Source of the DNA: a phage
DNA length: 64,000 nucleotides
NCBI GenBank assembly: GCA_033580375.1
Contig: GCA_033580375.1_4527.1
Strand: one strand, 5' to 3'
Shown: positions 1-64,000 of the stretch, piece by piece
Position numbering within the stretch: position 1 is the first letter of the stretch
Layout of the letters: each line of letters begins with the position of its first letter
Program-made: the position numbers and the translations under genes
Notes under the pieces: model-generated
The model's database searches: none
Told to the model about the DNA's origin: nothing
The model's input: only the letters and a program-made list of their open reading frames with translations

Positions 1-63
1 CGCAGAAGCTCTGGTGTGGTCAAGACGACGATTGATTTTGTTAATTTTATTATTTGATAACAT
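1..63 (-). CDS. hypothetical protein, N-terminal fragment (gene runs off window start)
   Basis: ATG at 63..61 on minus strand preceded by GAGGA-like SD; frame open to window edge (MLSNNKINKINRRLDHT...). Confidence 0.3.
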   Translation of the reverse strand, partial: MLSNNKINKINRRLDHTRASA

Positions 64-215
64 AATATTTTCCTCTGTCTTACGGACGTTAGGTCATTTA
101 GCTGATAAGCTTATAATATCATGCCCTCAGGCAGTGTACACTCTTTTTTCATAAAATGCTTTAATTTTTTATGTGTTATAATGGTTCTGAGTTCCATCCG
201 GTTATTCCAATCCAG

Positions 216-824
216 TCAGTAACTGACAATAGTCAGATTCCAGATTGTATAATTTCCGTCTTGAATAATAGAATCTACACGCAGTGTAGTCCCTATAGGG
301 AGCATAAATTCACATTCGTCAGATATAAGTCTAGCATTAGACCGTCTTGTCGCTTCAGGGAAAGCTCCATTGAACTCACAAGACGGCGCAGCCAGAATCA
401 TATTAAGCATATGTTCACGGAAGTTGAAAGCAAATGGTGCATCTTTGATGCAGAACATATTAAATGTTCCGTAAAAATTATACGAAGCGAAGTTACGTGC
501 TACACCGAACACCGGGCTGAAGCTCATTACTCTATCAAATTTAATAATACTACCAACGCCTTTATCATCAAGTGTGGCCATAGTTTTCTTAGAGATTCCA
601 CGATACATTGTCTCAGGAACAGAAGACGACCAATTTCTACGAACAATTGCACTTAAATCTTGTTGGATGCTATCAGGCTTGTTTTCCATACACTGCCATA
701 GTACACTTTGTTCAATGTCGCTGAATTGCTCATCGATTTTGTACTGAAGCATATCTTGATAATCTGGACATTGAGCACGTCGAACCATTTCCTCAATTTC
801 ACATTCATTATACGGCATAAACAT
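216..824 (-). CDS. ADP-ribosyltransferase, ModA/ModB-like
   Basis: 202 aa; R (YRGISKK), S-x-S (SFSPVF) and E-x-E (DECEF) motifs in the order expected for Arg-specific ARTs; sits near soc as mod genes do in T4. Confidence 0.5.
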   Translation of the reverse strand: MFMPYNECEIEEMVRRAQCPDYQDMLQYKIDEQFSDIEQSVLWQCMENKPDSIQQDLSAIVRRNWSSSVPETMYRGISKKTMATLDDKGVGSIIKFDRVMSFSPVFGVARNFASYNFYGTFNMFCIKDAPFAFNFREHMLNMILAAPSCEFNGAFPEATRRSNARLISDECEFMLPIGTTLRVDSIIQDGNYTIWNLTIVSY

Positions 825-1232
825 TTTGGTTTCTCCTATGGTTGATAAAGGTATAGTATCATCATCGGAAGAGTTTGTACACTAAAAATTCAACATTTTC
901 AAATGAATGATTTTGTATAATCGAGATAAAGGGATATATTCTAAGTCTTCAATTTCCACAATCTCAAATCTAGAGATACTTGAGACCATGTACTCTTATT
1001 CAGATTGACATGTCATGATAGACCTCCATTTAAAGATAAGCCTATCATAACACGAAAGGAGGGAATGTAAACTACTTTTTAAGCTTTCCTACTAAAGGAC
1101 CGTCAGGCCCAGGTTGTTCTAACATGAATGGTGATGCTTTAAGAAGCAATGCCAACCCTTTCACCATTCGATACCATATCTCAAAGTCCTTTTTCTTGGT
1201 TTCCACTAAGAATTGCTCTTTCAAATGCTCTT

Positions 1233-1421
1233 TCATTTCCAAGGACTCCACGGTGGTGGGTCGTCATAATAAGAGGCTAGGTCTTTCAGGACTTCTAATG
1301 GTAAACTAAAACCATGACGTTGTATAATACTATCAATTTCATTGACAAGTTCACCACGTTGTTCTTTAGGAGCCTTGACTTCAGGCTCATCAAACATACT
1401 CATCAAGTCCATATTATTCAC
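1233..1421 (-). CDS. hypothetical protein
   Basis: 62-aa ORF on dominant strand, overlaps next gene by 8 nt. Confidence 0.35.
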   Translation of the reverse strand: MNNMDLMSMFDEPEVKAPKEQRGELVNEIDSIIQRHGFSLPLEVLKDLASYYDDPPPWSPWK

Positions 1422-1878
1422 CGAGATAAAAACTAGCCGGTTCAGAGAATGTTTCTAGTGCTACACCTTTTGTCTTAAAAAATTTCCAAATAGCTCGTTG
1501 CAAATGGATTAAATCTGCTAATGATGTAATAAAGTATTTTTTGGCAAAATACTTATGGTCTCGCTTTTCAAACAGGTCTAAACGCTTTTCAGGATTCACA
1601 TAAACAGCATTTTCTGTAGATTCGTACCCTAAATCCTTTATGCCTTCTTCAAGACTAAATGGAGAATTTTTAGAATGAGTAATAGCTCCAACTCGCTCTA
1701 CACGAATTTTGTAACCTTTAGGAATCTGCAATTTACAGAATTCTTCTACGATATATTGCGGATTATTTAGACTTTTGTTAATGAGAATAGCTATTTCTAG
1801 TGGAGTCTTATCTTCTACTGGTATATGTTTAAATGACTTGGCTTCAAGCAAATACATTTTAAATAACATAGCATCCAT
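1414..1878 (-). CDS. hypothetical protein
   Basis: 154-aa ORF on dominant coding strand; no recognisable motif. Confidence 0.5.
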   Translation of the reverse strand: MDAMLFKMYLLEAKSFKHIPVEDKTPLEIAILINKSLNNPQYIVEEFCKLQIPKGYKIRVERVGAITHSKNSPFSLEEGIKDLGYESTENAVYVNPEKRLDLFEKRDHKYFAKKYFITSLADLIHLQRAIWKFFKTKGVALETFSEPASFYLGE

Positions 1879-2053
1879 TATAATTTCCTCAATGGTTCAC
1901 CCATATAAAGTTTTACAATACGTTCGCCTTCATCTTCGACGAGCTTTTCTTCATGTTTCTGGAGTTCTTTGACCATTTTCTCTTCAAAAACATCTAACCA
2001 ATCTTCTGGACCGACACCATCATTCAAGCTTTTAAACCATTTTACTATTCTGT

Positions 2054-2377
2054 TCATTCACAGCTCCCTGAGCTTGAACTACAATCAGAATCACTTGTCC
2101 CAGAATCACCAGGCCAAGACGATACGTATGAATGATTATAACTTGAAGAGCTTGAAGCATTAACCTGTTTTGTTTTTGGACGAATAATTTCTTCCATCAT
2201 TCCGTCACCGATATATTCCCAACTTTTTTCATGTGTATCAGGAATAGGCATCATCCCCTCGCCTGGTTTAGCAGCAAACAACTTCTTCAGCATCGTAAGC
2301 ATTAATTGTTCCTCGAACAAAACGAACACCACCATCATCCCAACGGATTTCGGCATTAAATTTGACGTCTTCACCAT
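2054..2377 (-). CDS. hypothetical protein, Ser-rich C-terminus (start uncertain; internal ATGs possible)
   Basis: 107-aa ORF; 5' end overlaps ORF 2268..2495 in another frame, so true start is probably internal. Confidence 0.35.
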   Translation of the reverse strand: MVKTSNLMPKSVGMMVVFVLFEEQLMLTMLKKLFAAKPGEGMMPIPDTHEKSWEYIGDGMMEEIIRPKTKQVNASSSSSYNHSYVSSWPGDSGTSDSDCSSSSGSCE

Positions 2378-2495
2378 CCATCATGAATGAGTGTACGACT
2401 ACATCATCGTAATATCCAAGACCGTATTTCAACGAAACTTCTTGAGCAATCAAAGCACCTAATGTGTTATTAGGTTTAATCCAACGATTTAACAT
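2268..2495 (-). CDS. hypothetical protein
   Basis: 75-aa ORF on dominant strand. Confidence 0.35.
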   Translation of the reverse strand: MLNRWIKPNNTLGALIAQEVSLKYGLGYYDDVVVHSFMMDGEDVKFNAEIRWDDGGVRFVRGTINAYDAEEVVCC

Positions 2496-2562
2496 ATTGT
2501 TCTCCTCTTGAGTAAGTAAGAATATCTTAACATAGTTTTTAGTGGTTGTAAACTCTAGAAAC

Positions 2563-2588
2563 GAAAAAAGGAATCCCGAAGGATTCCT
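2563..2588 (-). terminator. rho-independent terminator, UUCG-tetraloop hairpin plus U-tract
   Basis: minus-strand RNA AGGAAUCC-UUCG-GGAUUCCU followed by UUUUUU, just after soc stop. Confidence 0.6.
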
Positions 2589-2596
2589 TAAATTAT

Positions 2597-2833
2597 TTAA
2601 CCACTTACTGGTGTAGGGGTAAACATTGTAGCGTTCTTAGTACGCCAATCTTCTGCGCTTGACACTACCGTAGTGTAAGCAGCTTTTTCAGATGGGAAAG
2701 TCTGATAATGAGCATCAGCAATTCGGTGCTCATTTGAGTAAATCTCAAACGGAACCGAAACTTCCATACCTTTAACTTCTTTGCCTTCACCAGCAGGATG
2801 CGTAAAGGTTTTGATGTTTACATAACCACCCAT
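2597..2833 (-). CDS. soc: small outer capsid protein Soc
   Basis: 78 aa; GYVNIKTF...AHYQTFPSEKAAY matches T4 Soc as I recall it. Confidence 0.8.
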   Translation of the reverse strand: MGGYVNIKTFTHPAGEGKEVKGMEVSVPFEIYSNEHRIADAHYQTFPSEKAAYTTVVSSAEDWRTKNATMFTPTPVSG

Positions 2834-2864
2834 AATTAACTCCTTTGTTGTTTAATTACAGGTG

Positions 2865-2872
2865 TATTTATA
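2865..2872 (-). promoter_or_regulatory. T4-type late promoter TATAAATA upstream of soc
   Basis: plus tatttata = minus TATAAATA about 30 nt upstream of soc ATG. Confidence 0.5.
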
Positions 2873-2878
2873 ACTTAA

Positions 2879-3400
2879 TTAGTACCCATTATCCTGACGT
2901 TCAAAGTTGTGTTGGTTTTTCAAGTAGTAAAGTTTAAAGATTTCTTCAGCCGAAAGACCTAGACCCTGGAACATATTTAGAACGAAATGCAGAATATCAA
3001 TCATTTCAAATTTAATTTCAAGTTGGTCTTCAGGAGACAGTTCATCGATACGACGATTTCGATATTCAGCATGTTGTGCTTTCCAAGGCTTCCATACACT
3101 GCTGGCAGCTTTTTCACCATTGCTCATACCACCAAGTGAAGTCAGCAGTTCACGGAATTCATCATCAATATAATCTTTCTGATTACGCAGCCAATCAACA
3201 ACATCGCCAGCAGTGACCAATTCATCAGGATGTTTGTTATGTTCAGGCTTGTCATTTGCCAGACGAACCTGTAAAGATTTCTGCATATCAAGCATTACCT
3301 GCAGTGGGTCTTTATCTTCGTGAATCAGAGCATTAAAATAAGCTTCTTCTGCTTTATCAACACCAGAAATAAGTTGTGAACATTCATTAAAGTGTGCCAT
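2879..3400 (-). CDS. 56: dCTP pyrophosphatase (dCTPase/dUTPase) gp56
   Basis: MAHFNEC...DPLQVMLDMQ...DDEFRELLTSLG...KFE..DI.HFVLNMF..LG..AEEIFKLYYLKN matches T4 gp56; start set at ATG 3400 (173 aa). Confidence 0.85.
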   Translation of the reverse strand: MAHFNECSQLISGVDKAEEAYFNALIHEDKDPLQVMLDMQKSLQVRLANDKPEHNKHPDELVTAGDVVDWLRNQKDYIDDEFRELLTSLGGMSNGEKAASSVWKPWKAQHAEYRNRRIDELSPEDQLEIKFEMIDILHFVLNMFQGLGLSAEEIFKLYYLKNQHNFERQDNGY

Positions 3401-3489
3401 TATTTTTCCTTTCAATTCAGTATAAGAGAGTTAATTCTAACATTAATTTTATAAAGCGTAATAAATAATAAGGTAACTAAGGAGATATT

Positions 3490-3687
3490 ATGTTTAAACT
3501 TCCATCGTTAATCAATGCTATTAAAGGCAATAAAAAGAAAACTGCTATCGCTGCAATAGTTGTAGGTGGCATTATTTCATGGAACTTCGGTATCGCACCG
3601 GTGTTAGTTGCTAATGGTATTATAGTTCCTTCTGTTCCGTTGGATACTGTTGTTGACCTAGCTTTTGCTGTTATAGGGCTAGTCTAA
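3490..3687 (+). CDS. small hydrophobic (membrane) protein, plus strand
   Basis: 65 aa, strong SD AAGGAG 8 nt upstream of ATG, two predicted TM segments; late-promoter-like ATAAATA upstream. Confidence 0.5.
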   Translation: MFKLPSLINAIKGNKKKTAIAAIVVGGIISWNFGIAPVLVANGIIVPSVPLDTVVDLAFAVIGLV

Positions 3688-4718
3688 ATTTTAGAATACC
3701 GAGATAATCTCATTTTAGCATGCAACCCACTTGAAATATTCTGTTTCATATATTCTAAAATTTCTTGTGGTGTTGCATTTTCTTTCATTACCATATCATT
3801 CACATCCTTTGATCTCCATGGAGCTCTATCCCAGAACATGACACGTTCGCCTGCATCAACTAATCGCTTCATACGAGCTATAGTATCCGGATGCCTAGGT
3901 TCATTATCCATTACCCATACCCGACGTTCTTTAAATGGTACCACATCTAAATCTATTGAGCCGCCTGTAATAGCGATTGCATTAGGTATGAATAAACTAT
4001 CAATAGGGCCTTCCATTACCCAGACGTCTCCTTCCTTAACACGTTCAACACCATAAATTTTTGTTGCGGACTCAAAAGCTTTAATAGTGATATATTTTTG
4101 AGGAGCATCTTTGCGAAGTGCACGTCCTTGAAATGACTCGGCCTTCCCGTCTTTATTAAAAATAGGAATCACTAAACGCGGTTCGGGAATCTCTTTCTTA
4201 TACGTACCAGGTTGAATCTTGTTGACCAATTTAGGCCATTCTAATGTGAACCATAATCTGTTCCACGATTCTTTAGGAATACACCGAGACTTAACATATT
4301 TCACAATAGGATGCTCTTCAGGCAACTTGTCCAGACGAGAACAAGACGGCAAAGAATTTATAGTCTTTTTCTCCGGTTCTGGTTTATGTTCAGGAACCTT
4401 TTCGATCTTTGGTTCCATTCTAGCTTTTTCTTTACGAACTTCCATTAGATATTCGCGATAAAGCTCTTCGTCATACTCTTTTAAGTATCCAGAAATCGTA
4501 TTATGATATTGGCAGTTATAGCAATGCACATTACCTGGAGTACCGCCATAATACCATCCGCGGGCTTTCATTGCATCTGTCTGAGAGTCGCCACAAACTG
4601 GACAACGAAACGTTAATTTAAATGTGCTTGAATTATTGATTTGTCTAAAACGAGGTAGGTGAGAAAACGCACGATAAGCAAATTCATTATCTATCCATTC
4701 AGCCATAGTATTCTCCAA
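3684..4718 (-). CDS. 61: DNA primase gp61
   Basis: WIDNEFAYRA...NNSSTFKL.FRCPVCGDS..D..KARGWYYG zinc-ribbon N-terminus matches T4 gp61. Confidence 0.9.
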   Translation of the reverse strand: MENTMAEWIDNEFAYRAFSHLPRFRQINNSSTFKLTFRCPVCGDSQTDAMKARGWYYGGTPGNVHCYNCQYHNTISGYLKEYDEELYREYLMEVRKEKARMEPKIEKVPEHKPEPEKKTINSLPSCSRLDKLPEEHPIVKYVKSRCIPKESWNRLWFTLEWPKLVNKIQPGTYKKEIPEPRLVIPIFNKDGKAESFQGRALRKDAPQKYITIKAFESATKIYGVERVKEGDVWVMEGPIDSLFIPNAIAITGGSIDLDVVPFKERRVWVMDNEPRHPDTIARMKRLVDAGERVMFWDRAPWRSKDVNDMVMKENATPQEILEYMKQNISSGLHAKMRLSRYSKI

Positions 4719-4745
4719 AGGCCTTAAATTAATAAGGCCATCATA

Positions 4746-5240
4746 TCACAACTTATTGATATTTACTTTAATTCGCTTTCTTTTCTTGTAAGGAATTTGT
4801 TCTGGACCTTTATTTACGACTGCACCTGTAGTTGTTCCTGATGCAATAGCTTGAGGGCTGCCACCTGAATCACCGGCCACCATATCCTCAAATAAAGGGA
4901 GTTCTTTAAATATTTCTTTCTGTTGTTCTTCAGTAATGTTATAGCGTGAAGCTACAGCACTCCAAGCAGACATCATTGAGGCCATTCCATTAAGACCCGG
5001 AACAGTGCTCATCATTCGCTTCATTGAACGAACTGAAGCATGAAAAGGTGTATAAGCCGCTTTCTCTTCAGGAGTAGAAGGACGTTTAAGAACACTTCCA
5101 CGTTCGTCGATTATTTTGGCTTCGTACGCTTTCCATTCTGTAAAAGGTTTTTGCATTAGTCGAATAAACTTATATGCATAAACTGAATCTATTGCAGTGT
5201 TAATAATACCCATAGGTACCTCCTGAGTATATTTAATCAA
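4746..5240 (-). CDS. hypothetical protein
   Basis: 164-aa ORF between primase and helicase genes. Confidence 0.5.
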   Translation of the reverse strand: MIKYTQEVPMGIINTAIDSVYAYKFIRLMQKPFTEWKAYEAKIIDERGSVLKRPSTPEEKAAYTPFHASVRSMKRMMSTVPGLNGMASMMSAWSAVASRYNITEEQQKEIFKELPLFEDMVAGDSGGSPQAIASGTTTGAVVNKGPEQIPYKKRKRIKVNINKL

Positions 5241-5430
5241 TCACAAAGATCGCTTTATCGCCGTTCGCATCTGTGACTTCATATGTAGTGTCTTCATAGT
5301 GTGGAATATTCCAAATTACACCATCATTAGCTTTTACGCTAATATGACATTGGTGTTTTGAAACAACTTCATAATCTTCAAAACTTGTAAAAACACTAAT
5401 TTTAGAACCAGTGCAAATTGCAGTAGTCAT
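5233..5430 (-). CDS. hypothetical protein
   Basis: 65-aa ORF, tightly packed with neighbours. Confidence 0.4.
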   Translation of the reverse strand: MTTAICTGSKISVFTSFEDYEVVSKHQCHISVKANDGVIWNIPHYEDTTYEVTDANGDKAIFVID

Positions 5431-5431
5431 T

Positions 5432-6091
5432 TTAACCTCGATTCATAAATGCATTAAATATTTGGTCATCAACAGAAATTTCTAATTCGACTTCAATTGC
5501 TTCAGCCTTTTCTTCAGGTGGTAATTCGTATCCACACACTACAATTTTTTCATCGATATCAAAATATACAGAAGCAATATGATTAATGTTATTTTCAGTT
5601 AAGTCTAAATCAACATCAACATCTTTTTGACCTACACTTAAAGGATAACTAATACGGGTTATTTTATTATCTTTAACAAAGAGTCCACCAACATACTCTG
5701 TACTACGTTTGAAGTTTACACGTTTCCGAATTGAAAGATATGATGCATCTTTACCGTGGGCTCGGCTCATAGGACATAATGAATAACTAGAATAAGAGAT
5801 ATCAAATCCTACGCCTTCAACATGTGCCAGAGTATCATGAGTAAACCAATTATAGTCGTATGCCAAATCCATTAAATTATAATATGTGAATGGAACCGGA
5901 TTAACGTCATACGTTGTACCTTTAAAATCTGCCCAGGCAACGATTTCGTTATCTTTAACAATTACAAAAATTACACCAATATGGTATCCGTTATTATTTT
6001 CATTCGGCGTTATATTATAACATTGTGCATTAGGAAATTTACCATATTTAAATGGCGCGTTTTTGTGCATATAATAAATCATATTATTCAC
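5432..6091 (-). CDS. hypothetical protein
   Basis: 219-aa ORF, no recognisable motif. Confidence 0.5.
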   Translation of the reverse strand: MNNMIYYMHKNAPFKYGKFPNAQCYNITPNENNNGYHIGVIFVIVKDNEIVAWADFKGTTYDVNPVPFTYYNLMDLAYDYNWFTHDTLAHVEGVGFDISYSSYSLCPMSRAHGKDASYLSIRKRVNFKRSTEYVGGLFVKDNKITRISYPLSVGQKDVDVDLDLTENNINHIASVYFDIDEKIVVCGYELPPEEKAEAIEVELEISVDDQIFNAFMNRG

Positions 6092-6377
6092 CTGTGATTT
6101 CGGTTACGATATCTTTGTTATCGAAATTAGGGTCACAATACAAAACATAGTTGTACTGCATGATACCGCCAGACTTAAGTTGTTCAACAACTTTATTAAC
6201 CATATTAGGACGGTCTCGTTTAGTGATGTTCATGATATCAGAGAAGATTTGTTGTTCAACATCTTCTTGATTTGCAGTCATTGACCACTCACAGAGGTCT
6301 TTATCATAACCTGCTGTAACTGGAGCTGGTGCACATGATACTGCAAGTAAGATTGCTGCCAATGATAACTTTTTCAT
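6084..6377 (-). CDS. sp: Spackle periplasmic protein (superinfection exclusion)
   Basis: 97 aa with signal peptide; AGYDKDLCEWSMTA...DIMNI.KRDRP...QLKSGG.MQYNYVLYCD.NF.NK matches T4 Sp. Confidence 0.8.
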   Translation of the reverse strand: MKKLSLAAILLAVSCAPAPVTAGYDKDLCEWSMTANQEDVEQQIFSDIMNITKRDRPNMVNKVVEQLKSGGIMQYNYVLYCDPNFDNKDIVTEITGE

Positions 6378-6394
6378 TTTAACTCCTTAGTTGA

Positions 6395-6436
6395 TTTGAT
6401 AGGACTACTATACTATAGTCCATCTATAATGTAAAC
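6395..6436 (-). promoter_or_regulatory. T4-type early promoter (GTTTAC -35, TATAGT -10) with inverted repeat
   Basis: minus-strand GTTTAC...TATAGT upstream of sp; ggacta/tagtcc inverted repeat around the -10. Confidence 0.5.
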
Positions 6437-6440
6437 AAGT

Positions 6441-6689
6441 TTATTCTTTTTCGCGAATAATAATTACTTGTTGAGGCTGCTGAGCAGATTTCTTTTCGGC
6501 AACGATAGACCAAATTAAAGTTCCAATCCAACCAACCATCGTCCAGTTAAAGAGCAAAGATACAAAGAAGATTGCTGTTGTGCTTTTTGTGCCACGAATA
6601 AGTGCGATTACCCAAGGCAACATGTAAATGATGATTGAACCAATACCTGCGATTAAAACTGCTACTGAACTAGCTACGAATAATTCCAT
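6441..6689 (-). CDS. small inner-membrane protein
   Basis: 82 aa, two long hydrophobic segments. Confidence 0.5.
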   Translation of the reverse strand: MELFVASSVAVLIAGIGSIIIYMLPWVIALIRGTKSTTAIFFVSLLFNWTMVGWIGTLIWSIVAEKKSAQQPQQVIIIREKE

Positions 6690-6750
6690 GTTAATTTCCT
6701 CTTGATTTGTTATGTTTATAGTATCTTGTTTTAACTTTGGCGTAAACCAA

Positions 6751-7119
6751 TTAATTAAATTTGTTTAAACGTTCAATACACTGGACGTAGTTATTCGCGA
6801 TTTGTTTCTGGGTAGGCTCTTTACCAGTTGTTTCAACATAGCGAATGAATGCGATTTCAGTAGCCTGTAGACAATGTTCTTTAACGCGTTGTTCTTTTGT
6901 CAATGCTACAGTATCAGAGTCACGATAACGTTGAGCATGGGCATCGGCTTGAATCATTCGATTACCTACAGTAACCGGGTCTTCCACTTCAACTTTAGGT
7001 TGGTTGTACTGTTTAACATTCGGGTTATAAATCAATTGGCCAACATTATTAGGGATAAAGCCATGAGCACCACATCCAGTTAATCCGAATACCATTGCTA
7101 AAGCTATTAATTTTTTCAT
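6751..7119 (-). CDS. predicted lipoprotein
   Basis: 122 aa; signal peptide with lipobox LTGC. Confidence 0.5.
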   Translation of the reverse strand: MKKLIALAMVFGLTGCGAHGFIPNNVGQLIYNPNVKQYNQPKVEVEDPVTVGNRMIQADAHAQRYRDSDTVALTKEQRVKEHCLQATEIAFIRYVETTGKEPTQKQIANNYVQCIERLNKFN

Positions 7120-7190
7120 TTCAATTTCCTCTGTAGTTGATAGAAAGATAGTAACACAGTATGCGGTGCTTGTAAACAGTTATTTTAAAA

Positions 7191-7379
7191 TTATCGAAAA
7201 TCTGCTTCAAAAACTTTCTCGTCATTAATAAATGCTTTAACTAATGCGTTGTTCACTTCAGCAAGTTGTACCGCAACCCACTCGATTTCTTCACGATCAC
7301 CTGATAACATGATATCTTTAGTGAACATCTCACCGCTTTTAAACCAGCCAATAAAAGTAATTTTAGTTAATTTGCTCAT
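7191..7379 (-). CDS. dmd: Dmd-like antitoxin (inhibitor of RnlA/LsoA-type toxins)
   Basis: FIGWFKSGEMFTKDI...AEVNNALVKAFIND resembles T4 Dmd as recalled; start taken at internal Met. Confidence 0.5.
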   Translation of the reverse strand: MSKLTKITFIGWFKSGEMFTKDIMLSGDREEIEWVAVQLAEVNNALVKAFINDEKVFEADFR

Positions 7380-7693
7380 ATTTCCTCGCAAAATGCCCAT
7401 TCAGCGTGATAAACTGTAGCACCTTTAGTATCATTCATTTGAACTACATCTACCGGAGAAATTACTCGATAGAGACGTGGTTCACCTCCATAAGAGCGTG
7501 CTGCTCGTCCTGCATAAATCTTTGCTAAACCGATATCTTCAGTAAAGAATACACGATCCAAGTTTTTCTTACGTCCGGTTTCAGACAGAACTCCTGTTTC
7601 TTCAGGAGGACAAAGCATGTTTTCGATGTTAGCTGAACTACTTGAACCGTGATAAAAAATCTTAAATTCTGCTTTACAATCAATGGTTTTCAT
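7376..7693 (-). CDS. hypothetical protein
   Basis: 105-aa ORF with SD GGAGAA. Confidence 0.45.
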   Translation of the reverse strand: MKTIDCKAEFKIFYHGSSSSANIENMLCPPEETGVLSETGRKKNLDRVFFTEDIGLAKIYAGRAARSYGGEPRLYRVISPVDVVQMNDTKGATVYHAEWAFCEEI

Positions 7694-7699
7694 TTTGTT

Positions 7700-7748
7700 C
7701 TCCAGTAGTTGATATGTCTATAATAACACAACTACTGGAGAAGTAAAC
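7700..7748 (-). promoter_or_regulatory. early promoter embedded in 12-bp inverted repeat that can sequester the downstream SD
   Basis: minus GTTTAC-tt-CTCCAGTAGTTG-[loop with TGTTATTAT]-CAACTACTGGAG-aacaaa-ATG; 3' arm contains GGAG of the SD. Confidence 0.6.
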
Positions 7749-8123
7749 TTAAAAACGTAATTTAGATATATCTGCGTTGATTTCGTTTTGGTTTGCGTCG
7801 TATGCAATTAAACGAACCGCTTTAGATGGGTCATTCAATGCATAGAAATGATGGAACATTGCTCGAACGATATCACCATTTACGAGTTCTACCTGGATAG
7901 GAGAACCTTTTTCGAGTTGGAAATGTTCATAAGCTTTGATGGTTCGCAGATAATCAAGTTTTTGATTTCCGGCTCCAACGATTTGTACGATACGTTTGCC
8001 CATGTTTTCCATACGAGATACAATAGTTTTAGGAGCAAGAATAACGTAGGTTGCCAGCGGAGAAACTACTTCAACAGTTGTGTTTTCGGTGATTGCAGTA
8101 AAAATTGCTTGAGACATATTCAT
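7749..8123 (-). CDS. hypothetical protein
   Basis: 124-aa ORF. Confidence 0.45.
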   Translation of the reverse strand: MNMSQAIFTAITENTTVEVVSPLATYVILAPKTIVSRMENMGKRIVQIVGAGNQKLDYLRTIKAYEHFQLEKGSPIQVELVNGDIVRAMFHHFYALNDPSKAVRLIAYDANQNEINADISKLRF

Positions 8124-8185
8124 AATGTTTTCCTCTTGGTTGGTGTAAGTACATCATATCATGCCTAGAGGAAGATGTAAACCCC

Positions 8186-8210
8186 GAAAGGAGACCGAAG
8201 TCTCCTTTTT
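8186..8210. terminator. hairpin terminator (GGAGAC-CGAA-GTCTCC) next to gp41 stop
   Basis: perfect 6-bp stem with tetraloop, T5 run on plus side, weaker U-run on minus side. Confidence 0.45.
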
Positions 8211-8211
8211 A

Positions 8212-9654
8212 TTAAAATTTTAACTCATTGGCTAAGCTATCTAGGTCAGCCCGTGTTGCCTTGGCTTTACCTACGCGTTCCGTGCGATTCACCTCTGCCT
8301 GACGCATCTGAGCACCTGCGTTTTCATTTACCGTGTTAGGTGTGTTCATGCCTTCTTGCTCAATCTCAACCCATTTCTGATTGCCTTTACGTACACCCAT
8401 CAAGAACTTGTTCCACTTATTCTTATCACCATATCGTGATTTGATTTGTTTGATAAGTTGTTGTTCAGCTTGTGCAAGTTCTTCGGTTTCAATTACGGCC
8501 AACATGAAATCTGCTGTCGCCGGTAAACCTGCTGATTCTGCAATATCACTCATGTTCATGTCTGAAGCATCCCATGCTGCACGTCCTACTTGAGCTGCAG
8601 TCCATAGAACTGTTTCAGATTCTACTGCTAATGCACGAAGTTCTTCTGCGATAGCTTTAACTAATGTGTAACTATTTTCAGTGTAAACTCTGATACGACA
8701 AGACCCACAAATACCTAAGTAATCGACTATAATTACAGACGGCACAAAGTTCTTCTTAAGTTTCAATTCATTAAGCAATGCACGGAATGTATTAGCATTA
8801 GCTCCACCAGTAGGATACTGTTTAACTACTAAACGTCCTAATGTTGATTTTGAACGCCATTTTTCCATCTTGGCTTTATATTCAGCATAAGATACGTTAC
8901 CATCATCGATATCATCGAGTGATACGTCAAGCATGTTTGCATCTATACGCTTAGCACAAACTTCTTCAGCCATTTCCATGGAAATATAAAGAACATTATG
9001 TCCTGTTTGAAGATAATCTGCAGCAAGTGAACAAAGGCCTAAAGATTTACCAACGTTAACACCAGCCATTAAAACGTTTAGTGTACCTGTTTCTGCACCA
9101 CCTTTAGTGATTTTATTCAGAATGTTTAATTTGAACGGGACCTTACGTGCTTTATTTAGATAAGAAAGCCAGCGTGATTCGTAGTCTTCCATCCAGTCAT
9201 GACCAACATAACTATCAAACGAAATTGAAAGTGCTTGACGCATAATATCAGGAATAGCTCCTACGTCAGGCATTTTCTTGTTACGTTGTTCTGGAGGTAG
9301 TTCGGCATTAGTCTGAATCTCAATGATTTTGGACGTGGCATTATACATCGCTTTTTGCTGGACATATTTCTCAGTTTCTTTAACCAACCATTCGTGGTCT
9401 TCAGGAGTATCAGCCAATTTTTCAATTAGGTCTGAAGTTCCTTTATATTCGGCTTCAGTTAAAGAACTGTTATCTAAAGCCACCTTTAATGCATTGATAG
9501 ATGGCATTGCATTATATTCGTTAACGTGGCTCTTTATAATTTTAAAGACATTTTTTGCCGGTCCACGCTCAAAATACTCAGAATCCATATAAGGCCAGAC
9601 CTTAGAAAAATAAGCCTGGTCGTATACGAGATGAGACAAAATAATTTCTACCAC
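8212..9654 (-). CDS. 41: replicative DNA helicase gp41 (DnaB-like)
   Basis: 480 aa; Walker A GVNVGKS, DnaB-family layout, matches T4 gp41. Confidence 0.9.
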   Translation of the reverse strand: MVEIILSHLVYDQAYFSKVWPYMDSEYFERGPAKNVFKIIKSHVNEYNAMPSINALKVALDNSSLTEAEYKGTSDLIEKLADTPEDHEWLVKETEKYVQQKAMYNATSKIIEIQTNAELPPEQRNKKMPDVGAIPDIMRQALSISFDSYVGHDWMEDYESRWLSYLNKARKVPFKLNILNKITKGGAETGTLNVLMAGVNVGKSLGLCSLAADYLQTGHNVLYISMEMAEEVCAKRIDANMLDVSLDDIDDGNVSYAEYKAKMEKWRSKSTLGRLVVKQYPTGGANANTFRALLNELKLKKNFVPSVIIVDYLGICGSCRIRVYTENSYTLVKAIAEELRALAVESETVLWTAAQVGRAAWDASDMNMSDIAESAGLPATADFMLAVIETEELAQAEQQLIKQIKSRYGDKNKWNKFLMGVRKGNQKWVEIEQEGMNTPNTVNENAGAQMRQAEVNRTERVGKAKATRADLDSLANELKF

Positions 9655-9663
9655 GATAACTCC

Positions 9664-10026
9664 TTAAAAGAATTTAAATTTTTTCTTGGTTCGTTCATTA
9701 AAAGCTTGTTGTACCTGCATTGTAACACATTTTTCAACATGCGGCGCAAGTTCTGCTTTTCTGTCCTGGTCAAGAACTGCAAAGTCCATTACGATTTTAC
9801 CATCAACCCAGTCTAGTTTTGTAATATAGACTATATGATGAGAACCGTCTTCAAGTGTAATCAGAATCTCTTGAATGACGTTTTCCATTGCTGAACGGAT
9901 AATTTTAAGAGATTCATTAAACACTCGTTCTTTGCGAATGTCTTCCCCTTCCGAAGAAGGGGATTCATCAACGATTTCTAGATTTAAATCATCGAGATTA
10001 TTCATCGAAATCTTCCATTTCGTCAA
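9664..10026 (-). CDS. 40: gp40-like protein (head vertex assembly chaperone)
   Basis: 120-aa ORF in the conserved 41-40-uvsX position; call by synteny only. Confidence 0.45.
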   Translation of the reverse strand: MTKWKISMNNLDDLNLEIVDESPSSEGEDIRKERVFNESLKIIRSAMENVIQEILITLEDGSHHIVYITKLDWVDGKIVMDFAVLDQDRKAELAPHVEKCVTMQVQQAFNERTKKKFKFF

Positions 10027-11170
10027 GGTCGTTTTCTATATCTGCTGCAGATGGAGCATCAGAAGTTTTAACCGGAACTTTAGTTGTTGCTTTGCAATTA
10101 ATAAGGTCGTTAACTGCGTCATCAACTTCTTTAATAGAAGAGATAGCGCCTAGTTTATATTTAGTTTCAATTGCATCTCGGAAAGGTTTGTGTTTAAACA
10201 ACGGTCCCCAGAATTCTACGCAATCAGTAGCTTTAGCACGCCATGATTTCTCTTCACGAATCATTTCACCTGTTTCTTCGTCAAGGAATTCACGAGCATA
10301 CCAACCGGCTTTAGGTTTAACCACAAAACCAATTTCAGTTGCCATTTCTAACAAGCCACTGAATGGGTCAATACCGCCATCAAAATTAACCGTGATCGGG
10401 AAAGTAGATTTCTCTTTAACAGTACGAGATTTTTCTGCTTTCAACGTGAAGTCATAACCGGTCAATTCTGTACCTTCTTTAACCTGACGTTTAGAGATAA
10501 AGAATACAGTGTTAGCAGAGTAAAGAATACCTGTACCACCACCCATAATCTCTTTAGGATATAGTCCACCGATTTCCATTGCTGTATGGTTAATTGCAAC
10601 ACATGGAATATCTTTAATAGTCAGATACGGGGTCACAATACGGAACAGAGATTTAAGTGCCTTAGCACGAGACATATCACCTACGACTTTCTCGTTCAAT
10701 GCATCTTCGGTTTCTTTCTTAGATGCAGTATTACCGATTGAATCGATAAAGATAATAACTTTATCACCGCGTTCAATAGCGTCAAGCTGATTAGTCATAT
10801 CAACTTTAAGTTGTTCGACGGACTGAATTGGTGTGTGAACTACACGGTCTAAATCAACACCCATTGAACGAAAATAAGATTCTGAAGCACCGAATTCTGA
10901 ATCATAGAACAAACAAATTGCATCTTTATATTTCTTCATATACGCTGCAACCATGGTCAGCCCAAACAATGTTTTAAAATGTTTAGAAGGTGCAGCAAAA
11001 ATAGTCAAGCCTGATTGCAATCCTGCATTCAGAGCACCACCTAGTGCAATATTCAACATCGGAATACGAGTAGGGACTTCATCGCGATTATTAAACAGCT
11101 TAGACTTAGTCAAGTCTGCAGTCATTTTAGAAGTAGAAGCTTTAATCAGACGAGATTTTAAATCAGACAT
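9998..11170 (-). CDS. uvsX: recombinase UvsX (RecA-like)
   Basis: MSDLKSRLIKASTSK...RIPMLNIALGG...NHT...WYAREFLDEETGEMIREEKSWRAK nearly co-linear with T4 UvsX. Confidence 0.9.
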   Translation of the reverse strand: MSDLKSRLIKASTSKMTADLTKSKLFNNRDEVPTRIPMLNIALGGALNAGLQSGLTIFAAPSKHFKTLFGLTMVAAYMKKYKDAICLFYDSEFGASESYFRSMGVDLDRVVHTPIQSVEQLKVDMTNQLDAIERGDKVIIFIDSIGNTASKKETEDALNEKVVGDMSRAKALKSLFRIVTPYLTIKDIPCVAINHTAMEIGGLYPKEIMGGGTGILYSANTVFFISKRQVKEGTELTGYDFTLKAEKSRTVKEKSTFPITVNFDGGIDPFSGLLEMATEIGFVVKPKAGWYAREFLDEETGEMIREEKSWRAKATDCVEFWGPLFKHKPFRDAIETKYKLGAISSIKEVDDAVNDLINCKATTKVPVKTSDAPSAADIENDLDEMEDFDE

Positions 11171-11269
11171 TGTATTTTTCCATAGGCATCATTATATTTT
11201 ACTCATGTTTAAAAGATAAGATGATTATATACTAATGATTATACAGCATTTAAAACTTTAAACAGGCTC

Positions 11270-11818
11270 TTAACGAGCCCATTTGATGATTTCTGTAATC
11301 AAATCATTACGTTCGCTTGCATTAAATCCTATAACTTTGTTAGCACCATCATGATTAAGTAATTGATACGTTTGGATTTTGTTATGAATTGCAAACTCTT
11401 CAAAATGTGAAATGACTGTATTAAAACTGAGTGAAGACAAAGTAATAAGATCGTCTTCAAAACTTTCAGTCATTTCGTTACGTGTTAAAATAATTGTGAA
11501 CACGTCATGGTTTTGGCAAAGACGAACATAATCCTGCTCATAAACATCAAGAACCGAGTCCGCATCTTGTCGAATACGTCCATAAACCCAGTTACTAATA
11601 TATCCACGGTCTAACAGATAAATCTTAGTAGGGTCTAAATAATTCAACATCGTTTCGAAACAACCAACTTCATTTCGAGACTTAACATCGAAACGTCCAT
11701 CAACTGTTCGTTTAGGGAAATCAATCTTTACATATCTTTCACTAATTTCCATTATGACATTAATGAAAGTTGTTTTGCCGGCATTATCTGGGCCATCTAC
11801 TAAAATAATTTTAGCCAT
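11270..11818 (-). CDS. thymidylate-kinase-like P-loop nucleotide kinase
   Basis: 182 aa; ILVDGPDNAGKTT Walker A and DRGYISNWVYG resembling the Tmk DR motif. Confidence 0.5.
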   Translation of the reverse strand: MAKIILVDGPDNAGKTTFINVIMEISERYVKIDFPKRTVDGRFDVKSRNEVGCFETMLNYLDPTKIYLLDRGYISNWVYGRIRQDADSVLDVYEQDYVRLCQNHDVFTIILTRNEMTESFEDDLITLSSLSFNTVISHFEEFAIHNKIQTYQLLNHDGANKVIGFNASERNDLITEIIKWAR

Positions 11819-11819
11819 T

Positions 11820-12716
11820 TTATTCCTCGATTACGACATCTTCGTATTTAGGTATATTATACGGCGAAGAAATTAAAGCATTAAAGTAGATGAACTCACC
11901 AAGACCTGGATGGAATACTTCTTCAGGATTTTCGAAATATTGAATCTTCGGACGTCCTTTAAGAATTTGATAGTACTCAGTTTTAGTTGGTTTAAAAATT
12001 CGAATCAGCGCTTCTTCAGGATACTTATTTCTGTCGAAGCTATTATTTGGATCGGTTATATAAAGTGGTTGTCCTAATTGAATTGCACATTCAACCACTT
12101 GTTCAAAATGATAACACGGATCACTAATTCGAAATGGATGAAAAATACCATCTACATGAATAGGAGCCAAATCACCTACAAGACGCTGCATGATGGAAGG
12201 ACGTATAACTTTCTGCGTTACGATAATCTTATTATCTGCGCCAGCGTTAACCAGCACTTCTTTTTGACGTTCATTCAACACAGTAGTTTGAAGTGAACGA
12301 TTAACCGACAACATGTCGGTTTTTAAGAATTCGTCAATATAAAAACGTGGTTTATTAGGGTCTGCAGTGATATTGAAATTGAATTCTACATCAAAAGCGC
12401 CGTCATATCCAGTGATATCTGTGATTAGAAAATCACAATCATAATAAGCAATTAATGAATCAACAACAAATTCATTTTCAGACCAGAAATATTTACGAGT
12501 GTTATACGCGTTATCTTTATACCATAATGGAACAAACTTAAATTCTGGGAAAAGACGTTCACATTCTTTAATATCAGATGCATTACGTGGATATGTAATC
12601 ACATCACCCGGATTAGCACGGTGCAAATGAAGTTGGAAGTTGCCATCCTTAAGGATAGCATACTGTCCAGTTTCATAAGACCGCATACTCAAGATTGGTA
12701 CGCGGAAAATAGCCAT
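11820..12716 (-). CDS. hypothetical protein at the T4 beta-gt position; candidate DNA-modifying transferase
   Basis: 298-aa ORF; no similarity to T4 beta-gt recognisable by eye. Confidence 0.45.
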   Translation of the reverse strand: MAIFRVPILSMRSYETGQYAILKDGNFQLHLHRANPGDVITYPRNASDIKECERLFPEFKFVPLWYKDNAYNTRKYFWSENEFVVDSLIAYYDCDFLITDITGYDGAFDVEFNFNITADPNKPRFYIDEFLKTDMLSVNRSLQTTVLNERQKEVLVNAGADNKIIVTQKVIRPSIMQRLVGDLAPIHVDGIFHPFRISDPCYHFEQVVECAIQLGQPLYITDPNNSFDRNKYPEEALIRIFKPTKTEYYQILKGRPKIQYFENPEEVFHPGLGEFIYFNALISSPYNIPKYEDVVIEE

Positions 12717-13432
12717 TAGTCAAGGAATCCTTTAACATAATCAAAATCACGTTCAAACACATGGGCACTTACCATGGTATGAGTATAATCACCAACTTCT
12801 ACACCGCATTCGTTAGCGATATAATGAAGTAATTTTCCTTGGAGATAAAAATCCAACTGCATAACAACAGCACAGTTCTGAGAACGCATATGACAGTGGG
12901 TATAAAGCTTACCATCACGAATATAATAAGTCACTGAGTCAGTACATGGATATTCAAGTGTTTCATCTGAATCAAGCAAAGCCTGATCAGAACTTTCTAG
13001 AATTTGGAACACAACTCTTCGAGAGTTAGGTTTTTCTTTAAGTTCTTTTAGAAGAGCTGGTAATTGAGCCGCAATGCGAGGACCATAGAAAGTGTTGAAG
13101 TTTGCAGGCAAAGCATCTGATTTTGGTTTAGAAATAAATTTAGCGACATTAGGATATGCCTTAAACGCTTCTTCTGCATCAGTACCACCGGAAATCATAA
13201 ACTTCCAGAAGTCTTCGGCATATTCATAAGATATGCGATTAATACGTGGGTCGGTCATTTTGAATGATGATGGAGTGTCAACAACTACTGTCATAGACCC
13301 AATTTCATTACAACGTCCAATACGAGAATCAGTTACGAATTCTGGGTTTTCTAAAATTTCACGATTGACTGCTTTAAATGCGGTTTGAAAATCTGCGGCT
13401 TTGATATATTTCATTGTGTTATGTTTTCCCAT
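12716..13432 (-). CDS. 42: dCMP hydroxymethylase gp42 (thymidylate-synthase fold)
   Basis: 238 aa; YPCTDSVTYYIRDGKL (catalytic Cys) and HMRSQNCAVVMQLDF resemble T4 gp42/ThyA motifs; syntenic position. Confidence 0.8.
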   Translation of the reverse strand: MGKHNTMKYIKAADFQTAFKAVNREILENPEFVTDSRIGRCNEIGSMTVVVDTPSSFKMTDPRINRISYEYAEDFWKFMISGGTDAEEAFKAYPNVAKFISKPKSDALPANFNTFYGPRIAAQLPALLKELKEKPNSRRVVFQILESSDQALLDSDETLEYPCTDSVTYYIRDGKLYTHCHMRSQNCAVVMQLDFYLQGKLLHYIANECGVEVGDYTHTMVSAHVFERDFDYVKGFLD

Positions 13433-13710
13433 GTTTACCTCAATACAATTTATTATATACTCAATTCGTAAAGCTTATTTGAATTTCTTGGCAATGTTGA
13501 TATAACGTAAAGCTTCAGCATCGATACTTCCAAGAACACTATGAAGAAATGCATCAGCTTAGTATTCTAATTGAACAGGTTCTTTAATCACTTTAGCCGC
13601 TTTGGTTTCAAACAGGCCCATAAGGGCCTTTTTAAGAATTTGTTCGTTAGTGTTCAGTTTCATAGTCAAAATCTCTTCATTAAGTTTATAATTAAAAGCT
13701 TTTCTAGAAA

Positions 13711-14871
13711 TCATTCCGGGTACCTCAAAGCGTCATCAGAGTTAGTTATATCAATAATAGATATGGAGTTTTCTGCTAACCCGTTTTTAGATAATTGACG
13801 TTTGTAATATCTTTCACAATATGTACACGTTGACCCACAGATTTCATTAGCACAATCGAAATCCGGATGTCTGAACCACCTTTTTTCTAAAAAGCCATCT
13901 AACAAAGAGGTTTCAATATTTACTGTATGTGAAAACTCAGTCTCATTTTCAAGAGTGAAAATAGTCTCTAAAGGCTTCCACAGTTCTAACAAATTACCTT
14001 CAAACTTTTCAGAAGCGTATGCTTCAAGAACTTTCAAAATGTAGTCTGTGCTACCTGTACGTCCTGAAACTTTGAATTGAGTGATACCAATATCATTATA
14101 AAGTTTCAAATCTTGAGGACGAACAAAACGAGTTCTCAGCCAGTTAAATGGGTCTGTATCACGAGCTTTAATGCAGTGTTGCATTGGATATCCATTTAAG
14201 GATTTAGCATCATCAGCGGTAACATCAGTACTATGGAAAATATAGCAAGAGTCACGATAACTACAATGTGTTGTATACCCTTTACCAGCATTAGAACAGA
14301 ACTCATTTACAAGAACTTCAAATATTATATTGTTCTTATTGCAAAACTCTGCTGCACGCTTCAGGAAAGAAACTGAACGGTTCTTATGAATTCCACAGCA
14401 GACCTTTTTGATATTATATTGGTCATGCAAGTATTTGATTTGAGTTACGGCATCAACATGTAGAATTGTTGAAACTTCAATCTCAATATCTTTATTGACT
14501 TCACGAACAATTTCCATAACAACAGGGTTAGCGATAGTAATACGCCATACACCTATTGACCAAAGATACTGAACATAATCCTGAATAGCTTTCTTCTTCC
14601 ACTCAACTAGTTCTCTTTTTGAACCAGGATTTATCGTGTTGAGTGTATAGTTAAAGCAAATACCTAATTCGTTACAACGTTTAACATAGTCTTCTAACAT
14701 TTTTTTGTCAACGTCAGGAAGCCTAAAATCAGGTCTGGCTGCTACAAAAGCCATTTCTCTTGTAGAGCCATATACTTCGTTTATCAAGCTATTAGGATAA
14801 GTTTTATTGAGCTCTACGATTTTATCAAGAAGAGCTAAATCAAAATTCGTTCCGATTTTAAAAGTATTCAT
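13711..14871 (-). CDS. hypothetical Cys-rich protein, function unknown
   Basis: 386 aa; C-terminal CANEICGSTCTYC cluster plus further conserved-looking Cys; lies between gene 42 and the sugar-nucleotide genes. Confidence 0.5.
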   Translation of the reverse strand: MNTFKIGTNFDLALLDKIVELNKTYPNSLINEVYGSTREMAFVAARPDFRLPDVDKKMLEDYVKRCNELGICFNYTLNTINPGSKRELVEWKKKAIQDYVQYLWSIGVWRITIANPVVMEIVREVNKDIEIEVSTILHVDAVTQIKYLHDQYNIKKVCCGIHKNRSVSFLKRAAEFCNKNNIIFEVLVNEFCSNAGKGYTTHCSYRDSCYIFHSTDVTADDAKSLNGYPMQHCIKARDTDPFNWLRTRFVRPQDLKLYNDIGITQFKVSGRTGSTDYILKVLEAYASEKFEGNLLELWKPLETIFTLENETEFSHTVNIETSLLDGFLEKRWFRHPDFDCANEICGSTCTYCERYYKRQLSKNGLAENSISIIDITNSDDALRYPE

Positions 14872-14929
14872 TTTTTTGCATCTCGCGTTAATTGATGCGA
14901 TGGGTTTTTTGCAGGTCTTACTTAAATTA

Positions 14930-15331
14930 TTATAGATTCGGTTTATACGATTTAAATGTTTCGAATTCGCCTTTATTCATAAGAGCTTTGAATTCGTCAG
15001 GACGCATAGCTTTGTCGTCGATAATCCAATCATATACTGGTTTATGTGTTAGCAAATTATGGTACTTCAAACCAATGTTTTCCAAGTTCTGAATCAGACT
15101 TGGGAGAATGTCAATTGCTATACGACCAGGACCTACTGACTTCATACCACGAGCAGTGTAAAGCGTTATGGTATGCCCTGCATCATACAGGGCATTAATG
15201 GCGGTCACCATTTCGACGTCTGGTTTGAAGTTCGCGTAATCACGATTGTTATTCCATTCCGTGATGCAATCATCGACATCAAAACAAAGATTAAGCATGT
15301 TTTCTACACGGCGCATTAGATTCGTTCCCAT
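14930..15331 (-). CDS. small HAD-superfamily sugar-phosphate phosphatase (KdsC/GmhB-like)
   Basis: 133 aa; FDVDDCI DxD nucleophile motif near N-terminus, TARG motif II. Confidence 0.55.
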   Translation of the reverse strand: MGTNLMRRVENMLNLCFDVDDCITEWNNNRDYANFKPDVEMVTAINALYDAGHTITLYTARGMKSVGPGRIAIDILPSLIQNLENIGLKYHNLLTHKPVYDWIIDDKAMRPDEFKALMNKGEFETFKSYKPNL

Positions 15332-17001
15332 TGATGAGTGATATCGCCACCGATTGGACGATAGGAAACACCAGTTTCTTTATCAGTTAGTACCCATTTA
15401 CCAGGATTTTTTGTAATCAGAGTAGCCGTTACAGGTTCTGCTACGTCATAACTAATAGAGCCGTCTTGAAGTACACGACCCATGTTACGTAATTGCTTAG
15501 TCAGAAGTTCCATACCTTTATAATATGCGGCTACCGCTTTAAGTGGATTATTCTTGAAATAACCACCTAATGCAATCCAGATAATCGCCACTGCCAAATG
15601 ATGATACTCGTTAAACGAACTCATCTTTCCATATTTGTAAACTAATGGATTGATGTTAATAGTCACATTACAAGTTGTTTCGTCAATAGTAAACTGTCCC
15701 CAGGTCGGATTAGCATTGAATTCATCATAACCTGAAACAGCATAAAGCACTTTAGCTTCATCGTACAATTTTGGCCCGTAAATCTTGGTTTCACCAAAAT
15801 ATCCACGAGGGTCGATAAACTTGACTTCGCCGTTATCAGTAATCATAGTATTACTGAAGTTCGGGTCACCGTGAATAACAGAGTACTGTCCCTGAGAACG
15901 GTTATGATAACGAATAAGGTGTTCTAAAGCTTGTTTCAACATTGGCTTCAGACGTCCAATCTTAGTGTAGTTCACATGTGTGATTTTACCAAATGAATCA
16001 ATCAATGGTTGAATGCTTTCACAACGATCAATAACTTTCGTATAGAATTCTTTAGTGAAATCACGACGAACAGTTTCAGGACTTACAAAATAAATGTCTG
16101 TGCTGAATTTCAGTGCATCTAAAATTGCATCAACAATTTGTGGACGAGCAAGACTTGATTTGGATTTAATATATTCAAATGCTGGCTTACCTTTAATGCG
16201 TTCCATTTCAAAGTTATTTTCATTAACAGAAACTAACTGAGGAACTGAATCTGATTTTACTTTCAAATACCATGAAATCTCATCTTTTTGAAGAGCTCGT
16301 CCCTGTTCTGTTAATGCGAATTTAGTTACAGTTTCTTCACCAATTTCAACTGCATTAAAACTACGATTAAGTTCACGAACTTCATGAGCCTTTTCAAGTT
16401 TAGGCATATCACCTAAATCAATTAGATTCATAAGCTCTGATTTATTGAATGCACTGCCGTAAAGGAATTCTACAAAATCACGTCCTTTACAGTATTCGTG
16501 AATTTCCTCGTCAGTAGAACCCATGTAGAATTCCCAGTCTTTGAACTGATAAATTCCTACAACATTACCGCCTGTTGAACCTACGTTAGTGATATTTTCA
16601 CCATCGAAATTATATCGACATTCATCACCCTTAACATAGATTGCGTTAACATTCCAAGACCATGAACCAAAATCTGGAATAATATCACACCAGTTAACAA
16701 CTACGTTATGGCCGTCTAAATCTTTATGTAATTTAGCAAGAGCATAAGCAGAACCATACGCTTCATCAACTGTACGAATAGTCACATTGAACCCTTCTTG
16801 CTCACAATAAGCTCGAACAGTTTCAGCAAATTTTGAATGAACTACTACAATAATTTCATCTGCACCAAGGTCAGAATAAATTGTATACAAATTGCTCAGA
16901 ATAGTGTCTTGTTTATAGTTCACAAGAACTTTTGGAATATGGTGAGTAATTGGATATAAACGAGTTGCCAGTCCAGCACCAAGAATAACAGCTTTTTTCA
17001 T
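15316..17001 (-). CDS. bifunctional sugar-1-phosphate nucleotidyltransferase (N-term) / APH-type sugar kinase (C-term)
   Basis: 561 aa; N-term ILGAGLATRLYPIT (RmlA/GalU-like G-x-G-x-R), C-term HGDPNFSN Brenner motif and FIDPRG as in choline/aminoglycoside-kinase fold. Confidence 0.65.
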   Translation of the reverse strand: MKKAVILGAGLATRLYPITHHIPKVLVNYKQDTILSNLYTIYSDLGADEIIVVVHSKFAETVRAYCEQEGFNVTIRTVDEAYGSAYALAKLHKDLDGHNVVVNWCDIIPDFGSWSWNVNAIYVKGDECRYNFDGENITNVGSTGGNVVGIYQFKDWEFYMGSTDEEIHEYCKGRDFVEFLYGSAFNKSELMNLIDLGDMPKLEKAHEVRELNRSFNAVEIGEETVTKFALTEQGRALQKDEISWYLKVKSDSVPQLVSVNENNFEMERIKGKPAFEYIKSKSSLARPQIVDAILDALKFSTDIYFVSPETVRRDFTKEFYTKVIDRCESIQPLIDSFGKITHVNYTKIGRLKPMLKQALEHLIRYHNRSQGQYSVIHGDPNFSNTMITDNGEVKFIDPRGYFGETKIYGPKLYDEAKVLYAVSGYDEFNANPTWGQFTIDETTCNVTININPLVYKYGKMSSFNEYHHLAVAIIWIALGGYFKNNPLKAVAAYYKGMELLTKQLRNMGRVLQDGSISYDVAEPVTATLITKNPGKWVLTDKETGVSYRPIGGDITHQWERI

Positions 17002-17042
17002 GTTGAAGTCCTCATTGGTAAGTAGGAGTATTGTACACTATT

Positions 17043-17186
17043 CTAGTTAAAGCATTCATACTTTGCTTGTAGTCCAATCATAATCCATCCAATTACAAGT
17101 GTTGGAATCATTACTGGAGCCGTTAAGCTCCAGTAGATAGTCATGACAAGCATCAATAGTAAAAGTCCTATTGTTATTGCTTTCAT
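17043..17186 (-). CDS. small hydrophobic peptide at the T4 imm position
   Basis: 47 aa, below track threshold; ATG with GAGG SD, entirely hydrophobic. Confidence 0.3.
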   Translation of the reverse strand: MKAITIGLLLLMLVMTIYWSLTAPVMIPTLVIGWIMIGLQAKYECFN

Positions 17187-17818
17187 TGCTCGCCTCGTAA
17201 CATGGCACCTAGAGCACCGCCAGGGTGGAACTTAAGGAAATCATTAGAGGTAAATCCACGTTCAGACGAAAGGTTGATAGCAAACGTATCGATAAGCGCT
17301 AACAACAATGTAGTGGACATGGTCGGAGCTAAAGAGTTCTCGTCAACTTCTACCGCGATACCGGTACAGAACGTATAATCAAAAAGAGCTTCGTATTCTT
17401 GCGGAATGTCAGGGTTACAATGTAACAGAATCTGTTTAACCTGAGGACGAATCATACGAAGATGTTTAGCAACACCTATCATTTCTTCAGTCTTACCAGA
17501 ACGACTGATGTGAACTAATACATCATTAGGTGCAATAAATCCTGCGTCGCCATGAGAATAATGCCCAGTGTTCAAATACATGCTAGGAATACCGAGTGAA
17601 GCAAATGTCTCAGAAGCTTTAGTTGCAATATTAGCATTCTTACCAACACCTGTAATAATTACACGACTTTCATAATTACTCAGTCCAGGGCGTCGAAGAG
17701 TTTCAAGAATAGCATTATAACGAGCAGGGTTTTGACTAATTACTTTGGCCATAGCGGCCAAAGAAGAAGCTTGTTTTATGATTGCGTCAATAGCGATAGT
17801 AATAGGAGTAGTTTTCAT
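17183..17818 (-). CDS. SIS-domain sugar-phosphate isomerase (KdsD/GutQ-like arabinose-5-phosphate isomerase, single domain)
   Basis: 211 aa; ITGVGKNANIATKASETFASLG...HGDAGFIAPNDVLVHISRSGKTEE matches KdsD-type SIS motifs. Confidence 0.65.
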   Translation of the reverse strand: MKTTPITIAIDAIIKQASSLAAMAKVISQNPARYNAILETLRRPGLSNYESRVIITGVGKNANIATKASETFASLGIPSMYLNTGHYSHGDAGFIAPNDVLVHISRSGKTEEMIGVAKHLRMIRPQVKQILLHCNPDIPQEYEALFDYTFCTGIAVEVDENSLAPTMSTTLLLALIDTFAINLSSERGFTSNDFLKFHPGGALGAMLRGEQ

Positions 17819-17858
17819 ATTTCTCTCATTTAATTAGTTTACCGTCCTTGGCATTATA

Positions 17859-20570
17859 TCAAAAATCGAACATATCGAATAGAGATGCTTTCTTCTCGTA
17901 ATCGAGTTTCGCTGCTGATGTGAATCCTTCAAGTGGTTTAATAAATGTCTTCTCAAGGAGAACAGTGTAGTCCATCCAATGAAGTACATCATCTTTGATT
18001 AAATCAGTGATTTCAGTACCAGAAGGCCATGCGATACATTTATCACCGAACGGGTTTCCTTCACGTAAAGGCAGAACATATACTTTTTCACCTTCTACAA
18101 CTTGTGGTGCATCGATATTACCTTTGATAGCCCGGTTATACGTCAGAATTCCACGAATATGGAACGGACATTTAGGACCAGGGAATCCACCTACATCATA
18201 TTTAGCAATGTTATTCGCAGAAGATACCGACGCGATGCTAATATAATTCAATTGACGGAATTCTTTTTCAAACTCTTTAAAATATTCTTGTAATGATTCT
18301 TCACCTTCTTGAAGCATACGACGAATACATTCTTTAAGAGCTTTCTGTACCGCTTTAGGAGTTGAAGATTTCTGTGTTTCGAGACCCATGATTTTGAGTT
18401 TAGGCTCAGCGTAACGAGTACCTTCCATATCCCACACGTTTAATGCATAACGTTTCTTACCAGTCCAGAATCCGCCAATACCTTTAGAACCGAGCGGAGG
18501 ACCAGCGATAGCTTCTCGGTCCATGAACATTAAGTGTTGTTTATTGTTCATGTATTCACACATTTCACGGAAACCTCTATCAATAGCCGGTTCCATACGT
18601 TCACGAGCGAACTTATCTAAGAAGTCTACCCAATGGTTGGTATCACGGAATTTAGATTCACCAACCTTATCAATAATTTTATCTGCAGATACATAAATGG
18701 AGTCTGTATCACCATAAAGAACGAAAGCTTCACCTTCTGTACCACAAACTTCGTTCAGATATTCATTAACTTTACGTTCAATCCACTGTAAAGCCATTTG
18801 CCCGAATGTTGTGATTGCAGTAGCATTACGCAAATCGTAATAACGGAACCAAACGTTTCCAAGTGCACCATAAAGCGAGTTGATGAGTAATTTACGGTTA
18901 ATCTGTGCAGTCATACCTGCAACTTCAGTACGTTGAGCTCTAAACAACATTTCATTAAGAGATTTAGCAGACAACTTTTTAATCTTTTCTTTAATCTCGT
19001 CAGTGAAGTCGAAACGATAATCAACATCTAATGGTTCATCAACAGAAAGATTAGGATTATGCAATGCCTCTTTAATTATTTCACCATTACGTTGAGCTGC
19101 AAGCATGTAACCTTTATGTTCTTTACGCTGATTAAAGACCTTAGTGATTTCGGTTGGAACTACACCATCACGGTCTTTATAATACATCATGCCATTAGGA
19201 GAGCAACTGTACACATCTGAAGGACGTTCAGCAACAGCGTTAATATAATCATGCAATGGAGCTACTTTAAACGTTCCTGCTATTGTTTCTGGGCTAATAT
19301 TCACTTGGCGAATAATACTTGGATACAGAGATGTAAGGTCGAAACTCATTACATATTTGTATCGATTTGGAATAGGTTCCTTAACAAAAGCGCCAGGATA
19401 AGGTTGAACCGGGTGAGAACGACCTTGTGGAATCACCTTGTTCTGCTCTTTAAGGCTATTAAAAATAATAGCATCCCATGTTTTAATTGGGCTAAACACA
19501 GATTGAATCTGTATCTTAGCATAATAACCCATGTCCAAACTCAAGTTGATGAACTGACGCTTAGCATCAATTTGCAATACACGATACACGTCGATAATGT
19601 TATAAGAAATATATCGTTGGTGATTGCTTTCACGAAGCTTAGAAATAGGGCCTTCATATTTCAGTTTACCAACGTTCAATTCAAATTCTGAAATGTAATC
19701 CAGAGAATACGACGGTTGATTGGTAAAAGAGAATTTTTTGTAAAGGTCAATGTAATCAAGAACAGAGATACCGAACAATGTAATGATTTCACGAGAACCA
19801 TACATGTTTTCGATAACTTTAACACGAGTTTTACGATGTGGTGATAAACGTTTCGCAGTAGATTCGCCAAAAATATTCTTGATTCGGTTATACACATATG
19901 GAATATCAAATGACTCAACGTTCCATCCAGTCAAAATGACAGGAGTTTTCTGTTGCCAGAAGTTGAGATATTCCATCAACAATTCTTTTTCGTTATCGAA
20001 CGGCATATAAATGATTTTATCAATAATTTCGGATGGAACTTCATCACCACCTTGTTCTTGAAGCTTAGCCGCAATTTCGATAGACCATTCTTCCACATTA
20101 CCATATGGAGAATTCAATAGATCAAATACGTAGAACCTGTCGTCAATTGAGTCATAATGGGTGATAGCATCAATCGGATGTTTTGCTTGTGACGGCTCAG
20201 GGAACCCATCCGGAGATGTTACTTCGATGTCGAAGTTAGCCACACGAATTTTTGTATGGTCGTATTTGATTTCATAGTTATAAGTGTCAGACAAATACGC
20301 TAATTTGAAATCGTCCATGCCAAGTGCTTCAAGTCCGATATCTTCCATGCGTTTAATCCATTGGGAGGCATCACGCATATTAGCGAACAACTTACGAGTA
20401 CATGGCTTACCGTAGATATCGAAATATTTCGTAGCCTGACTTTCTGGACAATGAGCAAACAGTGATGGTTTATATTCTACTTCACGAGTACGTTCACGGC
20501 CGTTAGAATCGATGTAACGTTCAAAAATTGAATCACCGATCTGTTCAACCGTTAAGTAAAATTCTTTCAT
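17859..20570 (-). CDS. 43: DNA polymerase gp43 (family B)
   Basis: 903 aa; MKEFYLTVEQIGDSIFERYIDSNGRERTREVEYKPSLFAHCPESQATKYFDIYGKPCTRKLF... matches the RB69 gp43 sequence from structural studies; exo and pol motifs (LYGDTDS) present. Confidence 0.95.
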   Translation of the reverse strand: MKEFYLTVEQIGDSIFERYIDSNGRERTREVEYKPSLFAHCPESQATKYFDIYGKPCTRKLFANMRDASQWIKRMEDIGLEALGMDDFKLAYLSDTYNYEIKYDHTKIRVANFDIEVTSPDGFPEPSQAKHPIDAITHYDSIDDRFYVFDLLNSPYGNVEEWSIEIAAKLQEQGGDEVPSEIIDKIIYMPFDNEKELLMEYLNFWQQKTPVILTGWNVESFDIPYVYNRIKNIFGESTAKRLSPHRKTRVKVIENMYGSREIITLFGISVLDYIDLYKKFSFTNQPSYSLDYISEFELNVGKLKYEGPISKLRESNHQRYISYNIIDVYRVLQIDAKRQFINLSLDMGYYAKIQIQSVFSPIKTWDAIIFNSLKEQNKVIPQGRSHPVQPYPGAFVKEPIPNRYKYVMSFDLTSLYPSIIRQVNISPETIAGTFKVAPLHDYINAVAERPSDVYSCSPNGMMYYKDRDGVVPTEITKVFNQRKEHKGYMLAAQRNGEIIKEALHNPNLSVDEPLDVDYRFDFTDEIKEKIKKLSAKSLNEMLFRAQRTEVAGMTAQINRKLLINSLYGALGNVWFRYYDLRNATAITTFGQMALQWIERKVNEYLNEVCGTEGEAFVLYGDTDSIYVSADKIIDKVGESKFRDTNHWVDFLDKFARERMEPAIDRGFREMCEYMNNKQHLMFMDREAIAGPPLGSKGIGGFWTGKKRYALNVWDMEGTRYAEPKLKIMGLETQKSSTPKAVQKALKECIRRMLQEGEESLQEYFKEFEKEFRQLNYISIASVSSANNIAKYDVGGFPGPKCPFHIRGILTYNRAIKGNIDAPQVVEGEKVYVLPLREGNPFGDKCIAWPSGTEITDLIKDDVLHWMDYTVLLEKTFIKPLEGFTSAAKLDYEKKASLFDMFDF

Positions 20571-20630
20571 TTAATTTCCTTTAGACGAGTTATTGTCTTT
20601 TGTTTGTTGATGAACTTATTATACTCCAAA

Positions 20631-20648
20631 TGGGACCGAAGTCCCATT
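20631..20648 (-). promoter_or_regulatory. UUCG-tetraloop hairpin between regA and gene 43 (terminator or translational-operator candidate)
   Basis: minus RNA AUGGGAC-UUCG-GUCCCAU; lies in the leader of gene 43. Confidence 0.4.
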
Positions 20649-20651
20649 GCT

Positions 20652-21020
20652 TTAATTACCAATTGTATATTTTGCTTTCAAAGTCCAGTCATCTTTCTGT
20701 TTAAAAGAGATAACACGGAAGTTATTAGTCAGGCTAAATAGATCTTCACGAGCAGAGTCTTCAATAACAATTAATCCCCAGTCTTCAAGCAACTGAGCAA
20801 TCGAATCACGTCGCTGATAGTCTTCACCATCAATATCAACCTGACGTCCGTCCATACGCAGCATTTCTTTAAAGTGGACGATGTAATATTTACCTTGCTT
20901 TTGGAGGATATGACAGGACTGATAAAGGATTTTATCCTTGTTATTAGCGATGCCCATACGGGTCAAAGTCTCTTTGACTTTCAGAAAATCTTCAGGGTTC
21001 TTCAATTTAATTTCAATCAT
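20652..21020 (-). CDS. regA: translational repressor RegA
   Basis: MIEIKLKNPEDFLKVKETLTRMGIANNKDK.LYQSCHILQK.G.YYIVHFKEMLRMDGRQV matches T4 RegA; 122 aa from ATG 21020. Confidence 0.9.
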   Translation of the reverse strand: MIEIKLKNPEDFLKVKETLTRMGIANNKDKILYQSCHILQKQGKYYIVHFKEMLRMDGRQVDIDGEDYQRRDSIAQLLEDWGLIVIEDSAREDLFSLTNNFRVISFKQKDDWTLKAKYTIGN

Positions 21021-21022
21021 TT

Positions 21023-21586
21023 TTACCATTCCAATGCTAATTTTTTAAATTGTTTTTGTTCTTTTACGTTTTTAGTAACTTCTTTGAGAAATTCATCAGT
21101 GACCATGGCCTTCAGTTCTTTAAGGACTATTGGCAGCTTGTTATTTTTTTCAAGGAGCCGCTTATACTCGGTAGCATCATTCATGTTGATTGTGTAATGT
21201 TTCATCAACAGTTTGATAACTAGTAACTCTGAAGTGTCTTCGACTAGTTTAGCCCATTTAGAGAATCGACGACCACGCGGAATTGCCGCCATCATATAGT
21301 TGAAGTGCGCTTCATCACTTAATTCAGAACCGACTAAGTTCATCATGTAAACGGCTGGCATACATTCTGGGAACTGGGATAATGAGTTCTCAATCATAAA
21401 TTTTGAGTAGTCGACCTGAGCAATTGACATAGATTTCTTTTCATTAATGGCATTAATGATTTTAAAGAATTCATTCTCAGGTTTTTCTTTAAACATATCA
21501 GCACATTTTTGAATCGCATCAGCGTCATTAGACTTCCATGCAATTTGGTGCTCGTTAAGCTGGACGTCATCATCGAATAAGTTCAT
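21023..21586 (-). CDS. 62: clamp-loader small subunit gp62
   Basis: 187 aa, same length and position as T4 gp62. Confidence 0.8.
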
Positions 21587-21587
21587 A

Positions 21588-22550
21588 TTATTTCCAAGTC
21601 AGTTCACAGGTCAGTTGAAGAAGCATATACATAACATGTAATTCAATATTACTTGCTAGTCCATGAAACTTATTATTTTCGCCTGCAATTTCGTAAAGCG
21701 AAATAATACTTTTACCAGGTGCAACTTGGTCATAACATTCTGAAACTAATTTATCGATGAACCACGAATAATCTGCAGCATATTTTGGAGCTAATGCACG
21801 AAGCTGTTTGATATCTTTGTTCTTCATTGCTTCGATAACATCAGAGACTGTTCCACGGTCATTAGTTACGATAGACAGAATACCTGCATCAAGAACACCT
21901 TTAGACGAGTACTGGTCTAATTGGCCGATTGTGCGACGAAAGTCTGGGAAGTTCTTTTTAACCAGAGCTGCAACAACTTTCATATCAGCGATTTCGATAT
22001 TTTCATTCTTACAGATTTCAACCATACGATGAATCATTTTCTTCATCATCGAGATTTTATCTTCTTCGGTCGGACGACCGAATTCGATAACTCGACAACG
22101 GCTACGTAATGGTTCAATAATTCCATCGATGTTGTTAGCAGTAATAATAATAGAACAGTTACTAGAGAATTCTTCCATGAATGTACGAAGGTGACGTTGT
22201 GATTCGGCGAGGCCACTACGGTCAAATTCATCAATAACAATAACTTTAGGCTTGCCTTCCATTGAGACTGAACGAGCGAATGCAGTTAACGGACCACGCA
22301 CAAAATCAATTTTACAATCAGAACCGTTGACGAACATCATTTCGGCATTGATATCATTACATAATGCTTTTGCTACGGTTGTTTTACCTGTACCAGGAGA
22401 TGGAGAGTGTAAAATAATATGAGGAAGTTTTCCTTTAGATACTAAAGACTTGAATGTTTCATGGTCATACGCAGGCAGAATACATTCGTCAATGGAAGAA
22501 GGACGATATTTCTGTTCTAGAATGTGTTCTTTGGAATTGATAGTAATCAT
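21588..22550 (-). CDS. 44: clamp-loader large subunit gp44 (AAA+)
   Basis: [11 protein letters not shown] Walker [10 protein letters not shown] Walker B; near-identical to T4 gp44. Confidence 0.9.
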
Positions 22551-22625
22551 GTAATTTTCCTCATTATCATTAAACTGGAGGATTTCTCCTCCATAATCGT
22601 ACTACATTAAACGTAAAGCTTTAAC

Positions 22626-23312
22626 TTAGAAGTCGTGGGTAGAATCGGCTTCCATCGCAATAACATAACTTACTTGAGAGCTTTCAAACTTAGCTGCAAC
22701 TTTATCACCAGCTCCCCACAACATTACTTTATAGTTACCTGGCTGGATTTTCATATTAGCCATATTGATTACGAAGTTAAAGTTATTAGAACCATCATAA
22801 TCGGTAAGAGTCAAAGAATACTTAGGACGAGTTAGTCCAGAATCTTCAACTTTATTATAACCGTTGATAACAATTTTACCATCTTTATTTGTAATAGCAA
22901 TTGTATCAATCTGAAGACCACGTGAAACTCGAAGCAATTGTTGAAGGTCTTCAGCTTTAATTTCAGTAATCACCGAAGCCACTGGGAATTGAATTGGCTT
23001 ATTAGGAAAAACAATGGTGCTCTTGTCGGCAGCAGGCCAATAAACTGTGGAACGTGTATCTGCAATTTTAATATTGCCATCGGTGTGCATTGAAATTTCA
23101 GCATCATCAGACACTAGACTCAAAATGCTTAAGAAGCTATTCAAATCATAAAGTGCTACGTCAAAATCAATTTCATCAGAGATATTTGCTTCCGCATAAG
23201 TGGTGCCATTAACTGCACGGGTCATAATAAATTTACCTTGACTCAGCAGAATGCCGGAGTTAATAGAGGCAAAGTTTTTCAGAATAGCGATAGTATCTTT
23301 AGACAGTTTCAT
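22626..23312 (-). CDS. 45: sliding clamp gp45
   Basis: MKLSKDT.A.LKNFA.INSGI.L..G.FIMTRAVNGTTYAEANISD matches T4 gp45; 228 aa from ATG 23312. Confidence 0.9.
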   Translation of the reverse strand: MKLSKDTIAILKNFASINSGILLSQGKFIMTRAVNGTTYAEANISDEIDFDVALYDLNSFLSILSLVSDDAEISMHTDGNIKIADTRSTVYWPAADKSTIVFPNKPIQFPVASVITEIKAEDLQQLLRVSRGLQIDTIAITNKDGKIVINGYNKVEDSGLTRPKYSLTLTDYDGSNNFNFVINMANMKIQPGNYKVMLWGAGDKVAAKFESSQVSYVIAMEADSTHDF

Positions 23313-23354
23313 TTTATTTCCTTTCAAGACAATTCAAAGTTTAAAAAAAATTTA

Positions 23355-23771
23355 TTATGCAGCAACCATCTGCTTTTTAATAGCTTCAGGCAGTGATTCA
23401 ATATATTCTGGAATTTTAGAAGCAACAATTTCGCCGGCTGCAATTAATTGTTCGTCGGCATCAACACAGTAGAAATCTTCCAGACGCTCAGAACCATCTT
23501 TATCAAGAACGATTTTTCCACCAGCTTCAATAGAATCTTTATAGTGCTTACGCATCAGATGAATCCACATATCAGATACATCGTTGTCGATAAAACCATA
23601 AATCATAAAACGAGTTTCTTGTGGCAAAGATTGAAGCTTTTTAGCACTTGCGTCATCACAATGCAGGACCCATGCTTTACGAACACGATTATGGTTATGT
23701 GGGTTAGCGTCAGTACGGATAGAAGTAACTTTCAGATCAGCAGCAGTAAAACCTTTAGCAGTAGTAAACAT
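23355..23771 (-). CDS. rpbA: RNA polymerase-binding protein RpbA-like
   Basis: 138-aa ORF directly downstream of gene 45 as in T4; call by synteny. Confidence 0.45.
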   Translation of the reverse strand: MFTTAKGFTAADLKVTSIRTDANPHNHNRVRKAWVLHCDDASAKKLQSLPQETRFMIYGFIDNDVSDMWIHLMRKHYKDSIEAGGKIVLDKDGSERLEDFYCVDADEQLIAAGEIVASKIPEYIESLPEAIKKQMVAA

Positions 23772-23783
23772 ATTATTTCTCTC

Positions 23784-23984
23784 TTATTCGTAGAAGTCGG
23801 TAACTGTCCATGCGGAATTGCGATTAGACATTATTTTATTATACTCATCTTTAAAAGCAGATTTGAGCATTTGTTCAGTAACAATATGTTCTTCACCTGA
23901 AAACGTATTGGTCAAAACATATTTTTTAATTTCAGGGACAACAAGAAGATGTTGTCCGGTTGAATACTCCATGTTGTTCTCCAT
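23784..23984 (-). CDS. hypothetical protein
   Basis: 66-aa ORF. Confidence 0.4.
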   Translation of the reverse strand: MENNMEYSTGQHLLVVPEIKKYVLTNTFSGEEHIVTEQMLKSAFKDEYNKIMSNRNSAWTVTDFYE

Positions 23985-24026
23985 TTAATTTGATGTGGTC
24001 ATTATAACCACATCGTGTTAAAGCGT

Positions 24027-25715
24027 TTATGAAACAGTCATTACCGTAAATCGTCCAACTTTGCTCATCTGAAGATGTTGTCCATAAGCTTGTGGGTCAT
24101 GGTCTCTGTGACTAATTATAAACACGTTTGCATCGGTTAGAGAGTTAAGAATTGTTGAAATAGCTTTAATACCTTCAGAATCAGTCGCGGAATCCATGAC
24201 TTCGTCCATAATTAATGTATTGATTCTAACACCAGAAACCTTTTCAGCAATATCTCGCCATGTAAACAACAATGCGATATCGATACGTGCTTTTTCACCT
24301 TGACTAAATGAAGCATAACTAAAATCTTCACGGCCGCGTGATTTTATAGATTCATTGAATTCTTCGTCAATAGAAAACACATAATCAGCTTCCATGATTT
24401 TAAGATAATGGTTAATCTGCTTGTTGAACAGAGGCACATATTTTTTAATGATAGCACCTTTAATACCAGAATCTTTTAACATATCTGTGATAATACCACG
24501 ATGGTATTTTTCAAGAACGATATCCGATTTTGTTTTAATGATTTTATCAAGTTCTTTTTGAAGCAAAGCTATCTCATCGGCATGGTCGATAAATTCCGCC
24601 GAGGCTTGTTCTATTGCAGCTTTAACTTTCTTAGCTTTATCAATAGTGGCAATCATTGCTTGTTTCTTGGTACGAATATCGGATGCAAGGTCCTGTTTAG
24701 TCTTAACATTAGCTCGATATTCGTCCACTAGGACACTCAGATTATCTCTGTGACAGGTAAGTTGCTCGAATGAGTGATTACATTCATGAAGCTTATCGGT
24801 AATCTTAGAGACAATAGGATCACCCTGGTGCAACTGCGATGCACAAGTAGGACATGTGCCACCATCGTGATACATCTTAATAACTTTGTTATATGAGTCA
24901 ATTTTAGATTTAATCAAGAATGCTTCTTGTCCGATCTTGTTGAACGCCTCAGTAGGGTCTTCATCAAGAACGATATTAAGTAGACGCTCATTAGCTTCTT
25001 CGATTTCTGCTTTTAATGAACGAGCTTCTTTGGCTAGGTCGTCATACATATTCTGTAGACGTGCTACATTATCGCCAGATAATTTCTTTTGACGTTCGAT
25101 ATTCTCGTTATAAATCTTAATTTGTTGGATAATACCATCTTTCTTGGCATCGAGAACTTGTCCCTGGGAATTAAGTTCGCGAACTTGAGACTTATTGATT
25201 TTATCCATTTCAGCGAGTGTGCCGACTTCTAAAAGGTCTTCGACAAGTTTTCTACGAGCAGGGGTGCTAAGAGCCATGAAAGGGGTATACCCTGCCGTCC
25301 CAAGCACAACGATTTGTTTAAAAGACGCGTATGACATTCCGATGCTACGTTCAAATTCTTCTTGGAAGTCACGACTGCTGGCAGATTCATCGAGACGAAC
25401 ACCGTCAACGGAGATTTCGAAAATATTGGGCTTTTGGCCACGTTTAATGAAGTATTTTTTACCATCGAATTCCATCCAAAGCTCAACTAAGAGCTCTTTC
25501 TTGTTCGTGCTATTAATGATTTGTCCTTTCTTAACATCACGAAATGGTTTACCGAAAAGTCCGAAAGTAATGGCTTCTAACATCGTAGATTTACCACCGC
25601 CATTTTTACCAGTGATTAATGTCTTTTGGACTTTATCTAATTGGATATCGATAGGATTCCCACCTACCGACATGATGTTTTGATAACGAACACGATTTAA
25701 TTTAAATGATTTCAT
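24027..25715 (-). CDS. 46: recombination endonuclease subunit gp46 (Rad50/SbcC-like ATPase)
   Basis: 562 aa; GKNGGGKST Walker A, long coiled coil, CPTC zinc hook, C-terminal signature; near-identical to T4 gp46. Confidence 0.9.
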   Translation of the reverse strand: MKSFKLNRVRYQNIMSVGGNPIDIQLDKVQKTLITGKNGGGKSTMLEAITFGLFGKPFRDVKKGQIINSTNKKELLVELWMEFDGKKYFIKRGQKPNIFEISVDGVRLDESASSRDFQEEFERSIGMSYASFKQIVVLGTAGYTPFMALSTPARRKLVEDLLEVGTLAEMDKINKSQVRELNSQGQVLDAKKDGIIQQIKIYNENIERQKKLSGDNVARLQNMYDDLAKEARSLKAEIEEANERLLNIVLDEDPTEAFNKIGQEAFLIKSKIDSYNKVIKMYHDGGTCPTCASQLHQGDPIVSKITDKLHECNHSFEQLTCHRDNLSVLVDEYRANVKTKQDLASDIRTKKQAMIATIDKAKKVKAAIEQASAEFIDHADEIALLQKELDKIIKTKSDIVLEKYHRGIITDMLKDSGIKGAIIKKYVPLFNKQINHYLKIMEADYVFSIDEEFNESIKSRGREDFSYASFSQGEKARIDIALLFTWRDIAEKVSGVRINTLIMDEVMDSATDSEGIKAISTILNSLTDANVFIISHRDHDPQAYGQHLQMSKVGRFTVMTVS

Positions 25716-25960
25716 ATGTATTCTCTTCGAATGAAGTCCTCTACATATTTTAACATGTCATCCCTATCAGCAAAATATTCATCTAGTTCTGCATACATAA
25801 CAACACCCGGTGCATACTCACAGGTAACATACATTGTTCCAAAGAAACGAGGAGATGATTCCTCGTAATTCTCAGTCCATTCAACGATACCAATATAACC
25901 GTCGCCAATACTAAATTCATGACGATGGATTTCATAGTCAGTCTTCGTCATTATACGCAT
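25712..25960 (-). CDS. hypothetical protein
   Basis: 82-aa ORF between 46 and 47. Confidence 0.45.
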   Translation of the reverse strand: MRIMTKTDYEIHRHEFSIGDGYIGIVEWTENYEESSPRFFGTMYVTCEYAPGVVMYAELDEYFADRDDMLKYVEDFIRREYI

Positions 25961-26195
25961 CCTCGATACATGCTTCAGCCATTTTAAGAATAGAGCCAGG
26001 AGTATCGTTGTCCATTATATTAAAGCTAAATTCAATAGCCCAGTCGGTACAGACATGAACGGCTTTAACTTCATTGCCTTCAACGCGTAATGGCTCAATC
26101 CAATACTTGATGGTGTTCTCGAATCCATCATCATCTTTAACGTCTATTTCAGCTTCAAGTCCGAGCCCAGCATTGTTAAATTCATCTAAAGTCAT
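25938..26195 (-). CDS. hypothetical protein
   Basis: 85-aa acidic ORF. Confidence 0.45.
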   Translation of the reverse strand: MTLDEFNNAGLGLEAEIDVKDDDGFENTIKYWIEPLRVEGNEVKAVHVCTDWAIEFSFNIMDNDTPGSILKMAEACIEDAYNDED

Positions 26196-27211
26196 TGTGT
26201 TGCCTCAATATAAAGTTCGTTGGAATATTTGACCAGCGCTTCTCTGTCTTCGTCTGAGATATCTGGAATCGCGTCAATATATTCTTTAATGATATCTTGA
26301 AGTGATTTAATCTCGATTTCCTGGTCGTCATCAGATTCAACACTGTTATCAACTTTAGAAACCATACGAAGAGAGTGAACTACTTTTTCAAGTTCAGATT
26401 CAAACTTAGTCAACTCTGAATCAATTTCTGATACTATAACACGTACGGCTAGATTAGTATAATCAGAATAATTGATTTTGCCTTTAAACGGATAAGTGAT
26501 TCGTCGATGCCATGTTGTTTCATTAGGAATAAATTCCATACGTTCAACATCAGTGTCAAATACCCAGAATCCGCGCGGGTCGTTCTCGTCACCTGCAGTA
26601 AGGGTCCATGGTGTCCCAATATATTTGACGTTAGCAGCTTCAGAGATTGTGTGGAAGTGGCCAGACCAGACTTGTTTATAGGTCTTTAAGAAATCAGGTT
26701 CAAGCCCATGAGACTTCATTCCTTTATAGAAATAAAAGCCATTCAGTTCCCAGTGCCCAACACAATATGCCGCAGAAGAAGTCTTGATGTGCTCTAAGAT
26801 TTCACCTGTATTTTCTTCACACATCCACGGAACGATATCAATCAGACATCCGTCAAAATCTACAGTAGTTGGATGTTCGTAAATAGTAAAGTTTTCAAAT
26901 TGAGTTAACAATTCAGAAACAGTGTTAGGTGTTATTGTATTCTTAAACGCCATGTCATGGTTTCCTATCGTGACATGAACGTGAATGCCTGCTTTAGAAA
27001 TCATATCAACGATTTCACGATTGAATTCCATTGTACGATGTGTAATTGCTTTACGGACGTCAAACCAATCACCGTACTGAATCCAAGTTTTAATCCCGTG
27101 TTTCTTAGAGTATTCAATTGCTTGACGAATACCATCACGTTGAATATCTTGAACCCATGGGTCATCTTGTTTGACTCCGATATGGAAGTCGCCTAAGTGC
27201 AAAATTTTCAT
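26192..27211 (-). CDS. 47: recombination endonuclease subunit gp47 (Mre11/SbcD-like phosphoesterase)
   Basis: 339 aa; MKILHLGD.H.G, GNHD, GHWE phosphoesterase motifs; near-identical to T4 gp47. Confidence 0.9.
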   Translation of the reverse strand: MKILHLGDFHIGVKQDDPWVQDIQRDGIRQAIEYSKKHGIKTWIQYGDWFDVRKAITHRTMEFNREIVDMISKAGIHVHVTIGNHDMAFKNTITPNTVSELLTQFENFTIYEHPTTVDFDGCLIDIVPWMCEENTGEILEHIKTSSAAYCVGHWELNGFYFYKGMKSHGLEPDFLKTYKQVWSGHFHTISEAANVKYIGTPWTLTAGDENDPRGFWVFDTDVERMEFIPNETTWHRRITYPFKGKINYSDYTNLAVRVIVSEIDSELTKFESELEKVVHSLRMVSKVDNSVESDDDQEIEIKSLQDIIKEYIDAIPDISDEDREALVKYSNELYIEATQ

Positions 27212-27247
27212 ATTATTTCCTCATTAGTTAATTCATTCTATCATCCG

Positions 27248-27457
27248 TTTATAAAGCAAAAAAAAAAGAACTCCGAAGAGTTCCTATCCACATAGTACAC
27301 CGTACAGAGGCTCATTTGAACTTTTAAATCGAATGGGCTTGTGCGTAATAGTTCCTTCGGCTTTAGCTTTATCATAAGACTCTTTAAAACGTCTCATTCT
27401 TTCTGCTTTGCCTTTACGGATTTTATCGAAATTTTCAGAGGTCAGGTCGTTCGTCAT
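27248..27457 (-). CDS. small basic protein (ORF not in supplied track)
   Basis: 69-codon ATG ORF with GAGAGG SD, checked triplet by triplet; 3' end runs through the terminator hairpin. Confidence 0.3.
27257..27282 (-). terminator. rho-independent terminator (GAACUC-UUCG-GAGUUC + U10)
   Basis: UUCG tetraloop hairpin followed by ten U on minus-strand RNA, upstream of gene 47. Confidence 0.65.
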
Positions 27458-27496
27458 GCATAAGCACCTCTCAGAAAATGCCTAAATCGATTTCTC

Positions 27497-27718
27497 TCAT
27501 CGTTTCCACCATTTCTTAACTTGAAATGAATCGACCCACACGAGTTGTTTTGGGTCTGCCTTTACAATAGGCGGACAAATTTCTGTAATAGAACCGTCGT
27601 GATATTCCTTTTCAGAAATTTTAACACAAAGAGGACCACCCAATTTAATGGTGAACCCTGCGTTCAGCTTCAGACGTTTAAATTTTGTTTGAACTAGCGC
27701 CATTAATGATGTCCTCAA
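27497..27718 (-). CDS. hypothetical protein
   Basis: 73-aa ORF. Confidence 0.4.
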   Translation of the reverse strand: MRTSLMALVQTKFKRLKLNAGFTIKLGGPLCVKISEKEYHDGSITEICPPIVKADPKQLVWVDSFQVKKWWKR

Positions 27719-28001
27719 TAGCCTGACGAGTAGTAATCCACTGGATTTTAATTAACTTGTCATTATATGGTTGTCGTAGAATATCCCGAGATTTCTTAAT
27801 AGCATATTCGTAAGCTTCGAAGTTGTTTTGAATTGCTGCTTCTTGAGCATGTGCATAAAGACGGTTTAGTTCAAAACGATTCTTTTTAAGAATCTTTTCA
27901 GATTTTTTACGTGCTTCAGCTTCATTTTTCTTTTGGATTTCTTGTAGCATTTTAGCCACTGCATCTTCTGCTTCTTTATTTTCAATAATCTCGGTAGTCA
28001 T
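27678..28001 (-). CDS. hypothetical protein
   Basis: 107-aa ORF, helical/charged. Confidence 0.45.
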   Translation of the reverse strand: MTTEIIENKEAEDAVAKMLQEIQKKNEAEARKKSEKILKKNRFELNRLYAHAQEAAIQNNFEAYEYAIKKSRDILRQPYNDKLIKIQWITTRQAIEDIINGASSNKI

Positions 28002-28002
28002 A

Positions 28003-28212
28003 TTATCTCATTAAATTAAAATAAAAACGTCCGTCCTCTTCAATACAGAACTCGTACTCAACTGGAGTCCCATTTATCGAAAATGACACGTCATGTGGGT
28101 TCAAAGGGTCGATGTCAAAATTAATTTTAAATTCTCGACCCAACAGTTTTACCAAATAAGGGATTGCTTCGTCAAAAGGTTCTTCTAAGTAGTTAGAGAT
28201 ATCAATTGTCAT
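28003..28212 (-). CDS. hypothetical protein (start trimmed to internal ATG to avoid 95-nt overlap with gene 55)
   Basis: ORF 28003..28296 overlaps gp55 3' end; internal Met at 28212. Confidence 0.35.
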
Positions 28213-28777
28213 CCTCATATAAAAAATCCAAACTAGGTGAATCGCTAACAACTTCCTTCTTTTCAGCCCCAGGAGCTTTATAAGCGGATTCTTCATAATG
28301 CGTCATTTTATCGTAGATGTCTTGAATAAACGTTTCATCTACCAACGCTACCATATCATCGTCATGACTGTCGTAGACGTTATGAACGAAGTAACTATAT
28401 TTCTTTGCAACTTCCTTACGTTCTTTTTTGATACGTTGGACAAAAGCATTAAAACAAGCTCGAGTTATGTATGCATGTGGGTTATTGTACTTAGTTTCGT
28501 CGAAATTATGAAGTCCCTTAATAGAGGCTTCAATCCCATCTGCAATCATCTCCTGCTTCCAAGACTGGGTATATCCTGAAAAGTTGAAACGTTTGGACAG
28601 GCCTTCGGCGATAAGCATAATTGCTAAACCGATGGTATCATTCTGACGAATAATTTTGTTTGGGTCTTTATTATTTAAGAGCTCCTTTTTCCACTCGATT
28701 ATAGCGGCGAGAAGCTCTTTATTATTCACATAGTTATTTTTAGGTTTTTGTTCAGTCATAAGTACCTCTTGGCTCAA
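28202..28777 (-). CDS. 55: late-transcription sigma factor gp55
   Basis: [77 protein letters not shown] matches T4 gp55. Confidence 0.9.
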
Positions 28778-28914
28778 TTCATAGGTCTATTATATCATAA
28801 TATTTAGAGACCTATCTTAAAGCACGAGATACTATCAAAGATACGTAACTTTCATAAAGTTGACGACTTAAAATTCACCAAACTTTTCTTCGGTTATAGC
28901 AATTCGAGATAGTT

Positions 28915-29142
28915 TCATTCTAATTCCTTCGCTGCAAATAAGGCAGCATCCAACGAATCAAATTGGTCAACGAAATCAATATTCAACGCATCGTCAACCG
29001 TAGCATATAACCACCATTGTTTGAATTCGTATTCTAGAATAAATCCAGGACCTTCAATCTGAGGAAGACCTAGGCTATTTGTACCAACTTCGTAACCAGC
29101 TAGACGCAGGTCATTAATCAAAGTTTCTGTTAATACGCTCAT
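28915..29142 (-). CDS. hypothetical protein
   Basis: 75-aa ORF. Confidence 0.4.
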   Translation of the reverse strand: MSVLTETLINDLRLAGYEVGTNSLGLPQIEGPGFILEYEFKQWWLYATVDDALNIDFVDQFDSLDAALFAAKELE

Positions 29143-29519
29143 TTTACCGCCTTAACAATTTTCAGGTCAACGAATTTTTTCTTACGTTGATTTTTCATAC
29201 GACGGATAGTCTTTTCAGAGATTTCATGTTTCTGATAAGCTTTAGATTCAACACCAAATGCAGCAACGTCAAATTCAGAAAGAATATATTGTACTAGAAT
29301 TTCGCGAATAGAATTACGTCCAATTTTCTGGTCGTGTTTTTGCATGATTTCATAAAGACGGAATTCCCACGCATCAAGAACTTGAGGAGTAACAATATTG
29401 CCGGATTCCAGAAGAGCAACAACTTTATCGAAAGCGAAAGAATTAACTACGTTTTTGATTTTAGTAGACATATTATTTTCCTCGGTTATTTTATTATCCA
29501 ATGAGAGAATTATACTCAT
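29139..29519 (-). CDS. hypothetical protein
   Basis: 126-aa ORF. Confidence 0.45.
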   Translation of the reverse strand: MSIILSLDNKITEENNMSTKIKNVVNSFAFDKVVALLESGNIVTPQVLDAWEFRLYEIMQKHDQKIGRNSIREILVQYILSEFDVAAFGVESKAYQKHEISEKTIRRMKNQRKKKFVDLKIVKAVK

Positions 29520-29776
29520 CTCTCAAGAGTTTCTATACTATTTTTAAGCATGAAAAGTAAGTAATTTGTATCACGTGGAGTAATATCAACACCCATATCA
29601 AAGATGCCTTTATAGATTGGGTATTTGTTTTCGGTTGTATCGAAGCTGAAACTATTTCCATCACATCTAACAGTAATAGCATCTGTTAAAATGTCATACT
29701 CAATCCTAACAATTGAATCCCCAATTTTAACGTCGAGGTGTTTTTTGAATTTGATAAAATCTAATTCTTCGGCCAC
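29516..29776 (-). CDS. hypothetical protein
   Basis: 86-aa ORF. Confidence 0.4.
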   Translation of the reverse strand: MAEELDFIKFKKHLDVKIGDSIVRIEYDILTDAITVRCDGNSFSFDTTENKYPIYKGIFDMGVDITPRDTNYLLFMLKNSIETLER

Positions 29777-29839
29777 GATATTTTCCTCATTTTAAGACGA
29801 TAGGAAGATAATAACATGTCTTCCTATCGTTGTACATTA

Positions 29840-30040
29840 TTAACCGAACTTTTTAGCGCCTTTCCAGCCTTCGTACATAACTGCACAAGTCAGTAGTACA
29901 GCGTGCTGGCATTCTTTGTATTTGTAAATCCAGAACCAGCGTAAGAAGTCTTCGTCCTCAACACCATTGAGTTTCATATTGGCAAAGAATTCTGCACGTT
30001 CTTCACGAAGTTGCCATGACACAATATTTTCAGGATTCAT
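29840..30040 (-). CDS. hypothetical protein
   Basis: 66-aa ORF. Confidence 0.35.
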   Translation of the reverse strand: MNPENIVSWQLREERAEFFANMKLNGVEDEDFLRWFWIYKYKECQHAVLLTCAVMYEGWKGAKKFG

Positions 30041-30265
30041 TTAAATTTTCCAGTTACCGTTTTCATCAATAAATTTAATCCAGTCATTTACTGACCACTT
30101 AGTTGTATCGCCTTTTGGAGCAGAATTTAAAGTGTAGAACCCTTGCTTAAAAAGCCAGCGTTTGATATTCATAATTTCCTCAACTGTAACGATAACATTC
30201 GTTAGCTTTACGTTTGGCTTCAGTATGAGAAGTATTATAATCATACTCTTCTTTACTGTAAACAT
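30041..30265 (-). CDS. hypothetical protein
   Basis: 74-aa ORF. Confidence 0.35.
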   Translation of the reverse strand: MFTVKKSMIIILLILKPNVKLTNVIVTVEEIMNIKRWLFKQGFYTLNSAPKGDTTKWSVNDWIKFIDENGNWKI

Positions 30266-30500
30266 CTTTTTTCAACTTACGAACTTCTTTGCGGAGTTGT
30301 CGATTCATTTCATTCTTGACTTCAGAATCAACGCCTTTCATACGTTTCCATTTATCTGAGCGGAAGATGTTTTCAACCATGTCTTTGTGGCTAACACCGT
30401 CAGGAGCTTTACGCTTACCAAAATAGTCGTAATCGCGAACTTTCAAATCTTTACGACGATATGTTTTACCCATAAGTACCTCAGAGGTTGATTGATACAA
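30180..30500 (-). CDS. hypothetical basic protein
   Basis: 106-aa Lys/Arg-rich ORF; overlaps the neighbouring ORF, start uncertain. Confidence 0.35.
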   Translation of the reverse strand: MYQSTSEVLMGKTYRRKDLKVRDYDYFGKRKAPDGVSHKDMVENIFRSDKWKRMKGVDSEVKNEMNRQLRKEVRKLKKDVYSKEEYDYNTSHTEAKRKANECYRYS

Positions 30501-30729
30501 TGCGTTTGATAAAATTCACTTCACTTACTGAAAGGTCTTTAAGACCGATTGATTCTAAACGCTGAGTAAGCGTCAACATTGGGATATAGTCCCAATGAGT
30601 TTTATTTGCTTGATAAGTACGAACGTCATTAGCAATTTCAACATGCAAATCGGAAATGGTAATGAATACCTGATGCTCGTCATTAACTTTAAGGGTTAGA
30701 ACAACCTTCTTTGAATCTAAACTAATCAT
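30481..30729 (-). CDS. hypothetical protein
   Basis: 82-aa ORF. Confidence 0.4.
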   Translation of the reverse strand: MISLDSKKVVLTLKVNDEHQVFITISDLHVEIANDVRTYQANKTHWDYIPMLTLTQRLESIGLKDLSVSEVNFIKRIVSINL

Positions 30730-31070
30730 GGCTTAATTTCCTTCGCAATTGAACAGAAGATACTACGGTCACAAAGCATTTCACCAATTTCTGGATATTT
30801 GATTGAACGGTACCAAACATCCAGGCTTGAAACTCTGGTTATCTGTACTGCGTTACCGTTGACAGAATAGTACTGCTCAACCTTAATTTCTTTATCTTCA
30901 ATTGTCATTTTGTTTTCCTCTATAGCAGTTGGTTTAATCTTAACACATCTATCGAGGATGTAAACTGTTTTATGAAAAATATTTTTGATTTGAGAGGGGC
31001 ACAAGGAGATAGTGAAGTGAAGATTCCAATGGATTATATTAGAAATAGGATAAAGAAGACCAGGCGGCAC
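30726..31070 (-). CDS. hypothetical protein
   Basis: 114-aa ORF. Confidence 0.4.
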   Translation of the reverse strand: MPPGLLYPISNIIHWNLHFTISLCPSQIKNIFHKTVYILDRCVKIKPTAIEENKMTIEDKEIKVEQYYSVNGNAVQITRVSSLDVWYRSIKYPEIGEMLCDRSIFCSIAKEIKP

Positions 31071-31074
31071 CTGG

Positions 31075-31398
31075 TCAATCTTCTATGATATCAGAGTCGT
31101 ATCCTAATGAAATCAAGGACTTTTTAAACTCTGCAATATTCTTTTGTTTCTTATCATTTAAAAATATGACAGGATAACGAATATTAAGTGAAGTGAATCC
31201 TGCACGTTTAGCAAGAGATACGATTAAAGGACGGTCGTATTCAATCTTACCATTATTAGTGAGGACTTTATAAAATGTATAAGGAACATTGAGCTCCTTT
31301 AAAAGTTTTGTAACAGTATAACATCCTGGACAACGTCCAACTTCTTCAGGGATGCCATAAATTTCAATCTTGTTCTTTAAGTTCGAGTTTTGTTCCAC
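31075..31398 (-). CDS. nrdH: glutaredoxin/thioredoxin-fold protein, NrdH-like (start uncertain, possibly GTG)
   Basis: CPGC active-site motif in a roughly 100-aa thioredoxin-fold region; sits upstream of nrdG as nrdH does in T4. Confidence 0.45.
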   Translation of the reverse strand: MEQNSNLKNKIEIYGIPEEVGRCPGCYTVTKLLKELNVPYTFYKVLTNNGKIEYDRPLIVSLAKRAGFTSLNIRYPVIFLNDKKQKNIAEFKKSLISLGYDSDIIED

Positions 31399-31681
31399 GA
31401 GAAATAATTCCTTGGTAAGCCCAATAAGGAGGATTAACAGAATCCTCACCCGAGTTTTCTTCAGGAAAATAAACCTGGATAACGAAGCCGGATTCATCAA
31501 ATGTAAAATAAACTGTAGGCAGTTCACCTAACAATTCGGCGCGAGCATTAATTTCTTCGAGATCTCGTTCACGTCCAGCCCAAAAACTAGGATTTAGATT
31601 ACATTCGTAAAAATAATAGTCATTACCGAACATATCAAACCCATTCCAACTCTCTACCACGTACCGCTCAAAACTAATCAT
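31364..31681 (-). CDS. hypothetical protein
   Basis: 105-aa acidic ORF. Confidence 0.4.
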   Translation of the reverse strand: MISFERYVVESWNGFDMFGNDYYFYECNLNPSFWAGRERDLEEINARAELLGELPTVYFTFDESGFVIQVYFPEENSGEDSVNPPYWAYQGIISRGTKLELKEQD

Positions 31682-31683
31682 AA

Positions 31684-31899
31684 TTAAGCCTTTTTATCAA
31701 GAACAGAATTCAGTTTGTTAGTAATTTTATCCAGACGCTCATTGAACTCATTAGAAGATAAGCCCTTTTCTGGAGAAATTAAACTAATCACGAAAAATAC
31801 ACCAGTAAAAGGAATAAGAAAAATAGCTCCAACTGCCATAAACAAAAAGAACGTTACAGTTGTAAGAAAATCAGCTAAACCTTTACGAAATTTATACAT
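31684..31899 (-). CDS. small membrane protein
   Basis: 71 aa with one long hydrophobic segment. Confidence 0.4.
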   Translation of the reverse strand: MYKFRKGLADFLTTVTFFLFMAVGAIFLIPFTGVFFVISLISPEKGLSSNEFNERLDKITNKLNSVLDKKA

Positions 31900-32013
31900 A
31901 TTTACCCTTAATTAATTAACCAAGCATTGATAAGCACTAAACTATATTGCGAATAAAATTCTGGACCAAAATGAAAAATCATATCATTTATAGTATCCAT
32001 AATGTAGTTCAAT

Positions 32014-32484
32014 TTAATCATGTTTCCACACCCCATCGGTATTTGACCAAAGTCGCTGATTATCTGATCCTCGCCATAGCTTTTTGGTCGGAAGATTTTT
32101 CTCATACTTCCCATCAATAATAACATCAACATATTTAAGCATTTCTAGCTGTTTAATATCTTCAAACTTATATCCTGTCCACAACCAAATGCTTTTATTG
32201 GGATAAAGATTTTTAATAGTTTGAACCACAGAATGAATAACATCTCGGTTGTCAGGATAGAGAGGGTCTCCTCCAGATATAGTTAATCCTTCTATATAAT
32301 CATTATTCAAACATTCAATTAATTGTTCTAGTGTCTCTCCGGTGAATGGAGCACCATTTCTAGCGTTCCATGTTGATTTATTATAACACCCTTCACATTT
32401 ATGCAAACACCCTGTAACGAAAAGAACGACCCTACAACCAGGGCCATTAACAAAATCGCAAGGATAAAATCTATCATAATTCAT
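32014..32484 (-). CDS. nrdG: anaerobic ribonucleotide reductase activating protein NrdG
   Basis: 156 aa; Cys cluster near N-terminus (GCLHKCEGCYN) typical of NrdG; same length as T4 NrdG. Confidence 0.85.
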   Translation of the reverse strand: MNYDRFYPCDFVNGPGCRVVLFVTGCLHKCEGCYNKSTWNARNGAPFTGETLEQLIECLNNDYIEGLTISGGDPLYPDNRDVIHSVVQTIKNLYPNKSIWLWTGYKFEDIKQLEMLKYVDVIIDGKYEKNLPTKKLWRGSDNQRLWSNTDGVWKHD

Positions 32485-34298
32485 TGGTGTTTAACCCTAT
32501 GCATGATTTCTTTATTTTTACCGAGATTAAATCCGCGTTCGTTCGGATTTCCAAGATAACCGCATGTTCTTCTTATGGTGTTCATCTTTTTAGGATCAGT
32601 TTCTCCGCAAACTGAACAAACAAATCCATTTTCAGTAGGAGTCATTTCATGAGTACTTCCACATGTAAAACATTTATCTACTGGCATATTAACACCAAAA
32701 TAATCTAAATGTTGTGCAGCATAATCCCAGACAGCCTCAAGTCCCTTTAAATTGTTTTTCATATCAGGAAGTTCAACATAAGAAATGTGACCACCTGTCG
32801 CAATGAAATGATATGGCGCTTCACGAGAAATCTTTTCAAACGGAGTAATATTTTCTTCTACTGAAACGTGGAAACTATTAGTGTACCAGCCTTTATCGGT
32901 AACATCTTTTACACTTCCGTATTTTTCTGTATCAAGTTTACAGAAGCGATAACAAAGGTTTTCAGCAGGAGTCGAATATAAACTAAAAGCAAATCCAGTT
33001 CTTTCAGTCCACTGTTTAAGATGAGCATTCATTTTAGTTAAAATTTCTTGCCCAATATCACGACCGACAAGAATATTCAATTCGTGAATACCAATGTATC
33101 CCAAAGACACTGAACTTCTACCGTTTTTAAATAACTCAATTATGTCGTCATCTGGTTTAAGACGAACCCCGAATGCACCTTCTTGGTAAAGAATAGGAGC
33201 AACAGTCGCTTTAACTCCTTTTAAGGAACTAATTCTACACATCAAAGCTTCAAAACATAAATCCATTCGTTCATTGAATAATTCAACAAATTTCTGTTCA
33301 TTGAACTGTGTTCCAATATAAGAATCTAATGCGATACGAGGAAGATTCAGCGTTACAACACCGAGATTATTACGCCCATCAAGAATTTCATTACTGGTTG
33401 AATCTTTCCATACGCTCAAGAAACTACGGCAACCCATTGGAGAAACTGGAACTGAAGAACCGGTAATAACTTTGTTATTCTTAACCGAAATGATGTCAGG
33501 ATACATTCTTTTGCTTGCACATTCTAACGCAAGCTGCTTAATATCATAGTTCGGGTCGTCTTTATAAAGATTAACACCTTCTTCAATGAACATAACAAGT
33601 TTAGGGAAAATAGGAGTTATTCCATCACGACCAAGACCTTTAATCCGATTTTTCAGAATTGCTTTCTGAATCATTCGTTCAGTCCAATCGGTTCCCGTAC
33701 CAAATGTAATTGTTACAAAAGGCGTTTGTCCATTTGAACTAAAGAGAGTATTTACTTCATATTCATAAGCTTGGAATGCATCGTATACGTCTTTTTCTGT
33801 TTTAGATTGAGCATAATTCAACGCATCAGCGATTTGCCATTTTTCTGCATCCTCAATATGTTTTGCATAGGTGCGTTTAACATAAGGAGAAAGTACTTTA
33901 TCTACATTAGCAAAAGTCGTTCCGCCGTATTGATGTGAAGCAACTTGTGCAGTAATTTGTGCCATAATTGCAGTAGCAACACCAATCGATTTAGGCGTTT
34001 CAATTTGAGCATTGCCTAATTTAAAACCATTCTCAAGCATCCCCTTTAAATCGACTAAACAGCAATTGGTAAACGGAAGAGCAGGAGAATAATCAATATC
34101 ATGCATATGAATGATTCCGCTTTCATGCGCATTCATAATAAAAGACGGGACCATATTTTTGGCAATGTGCTTAGACACAATACCAGCCATAAGGTCCCGT
34201 TGAGTTGGAAAAACACGAGAATCTTTATTAGCATTCTCGTTCAAAAGATCTTTATTAGTTTTATAAATTAATCCTTCAATTTCTTTTTCAATTTTCAT
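32481..34298 (-). CDS. nrdD: anaerobic ribonucleoside-triphosphate reductase NrdD
   Basis: 605 aa; C-terminal glycyl-radical motif RTCGYLG and Zn-ribbon cysteines; uninterrupted ORF. Confidence 0.9.
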   Translation of the reverse strand: MKIEKEIEGLIYKTNKDLLNENANKDSRVFPTQRDLMAGIVSKHIAKNMVPSFIMNAHESGIIHMHDIDYSPALPFTNCCLVDLKGMLENGFKLGNAQIETPKSIGVATAIMAQITAQVASHQYGGTTFANVDKVLSPYVKRTYAKHIEDAEKWQIADALNYAQSKTEKDVYDAFQAYEYEVNTLFSSNGQTPFVTITFGTGTDWTERMIQKAILKNRIKGLGRDGITPIFPKLVMFIEEGVNLYKDDPNYDIKQLALECASKRMYPDIISVKNNKVITGSSVPVSPMGCRSFLSVWKDSTSNEILDGRNNLGVVTLNLPRIALDSYIGTQFNEQKFVELFNERMDLCFEALMCRISSLKGVKATVAPILYQEGAFGVRLKPDDDIIELFKNGRSSVSLGYIGIHELNILVGRDIGQEILTKMNAHLKQWTERTGFAFSLYSTPAENLCYRFCKLDTEKYGSVKDVTDKGWYTNSFHVSVEENITPFEKISREAPYHFIATGGHISYVELPDMKNNLKGLEAVWDYAAQHLDYFGVNMPVDKCFTCGSTHEMTPTENGFVCSVCGETDPKKMNTIRRTCGYLGNPNERGFNLGKNKEIMHRVKHQ

Positions 34299-34768
34299 TT
34301 TAAACTCTTTCTAAGCTGCTTTTTGAATGAAGCTATTAATTGTGTTTTAGTATCAGATTCATTATATTCAAATCCTCTTTGAAGCATCTCAGCCATCATT
34401 TCCTCTTTACCTAGTCTTGAGAACTCTTTAGTTTTGTCTGGAACAAAATTAGGATGTATATTATTATCAGAATAATCTTGTTTCAAATAAGCAAGAAGAG
34501 CTTCAAGCCATTCGAGGTAGTCGACATCACGACCTTTAAGACCAGAACGGTTGAACTTATGCTTCATTTGGCCTTCTGCTGCGTTGCACAGAGAACAGAG
34601 TAACCCACGAACTCTACCGGCTTTTGGCCCGTTTAATTCATGGTCGTGGTCAAGATGGTTACCTTGAACATCAGAGTCTAATTCACGGTGGCAAATAGGA
34701 CACTTACCGTTCTGTGCATCATAAAATTTTTGTTTTTCTTCTTTATATTTTGCGCCTGATAATAACAT
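34295..34768 (-). CDS. 49: endonuclease VII gp49 (Holliday-junction resolvase)
   Basis: 157 aa; KYKEEKQKFYDAQNGKC.IC.REL...HLDHDHELNGPKAG.VRGLLC.LCNAAEGQMKHKFNRSGLKG...LGKEEMMAEMLQRGFEYNESDTKTQLIASFKKQLRKSLK near-identical to T4 endo VII. Confidence 0.9.
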   Translation of the reverse strand: MLLSGAKYKEEKQKFYDAQNGKCPICHRELDSDVQGNHLDHDHELNGPKAGRVRGLLCSLCNAAEGQMKHKFNRSGLKGRDVDYLEWLEALLAYLKQDYSDNNIHPNFVPDKTKEFSRLGKEEMMAEMLQRGFEYNESDTKTQLIASFKKQLRKSLK

Positions 34769-34807
34769 GATAAACCCTTACCTTAAATAGATAAGGGTAT
34801 TTATAAT

Positions 34808-35005
34808 TTAGTAAACTTTATAAAAGTTACGATGAGAACGTTTAGCTTTGCGAAGCTGACGTTTAGTAGGACGAACTGTAAATGGTTGTCCAGAGAAAAA
34901 ATTCGGATCGGTTTTAATAAGCAAATACCAATCATGCTTGCCATTTTTTAATAAACGGTACAATAATTTAACTTGCATAATAATCTCTTCCCATTTCCAT
35001 ATCAA
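34808..35005 (-). CDS. hypothetical basic protein
   Basis: 65-aa ORF. Confidence 0.35.
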   Translation of the reverse strand: MIWKWEEIIMQVKLLYRLLKNGKHDWYLLIKTDPNFFSGQPFTVRPTKRQLRKAKRSHRNFYKVY

Positions 35006-35106
35006 TTAATTCATTTATTGAAGGTTCATCATAACACGGTTCTTCGTCGTTGTAAACAGTTTCGACGTCTGGCTCGACAGTCTCCCATCGAGCAGAATAC
35101 CACGGT

Positions 35107-35463
35107 TTAACCCCGGAGTTTATTGAGCTCTTCATAATCAATCCAGGATTCTAGTCCGGATGGCAGGTCACATTCAATGTTCCACAGAAGCTCTTCAATG
35201 GCTTGCAGGCGATTATATTCTTCAACGGTAATGGTAACCATTGGTGCAACCGGTTCTGCCTTTTTAACCATCATATCGTTCATCAGGACGTAAAGGTCAT
35301 CACGAACGACAGTGTCGTTCCAACCCCATGATTTGGCTTCGTAAGCTAATGATGAAGGGAGCACATTTAAAACTTCAATAATAGTTGGAGCATCAGGACC
35401 AAGTTCATTGGCACAAACTTCGTATACATCTTGGAAATCTTTAAGATTTAATGAATATGTCAT
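35107..35463 (-). CDS. hypothetical protein
   Basis: 118-aa acidic ORF. Confidence 0.45.
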   Translation of the reverse strand: MTYSLNLKDFQDVYEVCANELGPDAPTIIEVLNVLPSSLAYEAKSWGWNDTVVRDDLYVLMNDMMVKKAEPVAPMVTITVEEYNRLQAIEELLWNIECDLPSGLESWIDYEELNKLRG

Positions 35464-35723
35464 TTAAAATATTCTCGTAGTTGGTCAAAGCCACCGATCG
35501 AAGTTCCATCAGGAGCAAACACCTGAGGCATAGTCAATCCAACTTGTGATTCACGTCCAAGCTTAACCAGAAGCTCAGCAATTTTCTCATCATCGAACAC
35601 ACCTTTTTCTGGCATCACGTTAATGAATTCGAACGGCTGTTTCTTAACAGTCAGCAATCGTTTCGCATTATCACAATAAATGCATTTATGAATAGTAGAG
35701 TCATACCCGTACACTTTAAACAT
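35460..35723 (-). CDS. nrdC: thioredoxin NrdC (glutaredoxin-like)
   Basis: MFKVYGYDS.IHKC.YCDNAKRLLTVKKQPFEFIN.MPEKGVFDDEKIAELL.KLGR matches T4 NrdC; 87 aa from ATG 35723. Confidence 0.85.
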   Translation of the reverse strand: MFKVYGYDSTIHKCIYCDNAKRLLTVKKQPFEFINVMPEKGVFDDEKIAELLVKLGRESQVGLTMPQVFAPDGTSIGGFDQLREYFK

Positions 35724-36129
35724 TATTTTTCCTTTCGTCAATTAAGCAATTAACACCCAATACAATACATGTAATAAAACCTGTGATACCGATAGAAAAC
35801 ATCAACACTGTACCAAAGAACCAAATGATGTTATCTCGAGTATTTTGCTGAATATCCATCTCACGAATTTCTATAGCTATAGTATCACCTTTATTCAGAA
35901 GCGTATAAAACGATGGTGATACATGCCTGTCAAAAACTCGTCCTTGCTCATCTTTATAGACTGCAATAAATTCTAATTTAGAATATTTTCCTGTAGATTG
36001 GCCTGAGATTAATTCCACTACCTCCACAGGAATTACTTTAGTTTCCATATAAGTATTCTGGCTGTTCCAAATGAATGGAATAACAGCAAAAACTAAAGCT
36101 GCGATAAAACAACGAAGGCTATATCTCAT
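35716..36129 (-). CDS. membrane protein
   Basis: 137 aa with N- and C-terminal hydrophobic segments. Confidence 0.45.
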   Translation of the reverse strand: MRYSLRCFIAALVFAVIPFIWNSQNTYMETKVIPVEVVELISGQSTGKYSKLEFIAVYKDEQGRVFDRHVSPSFYTLLNKGDTIAIEIREMDIQQNTRDNIIWFFGTVLMFSIGITGFITCIVLGVNCLIDERKNNV

Positions 36130-36434
36130 TATAATGTTCTCTCAAATTTGTGGAAGCATTTACGGCATTTCAATTTCAAGTTATCAGTGGTCCAGTTAAC
36201 CAATTGGACTTGGATAGTTCCACATTCCGGACATGGATGTTTTGCTGCCGATTTGGCAGCATTTTCACGTCGTTCAACCATTTTCATTATTTCGTTCCAT
36301 GCCGGAGGAACGAACTCTTCTTCACCATGGATTTTATCTCGCTGAACAAATTCAATCTTTGAACTATCATCAATAAACTTAACTAAGCCATGATTAGTGT
36401 TCATATCAATATCCTCTAGAAGACGTAGGTTCAT
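36129..36434 (-). CDS. zinc-ribbon protein
   Basis: 101 aa; CPECG...CRKC Cys4 arrangement. Confidence 0.45.
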   Translation of the reverse strand: MNLRLLEDIDMNTNHGLVKFIDDSSKIEFVQRDKIHGEEEFVPPAWNEIMKMVERRENAAKSAAKHPCPECGTIQVQLVNWTTDNLKLKCRKCFHKFERTL

Positions 36435-37375
36435 TATAACACCTCAATGGCATTTCGTAAACCGTCCGCTTTCGCATTCAGAGCTTTTAACGATTTAGTC
36501 TGTTCTTTAATCTGAGCTTCGACTTCTTTCAGACGAGATTTGAGATATTCACGTTCTTCGCTCAGGTTATCAACCTTTTCAACTTTAGGTTCTTTAGGCT
36601 TATACTCGTTAGGATTCTTCAGTTTAATTCGAATTCGAGAACTGAATAACATTGAACCGTTATCTTCGGTTTCGTCGAACATTTCAACAACATCCATAGT
36701 CTGTAACATCACGCAGAGTTTATAAGACAACGAACGAATAGTTTTGTTGTGCTTATTAATTTCTTCGGCTTTCATGGTACCGAGATTACGTGAGTAGTAA
36801 TAAGGAACCTGGATATCAATTGATAATGATGCGTTACCATTACCAGTTGGTTTGAATACTGCAGTAACCCAATCTTTAACATGAACTTTATTTGTACGAC
36901 CATCACCGCCTGTGAATAATTTACGAGAATGTTTAAAAAGCATATTCACTTGTTTATTGAATTCACAAGCAAATTTATCAGCAAATTTAGTTTCAGGAAT
37001 GGTAGATAACCAATCAGCCAAATGAGTCTTTTTAACATCATTAACAATAGTGAATTCAACCAAATCGGTTTTAGATGTCACAGATTTAATAAAGCTCGGT
37101 TTCATAAAGTTTTTAATGTTATCACGAGCTACAGTAGAAGATAATAAACGAGAACGTTTGAACCATTGAAGCAGCGTCCCTAATGAATGAGAATACGCAT
37201 TCTGAGTATCTTTACAGATATGATTTTCTTGGCCTGTGTATGTACCAAAATCTCGAAGAATACCACTTACTACATCTCGGTGTGGAACATCAAATCCTAG
37301 TGCACCAGAAGCGCGCTGAGCATGAACGTTAGCGATAAGACCGGCAAAGTATTCAATGTAATGTGAACGCGTCAT
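36434..37375 (-). CDS. hypothetical protein with C-terminal coiled coil
   Basis: 313 aa; heptad-like C-terminus; preceded by conserved promoter cassette. Confidence 0.5.
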   Translation of the reverse strand: MTRSHYIEYFAGLIANVHAQRASGALGFDVPHRDVVSGILRDFGTYTGQENHICKDTQNAYSHSLGTLLQWFKRSRLLSSTVARDNIKNFMKPSFIKSVTSKTDLVEFTIVNDVKKTHLADWLSTIPETKFADKFACEFNKQVNMLFKHSRKLFTGGDGRTNKVHVKDWVTAVFKPTGNGNASLSIDIQVPYYYSRNLGTMKAEEINKHNKTIRSLSYKLCVMLQTMDVVEMFDETEDNGSMLFSSRIRIKLKNPNEYKPKEPKVEKVDNLSEEREYLKSRLKEVEAQIKEQTKSLKALNAKADGLRNAIEVL

Positions 37376-37403
37376 AATATTTTCCTCTCGTTAAGATAGA
37401 AAG

Positions 37404-37435
37404 ATTATACTCCAACCATCCTTGGTTGTAAACTG
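37404..37435 (-). promoter_or_regulatory. early promoter GTTTAC-N18-TATAAT with inverted repeat in spacer
   Basis: minus GTTTACaaccaaggatggttggagTATAAT; 26-nt core identical to copy at 38423..38448. Confidence 0.6.
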
Positions 37436-37437
37436 AT

Positions 37438-38397
37438 TTATGATTTTAATGCATTCATTGCGTTAAAAAGTTTAGAGTACTGCAACTGGAGATTGGTCAC
37501 CACCTGTTGAGCATCACGAAGCTTAGCTTGTGCTTTATCAAGTTCAACGGATAGTTGGTCTACAGTGGCCTTGATTTGATTATAATGGTAGTCTTCGGCA
37601 GGAAGAAGGTCATTAGAAACATTTAGTTTTACTGCAGACAGTTTGCACACATTTGGCAAACCTTTAAACATACCAGATTGTGCTGGAGAATATGCACCTA
37701 GAACCTCTGCATTACCGACTGGTGTTGCTGTAATATTGCCTTCAAACAATGCATTTTCCTTTTTAAGATTTTGATAGTATTCAGAGTCTTTGTGCCACCA
37801 TGGTGCAGGAACCTTTTTACCAATAGATACACGAGCTTGGATAGCGATATGGCCCTTATTCTTGATAAGGTCGACAATATTAAGCTCACGAGAATAAATT
37901 GCTTTAATCTGGTGGATATTATCACCTAAAACTTCCAACGCTTGGTGGAATACACGAGCAACGTTATCATTCTTAGGTTTATACGTAAGAGTGAACTCAT
38001 TCTCACTGATAACCATGATTTCCAACTTATCGTAAGTATATTTCAAATGTTTCATGTTAATTGCTTGAGGACGAATACGAGAAGCAATGGCCATCAGATT
38101 GTTAAGGTTATTCCGGAACTGCTTAGCGAAATATTGTCCTTCACCGTCAATACAAAAATTACGAAGTTTCTGTTTGGCTAATAAACGGCTGAACTCACCA
38201 TTTTTAATGAACTCTTTAACGGGTGTGTTAGTAACGCATTCAAATTGAGTAAACTTACGAGAAGTAATCCCATAATACGAACAGACTTCCTCAATCTCTT
38301 CAGGAGTCTTTACAGGCATACGGATAGGATTAGGTCCTGGAGTATATGCGTTCGAGGTAAATTCTTTGATAAGTTCTCTACGTGTAATAAAAGACAT
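37438..38397 (-). CDS. hypothetical protein with C-terminal coiled coil
   Basis: 319-aa ORF. Confidence 0.5.
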   Translation of the reverse strand: MSFITRRELIKEFTSNAYTPGPNPIRMPVKTPEEIEEVCSYYGITSRKFTQFECVTNTPVKEFIKNGEFSRLLAKQKLRNFCIDGEGQYFAKQFRNNLNNLMAIASRIRPQAINMKHLKYTYDKLEIMVISENEFTLTYKPKNDNVARVFHQALEVLGDNIHQIKAIYSRELNIVDLIKNKGHIAIQARVSIGKKVPAPWWHKDSEYYQNLKKENALFEGNITATPVGNAEVLGAYSPAQSGMFKGLPNVCKLSAVKLNVSNDLLPAEDYHYNQIKATVDQLSVELDKAQAKLRDAQQVVTNLQLQYSKLFNAMNALKS

Positions 38398-38422
38398 TTT
38401 ATATTCCTCATGTTGAAAAAAT

Positions 38423-38452
38423 TATTATACTCCAACCATCCTTGGTTGTACA
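38423..38452 (-). promoter_or_regulatory. early promoter, duplicate of 37404..37435 cassette
   Basis: attatactccaaccatccttggttgta identical 26-mer. Confidence 0.55.
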
Positions 38453-39448
38453 TCATTCCTTAAGAAGTTTTACTACTTGAATAAGATTAGCTCGTTCTGT
38501 TTTATTTTTACCGTTTAAGCCTGCTAATCGTGAGATTTCATCGTCAGTCTGTTGAATAGTTACATTAAGTTCGTTAATCAAAGCTTCAAAGTATTTGATT
38601 TGCTCAGCATGTTTTGATTCAAATTTCTGAACCGGAATAACGTCTTGGTTCAGTTCATCAATAAGGTCTTTAAGAGCATCTTCTTGGTTGATATCGTATT
38701 CAACTTCTTTTATTTCTTCAACGAGCTCGTCTTTATATCTAACGTCTTTTAGTCCTGGTGCTGGTCCTGAAATCTCTTCTTTAAGAGTACAAACATACCC
38801 AATACGGTATCCAATGCCGTCTCGCTTGATATCAACTTCGTCGATAAATCCACAATGTTTAAGTCCAGAGCCGATTATGTCAAAATATCCTTGACGTCGT
38901 CCTTCAAACGTTACACGAACTACTAAGACAGTTTTGCCACCAACCTTTTGAAGCTCACATTTATAAAAGTCTGTTGAACCTGAATAACGTGGATGAGTTT
39001 TAAAGTTCATCTGACGATCTAGGCCCATTTGTAAACGTGCTGTTACAGCCATAAAACGTGTTTGGTTCTCGTTAAGATGAGCAACGATCCATTTCAAAGG
39101 CATTTTACACTGTTCACGACCGAACAAGTCGGTATGTCCTAGATTACGCAGGATGTTGTTAGAGTTAATCATCGACAGAACGTTAAGTTTATTCAGCGCG
39201 CTGAAGATTCCATCAGCCATTGATTTTCCATAACCTTTACACGCTTTAATAAGTGCTCGCGGCAGATTAGTATAGATTTCGGACGGCATATGAAAATCAA
39301 ATTTACTAGTCAGTAATTGATGAACCTGGATAGCAATTTGCTCATAATTAAGTGCTCTGCGATCGTTATGGTCTTTAAACCACACTTTAATCTGTGAAGC
39401 ACATAAACCGTTAATTTCATGTTTTACCGCATCAGATGTAATGCTCAT
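38453..39448 (-). CDS. hypothetical protein with C-terminal coiled coil
   Basis: 331-aa ORF. Confidence 0.5.
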   Translation of the reverse strand: MSITSDAVKHEINGLCASQIKVWFKDHNDRRALNYEQIAIQVHQLLTSKFDFHMPSEIYTNLPRALIKACKGYGKSMADGIFSALNKLNVLSMINSNNILRNLGHTDLFGREQCKMPLKWIVAHLNENQTRFMAVTARLQMGLDRQMNFKTHPRYSGSTDFYKCELQKVGGKTVLVVRVTFEGRRQGYFDIIGSGLKHCGFIDEVDIKRDGIGYRIGYVCTLKEEISGPAPGLKDVRYKDELVEEIKEVEYDINQEDALKDLIDELNQDVIPVQKFESKHAEQIKYFEALINELNVTIQQTDDEISRLAGLNGKNKTERANLIQVVKLLKE

Positions 39449-39510
39449 AACTATTTCCTCAGATTGAATTGGAACTCAAAACCATTATAACCCGTCCTTG
39501 GGTAAAGCGT

Positions 39511-40038
39511 TTATGCGTGAACCGTCTTTAAACGTTCTTCAAATTTCCGAAGAGTACTAATACGTTCTGCTTTCTGTTTTGTGTAGTTTGCAATACGTTC
39601 TGAAGTGAGAGCGTATCGTTCGTTTACTGTTTCTTTCATGAAGTCAGGGATTTCACGAGAAGCTTTAATTTCATCAAACTTATCGAGTACTGCCTGGTCT
39701 TCAGCAATTAAATTTTCGTACATCTCGATATCTTTCTTAATGAACTCGATATCTTCCTGGGTTACTTTGGATAAACGAAATGCTTTATCCTTTTTGTACT
39801 GCTCGTTGGTTTCACGAGACCAGAATAATGTACGTTTTTTATTAGTGTTTTTGTAGACTTCCACAATTCCAACTAAATCGATGATAACAATCCAATTCCA
39901 GCGAGATTTGAAAATCTGACCTCCGTCCACGGTAATCTCGTTACCATAAGCAACGTCATTAAAGAACTTGCTTTGTGCTTCAGATTTAAATTTACCGTCG
40001 TTATAATTTACCAGGTTGAAAATATCTTTAGCGTTCAT
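39511..40038 (-). CDS. hypothetical protein
   Basis: 175-aa ORF. Confidence 0.5.
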   Translation of the reverse strand: MNAKDIFNLVNYNDGKFKSEAQSKFFNDVAYGNEITVDGGQIFKSRWNWIVIIDLVGIVEVYKNTNKKRTLFWSRETNEQYKKDKAFRLSKVTQEDIEFIKKDIEMYENLIAEDQAVLDKFDEIKASREIPDFMKETVNERYALTSERIANYTKQKAERISTLRKFEERLKTVHA

Positions 40039-40045
40039 GTTTTAC

Positions 40046-40094
40046 CTCCAGTAGTTGATAGGTCTATAATAACATAACCATAGACCTTGTAAAC
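40046..40094 (-). promoter_or_regulatory. early promoter with inverted repeat (aggtctat / atagacct)
   Basis: minus GTTTAC...TGTTATTATAGACC; arm contains SD of downstream gene. Confidence 0.5.
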
Positions 40095-40096
40095 AA

Positions 40097-40372
40097 CTAA
40101 AAGAAACTTTTTTCGGTATTTTTTCCACTGAACCAAACAGACTTCGGGATTTTTTGTAATTTTTCAGATTTAAGTTTCTCTTCCTGTTCTTTCTTATACG
40201 CATCCTTGTCGTACTGGAGCATCTCTATGGCATTCTTTTGCAAACGATCTAAGGTAATTAAGGCTTTAGTTTTTCCTTTCAAGGAAGAGTCCTGGCGAAC
40301 CTCCTCGCTATATTGTTCTGTTGCACTAATCATACGATGGGCATATAATTCACGACTGGCTTGGATATTCAT
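40097..40372 (-). CDS. hypothetical protein
   Basis: 91-aa ORF. Confidence 0.4.
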   Translation of the reverse strand: MNIQASRELYAHRMISATEQYSEEVRQDSSLKGKTKALITLDRLQKNAIEMLQYDKDAYKKEQEEKLKSEKLQKIPKSVWFSGKNTEKSFF

Positions 40373-40379
40373 AATTTCC

Positions 40380-41372
40380 TCATTTCAGTAAAGTTACTTC
40401 GGAGATTTCCTCCCAACCATCTTTATCAGTTGAAATAAAATCTGCTACATAAAGAGCCGTACGTAATGATACATTGCGAAGACGAGATATGTTAGCCTTC
40501 ATCCAGGACAATGCTTTGTACGTTTCTGCATCCGTCAGGCCACGTTTCTGCATCATGTCAGTAGATAATATTACATCTTCAACTCGGACCATAATCTCTT
40601 CATTAGAGTGTACTCCAAGGTCCAAATACACTGAACGAGATACTAAAGCTTGAAGGTGTGGAGCAAGTTTCGAACCGCGTTCTAACTCTTTATCGATATC
40701 AACGTTTGTAATGAAAACGATAGTACCTTCAAACTCAAATTCTTTATCTATACCCTTATCATCAAGATAAGATGATGCAGTGCTCCAGCAAACTTTGCGT
40801 TTATCGCCAGTATCTAATGCTGCTTTAAGAAGGTTCAAGATGTCCATATCAGAGAATACGTCAACGTCATCGATTAAGAGAACGCTGTCTGCATCACGGT
40901 TGAGCCAAAGTTGTTCGTAAAGGCCAATACCAGAGATTTTGCCATTAATGCTTTTGTATTTGATGAAACCATTATCATTAGCATTATTAAGCGCTTTATC
41001 CAGAGAATATGTCTTACCAATACCGGCTGCACCTGAAATAATGAGTGAACGAATTTTGCCATCGATAATGCCATTCGTCATCATGTTCATTACTTTAAAG
41101 CGTTTGTTGATACGAGTTTTCATATCTTCAGCGTTTTCAACAACTGCAACTGGTGATGTCTCAACTCCTTCCATTACGATGTCTGATTTGAAGACCCATA
41201 CTCCACGTTCAGAACCATCAATCATAACGAAAATTTTACCGTCACCTAAGTGGGAACATTCAGGATTAAGCTTTGCCGGGAACCATGTCTTTGTGGCAAC
41301 ATAAGAACCAGAGATTTCGTTATTACGATAGATACCTTTTTTGATTTGAACGTTGAACATTTTATTCTCCAA
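40380..41372 (-). CDS. P-loop NTPase (AAA-like)
   Basis: 330 aa; Walker A SGAAGIGKT and Walker B LLIDDVD. Confidence 0.55.
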   Translation of the reverse strand: MENKMFNVQIKKGIYRNNEISGSYVATKTWFPAKLNPECSHLGDGKIFVMIDGSERGVWVFKSDIVMEGVETSPVAVVENAEDMKTRINKRFKVMNMMTNGIIDGKIRSLIISGAAGIGKTYSLDKALNNANDNGFIKYKSINGKISGIGLYEQLWLNRDADSVLLIDDVDVFSDMDILNLLKAALDTGDKRKVCWSTASSYLDDKGIDKEFEFEGTIVFITNVDIDKELERGSKLAPHLQALVSRSVYLDLGVHSNEEIMVRVEDVILSTDMMQKRGLTDAETYKALSWMKANISRLRNVSLRTALYVADFISTDKDGWEEISEVTLLK

Positions 41373-41430
41373 ATTTACTCATTTCGTTTCGATAGGTCTA
41401 TAATAACATGTTTAAAGCAAAAGTAAACAA

Positions 41431-41649
41431 TTATTTGCGACGAGATTTTTTGGTAAGAGGTTGAAAGAACACTGCTTTACCAGCAGGAGTCAAAGTGACT
41501 CGTAATGCATTACCGATTCCTAAGGATGCTTTAACTAGACCTTTAGCTTTCAGTTCACCGAATGCTTGACGTTGGTCTGCATCACGAGTGTTAACCATAA
41601 GACCTTTATCACCAGCTTCACGAATCATTTCTAACATTTTGGTTTTCAT
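41431..41649 (-). CDS. hypothetical protein
   Basis: 72-aa ORF. Confidence 0.4.
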   Translation of the reverse strand: MKTKMLEMIREAGDKGLMVNTRDADQRQAFGELKAKGLVKASLGIGNALRVTLTPAGKAVFFQPLTKKSRRK

Positions 41650-41730
41650 TTTGTTTTCTCCTCTTGTTTTGATAGGTCTATAATAACATATCCTAAAAGC
41701 ATGTACACTACTTTTTAAAAATATTTTGAC

Positions 41731-41752
41731 CCCCTAAAGGGCCCGAAGGCCC
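41731..41752 (-). terminator. UUCG-tetraloop hairpin after gene stop (terminator-like)
   Basis: minus RNA GGGCC-UUCG-GGCCC then U-rich tract. Confidence 0.45.
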
Positions 41753-41755
41753 TTA

Positions 41756-42745
41756 TCATTTATAGTATGAATTGTGGTTTTCTAAGTAGACTTGCTCAAG
41801 GAAGTCATCCCAGAAACTCATATCTACTTTTTGCTGCATACCGTTCTTAGCAGCTTGTTCTGCCGCATGTTCAACTTGGTCAACGATATCTTCTAGGAAT
41901 TCTTGTACGGTTTTAAACGTATGTTTACCAAGCTTAACATCGAGAATAAATGGAGCATCCTGAAGCGGGTAAACCAGGTCGCCGGTTTTGTAAATTTCTA
42001 AGAGCTGAAGTCCACCACGGCATGCGTGACTCAATGCTTTCCAATCAATACCTTCATTGGCTTCTGCCTTACGAGCACGTTCACCGTAGTTCTCTTCAAG
42101 TTTAACCAGGATGGCATTGAACTCTTTGTTAGTTAACGTATCTTGGAATTTACGGTCTAACAGATTATAGAATGTTTGCTTACCTGTTTTCTCGTTTTCG
42201 GTTTCAACCCATGAAGCAAATTCACCTACAGGCAGAACATTCTTCATATGTGATAAACGAATTACTGCACCATTATCAAAGTATTGTCCCCATTCATTAG
42301 AACGTTTAAGGGCTTGACGAAGAACAGCCAGTCGAGAACCCTTGACACCGTATTTAGAAGCTTGCTTACGGACATACCCTAAATAAGATTTCATGTTAGT
42401 AGTATAGAAACGAGACCTGTTATCTTGAATATACTTCCATACATCAGGCAAATCAGATTTAACTACTAGACTTGGTGGAGTGTGAAGCATATCTAATGCG
42501 ACAGTTTCACCATCTGCAGCTAGTTTAAAGAAATATTTGAGACTATATAACTCATGGTCCACGTCGTCTTTTGTGTTCTTAGAAGATGTGTTATTCGTGT
42601 TCTTGCTCATATGTTCTTTAACGTTACCGGTCAAAATATCACGAGCATGAGGGACATAAATTTCTTTAAAATCGACGTCAGATTCAGGAGTAGACGTTCC
42701 ATAAAGGTGGCTACCAAAGTAGCCTTTCATAATTGTTTTCATCAT
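41756..42745 (-). CDS. nucleotidyltransferase-fold protein (Pol-beta superfamily)
   Basis: 329 aa; N-terminal GSHLYGTSTPESDVDF resembles the G-S...D-x-D minimal NTase signature. Confidence 0.45.
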   Translation of the reverse strand: MMKTIMKGYFGSHLYGTSTPESDVDFKEIYVPHARDILTGNVKEHMSKNTNNTSSKNTKDDVDHELYSLKYFFKLAADGETVALDMLHTPPSLVVKSDLPDVWKYIQDNRSRFYTTNMKSYLGYVRKQASKYGVKGSRLAVLRQALKRSNEWGQYFDNGAVIRLSHMKNVLPVGEFASWVETENEKTGKQTFYNLLDRKFQDTLTNKEFNAILVKLEENYGERARKAEANEGIDWKALSHACRGGLQLLEIYKTGDLVYPLQDAPFILDVKLGKHTFKTVQEFLEDIVDQVEHAAEQAAKNGMQQKVDMSFWDDFLEQVYLENHNSYYK

Positions 42746-43215
42746 TTAGCCTTATATTCAAGAGTAGGACAGACTTTTTCTTTACGAGCTTTAAGGTATT
42801 CACCTATTAATGATTTCTTACGTTCAATAGGCTCAAGTCCATTTTTAATTCGTTCTTGGTTTTGTGCAATGAGCTCAACTTCTTTATAATACTTCCGCTC
42901 TCTGTATAAGTCGATTAGCCATGGTATGCCTAATACTAAAACTATAGAAATACCAACACATAATGCAATGAATAAAACACCTACACCAATTGAGGCCGGA
43001 ACTAATGTCCATAAACTACTAAAGACAAAGAATTTAGTTAAAATTTCCTGGCCAATGATTGTGGCTGCTGCTAAAATCGCAAATCCAATAATCGAAACAA
43101 ACAATACAGGGAGAAACGTTTTCCAAAAATAAGCACACAGCGTTTTCGGACGATTCCATGTACTATTGAACGCGGCATAAATTTTAAAGTGCCAAGAGTT
43201 TTCATTGATAATCAT
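42742..43215 (-). CDS. membrane protein
   Basis: 157 aa with three or four hydrophobic helices. Confidence 0.45.
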   Translation of the reverse strand: MIINENSWHFKIYAAFNSTWNRPKTLCAYFWKTFLPVLFVSIIGFAILAAATIIGQEILTKFFVFSSLWTLVPASIGVGVLFIALCVGISIVLVLGIPWLIDLYRERKYYKEVELIAQNQERIKNGLEPIERKKSLIGEYLKARKEKVCPTLEYKAK

Positions 43216-43224
43216 AATAATTCC

Positions 43225-43767
43225 TTATTTCAAAGTCGGGATAACAGAATCAAGATAAGCTTTAAGAGCAACAGCTTCGTCTTTGGTAAACGTAGTAATA
43301 TGTGAACGTAAATCATCAATTTGGCGAATAACTACGACATCACCGTCTTCATAAGAAGGATTAACGCCCAAGACAGTTGTAGAGTCAGGGTTGGCCAGAT
43401 TTGTAATAAAAGCATTACGGCATTTAGCCCATTGAAGTTTGGCCTTTTTGGCTGTTTCAGATTCAATGAATTCTTTCACCTTAGTGACGAATGTTTTCCA
43501 ATTATTAATAGAAAAACATTCGTCTTCAGTTTCGATATTAACCCCACTATAAAGTCCGTGATAAAAACGAACTTGAAGGTCTTCATCAATGTTAATTACA
43601 GATGCATGGCCTGGTGGATTTAGTTTCAAAATCTTGTCCAGTTCCATAGGAAGAATAGTAACAGCATCATCTTCTTGTGTCAGAACGTAAGCGTAACCAC
43701 GTTTTTCGATACATAAATCACCAAACAACTCAGTTGTTTCAATTACAGTTTTCATATTATTCACCAA
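43225..43767 (-). CDS. hypothetical protein
   Basis: 180-aa ORF. Confidence 0.5.
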   Translation of the reverse strand: MVNNMKTVIETTELFGDLCIEKRGYAYVLTQEDDAVTILPMELDKILKLNPPGHASVINIDEDLQVRFYHGLYSGVNIETEDECFSINNWKTFVTKVKEFIESETAKKAKLQWAKCRNAFITNLANPDSTTVLGVNPSYEDGDVVVIRQIDDLRSHITTFTKDEAVALKAYLDSVIPTLK

Positions 43768-43936
43768 TTAAAGTTTCAACAAAATTCACCAAATCATTCA
43801 GACAAGCATCAACCTGATTTTCATAAAACTCTTCGTTATCATTTACCGCATGATAAGCTACATCATTCAAATCTGAATCGGCTTCACGTAAGTTACGGAT
43901 AAGTTCCATCAATTTATTAGCTTGTTCACGGGTCAT
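43757..43936 (-). CDS. small acidic protein (below track threshold)
   Basis: 59-aa ATG ORF; its ATG overlaps the TGA of the upstream 36-aa ORF (ATGA). Confidence 0.3.
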   Translation of the reverse strand: MTREQANKLMELIRNLREADSDLNDVAYHAVNDNEEFYENQVDACLNDLVNFVETLIGE

Positions 43937-44043
43937 TTTACCATACTCGTTTCAATAAGATTCACTATGCCGTTTACCATGTTATAAGTAAACATCGGAT
44001 AATTGTATTGTACTACAACATAAGCGATAAGCAAAAGTTTCAT
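43934..44043 (-). CDS. small hydrophobic peptide
   Basis: 36-aa ORF with strong SD GGAGAA directly downstream of an early promoter. Confidence 0.3.
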
Positions 44044-44064
44044 TTTGTTCTCCATTCGTTTTAG

Positions 44065-44101
44065 TAGGACTACTATAACATAGTCCTACCAAGATGTAAA
44101 C
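44065..44101 (-). promoter_or_regulatory. early promoter with TAGGACTA / TAGTCCTA inverted repeat
   Basis: minus GTTTACatcttggTAGGACTAtgttatagTAGTCCTA; same cassette at 55166, 56457, 63389, 63713. Confidence 0.55.
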
Positions 44102-44337
44102 TACCGATTGTGTTTTAAATGTTGATAAAGTTCTTCAACTTGTTTAGGGTCCAAAACAATTAAGTCATTTTCTTGACGAAGATAAATCCATCCCTTATCC
44201 CCAGGACCATTTTTACAAAACATCACCGTCGTCATATCATCATCTTCAGCGCTTTCAGGTAAAAGTTCAAGTACGCCGTCTTCAGATTTTCCAGTATAAT
44301 CGTAAAGCATAATGTCCTCACATAATCTCGTTAACAT
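44101..44337 (-). CDS. hypothetical protein
   Basis: 78-aa ORF. Confidence 0.4.
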   Translation of the reverse strand: MLTRLCEDIMLYDYTGKSEDGVLELLPESAEDDDMTTVMFCKNGPGDKGWIYLRQENDLIVLDPKQVEELYQHLKHNR

Positions 44338-44536
44338 ACATTTGCAATTCAGTGTGCGTATCAGCCATCTTTTTCATTGCCTTATTGATATCGATATCAC
44401 CGTCTTCACACCCATGGGCATTTTCCCAATCAGATACAGCATTAGCATACTCTTCAATCAAAAACATTAACTTAGAAATTTTTTCTTTACGTGACATAAC
44501 GTTCTCCTCTAGTAAGTAAGGTCTACTATAACACAA
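44318..44536 (-). CDS. hypothetical protein
   Basis: 72-aa ORF. Confidence 0.4.
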   Translation of the reverse strand: MCYSRPYLLEENVMSRKEKISKLMFLIEEYANAVSDWENAHGCEDGDIDINKAMKKMADTHTELQMYVNEIM

Positions 44537-44563
44537 CCTGAGGAGAAGTAAACTGATAGATAC

Positions 44564-44592
44564 AAAAAAGCCCCAACCTTTCGGAAGGGGCT
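44564..44592 (-). terminator. rho-independent terminator
   Basis: hairpin AGCCCC...GGGGCU followed by U6 on minus RNA; identical hairpin at 61057..61085. Confidence 0.6.
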
Positions 44593-44598
44593 AGTAAA

Positions 44599-44901
44599 TT
44601 AGATAGATGTAGGCTCTAATTTTATTTTCATGAACTCGGCAAATTGTCTGGCAGTTTTTATGCCTTGTTCCTGGCATTCAAATGCATCATCACAGGGGCT
44701 ATTTTTGTAATGCTTTGCCATATACTTATAAAATTTTTCAGAATTCTCAACATTTTGAATTTCGAACAAAGTATATACGTTTTTAATCCCTGATTCCATA
44801 AAGTTATCAAAGTACGGGTCAACATATGCAGTACCAACAATAGGAGTCGTTGCTGCAAAAAACCCCAGCATCGCCACAATGGCTATCGCTCTTAAGGCCA
44901 T
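44599..44901 (-). CDS. secreted protein (signal peptide)
   Basis: 100 aa; N-terminal hydrophobic signal-like segment, Cys pairs. Confidence 0.45.
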   Translation of the reverse strand: MALRAIAIVAMLGFFAATTPIVGTAYVDPYFDNFMESGIKNVYTLFEIQNVENSEKFYKYMAKHYKNSPCDDAFECQEQGIKTARQFAEFMKIKLEPTSI

Positions 44902-44913
44902 ATAGGCCTCCTG

Positions 44914-45126
44914 TTAATTTTGGCCAGTATTTATTTTTCGCCTTTGAACGGCCTTAACATCTGCGAGGTATTTTTCCAGCTTGCGCTTGCGTGTATAATC
45001 AGCTTTAGAACCAGTTTGACGGATATCCTCGTTTAAATGAGAAATAGAATGTCCTAATTCTCTTCGGATTTCATCCAATTGGGTTACAGTAAGATTACGA
45101 AGTTGTCTTTCGTTTAATTGCTGCAT
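44914..45126 (-). CDS. hypothetical protein
   Basis: 70-aa basic ORF. Confidence 0.4.
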
Positions 45127-45153
45127 ATATACCTCTTGGTTAGATATTAGTAT

Positions 45154-45735
45154 TTATAACAACCCTGTCAAATCATTCCAATGCTTCCGGCATAATGACA
45201 CATATCTATCGGTATCACCAATTTCAATTTGTCCACCGTCTGTAATTGGAAGTCCATCTTCCGTGACTCTAGCTACCATAGTGGCCTTTTTACCACAATG
45301 ACAGACACCTTTAAGTTCAACAAGCTTGTCGGCAATAGCCATTAATGCTTGAGAACCTTCAAATAGATTACCTTTAAAATCTGTTCGTAGTCCATATGCC
45401 ATTACTGGCACATTGTATACGTCAACAATACGACTAAGTTGATACACCTTTTCAGTAGTTAAGAACTGAGCTTCGTCAACAAATACACAGTGAATATCCT
45501 TTTGTGCTGCAGCCCATTTATAGAATTCAAAGATATCCATGTCTTTTGTAATTATATTGGCATCCTGACGAATACCAATACGAGAGACTATTTCACCTTT
45601 TGAATCACGAGTATCAATATCCGGTTTAAGAACTAATACACCCATGCCACGTTCTTTATAGTTATGTGCGGCAGTAAGTAATGAAGCAGACTTACCAGCG
45701 TTCATTGCTGCATAAGTAAAAATTAAACTCGCCAT
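45154..45735 (-). CDS. tk: thymidine kinase
   Basis: 193 aa; YAAMNAGKS Walker A, VDEAQF, C-terminal CxCG...C zinc motif; same length as T4 Tk. Confidence 0.9.
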   Translation of the reverse strand: MASLIFTYAAMNAGKSASLLTAAHNYKERGMGVLVLKPDIDTRDSKGEIVSRIGIRQDANIITKDMDIFEFYKWAAAQKDIHCVFVDEAQFLTTEKVYQLSRIVDVYNVPVMAYGLRTDFKGNLFEGSQALMAIADKLVELKGVCHCGKKATMVARVTEDGLPITDGGQIEIGDTDRYVSLCRKHWNDLTGLL

Positions 45736-45744
45736 AAGAGTCCC

Positions 45745-45927
45745 TTATAATGAATTCACATAGTCAATGAGTTCTTGTTCTTTCCTGTCAAATGATTCCA
45801 ACAACGCTTGATATTCTTCATCTGTTAAAGGAGCATATTCATCGTACGCATTGGTGGCTGCTTGCTCATCCAATAGGTCATGGATAAGTTCGAACAGTTT
45901 AGCTTTCTCTTCTTTAGTCAATTTCAT
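45745..45927 (-). CDS. hypothetical protein
   Basis: 60-aa acidic ORF. Confidence 0.35.
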   Translation of the reverse strand: MKLTKEEKAKLFELIHDLLDEQAATNAYDEYAPLTDEEYQALLESFDRKEQELIDYVNSL

Positions 45928-46151
45928 TTAGGTTCACCTTCTTTAACGAAATCTGGGTAAGGGTAAAATCCTGAGTAAAACCCTTCACCTTTGTGATTGC
46001 TACAACCTTTGTTCGAACAGTAGCACCAATAATCAAAATCACAAGCCATTTCATCATTGCATAAAGCAAAAACTACAGGCCATTCACATCTTTCGCATTT
46101 AGCACCTGTAAGAATTTTTGTTTGACTCATAACCATTTGACCTGCATGCAA
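45924..46151 (-). CDS. small Cys-rich protein
   Basis: 75 aa with about 10 Cys (possible Zn binding). Confidence 0.4.
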   Translation of the reverse strand: MHAGQMVMSQTKILTGAKCERCEWPVVFALCNDEMACDFDYWCYCSNKGCSNHKGEGFYSGFYPYPDFVKEGEPK

Positions 46152-46339
46152 TATTCTTCGACATGCTTTTTACGACCTTTCTTATCAATAAAGGTGTATT
46201 CCATAAAGCGTCCATGATAACGACGTTCAACATCGTGAGGGGTGTTAATAGGACACTTAGTCTGACGAATTTCTTCCCATTCACGAATAATAACTGCTTT
46301 ATTCTTTGGGTCATACGGGTGAGGATAATGCACATTCAT
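46127..46339 (-). CDS. hypothetical protein
   Basis: ATG at 46339 overlaps the TGA of the macro-domain gene (ATGA). Confidence 0.4.
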   Translation of the reverse strand: MNVHYPHPYDPKNKAVIIREWEEIRQTKCPINTPHDVERRYHGRFMEYTFIDKKGRKKHVEEYCMQVKWL

Positions 46340-46833
46340 AATAATGGTTCCCAATCAACAATCACAATTTCTAGTTTAGTGGAATATGTATCAAGAATTT
46401 CTTCGATAACGTCCCAGTTTCCACCACCGATACCTGCACCAATTCTTGGCATATAAATTACAGGCTTTGTTATCTTATTCTTTCCGAATTCATTTAATTC
46501 TATTATACAATTCATTAAAGCAGAGTACTCAAAATTAGGTCCCGGCTCAAACTGTGTATAAAGATTAAAGCAATAAGCTTTATGGGTCTTAAAATATTTT
46601 TCATAAACTGAATAAGACCCGAGTTTAGACTCGTCTCCGAATTCGGTTTGAAGTTTATCAGCTTCCAGAATTTTTGGATAAGCCTTTGCTAATTGTCCTG
46701 CCACACCAGCGCCCATTGTATGAAAACAATTACACCCATGAGCAATATTGTTACCTTTAGAAAACAGGGCGACAATATCGCCCTTGATATAGTTTTTAAT
46801 CACTTGCTGCAAGTCCTCTAGTATAAGAGTCAA
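46336..46833 (-). CDS. macro-domain protein (ADP-ribose binding / hydrolase fold)
   Basis: 165 aa; AHGCNCFHTMGAGVAGQLAKAYP and MPRIGAGIGGG resemble macro-domain glycine-rich motifs. Confidence 0.55.
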   Translation of the reverse strand: MTLILEDLQQVIKNYIKGDIVALFSKGNNIAHGCNCFHTMGAGVAGQLAKAYPKILEADKLQTEFGDESKLGSYSVYEKYFKTHKAYCFNLYTQFEPGPNFEYSALMNCIIELNEFGKNKITKPVIYMPRIGAGIGGGNWDVIEEILDTYSTKLEIVIVDWEPLL

Positions 46834-47143
46834 CTAGACGGTCCACCATAGAATTGCATGCTGCCTTATCTTTAGGTTCCGCCACCGAGCATTCTAATAT
46901 TTGCCATTTTTTATGATATCGTTTAATTAAGGTAGACGCCTTGAACCTACTAGACGCCCCATCTTTTTCTCCGTCTTTATATGCGTATAACAATTTTTGT
47001 GAAAAATCTACTTTACACTCTTGACTTTTACCACAATAATCAGACGCCGTTCTGTTTGTATACTCCGTTACATCAGTATATGTAGTATTAGCAAGAGCGT
47101 TAAATGAAACCAAGCCAACTATTAAAGCCAACATTTTGGTCAT
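46796..47143 (-). CDS. secreted protein (signal peptide)
   Basis: 115 aa; hydrophobic N-terminus, ends ALA-NT. Confidence 0.45.
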   Translation of the reverse strand: MTKMLALIVGLVSFNALANTTYTDVTEYTNRTASDYCGKSQECKVDFSQKLLYAYKDGEKDGASSRFKASTLIKRYHKKWQILECSVAEPKDKAACNSMVDRLVDSYTRGLAASD

Positions 47144-47682
47144 TCTTTTACTTCCAGTAGTTTATTTGATTTAAGGTAATTAGCCTTTTCTAGGACTTCA
47201 GAAGCATATTTACTTCCAGCACTTGTCTTCCATCCCGCATTATATGAGGATATAGCTTTTCTTATATCCCCGTTATGTATATTTAACCAATAAGAAAATT
47301 CGATATAAGCCCATCTGGCTGAATTAGACCGCTTAGATAGCATTTTCTTAATTTGGGCATCAGTCATATTATAACCAAGCTGGTTAATTCTTGCCCTCAT
47401 TGTTGGTAGATAGTTTTGGAACATTCCATACGCATGGTGACCTTTCTTATCTTTAAGATTAACACCGGCAGATGATTCCTGCCATAGTATTGCGGCCATT
47501 ATGTATCCAAGTCCTTTCTTATGCATATTTTCATGCGTTTTAAATTTTCCGTCCTTAGAAAACTGTTCCCCAAACTGATAAGCATAATTCAAGTTATCGA
47601 GTTGGACATTACTAAAAGTATGCTCGGAGCTATGTGCTGATAACGAAAGAGCAAATAGACCAGCGAGTAGTGCTTTTCTCAT
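47140..47682 (-). CDS. periplasmic lytic transglycosylase-like (SLT domain) protein
   Basis: 180 aa; signal peptide; QESSAG (catalytic E-S) and SSYNAG motifs typical of SLT/goose-lysozyme fold. Confidence 0.5.
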   Translation of the reverse strand: MRKALLAGLFALSLSAHSSEHTFSNVQLDNLNYAYQFGEQFSKDGKFKTHENMHKKGLGYIMAAILWQESSAGVNLKDKKGHHAYGMFQNYLPTMRARINQLGYNMTDAQIKKMLSKRSNSARWAYIEFSYWLNIHNGDIRKAISSYNAGWKTSAGSKYASEVLEKANYLKSNKLLEVKE

Positions 47683-47690
47683 GTTTACCT

Positions 47691-48149
47691 CTAGATTTTA
47701 ATAACTGCTTTAGAAGCTTTTCCTGGTAGTCGTTTACTGTTAATAATAGCCATTCTACATTGAAGAGTCTTCATTTTGAATGCCGGATTTTCGCGACAAA
47801 CTGTAAGGCCTAGCCAAAGATTTCCATCAGTTATTTCTAAACGGCCTGGGCGGTATTCGACACCTTCGACAAAATCTTCATCAACATCTGGACGTGCCGG
47901 CATTGATAAAAATTCTGCAACTTCTTTAACGTGATTTTTTACTTTACGAAATAATTCAAAAACGTAATTCTCATCTATTTCTCTCTGGATGGCACGATCT
48001 AAGAGATGTTGAGAATACTTGATATGAAAGCCTGGTAGTCCAAGAGACTTTGCAGCATCTTTTATACCGGCATTTATTTTGCGGAACTCCGTTTCAAAGA
48101 TTCGACGGAGTTTATTACGGCGGATAAAAACTTCCGAATTGATAGTCAT
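47691..48149 (-). CDS. regB: endoribonuclease RegB
   Basis: MTIN.EVFIRRNKLRR.FE.EFR.IN...YSQHLLDRAIQREIDE.YVFELF...PGRLEITDGNLWLG.TVC...LQCRMAIINS.RLPGKASKAVIK matches T4 RegB. Confidence 0.9.
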   Translation of the reverse strand: MTINSEVFIRRNKLRRIFETEFRKINAGIKDAAKSLGLPGFHIKYSQHLLDRAIQREIDENYVFELFRKVKNHVKEVAEFLSMPARPDVDEDFVEGVEYRPGRLEITDGNLWLGLTVCRENPAFKMKTLQCRMAIINSKRLPGKASKAVIKI

Positions 48150-48157
48150 TTTGATTT

Positions 48158-48206
48158 CTCCTCTAGTTGACAGGTCTATAGTAACACAACTAGAGGAGAA
48201 GTAAAC
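48158..48206 (-). promoter_or_regulatory. early promoter embedded in 12-bp inverted repeat sequestering regB SD
   Basis: minus GTTTACtt-CTCCTCTAGTTG-[loop TGTTACTATAGACCTG]-CAACTAGAGGAG-aaatcaaa-ATG. Confidence 0.6.
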
Positions 48207-48210
48207 TACT

Positions 48211-48426
48211 TTATTGATAAAATGGAGTTAAAGCCCAAGATTCTTTAGATACCATATCGGCGAAATGCCTCATCTCTTCGATTTGGCGACGACGCTGGTC
48301 AGCATAGTCTTCTTCGCCTTCTTCTTTACAATCTTCAAGGTCTTCTTCAAGATACTTTAAGTATTCACTACAAATTTTGTTGATCTTTTCCTGGAAGTCC
48401 AATAACCCAGTAATAGTAGAAGCCAT
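48211..48426 (-). CDS. hypothetical protein
   Basis: 71-aa acidic ORF. Confidence 0.4.
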   Translation of the reverse strand: MASTITGLLDFQEKINKICSEYLKYLEEDLEDCKEEGEEDYADQRRRQIEEMRHFADMVSKESWALTPFYQ

Positions 48427-48692
48427 TAGTATTTTTCCTCAGGTCGAAATACTGCGCGGCATGCCCACATGCTGGCTTCTTTTAGATGTTGCTTAGCATA
48501 CTTAAGAGCCTGCACTGCATCCATATCTTCTTTGGTTTGTTGCTCTGTTTCATTTTCTTTCAAGATATATGCTTCTTCAATCAGAGCATCAAACAACAAT
48601 CCAAGACGGACTTCAGCATCTTTAATAGCGTTCACTTTACCAATTTTATCATCGGTATGCGGCTTGTAGCCTTTGATGTCTTCAATCGACAT
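48426..48692 (-). CDS. hypothetical protein (start trimmed to internal ATG)
   Basis: ORF 48426..48860 overlaps 48682..48906; internal Met MSIEDIKGYK gives compact arrangement. Confidence 0.4.
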   Translation of the reverse strand: MSIEDIKGYKPHTDDKIGKVNAIKDAEVRLGLLFDALIEEAYILKENETEQQTKEDMDAVQALKYAKQHLKEASMWACRAVFRPEEKY

Positions 48693-48906
48693 AAGGAATT
48701 TCCTCATCGGTGGCAAGGTCATATTCGACCAATTGGATAGGCTCATTAATACCATATCCACGTACAGTGATATCAGTTGTCGGATAGTTTCCAGTAATAT
48801 CACCCATTCTAAATGCTTCAATGAATGATTGCTCGCCTGAGCAACTAAACCAGGCGGCAAAACATTTTAAAACATCTTCAGACCCTTCTATAATCAATTT
48901 AGCCAT
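48682..48906 (-). CDS. hypothetical protein
   Basis: 74-aa ORF starting right at the GrcA-like stop. Confidence 0.4.
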   Translation of the reverse strand: MAKLIIEGSEDVLKCFAAWFSCSGEQSFIEAFRMGDITGNYPTTDITVRGYGINEPIQLVEYDLATDEEIPYVD

Positions 48907-49268
48907 TATAGACTCTCAGTAAAGGTACGAGCGATAACGTCGCGCTGCTGTTCTGGAGTCAGAGAGTTAAAGCGAACTGCATAACCGGATACACGAATGG
49001 TCAGCTGAGGATATTTTTCCGGATGCTTAACTGCATCTTCCAGAGTTTCACGACGCAGAACGTTAACGTTCAGATGTTGACCACCTTCAATTTTAACTTT
49101 AGGTTGATGTTCAATTTCAATTTCACGGGCATTCAAACCGTAGAAAATTTCAGGGTCTACAATAGCGTCTTCTTTAAAAGTCTTAGAGACAATAATCCGG
49201 GCTTGAGTACCGTCTTCAAAATAAATAGTGCCTTTATGTGCACCTTCAAGAATTTGATATGCTTTCAT
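48906..49268 (-). CDS. autonomous glycyl-radical cofactor, GrcA (YfiD)-like
   Basis: 120 aa; C-terminal [58 protein letters not shown] matches the E. coli GrcA C-terminus as recalled, including the RVSGY glycyl-radical motif. Confidence 0.85.
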
Positions 49269-49274
49269 ATAACC

Positions 49275-49583
49275 TCAATTAGAAAATAAATTTATCCAAG
49301 TTTTTTCTTTAATCAAAAATGGGTCGGAATTAAACGCCATTAAACTTTGAGTGATTAATCCCTTAAATGGCCCATCAATAAATTCCATTTTGAAATGCGG
49401 AATACTAGTCATCAACCGTGCATTAGGAGCAGTACAAAGAACCTGCTGACCTGCGAATGGACCTTTAGTCAAACGATATCGTTTAGGTTTAAAATGGTAG
49501 ATCTCGTAATTTTCTACAAGAGCCCTTTTATTGCATACTGGGCTATTATAACAATATTCAAAAACTTCAATAGTGGTCATCAT
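49275..49583 (-). CDS. hypothetical protein (start uncertain)
   Basis: ORF 49275..49646 trimmed to internal Met to avoid overlap. Confidence 0.4.
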   Translation of the reverse strand: MMTTIEVFEYCYNSPVCNKRALVENYEIYHFKPKRYRLTKGPFAGQQVLCTAPNARLMTSIPHFKMEFIDGPFKGLITQSLMAFNSDPFLIKEKTWINLFSN

Positions 49584-50119
49584 TGCATTCCAATCACAAA
49601 AAATTGAGGACGAGCAATACCGCCGATGCAATATTTGCTTTTGCAACAGTGTTGGACTGTTTTAATATGTATGTTATAAATCTTATCCATATCAGGAGCT
49701 TTAATAGGCTCGTCAATTATATACAGAATACGAGAAAGCGTTAATCCACGGAATTTAGAACCTTCGTTGCCAATAAAACTACGGACAGAATCAGTAAATA
49801 AACGGAATCGAATATCGTCGCTAGAATAACGAGAAAATTCTTTTTTAATGTTGCCAGCAGAAATTTTAGAATAAGCTGAAGTATTAGAAAGAATAATAAC
49901 TGTTCCACCATCATACAGCCAATTAACAGCAAAATTAGTTACTGCGGTCGATTTACCTGATTGTCTGCCGCCGTCTAAACGAAGTGTACAGTACTGCTTG
50001 AGTACGTCTTCAAATGGTGGGGCATAACCGTTCTTACAAATTTCTTCTACTCTAGCATCAGAATGGTGTGTAAAAGCATTCATCAGGGATAGATAAGGTC
50101 CAGTTAAAAATGTTCTCAT
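49580..50119 (-). CDS. small P-loop ATPase (start uncertain)
   Basis: Walker A GGRQSGKST and Walker B ILYIIDEP; ATG at 50119 chosen, ORF could extend to 50233. Confidence 0.45.
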   Translation of the reverse strand: MRTFLTGPYLSLMNAFTHHSDARVEEICKNGYAPPFEDVLKQYCTLRLDGGRQSGKSTAVTNFAVNWLYDGGTVIILSNTSAYSKISAGNIKKEFSRYSSDDIRFRLFTDSVRSFIGNEGSKFRGLTLSRILYIIDEPIKAPDMDKIYNIHIKTVQHCCKSKYCIGGIARPQFFVIGMQ

Positions 50120-50282
50120 ATTATTTCTCTTAAGGTTGGGGGCCATTCCATGGCGCATGAATTGTCCATTTCTGTATTTACCCATTACCGCACTTGGGCT
50201 CGACCTTATTACAGGTTGGCGGGAATCCCTCATAGAATCATGAGGTCCAGGTTGTTCCCATTTTATTTGAATGTAAATATTT

Positions 50283-50328
50283 TTGCCACGTGTTTACGAA
50301 TTATACCAAAAAAAAAACACGTGGCAAT
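50283..50328 (-). promoter_or_regulatory. sigma70-like promoter (TTGCCA-16-TGgTATAAT) inside a perfect 12-bp inverted repeat
   Basis: plus ttgccacgtgtt...aacacgtggcaa; minus strand reads TTGCCAcgtg-T10-gg-TATAAT. Confidence 0.45.
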
Positions 50329-50452
50329 TCACAGTATTCGGCGATTAAATGTTGATCAGCAAATTTAGATACTAAAGTCAAATTAATATAAGTCATTTAC
50401 CCATCCAAGTAATTATGAATATACTATCACAATTCTAGGAGAAAGTAAACTG

Positions 50453-50755
50453 TTATTTACCTTTAATTACTTTAGCTGCTTCGATAGCCGCTTGCTGAAG
50501 GTCATCCATAGACATACCGAATTTAGAAGCAAAGTTATCAATTTTCTTTTCGACAGCATTCAAAGGCTTGGCCTGTTTACCTTCATTAGCGCCAGGAAGA
50601 GCGAGAATACGCTCTTTGTCAATATAAAGGCTTACAAGTTTCTTACGGTCTTTATCGGACAAATCATGAAATGAATGGGCCTTTTTATTTATAGCGGCTT
50701 CTAATTTACCTGCACTCACTCGAGCTTCAGTAATAAATTCTTGATATGTTTTCAT
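50453..50755 (-). CDS. ipII: internal protein IPII-like (capsid-targeting N-terminus)
   Basis: 100 aa; N-terminal MKTYQEFITEA matches the T4 internal-protein targeting sequence cleaved by the prohead protease. Confidence 0.65.
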   Translation of the reverse strand: MKTYQEFITEARVSAGKLEAAINKKAHSFHDLSDKDRKKLVSLYIDKERILALPGANEGKQAKPLNAVEKKIDNFASKFGMSMDDLQQAAIEAAKVIKGK

Positions 50756-50796
50756 ATGTTTCCTTTAAATGTAAATAGGCCTATACTTAGACCTTA

Positions 50797-51375
50797 TTAA
50801 TTACCACGGGCTGCATTAGCAACGGCGTAAGCGTACTGAACATTAGCGTCTTTAAACGTACCTTTAGATGTATCTATTTCTGCCTTAAAGCCACCTTTAG
50901 CCATAACATCGGCAAATTCTTTACGGAAAGCCATTGCATCAAGACCTTTCCATGATGATTTATGCTTGGCAAATTCAAGACCAGCGTAGTTGACAGCTTT
51001 AGCTAATTTATTATCAATAACCCATTTACCGGCTTTAGGCACAAACTTCGGGCCTTTTTGTTTAGAGAACAGTTTTAAATTCCAGCGACGAAGGTCACTG
51101 TCGGCTTTAACAAAAGCTGCGTCTAAGTTACTAGCAACAACATCTTCAATATGAGCAAATTTAAGTCCGTCAACTTCAATATTTAGATCGTTACGCCAGC
51201 GTAGTCCTTCCCAAGCGAAGGCTTTAAAATCAGAAGCCTTTGTAGCTAAGTACCGTTCAATAGGAGCTGTTTTAGGGTCAAAGCCGTTTCCGCCACGATA
51301 AGTCCACTCGTCCTTATTAATGCCTTGAGCTTTTCCTGCAAAGGCCTCGGCGATAAATTCTTTATACGTTTTCAT
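50797..51375 (-). CDS. ipIII: internal protein IPIII-like
   Basis: 192 aa; N-terminal MKTYKEFIAEA. Confidence 0.65.
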   Translation of the reverse strand: MKTYKEFIAEAFAGKAQGINKDEWTYRGGNGFDPKTAPIERYLATKASDFKAFAWEGLRWRNDLNIEVDGLKFAHIEDVVASNLDAAFVKADSDLRRWNLKLFSKQKGPKFVPKAGKWVIDNKLAKAVNYAGLEFAKHKSSWKGLDAMAFRKEFADVMAKGGFKAEIDTSKGTFKDANVQYAYAVANAARGN

Positions 51376-51438
51376 TTTTGTTTCCTTGTTTGTTTTGATA
51401 GAGTAATTATACCATATTAATACTTAAGCGTAAACAAT

Positions 51439-51699
51439 TTAAGCTTTACCGCCAGAAATAATTCCGAAGTTGTTAAAATCGTATCCAATATCGTCAGCAT
51501 CTACTTTAGGACTTGCTACAACATAAGCAATTTCACTACGTTTTGCATAGGTGTTGATTTCTTTACCATCGCCACCTAAGAAAGAATACCCATTACGTTT
51601 TAATGAGCCAAAGTCTTCCGCATCACCAATGAAAGCTTTAACTTTAAATTTGGGGTCTTTGGCATCCGCTTCAGTGATAAATTCTTGATACATTTTCAT
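51439..51699 (-). CDS. internal-protein-like (CTS-bearing) small protein
   Basis: 86 aa; N-terminal MKMYQEFITEA. Confidence 0.55.
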   Translation of the reverse strand: MKMYQEFITEADAKDPKFKVKAFIGDAEDFGSLKRNGYSFLGGDGKEINTYAKRSEIAYVVASPKVDADDIGYDFNNFGIISGGKA

Positions 51700-51705
51700 T
51701 TTTCC

Positions 51706-52119
51706 TTAGTAAATTGATTTACCATAGTATTTGTACCAAGTGGGACGTTGAGCAATTTTTTCATCTAAGCGTGCTTGACTTATCGCAATGGACGCTTCGG
51801 ACGGGACATAATTATTACGAAATTCTACAGGAATGTCGGAAATATCCTGGACTGTCGTGTCCTTGATTTTGAAACCACGTTTCAAACATTCAGCTATTAG
51901 CTCGATTTGACGTAAACGTAAAAATTCGAGTTTGTCGTAAAAGAATGTTACGTGGCCCGTGCCTAAAATAAATGTTGGAGAGATTTTAAAATCTTTTACA
52001 CGTTTACCATTTTGAACATGTTTACGGACTGCACCGAATACACGAGGTAATTCACGATACTCAGCCATAAGATGTTGGTCGGTCAGTTCAGAAACAAGTG
52101 TTAAATTGATACGGGTCAT
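51706..52119 (-). CDS. denV: endonuclease V (pyrimidine-dimer DNA glycosylase) DenV
   Basis: [91 protein letters not shown] near-identical to T4 DenV. Confidence 0.9.
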
Positions 52120-52177
52120 AATTTCCTCCAAGTAGTTGATAGATGTATAGTATCAAAACCCTTGGAGGAAGTAAACA
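52120..52177 (-). promoter_or_regulatory. early promoter with inverted repeat (cctccaag / cttggagg)
   Basis: minus GTTTACttCCTCCAAGggttttgatactatacatctatcaactaCTTGGAGG. Confidence 0.45.
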
Positions 52178-52459
52178 CTATTTTTCTGAAGCGCCTGAAA
52201 TATATTTTTCAAGACGTTGTTTCATCAGCGAGCCGTTCTTAGCGATTTCTTCGGGTTTATCGCACATACGCAACAGTGCTTCAAGCTTAACGATATCACT
52301 GGTGCGCTCAAATTTGCGAGTATCTATCTTACTGGCAAGTTCAGAAATACGTGCTAATAGACTTTCAGCTTCGACCAAAGCTGCACCTAGCTTAGTTGCA
52401 AATGTGTCAGTAGCTTCATTAAGAATAGATTCTGATAAAAATTCATTATATGTTTTCAT
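52178..52459 (-). CDS. internal-protein-like (CTS-bearing) protein
   Basis: [11 protein letters not shown] from ATG 52459, which overlaps the lysozyme TGA (ATGA). Confidence 0.5.
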
Positions 52460-52944
52460 ATATACGCTTTCCAAGTTCCTGTTTTAAATGTTGAGATTAC
52501 GCGTTTCGCGCGATTAGGTGTCTGACGATACCATTTAGATTGGGCGAGATTTACTGCCGCTTCATCCCAACGTTTCTGTTGAAGCATACGAAGAGAATTA
52601 GTAAAACCAGCAACGCCTGCTACACCCATTTGGAAGACCATATTGACCAATGCACATCGACGAACTGCATCTAAAGAATCATATACCGGTTTAAGTTTAG
52701 CATTACCCAAGATTCCGCGAACGGCTTTATCAACATCTTCATTAAATAGCTTTTCAGCCTCATCAAGGGTAATTGTACCGTTGCATTTACGACCGATCAT
52801 TCTATCAAGTTCAGCTTTAGCTACGGCTAAAGACGGGTTCTTTGTTACCAAATGGCCTATGCCAATAGTCCAAAAGCCTTCGGTGTCTTTGTATAAAGAC
52901 AGTCTAAGACCTTCGTCATTACGAAGCATTTCAAATATATTCAT
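52456..52944 (-). CDS. e: lysozyme (endolysin) e
   Basis: [37 protein letters not shown]...[50 protein letters not shown] near-identical to T4 lysozyme. Confidence 0.9.
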
Positions 52945-52949
52945 AATAC

Positions 52950-52975
52950 CTCCCACGTTTATAGGAGGTATTTAT
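52950..52975 (-). promoter_or_regulatory. hairpin sequestering the gene e SD, with late-promoter-like TATAAAC in loop
   Basis: plus tacctcc-cacgtttata-ggaggta; minus RNA ACCUCC pairs with GGAGGU (SD) just 5' of AUG, as in the classical T4 gene e arrangement. Confidence 0.55.
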
Positions 52976-52978
52976 TAC

Positions 52979-53437
52979 TTATAGGAGTGTAGTGAGCACC
53001 TTATATAATGATTTGCCCATCACATATTCCCATTGAGAAGGTTTAATTAAAGCGAATGCATCAAATTCAGGAATCTGTCGTCCGTCTGGGAATGTATGAT
53101 AGGAATTACAAACACTGTTTCTGAATTGCTCGTGCTCTACAGGGATGGTATATAGGAACAGATGAATATTCTTATTGTCTGAGTAATGATGTTCGCCTAG
53201 GTCTTTCAGGAAGGCAGGGTCATATTGTGTAAACCCAGTTTCTTCTTCGCATTCACGAATAGCGGCTTCGATAGGAGATTCGCCGGGTTCGACACGGCCT
53301 TTAGGAATATCCCACCGATGAGCTAAAGAACCTTTAGGACGAGAACCAGTTACACGGCCCATGAATAACTCTTTATCTTCGGTAAGGAAAATAATACCGG
53401 CTGATAGCTCTTTCACTTTATTTTTCTTACTCATCAT
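52979..53437 (-). CDS. nudE: Nudix hydrolase NudE
   Basis: 152 aa; Nudix box GRVEPGESPIEAAIRECEEETGF. Confidence 0.8.
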   Translation of the reverse strand: MMSKKNKVKELSAGIIFLTEDKELFMGRVTGSRPKGSLAHRWDIPKGRVEPGESPIEAAIRECEEETGFTQYDPAFLKDLGEHHYSDNKNIHLFLYTIPVEHEQFRNSVCNSYHTFPDGRQIPEFDAFALIKPSQWEYVMGKSLYKVLTTLL

Positions 53438-53678
53438 CTCGGTCCCATGATTTAGCCATTAATTCGGACATAAATTCTTCAATGCGCGTTTCTTTAGATG
53501 GACTTTCACTATTAGAGACCGCAAGTTTGTAATCTGCAATAGGACGGAACAAATCAAGGTCCATATTAAGATCGTCTTTGATTTTTTCTTCTGACACATC
53601 TTTATCATATGTGTACAGATAACTATCACATGATTCTGATTTAATGTAAATTGCTATACTCATCTCAAATTCCTGCAT
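53427..53678 (-). CDS. hypothetical protein
   Basis: 83-aa acidic ORF. Confidence 0.4.
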   Translation of the reverse strand: MQEFEMSIAIYIKSESCDSYLYTYDKDVSEEKIKDDLNMDLDLFRPIADYKLAVSNSESPSKETRIEEFMSELMAKSWDRDDE

Positions 53679-54151
53679 TCGGTAATAAAACGTTCAACTT
53701 CATTATTCTTGGCTTTTATCTTGTCTTTACGTTCCTGTAAACTACTTTTAACAAGATTAATAATGATGCCTATAGTACCTCCACCAATAATACCACCAAT
53801 AATACTTACGATAGTAGATGCTAATAATATAGCGATAATATCTGGTATGGCAAAGGCACTTACTTTAGTACTAAAAAACCATACCGACGGTGCAAATATA
53901 ATCCATCCTGTTATCCATTGGCACTTATTGAAAAACTTTTCAAGCTCAGCTTGAGTTGTTCGTATTACTTCATCGATAGGTTGATATCCATTAATGTATC
54001 TGTTCACGATAATACCTGCTGGCTGGTCGATTTTAAATTCTTGGCAAATACGTTTCACTAAGTAGGATGGACATCCTGTCCAATCTACTGAGTAGTACGA
54101 AATACCTTCATTACCGTCGTCTATATTAGACCAATATGTTTTGTTAATCAT
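53660..54151 (-). CDS. membrane-anchored protein
   Basis: 163 aa; hydrophobic segments in C-terminal half including Gly-zipper IIGGIIGGGTIGII. Confidence 0.45.
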   Translation of the reverse strand: MINKTYWSNIDDGNEGISYYSVDWTGCPSYLVKRICQEFKIDQPAGIIVNRYINGYQPIDEVIRTTQAELEKFFNKCQWITGWIIFAPSVWFFSTKVSAFAIPDIIAILLASTIVSIIGGIIGGGTIGIIINLVKSSLQERKDKIKAKNNEVERFITECRNLR

Positions 54152-54837
54152 TACCAGCCTTCCATAGGGAATTCCAGATAAACTTGGGCATTGACACGAA
54201 TTTCATTGGTAATCTTTTTAACTCGGTCTGTATTACGAGATACACGTCCGAACCAACGCCATCCATTACTAATTGCACGAGAACCAGTGTGCCATGTTTG
54301 CCAATCAAACTGAAGAAGAGTACGGTCTGGAGCTTCCCATTTCTCTAGTTCACCTTTTTCAATTTTTTCGAGGACTTCTTTGTGCCATTGTCGATAGATA
54401 AGTTCGCCATCAGGAATCTGACTGAACTCTGCAGTTCCTGTTGCAAAATGAGTAGGACACACGTCAGCGTTAACAAGGCCAAGAATATGTTCAGACAAAT
54501 AGCGAGGATTGTCATAATCAGGTTGTCCTGCAGTAATAAAATGTTGACCAACTGGAATATCCGGGCGTGGTACATCGTCATGGTGATAACCTGGGATAGC
54601 AGGGTACCAACCAGGCATCAGCATGTGGACTCGTGAATCAAATACCACATCCGAGCCTTTCCAATCGTCAGGGAGATTTTGGATAAAGCTACGAGTAATT
54701 GGGCCGCCATTATCAAAAGCAAAATTCAAATCGCAGTTAAAGAACATAGGCTCGTTTTTAATCTGGTCATTTTTAATCGCATGAGCAAAACCACCTACTG
54801 CACGAGCTTGACTATTAAACACTTTAGAACTATTCAT
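54151..54837 (-). CDS. hypothetical protein
   Basis: 228-aa ORF. Confidence 0.45.
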   Translation of the reverse strand: MNSSKVFNSQARAVGGFAHAIKNDQIKNEPMFFNCDLNFAFDNGGPITRSFIQNLPDDWKGSDVVFDSRVHMLMPGWYPAIPGYHHDDVPRPDIPVGQHFITAGQPDYDNPRYLSEHILGLVNADVCPTHFATGTAEFSQIPDGELIYRQWHKEVLEKIEKGELEKWEAPDRTLLQFDWQTWHTGSRAISNGWRWFGRVSRNTDRVKKITNEIRVNAQVYLEFPMEGW

Positions 54838-54838
54838 A

Positions 54839-55144
54839 TTATTTTCCTCGACATTCTTTAATGAAATTTTCTAGATTGGTAGATTCAATAGCTTTTTTAC
54901 GAGCTTCTGCATGTTCTTCTTCAGACAATTTACATTTATAATTAACCCAGACGTTATGGTCAAAACTAGTCGTGGCGTATAATAACAAAGCCCCGACAAA
55001 TAATAAAAATGGTGATAAGAATACAAAACCAGGAACACCATCCATATCGTAAGCCTTTTGTAATACTGCAACAGAAAGAGCTGCATAAAAAGGTGATGCA
55101 AATATTGTTAAAAGACCAATTCGGTTGGTTTCTGTTAATTTCAT
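54839..55144 (-). CDS. membrane protein
   Basis: 101 aa with two hydrophobic helices. Confidence 0.45.
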   Translation of the reverse strand: MKLTETNRIGLLTIFASPFYAALSVAVLQKAYDMDGVPGFVFLSPFLLFVGALLLYATTSFDHNVWVNYKCKLSEEEHAEARKKAIESTNLENFIKECRGK

Positions 55145-55165
55145 AATATTCTCCTCATGTTTTAA

Positions 55166-55202
55166 TAGGACTACTATAACATAGTCCTATAATTGTGTAA
55201 AC
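55166..55202 (-). promoter_or_regulatory. early promoter with TAGGACTA / TAGTCCTA inverted repeat
   Basis: taggactactataacatagtccta + gtaaac; copy of the 44065 cassette. Confidence 0.55.
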
Positions 55203-55214
55203 AGTTTTGCGAAA

Positions 55215-56171
55215 TTATTTGAAAGGTTTTACCATATGGAAATTTTGTTTGAAACGTTTGACGTAATCATCATGTCCTAAGCTTTGGTACATACTTACTA
55301 CTTTGCTGTAGTTTTCCCAAGCGTATTCACGGAACCAACCGGAGGTGATGCTTGTGCAGACTTTTTCTAATGCCATCATAAAACTGGCTTCAGGGTTAAT
55401 TTTAAAGTCATTAGGAATCTGAGAACGTTCTAATGCTAGTACACATGATTCTTCGTATACACCGGCCAATTTGACCATTTCTGGTAATGATTCGAACTTC
55501 TCGCGTGAGGTCATGACTTCAGAACCATCTTTCATGTAAAACGTATAAGCAGGGCGGTCTGTTAGTGCAATGGCTTCGTGAATAGTATCATGGACATACG
55601 TATAGATGTCATCTTTAAAGAATGCGCTTTTAGAAGTGTCAAGAACTGGGTGAGCATAGTTCAAGGTTTCTTTCTGGCGTTTCAGCATAATTTCAGTAAG
55701 TTCATCGTTCAGTGTAACACCTTTACCACGAAGATACTGAATATGGTTCATAGTCTTTAAAAAGAATGGATTATTTTTCTTGAAACGATGAGACATCTTA
55801 ATTGCAAGACACATCTCAGGAGTTGCCCAGTAAAACCCGTTCAAACGGTCTTTAGTCAAATTTTTCTTGGCGTATTTTAAAAGGTCATAAGAAGACGTGA
55901 AATCTTCAGGAGTGAGTTCACCGACTAATTCACGGACATTAGTGATTGCCGGAACAATATATGCTTCAAAATGAGTTTCGCGTCCATTATGGAAGCATTT
56001 GAAAACTTGGACATCAGGATTATCTTGGTGAACATATACACCCATCATTTGATTTTTGAATGCATTCCAAGAACCTTGGTCCGCAATAAAGTCCCAGTCA
56101 CTATTTTTAATAGCGCTAGAATCAATAAGGCCGTGATAGTGAAGTGCACGAGAACCAATAACTAACATCAT
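55215..56171 (-). CDS. hypothetical protein
   Basis: 318-aa ORF, no motif recognised. Confidence 0.5.
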   Translation of the reverse strand: MMLVIGSRALHYHGLIDSSAIKNSDWDFIADQGSWNAFKNQMMGVYVHQDNPDVQVFKCFHNGRETHFEAYIVPAITNVRELVGELTPEDFTSSYDLLKYAKKNLTKDRLNGFYWATPEMCLAIKMSHRFKKNNPFFLKTMNHIQYLRGKGVTLNDELTEIMLKRQKETLNYAHPVLDTSKSAFFKDDIYTYVHDTIHEAIALTDRPAYTFYMKDGSEVMTSREKFESLPEMVKLAGVYEESCVLALERSQIPNDFKINPEASFMMALEKVCTSITSGWFREYAWENYSKVVSMYQSLGHDDYVKRFKQNFHMVKPFK

Positions 56172-56196
56172 AATAATTTCCTCGAATTTAGATTAC

Positions 56197-56448
56197 TTAA
56201 ATTTCGCGACATGCGATATTATATTCATCCCAGAGGTCATCGTGTGAAGCCTCTACCAATGGAACGATTGTACCGTTTATGTCTTCATTATAAGGACAAA
56301 TTGTACAGTGCGCATCTTCGAATCGTATGCCTTTGTGTTCAGATTTTTTATAACGCATATCGAATATCTTTGCAAACTTTTCACGAGTAATGGTTTTACC
56401 AACCACTTTGGTTCCGATACTTTCGTAATAAATCATTGTGGACTCCAT
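56197..56448 (-). CDS. hypothetical protein
   Basis: 83-aa ORF. Confidence 0.4.
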   Translation of the reverse strand: MESTMIYYESIGTKVVGKTITREKFAKIFDMRYKKSEHKGIRFEDAHCTICPYNEDINGTIVPLVEASHDDLWDEYNIACREI

Positions 56449-56456
56449 TTAATTTG

Positions 56457-56494
56457 ATAGGACTACTATAACATAGCCCTATCTTGTTGTAAAC
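56457..56494 (-). promoter_or_regulatory. early promoter cassette (taggactactataacatagccctat)
   Basis: near-copy of the 44065 cassette with GTTTAC. Confidence 0.5.
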
Positions 56495-56498
56495 TGTT

Positions 56499-56696
56499 TT
56501 AGCAAGAATAACTAGACGATACCCAGCCTTGAACAGTAATACTATTATTGGATAATGAGATTGCGTTCTGGAGATTCAGACCTGCGTTATCTTCAATCCA
56601 CAATGTAACTTCTTCGCGTTCTTCTGTTGCAATTTGGAACAGGTTTTCCAGAGCAGCTACTGCCGTACGTACAGCACAATCTAATTCACGAGACAT
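56499..56696 (-). CDS. small protein, paralog family with C-terminal GWVSSS..C (member 3)
   Basis: 65 aa ending QGWVSSSYSC. Confidence 0.45.
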   Translation of the reverse strand: MSRELDCAVRTAVAALENLFQIATEEREEVTLWIEDNAGLNLQNAISLSNNSITVQGWVSSSYSC

Positions 56697-56705
56697 ATGG
56701 TTTCC

Positions 56706-56978
56706 TTAGCAAGTGTGAGAAGATGCAACCCAACCGCCGTCTTCAAGGCTCAGGTTGTAGTCGTATTGGTAAACGTCAGCCCATTCAGCATAACCGTTTT
56801 TTGTACAACGTTCAAGATCGGCTTTAAGATGTCCAGGTGAATGATAGGTTCCACCCATACCATAAGCTGGATACAAGTCGAATGTTGTGTTTTGTTTATT
56901 AGCAATTTCTTTGGCTGCCTCAATAGCTGCATAGATTTTTGCTACGGCTTCAGCCAGTTCGGTTTGTTCTTTAGACAT
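56706..56978 (-). CDS. small protein, paralog family with C-terminal GWVSSS..C (member 2)
   Basis: 90 aa ending GGWVASSHTC. Confidence 0.45.
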   Translation of the reverse strand: MSKEQTELAEAVAKIYAAIEAAKEIANKQNTTFDLYPAYGMGGTYHSPGHLKADLERCTKNGYAEWADVYQYDYNLSLEDGGWVASSHTC

Positions 56979-56987
56979 AATGATTCC

Positions 56988-57293
56988 TTAGCACAATGCA
57001 GAAGAGGAAACCCAAGCACCTTCAGTAATAACGTAACCATTACCTTCACGCTTAACATCGCCACCATTATTTTCAATTTCATCTTTCATCCACTGGGATA
57101 CAATTTCACCCTTAGGATAATAAGTACGACCGCTACCATAATCACCTACAGAAAACGATACGGCGTATTGGTCTGCGATCTTTGTTGCTTCTTCTTCGAT
57201 ACGTTCAGCTTGATTCAGAAGTTTATAAATTGCATCTGAAGCGGATTTGGCATCATTAAACTCTGGTACTTTAATTTCGATAATCTTACTCAT
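56988..57293 (-). CDS. small protein, paralog family with C-terminal GWVSSS..C (member 1)
   Basis: 101 aa ending GAWVSSSALC. Confidence 0.45.
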   Translation of the reverse strand: MSKIIEIKVPEFNDAKSASDAIYKLLNQAERIEEEATKIADQYAVSFSVGDYGSGRTYYPKGEIVSQWMKDEIENNGGDVKREGNGYVITEGAWVSSSALC

Positions 57294-57649
57294 TTTCTAC
57301 ATTCCTTAATAAAGTTTTCGATTGTTTCATTTTCACGTTTAGCTAGGAGTTCATTATAACTAATCATTTGAGAAGCGTAAACCTTTTTATTTTTCTTGTT
57401 ATGGTTTATAAAATCGTAGTAAAAATAGACTACAGTACAAAATGATGCGATGGATGCAAAGGCTTGGGTATACCGTAAGTCCTGCCATTGGTCTGTGAAT
57501 CCACCAGTGTTCCCTATAAATCCTAACACAACGCCGTCAATAATAAATCCAACTAATCCAAAGGCAAATCCCATGCCAATACTCATAATAAAAATTAGAA
57601 TGTTCTCGCCAAGAGAAGGCCATACGGTTAAGAGTTGAGGCTTTTGCAT
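57290..57649 (-). CDS. membrane protein
   Basis: 119 aa with about three TM helices. Confidence 0.45.
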   Translation of the reverse strand: MQKPQLLTVWPSLGENILIFIMSIGMGFAFGLVGFIIDGVVLGFIGNTGGFTDQWQDLRYTQAFASIASFCTVVYFYYDFINHNKKNKKVYASQMISYNELLAKRENETIENFIKECRK

Positions 57650-58053
57650 CTTATTTCCTTAACGAATTCCATAGCTTCTTCATATTCATACTTTTTAACA
57701 GCTTCATCATACTGAGCTTGGGCTTTTGCGCACTGAACTTTCCATTCTCTTAATCGGGCTCTGTGATGACGGCCTTGGTGCCAATATCCGGCCCAATTAA
57801 TAGGCATTAATAAAAACGGTACAATAAGTGGTGCGACGAACATTAATGAAAACGCTGCATCAGACGATATAACTTTATTGGAATCTAAAATAGCTCCTAT
57901 AATCATAAAGATTAAAAATGCTAAAGCTAAAATAGGACCAAACAACACTTCATTTGGGATTAATTTACGCTTGTATTCATACGCCCAGGGCTTACTTGGC
58001 ATGTATAGGGTTGGCTTTGACATATTCTCTACATTCCATAATAAATTGCTCAA
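57628..58053 (-). CDS. membrane protein (start uncertain)
   Basis: 141 aa with two TM helices and basic C-terminus. Confidence 0.4.
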   Translation of the reverse strand: MSNLLWNVENMSKPTLYMPSKPWAYEYKRKLIPNEVLFGPILALAFLIFMIIGAILDSNKVISSDAAFSLMFVAPLIVPFLLMPINWAGYWHQGRHHRARLREWKVQCAKAQAQYDEAVKKYEYEEAMEFVKEIRCKSLNS

Positions 58054-58594
58054 GGATTAAATTGTTAGTGAAATTAGGACTAACAACCATAGTTTCATAA
58101 AGCGCATCAATAGCACTTAAAGCATCAACTCTTTTAAGCAAAGGCTTGCCTTCATACATAGTTTCAGAATCTACGATTAACGTAAAGTAATATTTTTTAT
58201 TATCGACTAGAACTTCAGTATCGATATAAAACATGTTAGACCTTAAAAGCTTATCTCTAAAACCATAATAATCTTCAGAGCGTTCGCTGATATATTCCCA
58301 TTCGGTGTTTAAACAACAAACAGACCACGTAGGAGCAACGAAATCAGTGAATCTAATATCATGGTCTGCAACTAGTTTAGCAATAGCTCCGATATCATTA
58401 ATCATAATACCTGGGGCTAATAAAGATTTTCTGCTATGGCTAGCCGTTTTCTCAGTAGTCTCATAAGAAGACGACCAGTACCATTTACGTCCAGTTGCAA
58501 CATATCGTAATGAATCAACTAAAGACGTAGGTGGATTTACCTTATCTCGGAACTCTTCGAACATTGAGTCAATATCATTATTTTGGTTTCGCAT
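57992..58594 (-). CDS. hypothetical protein
   Basis: ATG at 58594 with AAGGAG SD (track ORF starts further upstream on a non-ATG codon). Confidence 0.45.
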   Translation of the reverse strand: MRNQNNDIDSMFEEFRDKVNPPTSLVDSLRYVATGRKWYWSSSYETTEKTASHSRKSLLAPGIMINDIGAIAKLVADHDIRFTDFVAPTWSVCCLNTEWEYISERSEDYYGFRDKLLRSNMFYIDTEVLVDNKKYYFTLIVDSETMYEGKPLLKRVDALSAIDALYETMVVSPNFTNNLILEQFIMECREYVKANPIHAK

Positions 58595-58611
58595 GTTAAC
58601 TCCTTTATTAT

Positions 58612-58635
58612 CCAAAAGGAGGACCGGAGTCCTCC
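58612..58635 (-). terminator. rho-independent terminator
   Basis: minus RNA GGAGGAC-UCCG-GUCCUCC followed by UUUU. Confidence 0.55.
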
Positions 58636-58643
58636 GTATTATT

Positions 58644-59237
58644 TTATTTCAAAGAGTTAATATATTCTTGTACATCAGCAGAAGTGGTTTCGACACCAGC
58701 TGGAGCGCCATTGAACGTTTCAACACGAGTCAGAGTGTCTTCGATATCAACCTTAGTCAGTGCAGCGATTTCAATTACATCATCAGCCGTAGAGATACCA
58801 AGGGCATTGGCTGCTCGAGTTTCACGAATGTATTCGAGTTTGATTGCCAGGTTCTGACGAGCATCGTCAAGTTCAACCACCTTACGAGCAATTTCAATTC
58901 GCATAGCGGCATACCCGTCAGCTTTTGTATTAAGTTGTTCGGCAGTTCGACGATACAGAAGACCAAGCTTAGCATGCATGGTAACATCTTGTCCTTCAGC
59001 CAGGAGCTTACGAATTTCACGTTCTTTAGAAGCGGCTTGCTTGTTCTTTTCATTAACAAGTTCTCGAATACGTTTTTCTTCGTTAATAGATTTAACAGAA
59101 GCAGTTTTTAGTTCTTTGATTTGGGTAATCAACTTATCTGCGGCTGCGTTATACTGTTCTTCGACAGTCAGATTTTTAGCCATAGCAGTACCCAGTTTAG
59201 TGCGGATGAATTCAACAAGTTTCTTCAGTGTGTTCAT
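58644..59237 (-). CDS. PspA/IM30-like coiled-coil protein
   Basis: about 197 aa, all-helical heptad-rich sequence resembling phage-shock protein A. Confidence 0.4.
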
Positions 59238-59307
59238 ATTATTACCTTTCAATTGGTGGTTTATTATCCAACGAGAGCATTATACTCTGCTCTCAAGAGT
59301 TTGTACA

Positions 59308-59535
59308 TTATTTTTTAATCAAATTGACATAAAACTCTGCGTCTTCCGGGTGCATGCCTTCGCAGTATTCTTCAACCATGAACTTCTTAACAGCTTCATA
59401 AGGACCACTCAGATTAAGCTCAGTTGTCCAAAACTTGGAATCTTGGGCTGAATCGATACGAACTTCAGGGTGACGGTTGCGAATAACTTCTTCGGTGTAT
59501 TCATAATCAACGACATCAATACTAACTTTAGCCAT
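59308..59535 (-). CDS. hypothetical protein
   Basis: 75-aa acidic ORF. Confidence 0.4.
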   Translation of the reverse strand: MAKVSIDVVDYEYTEEVIRNRHPEVRIDSAQDSKFWTTELNLSGPYEAVKKFMVEEYCEGMHPEDAEFYVNLIKK

Positions 59536-59602
59536 TTTGTTTCTCCTCTGTAGTTGATAAGTTTATAGTATCACCATCATTGGTGCTTGTACATCATTAT
59601 TT

Positions 59603-59935
59603 TTAATTTTTCCAACTTAACAACTTGTAGTGTCCTTCATTCGTACGAGGTTTATCCCAAGAAATACTAATATATGATTCGCTGTCAATAGAAGTCGCCG
59701 GGTTTTTCTCTACAGTAAGACCTTCGCTTTCCAGCCATTCAATAGTGTTTGCGCATAAATCAGAAGAACACCTCATTGGAAACTGACAAGATTTTTCACC
59801 TTTAGCTGCAGTGTTATACATCTTTTCTAAAATACGCTTTTGCACGTTTTTAAAAATAGTTTCAGCAGATTCTTCAGATTTTTTATTCAGTTCAGTATAA
59901 AGACTCATAACATTCTTCTCGTTAATAGGGCTCAT
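59603..59935 (-). CDS. hypothetical protein
   Basis: 110-aa ORF. Confidence 0.45.
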   Translation of the reverse strand: MSPINEKNVMSLYTELNKKSEESAETIFKNVQKRILEKMYNTAAKGEKSCQFPMRCSSDLCANTIEWLESEGLTVEKNPATSIDSESYISISWDKPRTNEGHYKLLSWKN

Positions 59936-59965
59936 AATATCTTAATCATGAGCCCATGTAAACAA

Positions 59966-60241
59966 TTATTTCATATTATTGAAATAATCTTCCGCATCAA
60001 AATCGTTATCATGATAAACTTTGGTAGACGATTTGGCGTAGCCTTCAGCTGAGAACATATTAATCACAACTTTAATTGTATACCACTGCCCGTCTTCATT
60101 ACCCATTACTGCGTAGGTTTCATACACTGGGTGTTCAGGTCCAATAACTTTAATATCATTCACCGTACGTCCGAAATCTTCTGGAACGCATTTCATAAAG
60201 AAGTTGAACAGTTCACCGTAATTATCCATTTCATTCTCCAA
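59966..60241 (-). CDS. hypothetical protein
   Basis: 91-aa acidic ORF. Confidence 0.4.
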   Translation of the reverse strand: MENEMDNYGELFNFFMKCVPEDFGRTVNDIKVIGPEHPVYETYAVMGNEDGQWYTIKVVINMFSAEGYAKSSTKVYHDNDFDAEDYFNNMK

Positions 60242-60371
60242 GGTTTTTCTGTATCGGTAGTTGATAGTTGTATAGTACCACGGAAGAACAGGGATGTAAA
60301 CAGTTTTGTGAAAAAAATTTTTAAAAAGTTTTGGGGAATTCTAGGACAGGGAGAGGAAAGGCCTAGATACC

Positions 60372-60398
60372 AAAAAGCCCTATCTAAATGATAGGGCT
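60372..60398 (-). terminator. rho-independent terminator
   Basis: minus RNA AGCCCUAUC-AUUUA-GAUAGGGCU followed by UUUUU. Confidence 0.55.
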
Positions 60399-60403
60399 TA
60401 AAA

Positions 60404-60967
60404 TTATTTACCTAGTTTAGTTATTATAGCTTCGGCAGCAGCTTTTAGCTTAGATGCAGTGTTAATACGATTTTTAATTTCAGTATACGCATCGCCAAGA
60501 ACATCAAGGCTATCAGAATAAACACTTACACTATTGCGTTCGCTATTTGAAATAGAACCTTTAGTTTTACGATCAAAATCAGTGTACACGTCTTGAAGAT
60601 CACGGGCTGCCTTCTTTGCATCATCCAATGCATCAAGAGCTTTATTCAAAGCATTGACATATTTTTTAGTGTCAAACATATTCTTAGAAATTTTAACAGG
60701 TGCACGTTCAGGAGTAGCTAAGGCGGATTTAGGAACCTGCGTGCCAGATGCCAGTTTCTTAGAAATTTTGAAAAACGCTTTATTGAAACTATTTTCTTGA
60801 CTCATCGTAAAAGAACTAGTATCGATGTTATACATTTCAATAGCTTTAGCTTTCCACTTAAGAAAATCGCCACGGTCTTTTGGATCCAAGTTGAAGAATA
60901 CTTTAGTAAGATCTGCTTCAGATGGTAATTTTGCTGCTTCGGTTAAAAATTCGGCGTAGGTTTTCAT
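60404..60967 (-). CDS. internal-protein-like (CTS-bearing) protein
   Basis: 187 aa; N-terminal MKTYAEFLTEA. Confidence 0.55.
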   Translation of the reverse strand: MKTYAEFLTEAAKLPSEADLTKVFFNLDPKDRGDFLKWKAKAIEMYNIDTSSFTMSQENSFNKAFFKISKKLASGTQVPKSALATPERAPVKISKNMFDTKKYVNALNKALDALDDAKKAARDLQDVYTDFDRKTKGSISNSERNSVSVYSDSLDVLGDAYTEIKNRINTASKLKAAAEAIITKLGK

Positions 60968-61056
60968 TTAAAATCCTTGAAATAATTTATCGGTTGGTTA
61001 TTAATTATTTATTACTTTGGTATTATCAGTAACAGCATTCTCTGAGAGATTCAAAC

Positions 61057-61085
61057 TAAAAAGCCCCAACCTTTCGGAAGGGGCT
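61057..61085 (-). terminator. rho-independent terminator (same hairpin as 44564..44592)
   Basis: AGCCCCAACCTTTCGGAAGGGGCT with A-run on plus = U-run on minus RNA. Confidence 0.6.
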
Positions 61086-61398
61086 AAGCCTTGCGGCGAC
61101 CTTGTCGGGGTTCCACCTGCTAAGGCAAGTGTTTGTACGAAACGCCGGGATTCGAACCCGGTTATTAAGCAGTTGACGCTACTCAATATTTTTAAAAGGC
61201 CATATCTCGACCATATCCGAACGTTCCGTCAAAAACGCTACTCGGCTTACGGCAAAGATATTTCCTCGAATCGATAATTCTGTGCGCCGTTTCTGCTGTG
61301 ATGTAAGGGGATATTAACGAATCATAAAGATTTATTAAGACCAGTCCTTACTCAGGGAACATCAGTCCGACGACTTGCCGGTAGCGACCCGGCTTCTC

Positions 61399-61743
61399 TT
61401 ATTTTGGCATATCATCAATTTGCTCTCTACGCCGACGCCATAGATTAATCGCTTCATAGGCACATTCTGCGTTTGGTATATGACGGCAATAATATAATGA
61501 TTCACGTTTCTGAAACCGATGTTGCAATGGGATTTCGTTTAAAAGGTCTTTACGATCAAAGTATTCAAAACTAGTTAACCCTGAACGGTTTTTAATGAAC
61601 TTCCAATGACCGAATTCATTTTGAACATAGATGTAATCAGCGTGTTGATAAAGTGAATTAATCAATCGGTCTGAAATAACTGTATCATGTTCGTTAAAAT
61701 AAAACGTTAAATCATGAACTACTAAATAGACATTACCTTTCAT
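61399..61743 (-). CDS. hypothetical protein (start trimmed so it does not overlap tRNA-Arg)
   Basis: ATG at 61743 with GAGGA SD; track ORF start 61791 would overlap the tRNA. Confidence 0.45.
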   Translation of the reverse strand: MKGNVYLVVHDLTFYFNEHDTVISDRLINSLYQHADYIYVQNEFGHWKFIKNRSGLTSFEYFDRKDLLNEIPLQHRFQKRESLYYCRHIPNAECAYEAINLWRRRREQIDDMPK

Positions 61744-61761
61744 ATTTTCCTCACTTATAAT

Positions 61762-61838
<77 letters not shown>

Positions 61839-61844
61839 AATATA

Positions 61845-61918
61845 TGACCCAGACCAGATTCGAACTGGTAACCTTTCCCTTATGAGGGGACTGCTACTAA
61901 CCGTTGAGCTACAGGGCC
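61845..61918 (-). tRNA. tRNA with CAU anticodon (Met or Ile2)
   Basis: hand-folded: T-arm ACCAG-TTCGAAT-CTGGT, anticodon loop CTCATAA, acceptor GGCCCTG/CTGGGTC with one mismatch; no encoded CCA. Confidence 0.55.
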
Positions 61919-61997
61919 TAAATAACTTTCTATTATGAAAGGCACTTTAGAGCACCTTTGGTAATAGAGGGTATGAGTTAATAATAACACATAATTC

Positions 61998-62513
61998 TTA
62001 AAGCAAATCAATCATTTTAACAGTCGGCAAAACGATTTCTTCTTCAATATAAGCAAATTCAACACATTCAACTACACGCAAGAAATCATAATCATAATAT
62101 TCAGAAGCATAGCCAAGAATATCAATGAGACCTTCTGATACTAAATATCCATTCTCACGGAACAGGTCAAATACACGTGATTCATCTTCTTCAGATTTAT
62201 TACCGAGGTCGACTTCAATATCAAAGACCTTTTTAATGAATTCTGGATAAAGCTGGTCTGAGAACAATCCTTCAACCAAGTATTCATAGATTAAAAGCGA
62301 GCAATCACTGAATGGTGTATTACCACAGTAACGTTCAGCTTTAGTGCTAGAATGACGACTCTTAAATTTCTTCAAAAGATATTTAAACTGTTGGAGCTCA
62401 TGCTCTTCCACTTCAAACAATGTTTTGGTTTTATAGTTGTCACCATCATTTTCATAGGTAGTGACATCAATTACATAACCCTTAGGAATTGTACTGCCTA
62501 AACAAATATTCAT
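61998..62513 (-). CDS. hypothetical protein
   Basis: 171-aa acidic ORF. Confidence 0.5.
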   Translation of the reverse strand: MNICLGSTIPKGYVIDVTTYENDGDNYKTKTLFEVEEHELQQFKYLLKKFKSRHSSTKAERYCGNTPFSDCSLLIYEYLVEGLFSDQLYPEFIKKVFDIEVDLGNKSEEDESRVFDLFRENGYLVSEGLIDILGYASEYYDYDFLRVVECVEFAYIEEEIVLPTVKMIDLL

Positions 62514-62517
62514 TTAC

Positions 62518-62808
62518 TCACCGTACCATATTAATGTAATTATATTCAATGCAACGTAATTTCAAAGGATTCTTGAAAATATCATATTCAAGAGGACCTT
62601 TTTCTGTTTCAATAAAGAAATCAAAGTTAACTGTATTAAATTTATCATCTTCACAGAGTAATTTAACTTGCGAAGATGAACGGTCGATATAAACCTTTTC
62701 AACCTCAAAGTTAGTCAGAATACCGTAGTCATCAACTAGTGCTTTAGCTGCACGTTGGTCGCTTTCGTATCCGTTCTCAATAGATGACACTTTAGCATAA
62801 AGAATCAT
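62518..62808 (-). CDS. hypothetical protein
   Basis: 96-aa ORF. Confidence 0.45.
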   Translation of the reverse strand: MILYAKVSSIENGYESDQRAAKALVDDYGILTNFEVEKVYIDRSSSQVKLLCEDDKFNTVNFDFFIETEKGPLEYDIFKNPLKLRCIEYNYINMVR

Positions 62809-63167
62809 GAATGTTCCACCACTTCAAAGCTATGAGCATCAACAATATGATACCAGTCAAAATTTTCTTCTGCGTTTTTATAAATTTCGCGAAGAGCTTC
62901 AACAGTTTTTCCTGTAGCAACAAGATCATCAATACCACCAAGAGGATAACAGTCATAACCAGCAAACAGAAGGAAATTAATAGTTTCTGTAGGTTCTGGA
63001 TGCAGAACACCGTTATCATCTACCACTTCAAAGAAAGTGTAAGAAGGAGTACAAGTTTTAATCCAAGCCCATGCTTGAGATGCCGAATCAAATGGTCTAC
63101 GTATCAAACGACAATCAGGGTCTTTAGAAGGATTTGCTTCAAAATCTGCATATACATGATATTTCAT
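62805..63167 (-). CDS. hypothetical protein
   Basis: 120-aa ORF; preferred over overlapping 62792..63019. Confidence 0.45.
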   Translation of the reverse strand: MKYHVYADFEANPSKDPDCRLIRRPFDSASQAWAWIKTCTPSYTFFEVVDDNGVLHPEPTETINFLLFAGYDCYPLGGIDDLVATGKTVEALREIYKNAEENFDWYHIVDAHSFEVVEHS

Positions 63168-63374
63168 TTACTCACCTTTTGCAATTTTATCCATAACAAT
63201 AGCGATTAAACCGATTAGAAATGCTACTACCAATGAGATAGAATTTTCGGTTGTTGTCAGTAGTCCGCAAATGAATCCTACAAACATCGAAAAACTAAAA
63301 GCCATTGAAGCAATTACTACAGCAACATTACGAATCAGTTCAGCGCGTTTCATTTTATTTCTCCATTTACTCAT
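63168..63374 (-). CDS. small membrane protein
   Basis: 68 aa, two TM helices. Confidence 0.45.
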   Translation of the reverse strand: MSKWRNKMKRAELIRNVAVVIASMAFSFSMFVGFICGLLTTTENSISLVVAFLIGLIAIVMDKIAKGE

Positions 63375-63388
63375 TTTGTTTTGATAGG

Positions 63389-63420
63389 ACTACTATAACA
63401 TATCCATATAGGCTTGTATA
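63389..63420 (-). promoter_or_regulatory. early promoter cassette (taggactactataacatatccatat)
   Basis: same -10-region cassette, -35 variant GTATAC. Confidence 0.45.
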
Positions 63421-63423
63421 CCT

Positions 63424-63687
63424 TTATTTCAAATATATTGCGTATTTTTTATAGCCACCAGGCTCATGTCGAAGACCTTTATCATTCGCAAAACGTTGAA
63501 TGTTATTGAACTGATTTTCGTCAAGTTCGGATGTGTCAAATATGAAAAAGTTTCGTTTGTTACCAAGCGTGATATGCGGAGTTAAGTCAATGTTATACAA
63601 ATTAAGAATATCAGCAATAACCTGATTGACCGCTTTGTTAATTTTCACACCAGACGATTCTGAGATGAATTCGTTGAAAGTTTTCAT
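63424..63687 (-). CDS. internal-protein-like (CTS-bearing) small protein, possibly IPI-like
   Basis: MKTFNEFISES from ATG 63687; located just past the tRNAs, where ipI lies in T4. Confidence 0.5.
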   Translation of the reverse strand: MKTFNEFISESSGVKINKAVNQVIADILNLYNIDLTPHITLGNKRNFFIFDTSELDENQFNNIQRFANDKGLRHEPGGYKKYAIYLK

Positions 63688-63712
63688 TTTAGGTTCCATT
63701 TGGTTGTTTTGT

Positions 63713-63750
63713 TAGGACTACTATAACATAGTCCTACAAAGATGTAAACT
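63713..63750 (-). promoter_or_regulatory. early promoter with TAGGACTA / TAGTCCTA inverted repeat
   Basis: ttaggactactataacatagtcctacaaagatgtaaac. Confidence 0.55.
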
Positions 63751-64000
63751 ATTTTATGCCTTTAGATGAAATAGTGTTCTGGCGTTTAACCCCAGTTTGT
63801 GAAAAATCATGGTTATCAATTTGGTCAACTCGCATAACACCAAACGCAGATTTAATTTTGGCCTTTGAACCTTTTTTGATACTAATTACCATATAAGTGT
63901 CATTTTTCTTATATTCGTAATTTGATACTTCAACGCCTTGATTAGAAATTGACTTAATAATAGCATTAGCGTATTCATCATCTAACGGGCCGTTAGTGTT
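63745..64000 (-). CDS. hypothetical protein, C-terminal fragment (start beyond window end)
   Basis: open frame from window edge to TAA at 63745 (...KGSKAKIKSAFGVMRVDQIDNHDFSQTGVKRQNTISSKGI). Confidence 0.4.

Follow-up and report, generated by a model that had tools for sequence, protein, structure and literature searches.

The 386-residue protein encoded in a phage DNA-modification cluster is probably an iron-sulfur enzyme for the oxygen-free synthesis of 5-hydroxycytosine, and a 298-residue protein of the same cluster is a good candidate for its DNA sugar transferase. Both are encoded in the window, a stretch of 64,000 nucleotides that derives from an RB69-like Mosigvirus (GenBank assembly GCA_033580375.1, contig GCA_033580375.1_4527.1). 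The two genes belong to the phage's arabinosyl-5-hydroxycytosine DNA-modification cluster, and published work has already predicted the 298-residue protein to be the base-proximal arabinosyltransferase. Directly established are the fold and family of each protein, the conserved cysteines, the neighbouring genes and the phyletic patterns; the substrates, together with the prephenate use, iron-sulfur binding and anaerobic role of the 386-residue protein, we infer. We lean slightly towards the account as a whole, in which the 298-residue protein is the first arabinosyltransferase of the cluster and the 386-residue protein a prephenate-using, O2-independent hydroxylase.

The proposal addresses a gap. 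The published hydroxylase of this pathway needs O2, yet the bacterial hosts of these phages live in gut and sediment and the phages encode an anaerobic ribonucleotide reductase, which leaves an anoxic source of 5-hydroxycytosine to be accounted for. The phage studied here carries the anaerobic dNTP synthesis genes NrdD and NrdG. In the literature covered, whose scope excluded He et al. 2026 and Mahler et al. 2025, we found no anaerobic 5-hydroxy-dCMP role for the 386-residue protein. A Tn-seq preprint that names Bas46 and LC53 reports nothing at gene level on this cluster.

Organization of the modification cluster

The genes of the cluster are listed in Table 1. Both proteins are encoded on the minus strand where an earlier note on this DNA had placed them. 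That note described them as flanking gene 42, which is true of the 298-residue protein, whose gene abuts it, but not of the 386-residue protein, because a homologue of RB69 gp49 lies in between. The 298-residue protein does occupy the position of beta-gt in T4, abutting the gene 42 homologue on the uvsX side (Thomas et al. 2018). A promoter and terminator scan of the region from 11 to 18 kb gave no signal above shuffled expectation.

Table 1. Features of the arabinosyl-5-hydroxycytosine cluster, with positions in the window.
Positions	Strand	Predicted product	Counterparts and matches
11270..11818	-	182-aa P-loop nucleotide kinase, thymidylate-kinase-like	RB69 gp45 orthologue
11820..12716	-	298-aa minimal GT-B glycosyltransferase, predicted base-proximal 5-hydroxycytosine arabinosyltransferase	RB69 gp46:47 / DLP3 gp79 / Thanatos TH1_063 orthologue, intact
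12716..13432	-	238-aa ThyA-family dCMP 5-hydroxylase (5hodCMP synthase; "gene 42")	PDB 9IQC match, RB69 gp48
13475..13714	-	gp49 homologue (phrog_8601), truncated	Alignment with RB69
13711..14871	-	386-aa U32-family Fe-S-type protein, proposed prephenate-dependent O2-independent pyrimidine C5 hydroxylase	RB69 gp50 orthologue
14930..15331	-	133-aa HAD-type phosphatase	RB69 gp51 / HY126 AfhF type; TIGR01689 capsule phosphatase, E 1.5e-13
15316..17001	-	561-aa bifunctional sugar-1-phosphate nucleotidyltransferase and kinase	RB69 gp52:53 / AfhE type
17183..17818	-	211-aa SIS-domain arabinose-5-phosphate isomerase	RB69 gp55 type; PF01380, E 1e-9; so annotated in relatives

The identity of gene 42 determines the acceptor base. 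Its product matches all 238 of 238 residues of PDB 9IQC at 540 bits with 3 differences (~99% identity). RB69 gp48, its orthologue, makes 5-hydroxy-dCMP, binds flavin and incorporates 18O from O2 (PMC13326640). Since the RB69 orthologue is a flavin- and O2-dependent dCMP 5-hydroxylase, the DNA base is arabinosyl-5-hydroxycytosine and not hmC, and the premise of hmC DNA in the earlier note was wrong. The PDB match and the activity of gp48 also rule out a dCMP hydroxymethylase.

The remaining enzymes fit the supply of an activated sugar. The 561-residue protein matches PF00483 (E 8e-10) and shows kinase-family matches in its C-terminal half. Roles for its HY126 counterpart AfhE, whose nucleotidyltransferase activity has been demonstrated, and for the gp51/AfhF type of phosphatase are given in PMC13326640. 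Together the neighbouring isomerase, kinase/uridylyltransferase and phosphatase would produce UDP-arabinose. The 182-residue kinase matches the phrog_761 thymidylate kinase family (E 2e-44) and, weakly, the NCBIfam dTMP-kinase model; its RB69 counterpart is listed as a nucleotide kinase in Table 1 of PMC13326640. Weak homologues of this kinase adjoin transferase and U32 genes in three metagenomic loci (L015, L018 and L022).

The 298-residue protein has a glycosyltransferase fold

Structure prediction and fold search, which the earlier note had suggested, gave a GT4-like GT-B fold for the 298-residue protein, with two Rossmann-like beta/alpha/beta domains and an inter-domain cleft. Its membership in the GT-B glycosyltransferases is by predicted fold only. 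Searches of Pfam, NCBIfam and the PDB, the last queried both with a single sequence and with a family profile, returned no match, and no curated glycosyltransferase model (e.g. Glycos_transf_1 or Glyco_trans_4) was hit. The remark that the region holds no recognisable glycosyltransferase thus applies to sequence alone. The stated dissimilarity to the T4 alpha- and beta-glucosyltransferases also stands, sequence similarity being nil; with T4 beta-glucosyltransferase (GT63) we found no specific structural similarity either. The T4 enzymes transfer glucose from UDP-glucose to hmC, whereas here the acceptor is 5-hydroxycytosine and the donor UDP-arabinofuranose, and the 298-residue protein is ~50-100 residues shorter than either.

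The family is present and syntenic in every arabinosyl-5-hydroxycytosine phage checked. By tblastn the protein is 45-99% identical to the family of RB69 gp46:47, DLP3 gp79 and TH1_063 over at least 98% of its length, and identity among the cluster relatives is 60-69%. The gene is adjacent to that for the ThyA-like 5hodCMP synthase in RB69, LC53, Entb_45, JS98, DLP3 and Thanatos. The window has the gene as one intact ORF, whereas the RB69 reference sequence shows two separate ORFs, a break that Lee et al. put down to sequencing error (PMC13326640). A second, chain-extending transferase of the RB69 gp3 type (PDB 9IQZ) is located outside the window. Most likely, the 298-residue protein, a stripped-down GT-B enzyme, would take arabinofuranose from UDP-arabinose and attach it as the first sugar to the 5-hydroxyl group of cytosine. 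Lee et al. 2026 (PMC13326640) have already predicted its RB69 and DLP3 orthologues to be arabinosyltransferase 1, the base-proximal enzyme; this part of our analysis adds little beyond upholding that prediction for an intact ORF.

The 386-residue protein is a member of the U32 family

The earlier note had named both proteins as the best candidates for the DNA sugar transferase. Fold, conservation and synteny bear this out for the 298-residue protein, but the 386-residue protein has the predicted fold of a U32 TIM barrel, with 5D88 as its top fold match. On this model it is not a transferase, and the suggestion of a new transferase family fails. The evidence does favour the note's other suggestion, a further modification enzyme carrying a metal or Fe-S site. 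The protein matches PF01136 (Peptidase U32) at 42.2 bits over residues 94-286, with a cut-off of 22.4, and its core has the conserved E/Cys/FKxxGR elements. The C-terminal cysteine cluster is real and reads C340-ANEI-C345-GST-C349-TY-C352. None of these four cysteines varies among 32 homologues, the most distant of which is 47% identical, and the same holds for C158, C177, C192, C203, C209 and C233.

The known members of the family in E. coli are remote. RlhA is the best E. coli match: in hhalign comparisons of the U32 clade with single E. coli sequences, RlhA scored 81%, TrhP 10% and UbiU 4% probability. At this remote similarity, E190, C209 and C233 align to E161, C176 and C193 in RlhA/UbiU numbering. 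The equivalent of RlhA C169 is C192 or C203, on which two alignments disagree, and all candidates are invariant. In the known enzymes, RlhA E161, C169 and C176 and UbiU C169, C176, C193 and C232 are the U32-motif glutamate and the cysteines that ligate a 4Fe-4S cluster. The 386-residue protein has no DUF3656 match in Pfam and scores 18.5 bits against the NCBIfam UbiU equivalog, whose cut-off is 440. A sequence search against the PDB gave chance matches only. The clade to which it belongs is separate and small, with 1661 cluster representatives at E<=1e-3. Among cluster relatives it is one of the most conserved proteins, at 84-88% identity compared with 60-69% for the transferase.

RlhA, TrhP and UbiU/V are prephenate-dependent, O2-independent and Fe-S-dependent (PMC5727448, PMC6599085, PMC10990095). 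RlhA is responsible for 5-hydroxylation of 23S rRNA C2501, TrhP for tRNA ho5U34 and UbiU/UbiV for anaerobic ubiquinone hydroxylation. E. coli runs O2-dependent and O2-independent systems in parallel, with UbiI/H/F and UbiU/V for ubiquinone and TrhO and TrhP for tRNA ho5U. By analogy, the 386-residue protein may hydroxylate dCMP, or deoxycytidine in another form, at C5, with prephenate as oxygen donor. The phage could then make 5-hydroxy-dCMP without O2 as well as through the ThyA-like hydroxylase, which requires O2 and flavin and whose gene lies two genes away. Direct hydroxylase activity in vitro has been shown for no U32 protein, which counts against the proposal.

Chorismate mutase accompanies U32 in sister genera

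In Winklervirus, Kanagawavirus, Thanatos and other sister genera, the gene following U32 encodes a chorismate mutase. Two such neighbours score 44.6 and 40.9 bits against CM_2 (cut-off 27), and TH1_066 matches 13 chorismate mutase models. The enzyme occurs in 56 phage records, in all of which the genera are T4-like and carry U32; where annotated, its neighbours are the U32 and ThyA-like genes. The U32-chorismate mutase pair stays together despite a changed position within the cluster.

The slot taken by chorismate mutase in the sister genera holds the gp49 homologue in the window. A TAC to TAA change relative to RB69 places an in-frame stop at 13559-13561, which leaves 51 of 79 codons, and the product matches positions 1-51 of the 79 in phrog_8601. 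Truncated variants are common, and gp49 homologues are confined to Mosigvirus. We rejected gp49 as a diverged chorismate mutase, given no Pfam match for either the window or the RB69 protein, an hhalign probability of 0.05% and membership in PHROG 8601 rather than 10027. Chorismate mutase is undetectable in Mosigviruses, including this window, and this counts against the hydroxylase reading.

Distribution of U32 genes in phages

In line with an anaerobic role, U32 has no counterpart in the arabinosyl-5-hydroxycytosine clusters of phages that infect Acinetobacter, a strict aerobe. It is dispensable for modification as such, as both E. coli Dhakavirus JS98 and Acinetobacter phage DLP3 lack it, and this also counts against the proposal. 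A rule that phages of facultative anaerobes carry U32 is not strict, JS98 being the exception.

Ten independent metagenomic loci encode U32 proteins 47-56% identical to the 386-residue protein. A homologue of the 298-residue transferase (HMM E 1e-31 to 1e-40) lies near U32 in six of the ten, directly abutting it in five and two genes away in the sixth, where homologues of the SIS and nucleotidyltransferase/kinase proteins are found too. No ThyA-like gene occurs within 10 kb of U32 at any of the ten. On an unrelated phage contig (L012), U32 is followed by a gene for a DAHP synthase (E 3e-70). L001, L013 and L023 encode a different protein at that position, unrelated to this DAHP synthase and with only a weak epimerase-like signal; a 402-residue protein in L001 was rejected as a member of the 298-residue family.

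Somewhat more tentatively, and at a little under even probability, we propose that this mostly viral U32 clade comprises O2-independent, prephenate-using deoxypyrimidine C5 hydroxylases. T4-like phages whose hosts are facultative anaerobes would use them as a backup to the O2-dependent ThyA-like dCMP hydroxylase, and Pol-III-alpha-type phages, for which metagenomes are the only source, would have no other hydroxylase to feed the adjacent homologue of the 298-residue protein.

Alternative explanations

The U32 protein could instead hydroxylate RNA, at tRNA U34 like TrhP or 23S rRNA C2501 like RlhA, and so tune translation by phage or host tRNA with no relation to DNA. All characterised U32 enzymes of nucleic acids do act on RNA, and RlhA is the closest E. 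coli relative. We nevertheless consider this unlikely: the protein lacks DUF3656 and the C-terminal regions of the TrhP type, and U32 is restricted to DNA-modification clusters in phages which encode the transferase as well, adjoining in unrelated phages the genes for a glycosyltransferase, a nucleotide kinase, a dUTPase/dCMP deaminase and DNA polymerase. Slightly less probable again is a sugar or heterocycle reductase, or another tailoring enzyme of the arabinose pathway. "Reductase" is the label given, undiscussed, in Table 1 of PMC13326640 (Lee et al. 2026), some weaker fold matches are reductases such as MTHFR-type TIM barrels, and the L012 U32 gene stands among sugar-nucleotide genes. Against this, no flavin or NAD motif was detected in the protein, DLP3 makes an identical base-proximal product without U32, and the chorismate mutase and DAHP synthase genes found beside U32 point to chemistry with prephenate. 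RB69 DNA, moreover, contains solely mono- and di-arabinosyl-5-hydroxycytosine, and no reduced species has been reported in it. The GenBank label of the protein, peptidase (collagenase-like), and the second sugar transferase of the earlier note are very improbable. The historical family name and database annotations favour a peptidase, but the characterised U32 members have since been reinterpreted as Fe-S hydroxylation factors, the TIM barrel is neither GT-A nor GT-B, and the genomic context of U32 is nucleotide and sugar metabolism.

For the 298-residue protein, the rival role is that of a UDP-pentose pyrophosphorylase, with the first transferase elsewhere, either of the gp3 type or in the N-terminal domain of the 561-residue protein. 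Given UTP and xylose-1-phosphate in vitro, the homologue TH1_063 reportedly made UDP-xylose, and single DLP3 transferases, including gp79 alone, showed no activity on 5-hydroxycytosine DNA (Lee et al., PMC13326640). These two results count against a transferase. The HY126 transferase with a solved structure, in addition, is of the gp3 type. The predicted fold, however, is GT-B and not that of a nucleotidyltransferase, a nucleotidyltransferase domain with demonstrated activity in AfhE is already present in the 561-residue protein, and the gp3-type enzyme is missing from mono-arabinosylated phages. We regard a pyrophosphorylase as about as improbable as the reductase, and favour the base-proximal arabinosyltransferase.

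Implications

If the proposal is true, prephenate-dependent hydroxylation, so far known for RNA and quinones, also reaches DNA precursors and viruses, and an unrecognised, widespread glycosyl-5-hydroxypyrimidine hypermodification of DNA is implied. U32 enzymes have so far not been reconstituted in vitro, and a small, soluble nucleotide substrate could make the problem testable, as the first tractable in vitro system for U32/prephenate chemistry. Searches of uncultured phages for new DNA hypermodifications gain a marker in the conserved trio of kinase, transferase and U32. If DNA modification differs with oxygen, evasion of restriction and CRISPR would be affected, and with it the selection of phages for gut therapy.

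Comparison with known U32 enzymes

The sole solved U32 domain, Methanopyrus kandleri Mk0906 (PDB 5D88), is 14% identical to the 386-residue protein; it has 247 residues and lacks the region of the C-terminal cysteine cluster. The 386-residue protein differs from RlhA, TrhP, UbiU and UbiV in a C-terminal CX4CX3CX2C cluster of its own and in an insertion within the core motif that carries a cysteine, and it lacks the DUF3656 of RlhA. It is also encoded by viruses, within clusters for DNA nucleotides and DNA glycosylation, and its presumed substrate is a deoxynucleotide, whereas those enzymes act on RNA or a quinone. With all four it shares the U32 domain, the TIM barrel, conserved glutamate and cysteine residues and the FKxxGR motif, and common to both sides are a genomic link to prephenate supply and an O2-dependent counterpart. 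The chemistry proposed for it, hydroxylation of cytosine at C5, is that of RlhA.

Cluster layout and acceptor base

Both of the ORFs that flank the ThyA-family gene, and the C-terminal motif CANEICGSTCTYC of the 386-aa product, were found in the window as described in the earlier note. Gene identities in the region follow from Pfam matches and the RB69 annotation. Many RB69-like phages (Mosigvirus) that infect E. coli or Shigella share 97-98% identity with the 7-kb region around both proteins, and adjoining genes overlap or abut, making this a single tightly packed cluster.

Features of the window, and radical SAM/SPASM genes of metagenomic U32 loci (L handles)
Feature	Coordinates	Strand	Remarks
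gp41 helicase	8212-9654	minus	
uvsX	9998-11170	minus	
182-aa kinase	11270-11818	minus	
298-aa protein	11820-12716	minus	
ThyA-family gene ("gene 42")	12716-13432	minus	
Small ORF	13475-13714	minus	gp49 homologue
386-aa protein	13711-14871	minus	Pfam Peptidase_U32
HAD phosphatase	14930-15331	minus	
Nucleotidyltransferase/kinase fusion	15316-17001	minus	
SIS isomerase	17183-17818	minus	
DNA polymerase	17859-20570	minus	
NrdG-type activase, 156 aa	32014-32484	minus	CxxxCxxC motif
Anaerobic ribonucleotide reductase NrdD	32481-34298	minus	PF13597, E 4e-171
Radical SAM/SPASM gene	L001:1-249		
Radical SAM/SPASM gene	L002:12160-13185		
Radical SAM/SPASM gene	L016:7972-9000		
Radical SAM/SPASM gene	L022:7980-9011		
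Radical SAM/SPASM gene	L023:2681-3628		

The two proteins had been put forward as candidate sugar transferases acting on hydroxymethylcytosine (hmC) DNA. That acceptor is contradicted by the ThyA-family product, which matches PDB 9IQC (238/238 residues aligned, three differences) and whose RB69 orthologue, gp48, is a flavin-bound enzyme that turns dCMP into 5-hydroxy-dCMP with O2 as the oxygen source (Lee et al., NAR 2026, PMC13326640). RB69 DNA carries mono- and di-arabinosyl-5-hydroxycytosine (5hoC), not arabinosyl-hmC (PMC13326640). Any transferase encoded here would therefore act on a 5-hydroxyl rather than a hydroxymethyl group. As to the transferase itself, the 298-aa candidate agrees with a published prediction, and the 386-aa candidate is rejected because it belongs to Peptidase_U32, a different kind of enzyme. 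What the earlier note observed holds up, as does half of what it made of it.

The 298-aa protein is a predicted arabinosyltransferase

Searches of Pfam, NCBIfam and PDB sequences gave no match for the 298-aa protein, not even when a 33-sequence profile was used, and an AlphaFold model built on the 33-sequence alignment is confident (pLDDT 94.3). Our result agrees with Lee et al. (PMC13326640), who already predicted RB69 gp46:47 and DLP3 gp79 to be arabinosyltransferases. The ORF is intact in the window, whereas the RB69 reference has it split in two, which those authors attribute to sequencing error (PMC13326640). The family numbers 349 phage records, 57 of them Acinetobacter phages, and its gene adjoins the ThyA-like gene in every arabinosyl-5hoC phage checked. 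The other transferase type, represented by RB69 gp3 (essentially identical to 9IQZ), was not found within the 64-kb window; it is limited to Mosigvirus and Acinetobacter phages, the groups that bear two or three arabinoses. Since mono-arabinosylated phage LC53 has the 298-aa type only, this distribution supports a base-proximal role, and the 298-aa protein is the predicted first DNA arabinosyltransferase, as published. The DLP3 transferases, assayed singly, were inactive on 5hoC DNA (PMC13326640), and the Thanatos orthologue TH1_063 has been reported to form UDP-xylose in vitro.

The 386-aa protein belongs to the U32 family

The 386-aa protein scores 42.2 bits against Pfam Peptidase_U32 (threshold 22.4), and its structure model is confident (pLDDT 91.7). 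Ten cysteines (C158, C177, C192, C203, C209 and C233, and the C-terminal C340, C345, C349 and C352) are invariant across 32 homologues with identities down to 47%. Alignment to E. coli RlhA with hhalign (81% probability) pairs E190, C203 and C209 with E161, C169 and C176, residues essential for hydroxylation of rRNA C2501, and MAFFT alignment with RlhA, TrhP, UbiU and UbiV gives a different pairing, C192, C209 and C233 with C169, C176 and C193, and an FKxxGR motif common to all five proteins. Under either alignment the family's putative core Fe-S motif appears to be preserved. The clade is small and separate, with 1661 cluster representatives at E<=1e-3 among 1.84 billion. The RB69 orthologue gp50 appears in Lee et al. 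(PMC13326640) as an undiscussed table entry, "Sugar or heterocycle reductase", and full-text searches of the accessible literature for U32 with 5-hydroxycytosine, or with chorismate mutase and phage, returned nothing relevant.

Gene order in relatives suggests a link between U32 and prephenate

In sister genera a chorismate mutase gene directly follows U32 and overlaps its stop codon. Chorismate mutase is the enzyme that makes prephenate. The LC53 and Entb_45 proteins score 44.6 and 40.9 bits against Pfam CM_2 (cut-off 27), and thirteen chorismate mutase models match Thanatos TH1_066. By tblastn the phage gene occurs in 56 phage records, all in U32-carrying genera of T4-like phages, with U32 and ThyA-like genes as neighbours where annotation shows them. 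The U32-chorismate mutase pair of Thanatos has relocated together, across the transferase and kinase genes. On an unrelated phage contig (L012), a Bacillus-type DAHP synthase, the first enzyme of the shikimate pathway, comes next after U32 (E 3e-70).

Mosigviruses have no recognisable chorismate mutase, and its slot holds gp49, a Mosigvirus-only protein of 79 aa with no assigned function. In the window a TAC to in-frame TAA change at 13559-13561 (minus strand; RB69 Tyr52) leaves 51 of its 79 codons. Many Mosigvirus relatives likewise carry shortened forms, of 47-58 aa, suggesting decay of the gene. The strongest evidence for a hydroxylase thus comes from relatives rather than from the window; the proposal survives because E. 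coli makes prephenate available to its own U32 enzymes.

U32 is 84-88% identical to its LC53 and Entb_45 counterparts, against 60-69% (transferase) and 66-72% (helicase), and is by this comparison under strong constraint. The phage records that carry it are all of Enterobacterales or Shewanella phages, and arabinosyl-5hoC clusters in phages of the strict aerobe Acinetobacter lack it. The cluster of E. coli Dhakavirus JS98 retains the ThyA-like gene, transferase, kinase (shifted upstream of the ThyA-like gene), phosphatase and nucleotidyltransferase and has no U32, chorismate mutase or SIS isomerase; U32 is therefore accessory, and the pathway as such can do without it. The cluster of LC53, a Serratia phage, has an inserted homing-endonuclease-like gene with NUMOD3 (L004:5352-5990) that separates the phosphatase gene from U32.

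Metagenomic loci

Ten independent metagenomic loci, most of them clearly phage (Pol III alpha, RecA, primase, terminase), encode U32 proteins 47-56% identical to that of the window. In half of them (5/10) U32 directly adjoins a homologue of the 298-aa transferase; HMM E-values for the transferase homologues range from 1e-31 to 1e-40, and the two compared by hhalign, those of L015 and L012, reach 99.8%. Other frequent neighbours are thymidylate-kinase-like, dUTPase or MazG-type, and dCMP deaminase genes. At all ten loci ThyA-like genes are absent within 10 kb of U32, so that in these phages U32 sits where a hydroxylase is needed. In the uncultured Pol-III-alpha-type phage of L012 (6939-12804), the transferase homologue, two genes from U32, stands in a row with SIS isomerase and nucleotidyltransferase/kinase homologues; U32, DAHP synthase and epimerase genes come next. 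This pentosyl-hydroxypyrimidine cluster is nearly complete and has no ThyA-like hydroxylase.

Other gene content was also observed. The phage contig L018 (7777-16179) encodes a Gly_transf_sug protein, a kinase-like protein, the transferase homologue, U32, a dUTPase and a UDP-galactopyranose mutase (GLF), which hints at a non-arabinose furanose sugar on a hydroxylated base. At five of the ten loci the kinase, transferase and U32 genes are accompanied by a radical SAM/SPASM gene (311-343 aa) with no specific NCBIfam assignment; its product could act in another modification or maturation step independent of oxygen. L002 also encodes, 4 kb away from its first U32 protein, a very divergent second one (13227-14360; U32-like, 22% identity to that of the window, PF01136 score slightly under the cut-off), which adjoins radical SAM and nucleoside deoxyribosyltransferase-like genes.

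A candidate oxygen-independent hydroxylase

Four comparative lines appear to tie the phage U32 clade to prephenate chemistry and the arabinosyl-5hoC pathway. By a slight balance of probability, the best explanation for the 386-aa protein is a cytosine C5 hydroxylase that depends on prephenate and not on O2. We infer its Fe-S content and prephenate use, and likewise its substrate, which may be dCMP, another nucleotide or DNA. NrdD and NrdG, both encoded in the window, indicate a phage built for replication without oxygen, where the published O2-dependent hydroxylase could not work; the 386-aa protein would duplicate that function for anaerobic life. If so, a known kind of enzyme would extend to another class of substrate and to viruses, and the finding would also point to a kinase-transferase-U32 module conserved in uncultured phages.

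Known RNA pyrimidine hydroxylation pathways are without homologues of the 5hodCMP synthase (Lee et al., PMC13326640). The three characterised U32 subfamilies, RlhA (ho5C in 23S rRNA), TrhP (ho5U in tRNA) and UbiU/V (anaerobic ubiquinone), are all Fe-S- and prephenate-dependent and O2-independent, and TrhP and UbiU/V each run parallel to an O2-dependent enzyme (PMC5727448, PMC6599085, PMC10990095); direct in vitro hydroxylation has been demonstrated for no U32 protein to date. Compared with the core motif of these characterised proteins, the 386-aa protein has an added cysteine-bearing insertion.

What the first reader, a model, noticed from the sequence alone, without database searches (positions are those of the whole stretch)
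15316..17001. Fusion of RmlA-like nucleotidyltransferase and APH-type sugar kinase in one 561-aa protein
The N-terminus has the G-x-G-x-R sugar-1-P nucleotidyltransferase signature and the C-terminus has the HGDxxxxN catalytic loop of aminoglycoside/choline-kinase-fold anomeric sugar kinases. This resembles the two-step AmgK/MurU or bifunctional fucokinase/pyrophosphorylase salvage enzymes, but uses a different kinase fold and the reverse domain order from HldE. A single polypeptide would turn a free or 5-phospho sugar into an NDP-sugar.
Basis: partly seen in the sequence, partly recalled or inferred. Interest (0 to 1): 0.7.

Follow-up and report, generated by a model that had tools for sequence, protein, structure and literature searches.

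The report
Known phage UDP-arabinose kinase/uridylyltransferase fusion
The 561-residue protein is a real two-enzyme fusion that helps an RB69-type phage make the activated arabinose it attaches to its DNA, but it has already been described, and a closely related phage's version has been tested biochemically.

Summary

The window is an RB69-like Mosigvirus. The gene is RB69 ORF053c+052c, 558/561 identical once the known 1-nt GenBank error is removed. Thomas et al. (2018) merged the two ORFs and linked them to UDP-arabinose. Lee et al. (NAR 2026) equate the gene with HY126 AfhE, which He et al. (Nat Chem Biol 2026) showed to be a D-arabinose-5-phosphate 1-kinase plus UDP-arabinose pyrophosphorylase.

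The fusion alone does not complete the route. The adjacent isomerase makes Ara5P, and the adjacent mini-HAD phosphatase removes the 5-phosphate between the two steps.

In passing, I found a homologous isomerase / NT-kinase / mini-HAD module in many bacterial and archaeal genomes, and four-domain whole-pathway fusions in a giant-virus contig.

The parts
15316..17001 (-). Full ORF, 561 aa. It is a bifunctional sugar-1-P nucleotidyltransferase / APH-fold kinase, the orthologue of RB69 ORF053c+052c (gp52:53) and HY126 AfhE.
   Evidence: literature
16387..17001 (-). N-terminal nucleotidyltransferase domain (aa 1-~205). Invariant residues are G10, R14, K24, G83, D106, D195, G197, D198 and K201.
16960..16980 (-). 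Nucleotide-binding loop G8-A-G10-L-A12-T-R14.
15478..16386 (-). APH/choline-kinase-fold kinase domain (aa ~206-508). Invariant residues are K227, E241, H377, G378, D379, N384 and D397.
15850..15873 (-). Catalytic loop H377-G-D-P-N-F-S-N384 (Brenner motif HxDxxxxN).
15802..15816 (-). I396-D397-P-R-G400. D397 is inferred to be the Mg-binding Asp, equivalent to the DFG Asp.
   Evidence: Invariant. The role is assigned by analogy with APH/ChoK (inference).
15316..15477 (-). Phage-specific C-terminal tail (aa ~509-561, TKNPGKWVLTDxETGxxYRP...W). It has lower model confidence and is absent from jumbo-phage and cellular homologues. Its function is unknown.
17009..17013 (-). GAGGA ribosome-binding site, 7 nt upstream of the ATG.
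17183..17818 (-). SIS-domain arabinose-5-phosphate isomerase (RB69 gp55). It supplies Ara5P from Ru5P.
   Evidence: Pfam SIS, E 1e-9. RB69 annotation. Lee et al..
14930..15331 (-). Mini-HAD phosphatase (RB69 gp51, AfhF-like), 133 aa. It overlaps the 3' end of the NT-kinase gene by 16 nt and removes the 5-phosphate of Araf-1,5-P2.
   Evidence: PDB 9iqw, E 4e-85, near-identical; 1xpj, E 1e-10. Lee et al..
12716..13432 (-). Thymidylate-synthase-like dCMP 5-hydroxylase (RB69 gp48). It makes the acceptor base.
   Evidence: Pfam. PDB 9iqc/9ir2/9iqu, E 4e-162. Lee et al. abstract.
11820..12716 (-). Putative DNA arabinosyltransferase 1 (RB69 gp46:47), the consumer of UDP-Araf.
   Evidence: 98.7% identical to the Bas46 homologue. 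Lee et al. Table 1. No Pfam or PDB sequence hit.
11270..11818 (-). Nucleotide (thymidylate-like) kinase (RB69 gp45) of the same module.
13711..14871 (-). Peptidase-U32-family protein (RB69 gp50) inside the module. Its role is unresolved.
   Evidence: Pfam U32, E 7e-11. Cys-rich C-terminus. ~50% identical homologues beside NT-kinase+SIS in L005 and L006.

Best explanation
The ORF is the Mosigvirus (RB69-type) copy of the bifunctional enzyme called AfhE in phage HY126. It works within a four-activity pathway encoded by neighbouring genes.

1. The SIS isomerase (17183-17818) converts host ribulose-5-P to D-arabinose-5-P.
2. The C-terminal APH-fold kinase domain uses ATP to phosphorylate the anomeric O1 of the 5-phospho-furanose, giving arabinofuranose-1,5-bisphosphate. 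D379 is the inferred catalytic base, N384 and D397 bind Mg, and K227/E241 hold ATP.
3. The mini-HAD phosphatase (14930-15331) removes the 5-phosphate.
4. The N-terminal nucleotidyltransferase domain condenses Araf-1-P with UTP to give UDP-arabinofuranose plus PPi. The G8-R14 loop and K24 hold the NTP, and D106 plus D195/D198 are the inferred metal ligands.

Phage arabinosyltransferases then transfer the sugar to 5-hydroxycytosine in phage DNA, which protects it from host nucleases.

Shown here: the ORF, both folds, conservation of the catalytic residues, near-identity to RB69 gp52:53, and the gene neighbourhood. Taken from the literature: the substrates, UTP as donor, and the bisphosphate intermediate. 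Inferred: the roles of individual residues.
For: - ORF and motifs.
- NTD: Pfam above cut-off; aligned with the LicC nucleotide loop; profile hit to HddC at E 1.6e-13.
- Conservation: catalytic residues of both domains are invariant in 40 sequences down to 29% identity.
- Identity to RB69: 558/561 identical to RB69 ORF053c+052c once the extra C after gene nt 654 is removed. RB69 ORF052c and ORF053c are the top two BFVD fold matches, each with TMt 0.96.
- Neighbourhood: SIS isomerase, HAD phosphatase, ThyA-like hydroxylase and glycosyltransferase, between DNA polymerase and UvsX.
- Neighbours in the PDB: near-identical solved structures exist (9iqw, 9iqc, 9ir2, 9iqu). I take these to be the HY126 entries of He et al. 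(inference).
- Rosetta-stone support: HAD-SIS-NT-kinase single polypeptides, and conserved isomerase/NT-kinase/mini-HAD synteny in 60 of ~78 cellular loci.
- Literature: Thomas 2018; Lee 2026, summarising He 2026 on AfhE and AfhF activities; the Thanatos orthologue TH1_060 is essential.
- Chemical logic (inference): phosphorylating O1 while the 5-phosphate is still present locks the furanose ring that is found in the DNA adduct.
Against: - No assay exists for this exact protein.
- I could not read He et al. 2026, so the biochemistry is second-hand, through Lee et al.
- The AfhE sequence itself was not available to align.
- Pfam APH is below threshold on this protein, and sequence profiles find no solved kinase except weak RIO2 hits.
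- The closest solved kinase folds are choline kinases, not sugar kinases.
- The 54%-identical Thanatos orthologue gave no NDP-sugar with xylose-1-P and any NTP. This is compatible with specificity for arabinofuranose-1-P but is still a negative result.
- Lee et al.'s own Table 1 labels the steps in the other order, phosphatase first and kinase on free arabinose.
Confidence: 0.88

Rival explanations
1. The enzymes are the same but act in the other order. The HAD phosphatase first strips Ara5P to free D-arabinose. The kinase domain is then an anomeric kinase for the free sugar (AmgK/NahK-like), and Ara-1-P goes straight to the transferase domain with no bisphosphate intermediate.
For: Lee et al. 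Table 1 annotates gp51 as 'dephosphorylates Araf5p to Ara' and the CTD as 'Phosphorylates Ara to Araf1p'. Known APH-fold anomeric kinases act on free sugars (established knowledge). Nothing in the sequence or fold distinguishes the two orders.
Against: The text of the same paper reports that He et al. showed AfhE phosphorylates Araf5P to Araf1,5P and AfhF then dephosphorylates it. Free arabinose is mainly pyranose, whereas the product is a furanoside (chemical inference). The parallel GmhA/HldE/GmhB heptose pathway uses the bisphosphate order (established knowledge).
Confidence: 0.08
2. It is a LicC/LicA-type (or AmgK/MurU-type) enzyme that activates a non-pentose substrate such as choline, ethanolamine or an amino sugar, unrelated to DNA arabinosylation.
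Against: Scores against NCBIfam MurU, HddC and RmlA equivalogs are far below their cut-offs, for example 24.9 against 250. The gene sits between an arabinose-5-P isomerase and a sugar-phosphate phosphatase inside the DNA-modification cluster. Fusions to SIS and HAD domains exist. The modification reported in RB69 DNA is arabinose. Orthologue biochemistry also argues against this reading.
Confidence: 0.02
3. The N-terminal GT-A-like domain is itself the DNA glycosyltransferase. This was the original CDD-based lead in Thomas 2018 and was suggested for Thanatos TH1_060.
For: The CDD 'glycosyltransferase family A' hit was noted by Thomas et al.. The Thanatos authors keep TH1_060 as a glycosyltransferase candidate.
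Against: Thomas et al. found no glycosyltransferase homologues once the full-length protein was used. The NTP-binding G-loop, Arg and Lys are those of pyrophosphorylases. All top structural matches are nucleotidyltransferases. TH1_060 transferred no sugar to DNA or nucleotides in vitro. Separate GT-B arabinosyltransferases are encoded in the phage.
Confidence: 0.02

Closest known systems
AfhE of E. coli phage HY126; RB69 gp52:53 (ORF53_52c); Acinetobacter phage DLP3 gp82
   Same: Same gene. It is 558/561 identical to corrected RB69 ORF053c+052c. It has the same 561-aa two-domain architecture and the same neighbours (isomerase, phosphatase, hydroxylase, glycosyltransferase). The reported activities are D-arabinose-5-P kinase plus UDP-D-arabinose pyrophosphorylase.
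   Different: It differs from RB69 by only three amino-acid substitutions. This copy has not itself been assayed. Its identity to HY126 AfhE is inferred from near-identical neighbours in the PDB, not from an AfhE sequence.
HldE with GmhA and GmhB (ADP-L-glycero-D-manno-heptose pathway)
   Same: The pathway logic is the same. A SIS isomerase is followed by an anomeric kinase acting on a sugar phosphate, giving a bisphosphate. A HAD phosphatase then acts, followed by a nucleotidyltransferase, with kinase and transferase fused in one protein (established knowledge).
   Different: The HldE kinase has the PfkB/ribokinase fold and is N-terminal. Its transferase has the cytidylyltransferase-like fold and is C-terminal. 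The substrate is a heptose and the donor is ATP. No PfkB or CTP_transf_like signal is seen here. This is a convergent solution, not homology.
AmgK / MurU (MurNAc/GlcNAc salvage)
   Different: AmgK and MurU are separate proteins. Their substrates are free amino sugars, with no bisphosphate or phosphatase step. NCBIfam MurU scores here are 24.9 against a cut-off of 250.
LicC / LicA (CDP-choline pathway; LicCA fusions, recalled from memory)
   Different: The substrate is choline and the donor is CTP. The gene context is unrelated. Only ~20% identity is seen in the NTD.
FKP (Bacteroides L-fucokinase/GDP-fucose pyrophosphorylase) and Leishmania AFKP80
   Same: Both have an N-terminal pyrophosphorylase and a C-terminal anomeric kinase in one chain. 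AFKP80 activates D-arabinose (established knowledge).
   Different: The kinase has the GHMP fold, the substrates are free pyranose sugars, the donor is GTP, and it is a salvage enzyme rather than a de novo route from Ru5P.

Membership tests
Sugar-1-phosphate nucleotidyltransferase (Pfam PF00483; RmlA/MurU/LicC type) | Family HMM above the curated cut-off | tested here: met
   39.1 bits against 21.2, E 8e-10, aa 3-99
Sugar-1-phosphate nucleotidyltransferase (Pfam PF00483; RmlA/MurU/LicC type) | N-terminal G-x-G-T-R-(L/M) NTP loop followed by a conserved Lys | tested here: met
   G8-A-G10-L-A12-T-R14-L ... P23-K24 aligns with LicC AGLGTRL...PK. G10, R14 and K24 are invariant. The second Gly is Ala here and A/G/S in homologues.
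Sugar-1-phosphate nucleotidyltransferase (Pfam PF00483; RmlA/MurU/LicC type) | Rossmann-like alpha/beta/alpha fold superposable on RmlA, LicC and MurU | tested here: met
Sugar-1-phosphate nucleotidyltransferase (Pfam PF00483; RmlA/MurU/LicC type) | Metal-binding acidic residues at structurally equivalent positions | tested here: inconclusive
   D106, D195 and D198 are invariant, but no residue-level superposition was available.
APH / choline-kinase-like small-molecule kinases (Pfam PF01636, PKinase clan) | Family HMM above the curated cut-off | tested here: not met
   14.3 bits against 23.2 on this protein. It is met in homologues: Trichodesmium at 32.1 bits, and PF01636 is precomputed for P0051, P0055, P0056, P0083 and others.
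APH / choline-kinase-like small-molecule kinases (Pfam PF01636, PKinase clan) | Brenner catalytic loop HxDxxxxN plus a downstream Mg-binding Asp | tested here: met
   H377-G-D379-P-N-F-S-N384 and I-D397-P-R-G, all invariant
APH / choline-kinase-like small-molecule kinases (Pfam PF01636, PKinase clan) | Bilobal kinase fold matching ChoK/APH rather than protein kinases | tested here: met
AfhE-type phage UDP-arabinofuranose synthase | Orthology to the published genes (RB69 gp52:53, HY126 AfhE) | tested here: met
   558/561 identical to corrected RB69 and 98.9% to Bas46. HY126 AfhE was not available. Its neighbours' PDB entries are near-identical to the window's neighbours.
AfhE-type phage UDP-arabinofuranose synthase | Clustered with an Ara5P isomerase, a mini-HAD phosphatase, a ThyA-like dCMP hydroxylase and a glycosyltransferase | tested here: met
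AfhE-type phage UDP-arabinofuranose synthase | Ara5P 1-kinase and UDP-Ara pyrophosphorylase activities | not testable with these tools
   Reported for HY126 AfhE by He et al., as cited in Lee et al..
HldE | N-terminal PfkB-fold kinase plus C-terminal cytidylyltransferase-fold adenylyltransferase | tested here: not met
   No PfkB or CTP_transf_like hits. The order here is NT then kinase, and the folds are GT-A-like NT and APH-like.
MurU / HddC / RmlA equivalogs (NCBIfam) | Score above the equivalog cut-off | tested here: not met
   MurU 24.9/250, HddC 22.3/300, RmlA 25.9/320

The most novel reading that the evidence does not exclude
The phage enzyme may be one branch of a widespread and, as far as I could find, functionally uncharacterised cellular and giant-virus pathway. 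That pathway would make an NDP-D-pentofuranose from pentose-phosphate-pathway intermediates.

The same NT-kinase is followed by a homologous ~125-aa mini-HAD in 60 of ~78 bacterial and archaeal loci. It is often preceded by a KpsF/KdsD isomerase. In Sutterellaceae-type loci the isomerase is replaced by a ribulose-P 3-epimerase plus a cupin isomerase. In a Mimiviridae-like contig and a slime-mould transcriptome, all four activities are fused in one ~930-aa protein.

If these enzymes make NDP-arabinofuranose, or a xylo- or lyxo-furanose variant, there would be a nucleotide-sugar route to D-Araf glycans independent of the mycobacterial decaprenyl-phosphate route.

Thomas et al. 2018 already noted prokaryotic homologues and SIS fusions. 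Only the mini-HAD partner, the four-domain viral fusions and the epimerase/cupin variant may be new, and He et al. 2026, which I could not read, may cover them.
Probability: 0.3. Interest if true: 0.5.

Novelty: already known. Interest (0 to 1): 0.15.

Why it matters
For this window it matters little. The gene, its fusion architecture, its role in making UDP-arabinose for cytosine arabinosylation, and the biochemistry of a closely related phage's orthologue are all published (2018-2026).

The value of this check is threefold:
- It confirms that a reader working from sequence alone reached the correct function.
- It fixes the strand, the domain boundaries and the catalytic residues.
- It shows that the fusion needs the neighbouring phosphatase.

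The side observation may matter more. Homologous three-enzyme modules in many bacteria and archaea, and whole-pathway fusions in giant viruses, suggest that NDP-pentofuranose synthesis by this route is far more widespread than phage DNA modification. They also point to a direct cellular source for the phage genes, rather than the L-Ara4N pathway suggested in the literature.

Tried and rejected
- He et al. 2026 (Nat Chem Biol) is not held, so AfhE biochemistry is cited only through Lee et al.
- 'AfhE' and 'HY126' text searches found only Lee et al..
- A PDB sequence search found no solved structure of the NT-kinase orthologue. A profile search found kinases only as weak RIO2 hits.
- The afdb50 fold library was unavailable, so the viral library was used instead.
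- A literature search for LicCA fusions found nothing usable, so that comparison rests on memory.
- The promoter and terminator scan was uninformative: 24 sites against 28.9 expected.
- BLASTP between the phage phosphatase and the Trichodesmium small ORF was negative, and a PDB search with a cellular mini-HAD was empty. Homology only emerged with the profile-profile comparison.
- The glycosyltransferase neighbour has no PDB sequence relative.
- The glycosyltransferase reading and the LicC/LicA reading were considered and rejected; see the rival explanations.
Full report
**1. Checking the observation**

The ORF listing finds a single ATG-initiated ORF at exactly 15316..17001, 561 aa, on the minus strand. 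The plus-strand translation is full of stops, and the minus-strand translation is clean. A GAGGA Shine-Dalgarno sequence lies 7 nt upstream.

The N-terminus reads MKKAVILGAGLATRLYPITHHIPKVLV. HMMER aligns this in register with the nucleotide-binding loop of S. pneumoniae LicC, KAIILAAGLGTRLRPLTENTPKALV. The loop is therefore the canonical sugar-1-phosphate nucleotidyltransferase loop with Ala12 in place of the second glycine, not a literal GxGxR.

The C-terminal half contains IHGDPNFSN (H377...N384) followed by FIDPRGY (D397).

Pfam NTP_transferase matches aa 3-99 at E 8e-10, above the gathering score. The kinase region gives only sub-threshold hits to APH, fructosamine kinase, EcKL and RIO1, all centred on aa 344-409. 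PHROG 4098, annotated 'unknown function', matches end to end at E 5e-295.

**2. Where the window comes from**

Megablast places the gene in 176 phage records, 149 of them at 95-99% identity. All of these are RB69-like T-even phages (Mosigvirus). They include RB69 itself, where the region is annotated as two ORFs (052c and 053c), and BASEL phage Bas46, where it is annotated 'putative enzyme involved in UDP-arabinose biosynthesis'.

A global alignment shows a single extra C in the RB69 GenBank record after gene nucleotide 654. With it removed, RB69 encodes a 561-aa protein 558/561 identical to the window protein. Thomas et al. 2018 reported exactly this sequencing error. They re-sequenced the region, expressed a ~64 kDa product, and proposed a role in UDP-arabinose synthesis.

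**3. Structure and conservation**

A database search returned 320 homologues. In an alignment of 40 of them, reaching down to 29% identity, the following columns are invariant:
- Transferase half: G10, R14, K24, G83, D106, D195, G197, D198, K201.
- Kinase half: K227, E241, H377, G378, D379, N384, D397.

AlphaFold2 run on this alignment gives a confident two-domain model, with pLDDT 92.5 and pTM 0.90.

- C-terminal domain: choline kinases (15.4, 15.0, 14.9), glucosamine kinase (14.8), APH (14.8), fructosamine-3-kinase (14.8), maltokinase (14.6), LicA (14.1).

Foldseek agrees, with MurU, RmlA and LicC at about 1e-8 and APH(2'')-IIa at 1e-7. In the viral structure library the two best hits are RB69 ORF052c and ORF053c, each with target TM 0.96.

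The last ~55 residues (aa ~509-561) form a lower-confidence tail. It is conserved in T4-like phage homologues and absent from jumbo-phage and cellular homologues.

**4. Context and mechanism**

The gene lies in a module between DNA polymerase and UvsX. On the coding (minus) strand the order is:
- SIS arabinose-5-P isomerase (17183-17818)
- a 47-aa hydrophobic ORF
- the NT-kinase
- a 133-aa mini-HAD phosphatase that overlaps its stop by 16 nt (14930-15331)
- a U32-family protein
- a thymidylate-synthase-like protein (12716-13432)
- a glycosyltransferase (11820-12716)
- a nucleotide kinase (11270-11818)

Lee et al. (NAR 2026) show that RB69 DNA carries arabinosylated 5-hydroxycytosine and that the ThyA homologue makes 5-hydroxy-dCMP. 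They equate RB69 gp52:53 with AfhE of phage HY126. According to their summary of He et al. [quoted passage not shown] AfhF, the HAD protein, removes a phosphate from the 1,5-bisphosphate intermediate.

I could not read He et al. directly. However, the PDB holds near-identical structures of the two neighbours: 9iqw for the phosphatase at E 4e-85, and 9iqc/9ir2/9iqu for the ThyA-like enzyme at E 4e-162. I infer that these are the HY126 entries, so HY126 is a close relative of the window phage.

The resulting route is Ru5P -> Ara5P -> Araf-1,5-P2 -> Araf-1-P -> UDP-Araf. It is the pentose analogue of the GmhA/HldE/GmhB ADP-heptose pathway, built from different folds.

Phosphorylating O1 while the 5-phosphate is still in place locks the furanose ring. 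This is my chemical argument for the bisphosphate order over the alternative order printed in Lee et al.'s Table 1.

The Shewanella phage Thanatos orthologue (54% identical) is essential for propagation. It was inactive on xylose-1-P with any NTP. That is compatible with narrow specificity but is a negative result.

**5. Comparison with known families**

The protein is a member of the NTP_transferase family (all tested criteria are met) and of the APH/ChoK-like kinase superfamily. For the latter, the motif and fold criteria are met. The Pfam score is below cut-off on this sequence but above it in homologues.

It is not an HldE, MurU, HddC or RmlA equivalog. NCBIfam scores are roughly a tenth of the cut-offs or less.

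It works like HldE+GmhB and resembles AmgK/MurU and LicC/LicA in fold.

**6. Novelty**

The finding is already known. The fusion was recognised in 2018, annotated in the Bas46 (BASEL collection) record MZ501056, analysed structurally in 2026, and biochemically characterised in a close relative in 2026.

**7. Things seen beyond the finding**

A profile search of 1.84 billion representative proteins finds 545 clusters at E <= 1e-30. Nearly all of the 150 listed align over almost the whole two-domain core.

Many of these are longer proteins. The ~890-1010 aa forms are HAD-SIS-NT-kinase, carrying all four pathway activities in one chain. One of them lies in a Mimiviridae-like contig beside a MutS with an HNH domain and RNA polymerase subunits. 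Another comes from a Ceratiomyxa transcriptome. The ~760-790 aa forms carry a C-terminal cupin.

A jumbo-phage contig of 350 kb has SIS, GT2, NT-kinase, HAD and a ThyA-like gene together.

A scan of 185,579 species genomes returned 80 loci. Two or three of these are phage genomes binned as bacteria (L002, L003, L006). The rest come from Burkholderiales, Acetobacter, Campylobacterota, cyanobacteria (including the complete Trichodesmium erythraeum IMS101 genome), Bacillota, Thermotogota, CPR bacteria and several archaea.

Among the ~78 cellular loci:
- In 60, the NT-kinase is followed directly by a conserved ~125-aa protein. Profile-profile comparison shows it is homologous to the phage phosphatase, with probability 92%, E 7e-7, and the DxD, TAR and (N/D)DxK motifs in register.
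- In about 33, a KpsF/KdsD isomerase is adjacent.
- In eight loci without such an isomerase, a ribulose-phosphate 3-epimerase and a PMI-type cupin are present instead.

No NCBIfam equivalog covers these proteins. The open literature searched mentions UDP-D-arabinose essentially only in the phage paper.

Thomas et al. had already noted ~80 prokaryotic homologues and Butyrivibrio fusions to a SIS domain. The cellular occurrence is therefore not new in itself. The mini-HAD partner, the four-domain viral fusions and the epimerase/cupin variant may be.

Lee et al. speculate that the phage pathway derives from L-Ara4N metabolism. The cellular module found here is a more direct candidate source.

**8. 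Verdict**

The feature is real and correctly interpreted, and it is already explained in the literature. Interest is low for the finding itself. There is a moderate residual lead in the cellular and giant-virus relatives and in the unexplained U32-family gene.

Noticed in passing
L069 6798-9856 (Trichodesmium erythraeum IMS101, NC_008312); L036 7015-9888; L011 7376-9891; L016 7307-10803; about 78 cellular loci, L004-L081: Cellular genomes of many bacterial and archaeal phyla carry the same module as the phage: a KpsF/KdsD isomerase, a ~506-aa NT-kinase and a ~125-aa mini-HAD. The mini-HAD is present in 60 loci and is homologous to the phage phosphatase (hhalign probability 92%). No curated family or characterised function was found. 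In eight loci without the isomerase, a ribulose-P 3-epimerase and a PMI-type cupin take its place.
   Followed up: partly
P0086 in L082 8001-10781 (GCA_013558355.1 contig JACCDH010973257.1); also P0088, P0089, P0091, P0092: Proteins of ~890-1010 aa fuse HAD phosphatase, SIS isomerase, nucleotidyltransferase and kinase in one chain, which is the whole Ru5P-to-NDP-pentose route. P0086 lies in a Mimiviridae-like context (MutS with an HNH domain, RNA polymerase Rpb2 and RNA_pol_N). P0091 comes from a Ceratiomyxa fruticulosa transcriptome.
   Followed up: partly
window 13711-14871 (-): A peptidase-U32-family protein (RB69 gp50) with a Cys-rich C-terminus (CANEICGSTCTYC) sits inside the arabinosylation module, and its role is unexplained. 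Homologues of ~50% identity lie beside NT-kinase+SIS in L005 and L006. L006 is a T4-like phage fragment from an anaerobe-associated MAG, and no ThyA-like hydroxylase was detected in the part held. U32 relatives (RlhA, TrhP, UbiU/V) are O2-independent hydroxylases (my knowledge). It might therefore be an anaerobic route to 5-hydroxycytosine. This is speculative.
   Followed up: partly
window 15316-15477 (-), aa ~509-561 of the NT-kinase: A tail (TKNPGKWVLTDxETGxxYRPxG...W) is conserved in T4-like phage homologues but missing from jumbo-phage, giant-virus and cellular homologues. Model confidence falls to 50-80 there. Its function is unknown.
   Followed up: no
window 17043-17186 (-): A 47-aa, very hydrophobic ORF (MKAITIGLLLLMLVMTIYWSLTAPVMIPTLVIGWIMIGLQAKYECFN) lies between the isomerase and the NT-kinase. 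Its ATG overlaps the isomerase stop codon (ATGA). A hypothetical ORF is annotated at the same position in Bas46 and, as ORF054c, in RB69.
   Followed up: no
L002 (CAVJPU010000002.1, 167 kb), L003 (Izemoplasma MAG contig, 120 kb), L006 (Oscillospiraceae MAG contig, 36.6 kb): Contigs filed under bacterial genomes or MAGs carry phage gene sets. L002 and L003 carry the whole phage cluster (isomerase, NT-kinase, phosphatase, ThyA-like, glycosyltransferase, kinase). L006 carries gp32 and topoisomerase II genes. These are probably phage genomes binned as bacteria.
   Followed up: partly
L085 5135-10997 (JGI metagenome contig Ga0558064_0000047, 350 kb): A jumbo-phage-sized contig carries SIS, a GT2 glycosyltransferase, an NT-kinase (519 aa, no tail), a HAD, a 303-aa thymidylate-synthase homologue and an EndoIV-like nuclease together. 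This suggests a related cytosine-glycosylation system outside the T4-like phages.
   Followed up: no
window 14930-15331 and 12716-13432 (-): Near-identical solved structures of the two neighbouring enzymes are in the PDB under uninformative names: 9iqw 'Capsule biosynthesis protein', and 9iqc/9ir2/9iqu 'Thymidylate synthase'. No structure of the NT-kinase is deposited.
   Followed up: yes

Follow-up and report, generated by a model that had tools for sequence, protein, structure and literature searches.

The slot between genes 47 and 55 in which phage T4 carries its alpha-glucosyltransferase gene (a-gt) is empty in the Mosigvirus studied here, and we consider it very probable that the whole hydroxymethylcytosine (hmC)-glucose system has been replaced in this lineage by one producing arabinosyl-5-hydroxycytosine. 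The DNA analysed, a stretch of 64,000 nucleotides hereafter called the window, represents 64 kb of a ~168-kb genome, and the genome-wide absences reported below for this phage rest on its relatives. Queried with 53 kb (positions 1-29000 and 39001-64000), the window was ~97-98.6% identical at the nucleotide level to Mosigvirus genomes, among them phiE142, ESh27, phiC120, PhAPEC2 and RB69 (~97-98% identical); judged from its sequence, it is a Mosigvirus, an RB69-like T-even phage. It has already been published that glucosyl-hmC is replaced by arabinosyl-5-hydroxycytosine (Thomas 2018, PMC6024577; Lee 2026, PMC13326640): the arabinose modification was reported in 2018 (PMC6024577) and the 5-hydroxycytosine pathway in 2025-2026 (PMC13326640), and the RB69 genome annotation has had an empty a-gt slot since 2003. 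The present analysis adds the clean placement of the window in the arabinosyl-5-hydroxycytosine group, a corrected count of the genes lying between 47 and 55, and independent, structure-based support for a GT-B glycosyltransferase in the position of the beta-glucosyltransferase gene (b-gt).

The interval from the start codon of gene 47 to the stop codon of gene 55 spans exactly 27212-28201. With its flanking genes, it contains the following features:

26192-27211 (-): gene 47, SbcD-like recombination endonuclease subunit (PHROG 100, E=1.6e-135; Pfam Metallophos)
27235-27258 (-): MotA-box middle-promoter-like site, TGCTTTA-11 nt-TAGAAT (consensus match only)
27256-27285 (-): predicted intrinsic terminator, 8-bp stem, UUCG tetraloop and U10 run (terminator scan and hairpin centroid fold)
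27284-27457 (-): a-gt.2 homolog, 57 aa (Pfam DUF5486, E=6.4e-27; PHROG 2140, E=2.1e-32)
27497-27703 (-): a-gt.3 homolog, 68 aa from the ATG at 27703 (PHROG 1648, E=6.4e-34)
27678-28001 (-): a-gt.4 homolog, 107 aa (Pfam DUF2654, E=1.6e-27; PHROG 951, E=9.5e-37)
28003-28212 (-): a-gt.5 homolog, 69 aa (Pfam DUF5491, E=1.3e-12; PHROG 1169, E=2.8e-24)
28202-28759 (-): gene 55, late-transcription sigma factor (PHROG 234, E=3.9e-68)

The preliminary description of this DNA had counted only three small ORFs here, of 73, 107 and about 70 aa, and had overlooked the 57-aa a-gt.2 homolog; the interval holds four conserved genes, a-gt.2 to a-gt.5, all of which match family profiles (E=1e-12 to 1e-37) and follow one another as in T4. 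The 107-aa ORF was confirmed as the a-gt.4 homolog, with its DUF2654 match. The 73-aa ORF is a real gene, a-gt.3, but it reaches that length only if read from an upstream TTG; its start is most likely the ATG at 27703, giving 68 aa, because the PHROG 1648 match sets in only at residue 7 of the longer reading and the a-gt.3 of RB69 has 68 aa. In the PhAPEC2 record the a-gt.3 homolog is not annotated. The ORF of about 70 aa corresponds to the 69-aa a-gt.5 homolog, which does not end at 28201 but extends to 28212, sharing 11 nt with the 3' end of gene 55. Identities to the T4 and RB69 proteins were, respectively, 75.8% and 100% for gp47, 63.5% and 96.5% for a-gt.2, ~69% and 98.5% for a-gt.3, 55.5% and 98.1% for a-gt.4, 45% and 100% for a-gt.5, and 89.2% and 99.5% for gp55.

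No ORF in 27212-28201 is big enough for a-gt (400 aa in T4), and T4 a-gt found no tblastn match within the interval, which bears out the earlier statement that the gene is missing between 47 and 55. Where T4 and Klebsiella phage PKO111 have a-gt, in the gap from a-gt.2 to gene 47, the window has no such gene and only 72 bp (a-gt.2 stop at 27284, gene 47 start at 27211), holding the terminator, the promoter-like site and a ribosome-binding site. T4 a-gt does sit between 47 and 55, as had been stated, but the T4 interval also holds 47.1, mobB and a-gt.2 to a-gt.5; by sequence comparison with T4, what is missing here is exactly 47.1, a-gt and mobB. Since a-gt.2 to a-gt.5 have been retained without a-gt, they are independent of it.

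A terminator had also been noticed in the interval, and it is recognisable at 27256-27285 on the minus strand as a UUCG hairpin with a U run. The hairpin, AGGAACUC-UUCG-GAGUUCUU, begins at the a-gt.2 stop codon and is followed by the U run; RB69 has a matching hairpin with a shorter U run (6 vs 10 here), and in PhAPEC2 a terminator was annotated at the matching site by ARNold. The fold energy of 76 nt around this short hairpin was no better than that of shuffled sequences (z=0.37), and we assigned the terminator because of its hairpin-plus-U-run architecture and not because of thermodynamic exceptionality; the element probably acts as a terminator. The middle-promoter pattern searched, TGCTTNA-N11-13-TANNNT, gave 15 matches in the window against an expectation of 4.0 +/- 2.3; of the 15, 11 lie on the transcribed strand. 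The site at 27235-27258 may act as middle promoter for gene 47. MotA-box units comparable to those of the window were found before T4 47.1/47 and around PKO111 a-gt, and a sigma-70 consensus scan of the intergenic stretch before gene 47 gave nothing useful. Neither motA nor asiA falls within the window, but PhAPEC2 has the two genes.

What would make the glucosyltransferases dispensable is found elsewhere in the window. Near-identity to RB69 places the cytosine-arabinosylation machinery at 11270-17818, with the following genes:

11270-11818 (-): RB69 gp45 ortholog, thymidylate-kinase-like nucleotide kinase, first gene of the cluster (97.8% identical to RB69 gp45)
11820-12716 (-): putative arabinosyltransferase 1 (AraT1), RB69 gp46:47 ortholog, GT-B fold, at the T4 b-gt position beside gene 42
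12716-13432 (-): predicted 5-hydroxy-dCMP synthase, RB69 gp48 ortholog, replacing T4 gene 42 (Pfam Thymidylat_synt, E=2.4e-15)
13711-14871 (-): RB69 gp50 ortholog, peptidase-U32-like (Pfam Peptidase_U32, E=7e-11; 98.5% identical to RB69 gp50)
14930-15316 (-): RB69 gp51 ortholog, proposed sugar-phosphate phosphatase (96.1% identical to RB69 gp51)
15316-17001 (-): RB69 gp52:53 ortholog, N-terminal sugar-1-phosphate nucleotidyltransferase and C-terminal kinase (Pfam NTP_transferase, E=8e-10; weak kinase-family matches)
17183-17818 (-): arabinose-5-phosphate isomerase homolog, RB69 gp55 ortholog (Pfam SIS, E=9.6e-10; 97.6% identical to RB69 gp55)

The window gp48 is 100% identical to RB69 gp48 over 238 aa, but its identity to T4 gp42 is just 22%, compared with 76-89% to T4 for the genes that flank the 47-55 interval. 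The kinase role of gp45 comes from a fold assignment and the phosphatase role of gp51 is a proposal (both PMC13326640, Table 1); Pfam gave nothing significant for the gp45 ortholog and no match for the gp51 ortholog. More generally, the individual activities of the arabinose-supply proteins are predictions (PMC13326640), and the roles given here to single genes of the arabinose pathway are to be read as probable. The gp52:53 fusion, which is proposed to make NDP-arabinose, is 99% identical to RB69 gp53 plus gp52 across the frameshift of the RB69 record, and the PhAPEC2 and RB69 records name the gp55 ortholog arabinose 5-phosphate isomerase.

In the pathway that we favour, the gene-42 counterpart, gp48, would hydroxylate dCMP to 5-hydroxy-dCMP, the phage isomerase, phosphatase and kinase/nucleotidyltransferase fusion would provide NDP-arabinose, and GT-B arabinosyltransferases, AraT1 in the window and the gp3 ortholog outside it, would attach one or two arabinofuranose units at the 5-hydroxyl. 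The glucosyltransferases would thus be dispensable because the phage builds a different modified cytosine. In PhAPEC2 a second arabinosyltransferase, gp003 (gp3/ORF003c ortholog), and the gp1 dNMP kinase are present, both at loci beyond the window, and PhAPEC2 gp003 had no match in the 64-kb window. Mono- or di-arabinosyl-5-hydroxycytosine has been shown in virion DNA of RB69 (PMC13326640), and by analogy the DNA of the window's phage probably carries the RB69-type modification.

It is very unlikely that the sugar alone was swapped, with gp48 acting as a dCMP hydroxymethylase and arabinosyl-hydroxymethylcytosine as the modified base. Thomas et al. 2018 did name the RB69 modification ara-hmC (PMC6024577), and gp48 has a thymidylate-synthase fold with the equivalents of E. 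coli ThyA N177D and L143E, as in T4-type hydroxymethylases. However, LC-MS, 18O2 labelling and flavin analysis have established that RB69 gp48 makes 5hodCMP and not hydroxymethyl-dCMP (PMC13326640): the base fragment in MS/MS has an m/z of 128.05 and not 142.06, NMR has the arabinose joined to C5 via oxygen, expression of gp48 leads to 5hodC with 18O taken from O2, and gp48 contains a flavin cofactor (all PMC13326640). The low identity of gp48 to T4 gp42 points in the same direction. The base that accepts the sugar in RB69 is 5-hydroxycytosine rather than hydroxymethylcytosine (PMC13326640), and hence it is not the sugar alone that was altered.

AraT1, encoded at 11820-12716, has a GT-B fold. 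Compared with GT-B (GT4-like) structures, including T4 a-gt (PDB 1Y6F) and the glycosyltransferase of phage HY126 (PDB 9IQZ), its identity was 8-12%, and since 27 other structures rank above a-gt, AraT1 is a relative within the GT-B superfamily but no ortholog of a-gt or b-gt. It is also shorter (298 aa) than a-gt (400 aa). The fold comparison alone was informative in this case: Pfam had no match for AraT1, and a profile of its homologs against all PDB sequences returned only noise (E of at least 0.07). By fold, AraT1 and gp3, the latter encoded outside the window, resemble many bacterial GT4 enzymes at least as closely as they do a-gt.

To search for glucosyltransferases we used T4 a-gt, T4 b-gt, RB32 ba-gt and PKO111 a-gt as tblastn queries against the 64-kb window and the complete PhAPEC2 genome. 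For a-gt, b-gt and ba-gt alike, no match improved on E=0.006 in the window or on E=0.075 in PhAPEC2 as a whole, while the positive control, T4, scored 838 (a-gt) and 717 bits. The whole-genome check proposed earlier, carried out here on the relative PhAPEC2, thus revealed no homolog, and the absence of b-gt was confirmed in both the window and PhAPEC2, with the GT-B protein AraT1 at the b-gt position. The gene adjoining the gene-42 counterpart in the window resembles neither T4 b-gt (Pfam T4-Gluco-transf, PF09198) nor the T2/T6-type ba-gt. Pfam AGT (PF11440), which matches T4 a-gt at E=2.9e-260, matched 0 of the 16 different window proteins scanned; our absence call is based on tblastn with positive controls. 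A glucosyltransferase homolog elsewhere in the genome had been named as the finding that would speak against the loss; none was found in the window or in PhAPEC2, but there are GT-B superfamily relatives, namely AraT1 within the window and gp3 beyond it.

Two weak a-gt matches were rejected. With permissive tblastn (word size 2), residues 211-295 of a-gt aligned to 40995-41234 (E=0.006), within an ORF at 40380-41372 that is a homolog of NrdC.10, also present in T4, with weak Pfam AAA/STAND-NTPase and HTH matches. Residues 18-86 aligned to 58328-58507 (E=0.013; E=0.075 against PhAPEC2), which belongs to a homolog of e.5, a gene that T4 has too and that falls in no Pfam family; this is chance or generic similarity.

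Relocation of a-gt or of another glucosyltransferase beyond the window, with hmC still glucosylated, appears extremely unlikely. About 100 kb of the genome lies beyond the window, and accessory genes of T-even phages do move, imm and imm.1 being placed differently in PhAPEC2 and T4. On the other hand, the PhAPEC2 genome, which is complete, gave no match to a-gt, b-gt or ba-gt, and RB69 is reported to carry none of the three (PMC6024577; PMC13326640). Moreover, a-gt homologs were found in 657 of 50,697 phage records, in identity bands fitting Tequatrovirus and Klebsiella phages, and b-gt homologs in only 126; on these sequence matches, neither distribution can hold the ~135 Mosigvirus records. 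Finally, gp48 is identical to the 5-hydroxy-dCMP synthase, and therefore hmC, the glucose acceptor, would not form.

The conclusion that hmC glucosylation has been replaced, already drawn in the preliminary description, thus holds, with no a-gt, b-gt or ba-gt homolog and with RB69-type replacement genes in the window. The same description took the empty slot, together with the missing b-gt, as an independent sign of the replacement. Taken by itself, such a slot is weak evidence: in phages such as CC31, Moon and PS2, a-gt is missing although homologs of both b-gt and ba-gt are encoded (PMC6024577, Table 1).

That the gap is a recent deletion or an assembly artefact of this sequence alone is hardly credible: the similar UUCG-hairpin and MotA-box units on both sides of a-gt in T4 and PKO111 could support a recombinational deletion, but the RB69 junction is base-for-base alike except for the length of the U run, and the 30 records listed of the 147 covering at least 80% of a 3-kb query span 2998-3181 bases against 3001 in the query and therefore leave no room, in those 30, for a 1.2-kb gene. 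The extra 180 bases seen in some relatives (p000v, LF82 series) proved to be ORF072c, between 55 and 55.1 and outside the interval.

The type of cytosine hypermodification determines which restriction, CRISPR and type IV defences a T-even phage evades or triggers, and it also sets its ability to recombine with T4-type relatives. Recognising genomes such as this one therefore matters for the choice of phages in therapy and for DNA cloning and sequencing.

The layout of the interval, with its empty a-gt slot, is shared by the window with RB69 and PhAPEC2. The PhAPEC2 arrangement from 47 to 55 is identical to that of the window, and RB69 has in common with it the order 47, terminator, a-gt.2, a-gt.3, a-gt.4, a-gt.5, 55, with 97.2% nucleotide identity over the interval. 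The RB69 proteins gp47, a-gt.5 and gp48 are 100% identical to those of the window and the other cluster proteins 96-99%. The two genomes differ in that gp46:47 and gp52:53 are single intact ORFs in the window and frameshifted in the RB69 record, where the gp46/47 split has been put down to sequencing error (PMC13326640), and in that RB69ORF072c, between 55 and 55.1, is absent from the window.

T4, by contrast, makes glucosyl-hmC with gp42, a-gt and b-gt, whereas the window has no a-gt or b-gt homolog. T4 nevertheless has a-gt.2 to a-gt.5 (45-69% identical) and genes 47 (76%) and 55 (89%) in the same order and on the same strand as the window, with a UUCG hairpin directly after the a-gt.2 stop and a MotA-box unit before 47.1/47, as in the window. 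Between the a-gt.2 hairpin and gene 47, however, T4 holds mobB, a-gt and 47.1 (~2.2 kb), and the window 72 bp. In Klebsiella phage PKO111 (Jiaodavirus) the order is 55, an a-gt.5-like gene, DUF2654 (a-gt.4), two small ORFs, which are counterparts of a-gt.3 and a-gt.2 by position only, and then 47; hairpin and MotA-box units again stand at the boundaries, and the slot is occupied by an a-gt 66% identical to that of T4, without mobB or 47.1. A unit of this kind stands on either side of a-gt in T4 and PKO111, and Mosigvirus has a single one, its hairpin abutting a-gt.2 and its promoter-like site abutting 47. We tentatively suggest, as a possibility that is less likely than not, that the slot is a cassette site bounded by a repeated unit of UUCG-hairpin terminator and MotA-box promoter. 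If so, recombination between regulatory repeats would let T-even phages acquire and drop DNA-modification genes cleanly, which would account for the arabinosylating lineage shedding a-gt with its neighbours undisturbed. PKO111 shows the slot to be used for a-gt in a second genus, and among the lineages examined it is empty only in the arabinosylating one.

In the T4 record the alpha-glucosyltransferase gene (a-gt) lies, as the preliminary description states, between genes 47 and 55, in the order 47.1, a-gt, mobB, a-gt.2, a-gt.3, a-gt.4, a-gt.5. The genes of the corresponding region here are all on the minus strand and follow the T4 order (41, uvsX, ..., 43, regA, 62, 44, 45, 46, 47, ..., 55, nrdH, nrdG, nrdD), and the interval 27212-28201 equals exactly the gap between gene 47 and gene 55. 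The absence of a-gt from this interval was confirmed, since 27212-28201 holds neither an ORF able to encode a 400-aa enzyme nor any tblastn similarity to T4 a-gt; the gene inventory had to be corrected, as there are not three small ORFs but four conserved small genes, with family matches from E=1.3e-12 to 6e-34:

26192-27211, minus strand: gene 47 (PHROG SbcD-like, E=1.6e-135)
27284-27457, minus strand: a-gt.2 homolog, 57 aa (DUF5486, E=6e-27)
27497-27703, minus strand: a-gt.3 homolog, 68 aa from an ATG backed by the family alignment, 73 aa from an upstream TTG (PHROG 1648, E=6e-34)
27678-28001, minus strand: a-gt.4 homolog, 107 aa (DUF2654, E=1.6e-27)
28003-28212, minus strand: a-gt.5 homolog, 69 aa (DUF5491, E=1.3e-12), sharing an 11 nt overlap with gene 55
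28202-28759, minus strand: gene 55 (PHROG late sigma factor, E=3.9e-68)

The four small proteins share 45-69% identity with the T4 proteins of the same name and 96.5-100% with those of RB69; for gp47 and gp55, identity to the T4 proteins is 76% and 89%.

Megablast of window 26000-29000, 1-25000 and 39001-64000 against 50,697 phage records returned full-length matches at 97-98.6% identity, among them phiE142, ESh15/ESh27, phiC120, PhAPEC2, ATK47, p000v and RB69; the three records opened (PhAPEC2, RB69 and p000v) all belong to the genus Mosigvirus (Straboviridae, Tevenvirinae). Because none of the matching records, among all those searched, is identical to the window, the phage is, as judged from these alignments, a further isolate of a well-sampled group. 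Many matches differ in length by ~180 bases owing to the presence or absence of RB69ORF072c, a 270-nt ORF found in RB69, p000v and the LF82-series and missing from PhAPEC2 and from window 28760-28914, the gap between gene 55 and the 55.1 homolog. As for other T4 genes, the homing endonucleases segF, segA, mobB and mobC, as well as dam, are unannotated at the corresponding places of PhAPEC2 (window ~2880-11800; 32014-34298, nrdG/nrdD), its genes 56-61 gap is annotated with a small opposite-strand ORF only, and no DNA methyltransferase appears in the PhAPEC2 feature tables examined.

The glucosyltransferases were then searched by tblastn with T4 a-gt, T4 beta-glucosyltransferase (b-gt), the T2-type beta-alpha-glucosyltransferase (ba-gt) of RB32 and the a-gt of PKO111. 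None of the four queries gave a significant match within the 64-kb window. The best a-gt matches, the nrdC.10 homolog (E=0.006) and the e.5 homolog (E=0.013), were rejected, as T4 also has both genes; the latter (57992-58615), in which no Pfam family was found, resembles the N-terminal part of T4 a-gt at 27.5% over 69 aa, which we judged to be chance. In the complete PhAPEC2 genome, assembled from five pieces and searched as a stand-in for this phage outside its window, nothing was better than E=0.075 (T4 control, 838 and 717 bits). Moreover, a-gt homologs occur in 657 phage records (502 at >=90% identity, 143 at 60-80% and 10 below 60%), in bands that on sequence identity correspond to Tequatrovirus, Klebsiella phages and a few outliers, and b-gt homologs in 126 only, 34 of them named Escherichia; on these counts, neither distribution can hold the ~135 Mosigvirus records matching the window at 95-99%. 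RB69 has likewise been reported to lack glucosyltransferase homologs by Thomas et al. 2018 (PMC6024577) and Lee et al. 2026 (PMC13326640).

An empty a-gt slot is, by itself, an insufficient indication that glucosylation of hydroxymethylcytosine (hmC) has been replaced, since several relatives of T4 glucosylate without a-gt, relying on b-gt plus ba-gt (PMC6024577). The conclusion of the preliminary description was nevertheless right, and can be refined: the acceptor base has probably changed as well as the sugar. In T4, uvsX and gene 42 flank segA and b-gt, and genes 42 and 43 flank imm and imm.1, whereas window 11270-17818 carries orthologs of RB69 gp45-gp55 instead:

First gene of 11270-17818, minus strand: thymidylate-kinase-like protein, 97.8% identical to RB69 gp45
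11820-12716, minus strand: 298-aa protein without a Pfam family
12716-13432, minus strand: thymidylate-synthase homolog, 100% identical to RB69 gp48 over 238 residues
Within 11270-17818, minus strand: U32-peptidase-like protein; small putative phosphatase
15316-17001, minus strand: nucleotidyltransferase/kinase fusion, 561 aa
Within 11270-17818, minus strand: arabinose-5-phosphate isomerase homolog with a SIS domain

In Mosigvirus, arabinose-pathway genes occupy the 42-43 interval; in the annotation of the genus imm and imm.1 lie between sp and dmd, at window ~6440-7120 as predicted by offset from PhAPEC2. The thymidylate-synthase homolog is only 22% identical to T4 gp42. Its RB69 counterpart, gp48, is a flavin-containing enzyme that turns dCMP into 5-hydroxy-dCMP, the oxygen coming from O2. 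In RB69 DNA, 5-hydroxy-deoxycytidine bears alpha-Araf and beta-Araf-3-alpha-Araf, and a base fragment of mass 128.05 rules out hydroxymethylcytosine (PMC13326640); the modification had first been described as arabinosyl-hmC (Thomas et al. 2018, PMC6024577). Both 11820-12716 and 15316-17001 are single intact ORFs, whereas in the RB69 reference record a frameshift splits each of them, into gp46/gp47 and gp52/gp53, with 98-99% tblastn identity across the frame change. The intact ORFs lend weight to the published attribution of the gp46/47 split to sequencing error, and point to an error of the same kind for gp52/53. Outside the window, PhAPEC2 is annotated with a phospho-2-dehydro-3-deoxyheptonate aldolase (133,842-132,842) that adjoins cd and has no T4 or RB69 counterpart in the annotation note. 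It may conceivably be connected with the arabinose pathway, because a related aldolase, KDO-8-phosphate synthase, uses arabinose 5-phosphate.

The 298-aa protein, putative arabinosyltransferase 1 (AraT1), takes the position that b-gt has in T4; the 58 homologs collected for it come without exception from T4-like phages or metagenomes, and a Pfam domain is present in none. From its structure, predicted after alignment of 27 of them (pLDDT 93.8, pTM 0.87), it is a superfamily relative of a-gt and not its ortholog. An a-gt or b-gt homolog elsewhere had been named as contrary evidence; neither the window nor complete PhAPEC2 holds one, but that wording needs qualifying, since this remote structural 'homolog' is present and belongs to the arabinosylation cluster. 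Biochemical reconstitution of the initial transfer of arabinose, by gp46:47, is not yet on record for any phage (PMC13326640). As all the findings agree with the annotation of RB69 and the genus and with the literature, the feature is already known.

The empty a-gt slot, with its cassette-like boundary, may reflect either loss of the gene or its never having been gained. The ~2.2 kb that in T4 comprise 47.1, a-gt and mobB are missing, and only 72 bp separate the a-gt.2 stop from the start of gene 47. The strong terminator noticed there is real as architecture, hairpin plus U run, and ARNold calls one at the equivalent site of PhAPEC2:

27256-27285, minus strand: terminator architecture, 8-bp stem with a UUCG tetraloop starting from the a-gt.2 stop codon, then ten U
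27235-27258, minus strand: MotA-box promoter-like site, TGCTTTA, 11 nt, TAGAAT

On the transcribed strand the junction reads TAG-GAACTC-TTCG-GAGTTC-T10-GCTTTATAAACGGATGATAGAAT-...-GAGGAAATAATATG; the U run (27258-27267) has 10 residues vs 6 in RB69, the rest being identical. As a consensus match only, the second element fits the pattern of T4 MotA-dependent middle promoters. TGCTTNA-N11-13-TANNNT occurs 15 times in the window (4.0 +/- 2.3 expected), 11 of them on the transcribed strand (for example, minus strand, 11856-11880, 17030-17054, 27235-27258 and 46497-46522); several matches lie directly upstream of genes, including one within the 3' end of AraT1, ahead of the gp45-like kinase.

The Mosigvirus junction has a single hairpin-plus-MotA-box unit, whereas in T4 a similar unit follows a-gt.2 and a second one follows a-gt. 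The Klebsiella phage PKO111 (Jiaodavirus), which lacks mobB and 47.1 at this place, has in the slot an a-gt 66% identical to T4's, with a unit on both sides. These repeated units flanking the gene in T4 and PKO111 suggest that a-gt may be a cassette-like gene bounded by repeated regulatory units.
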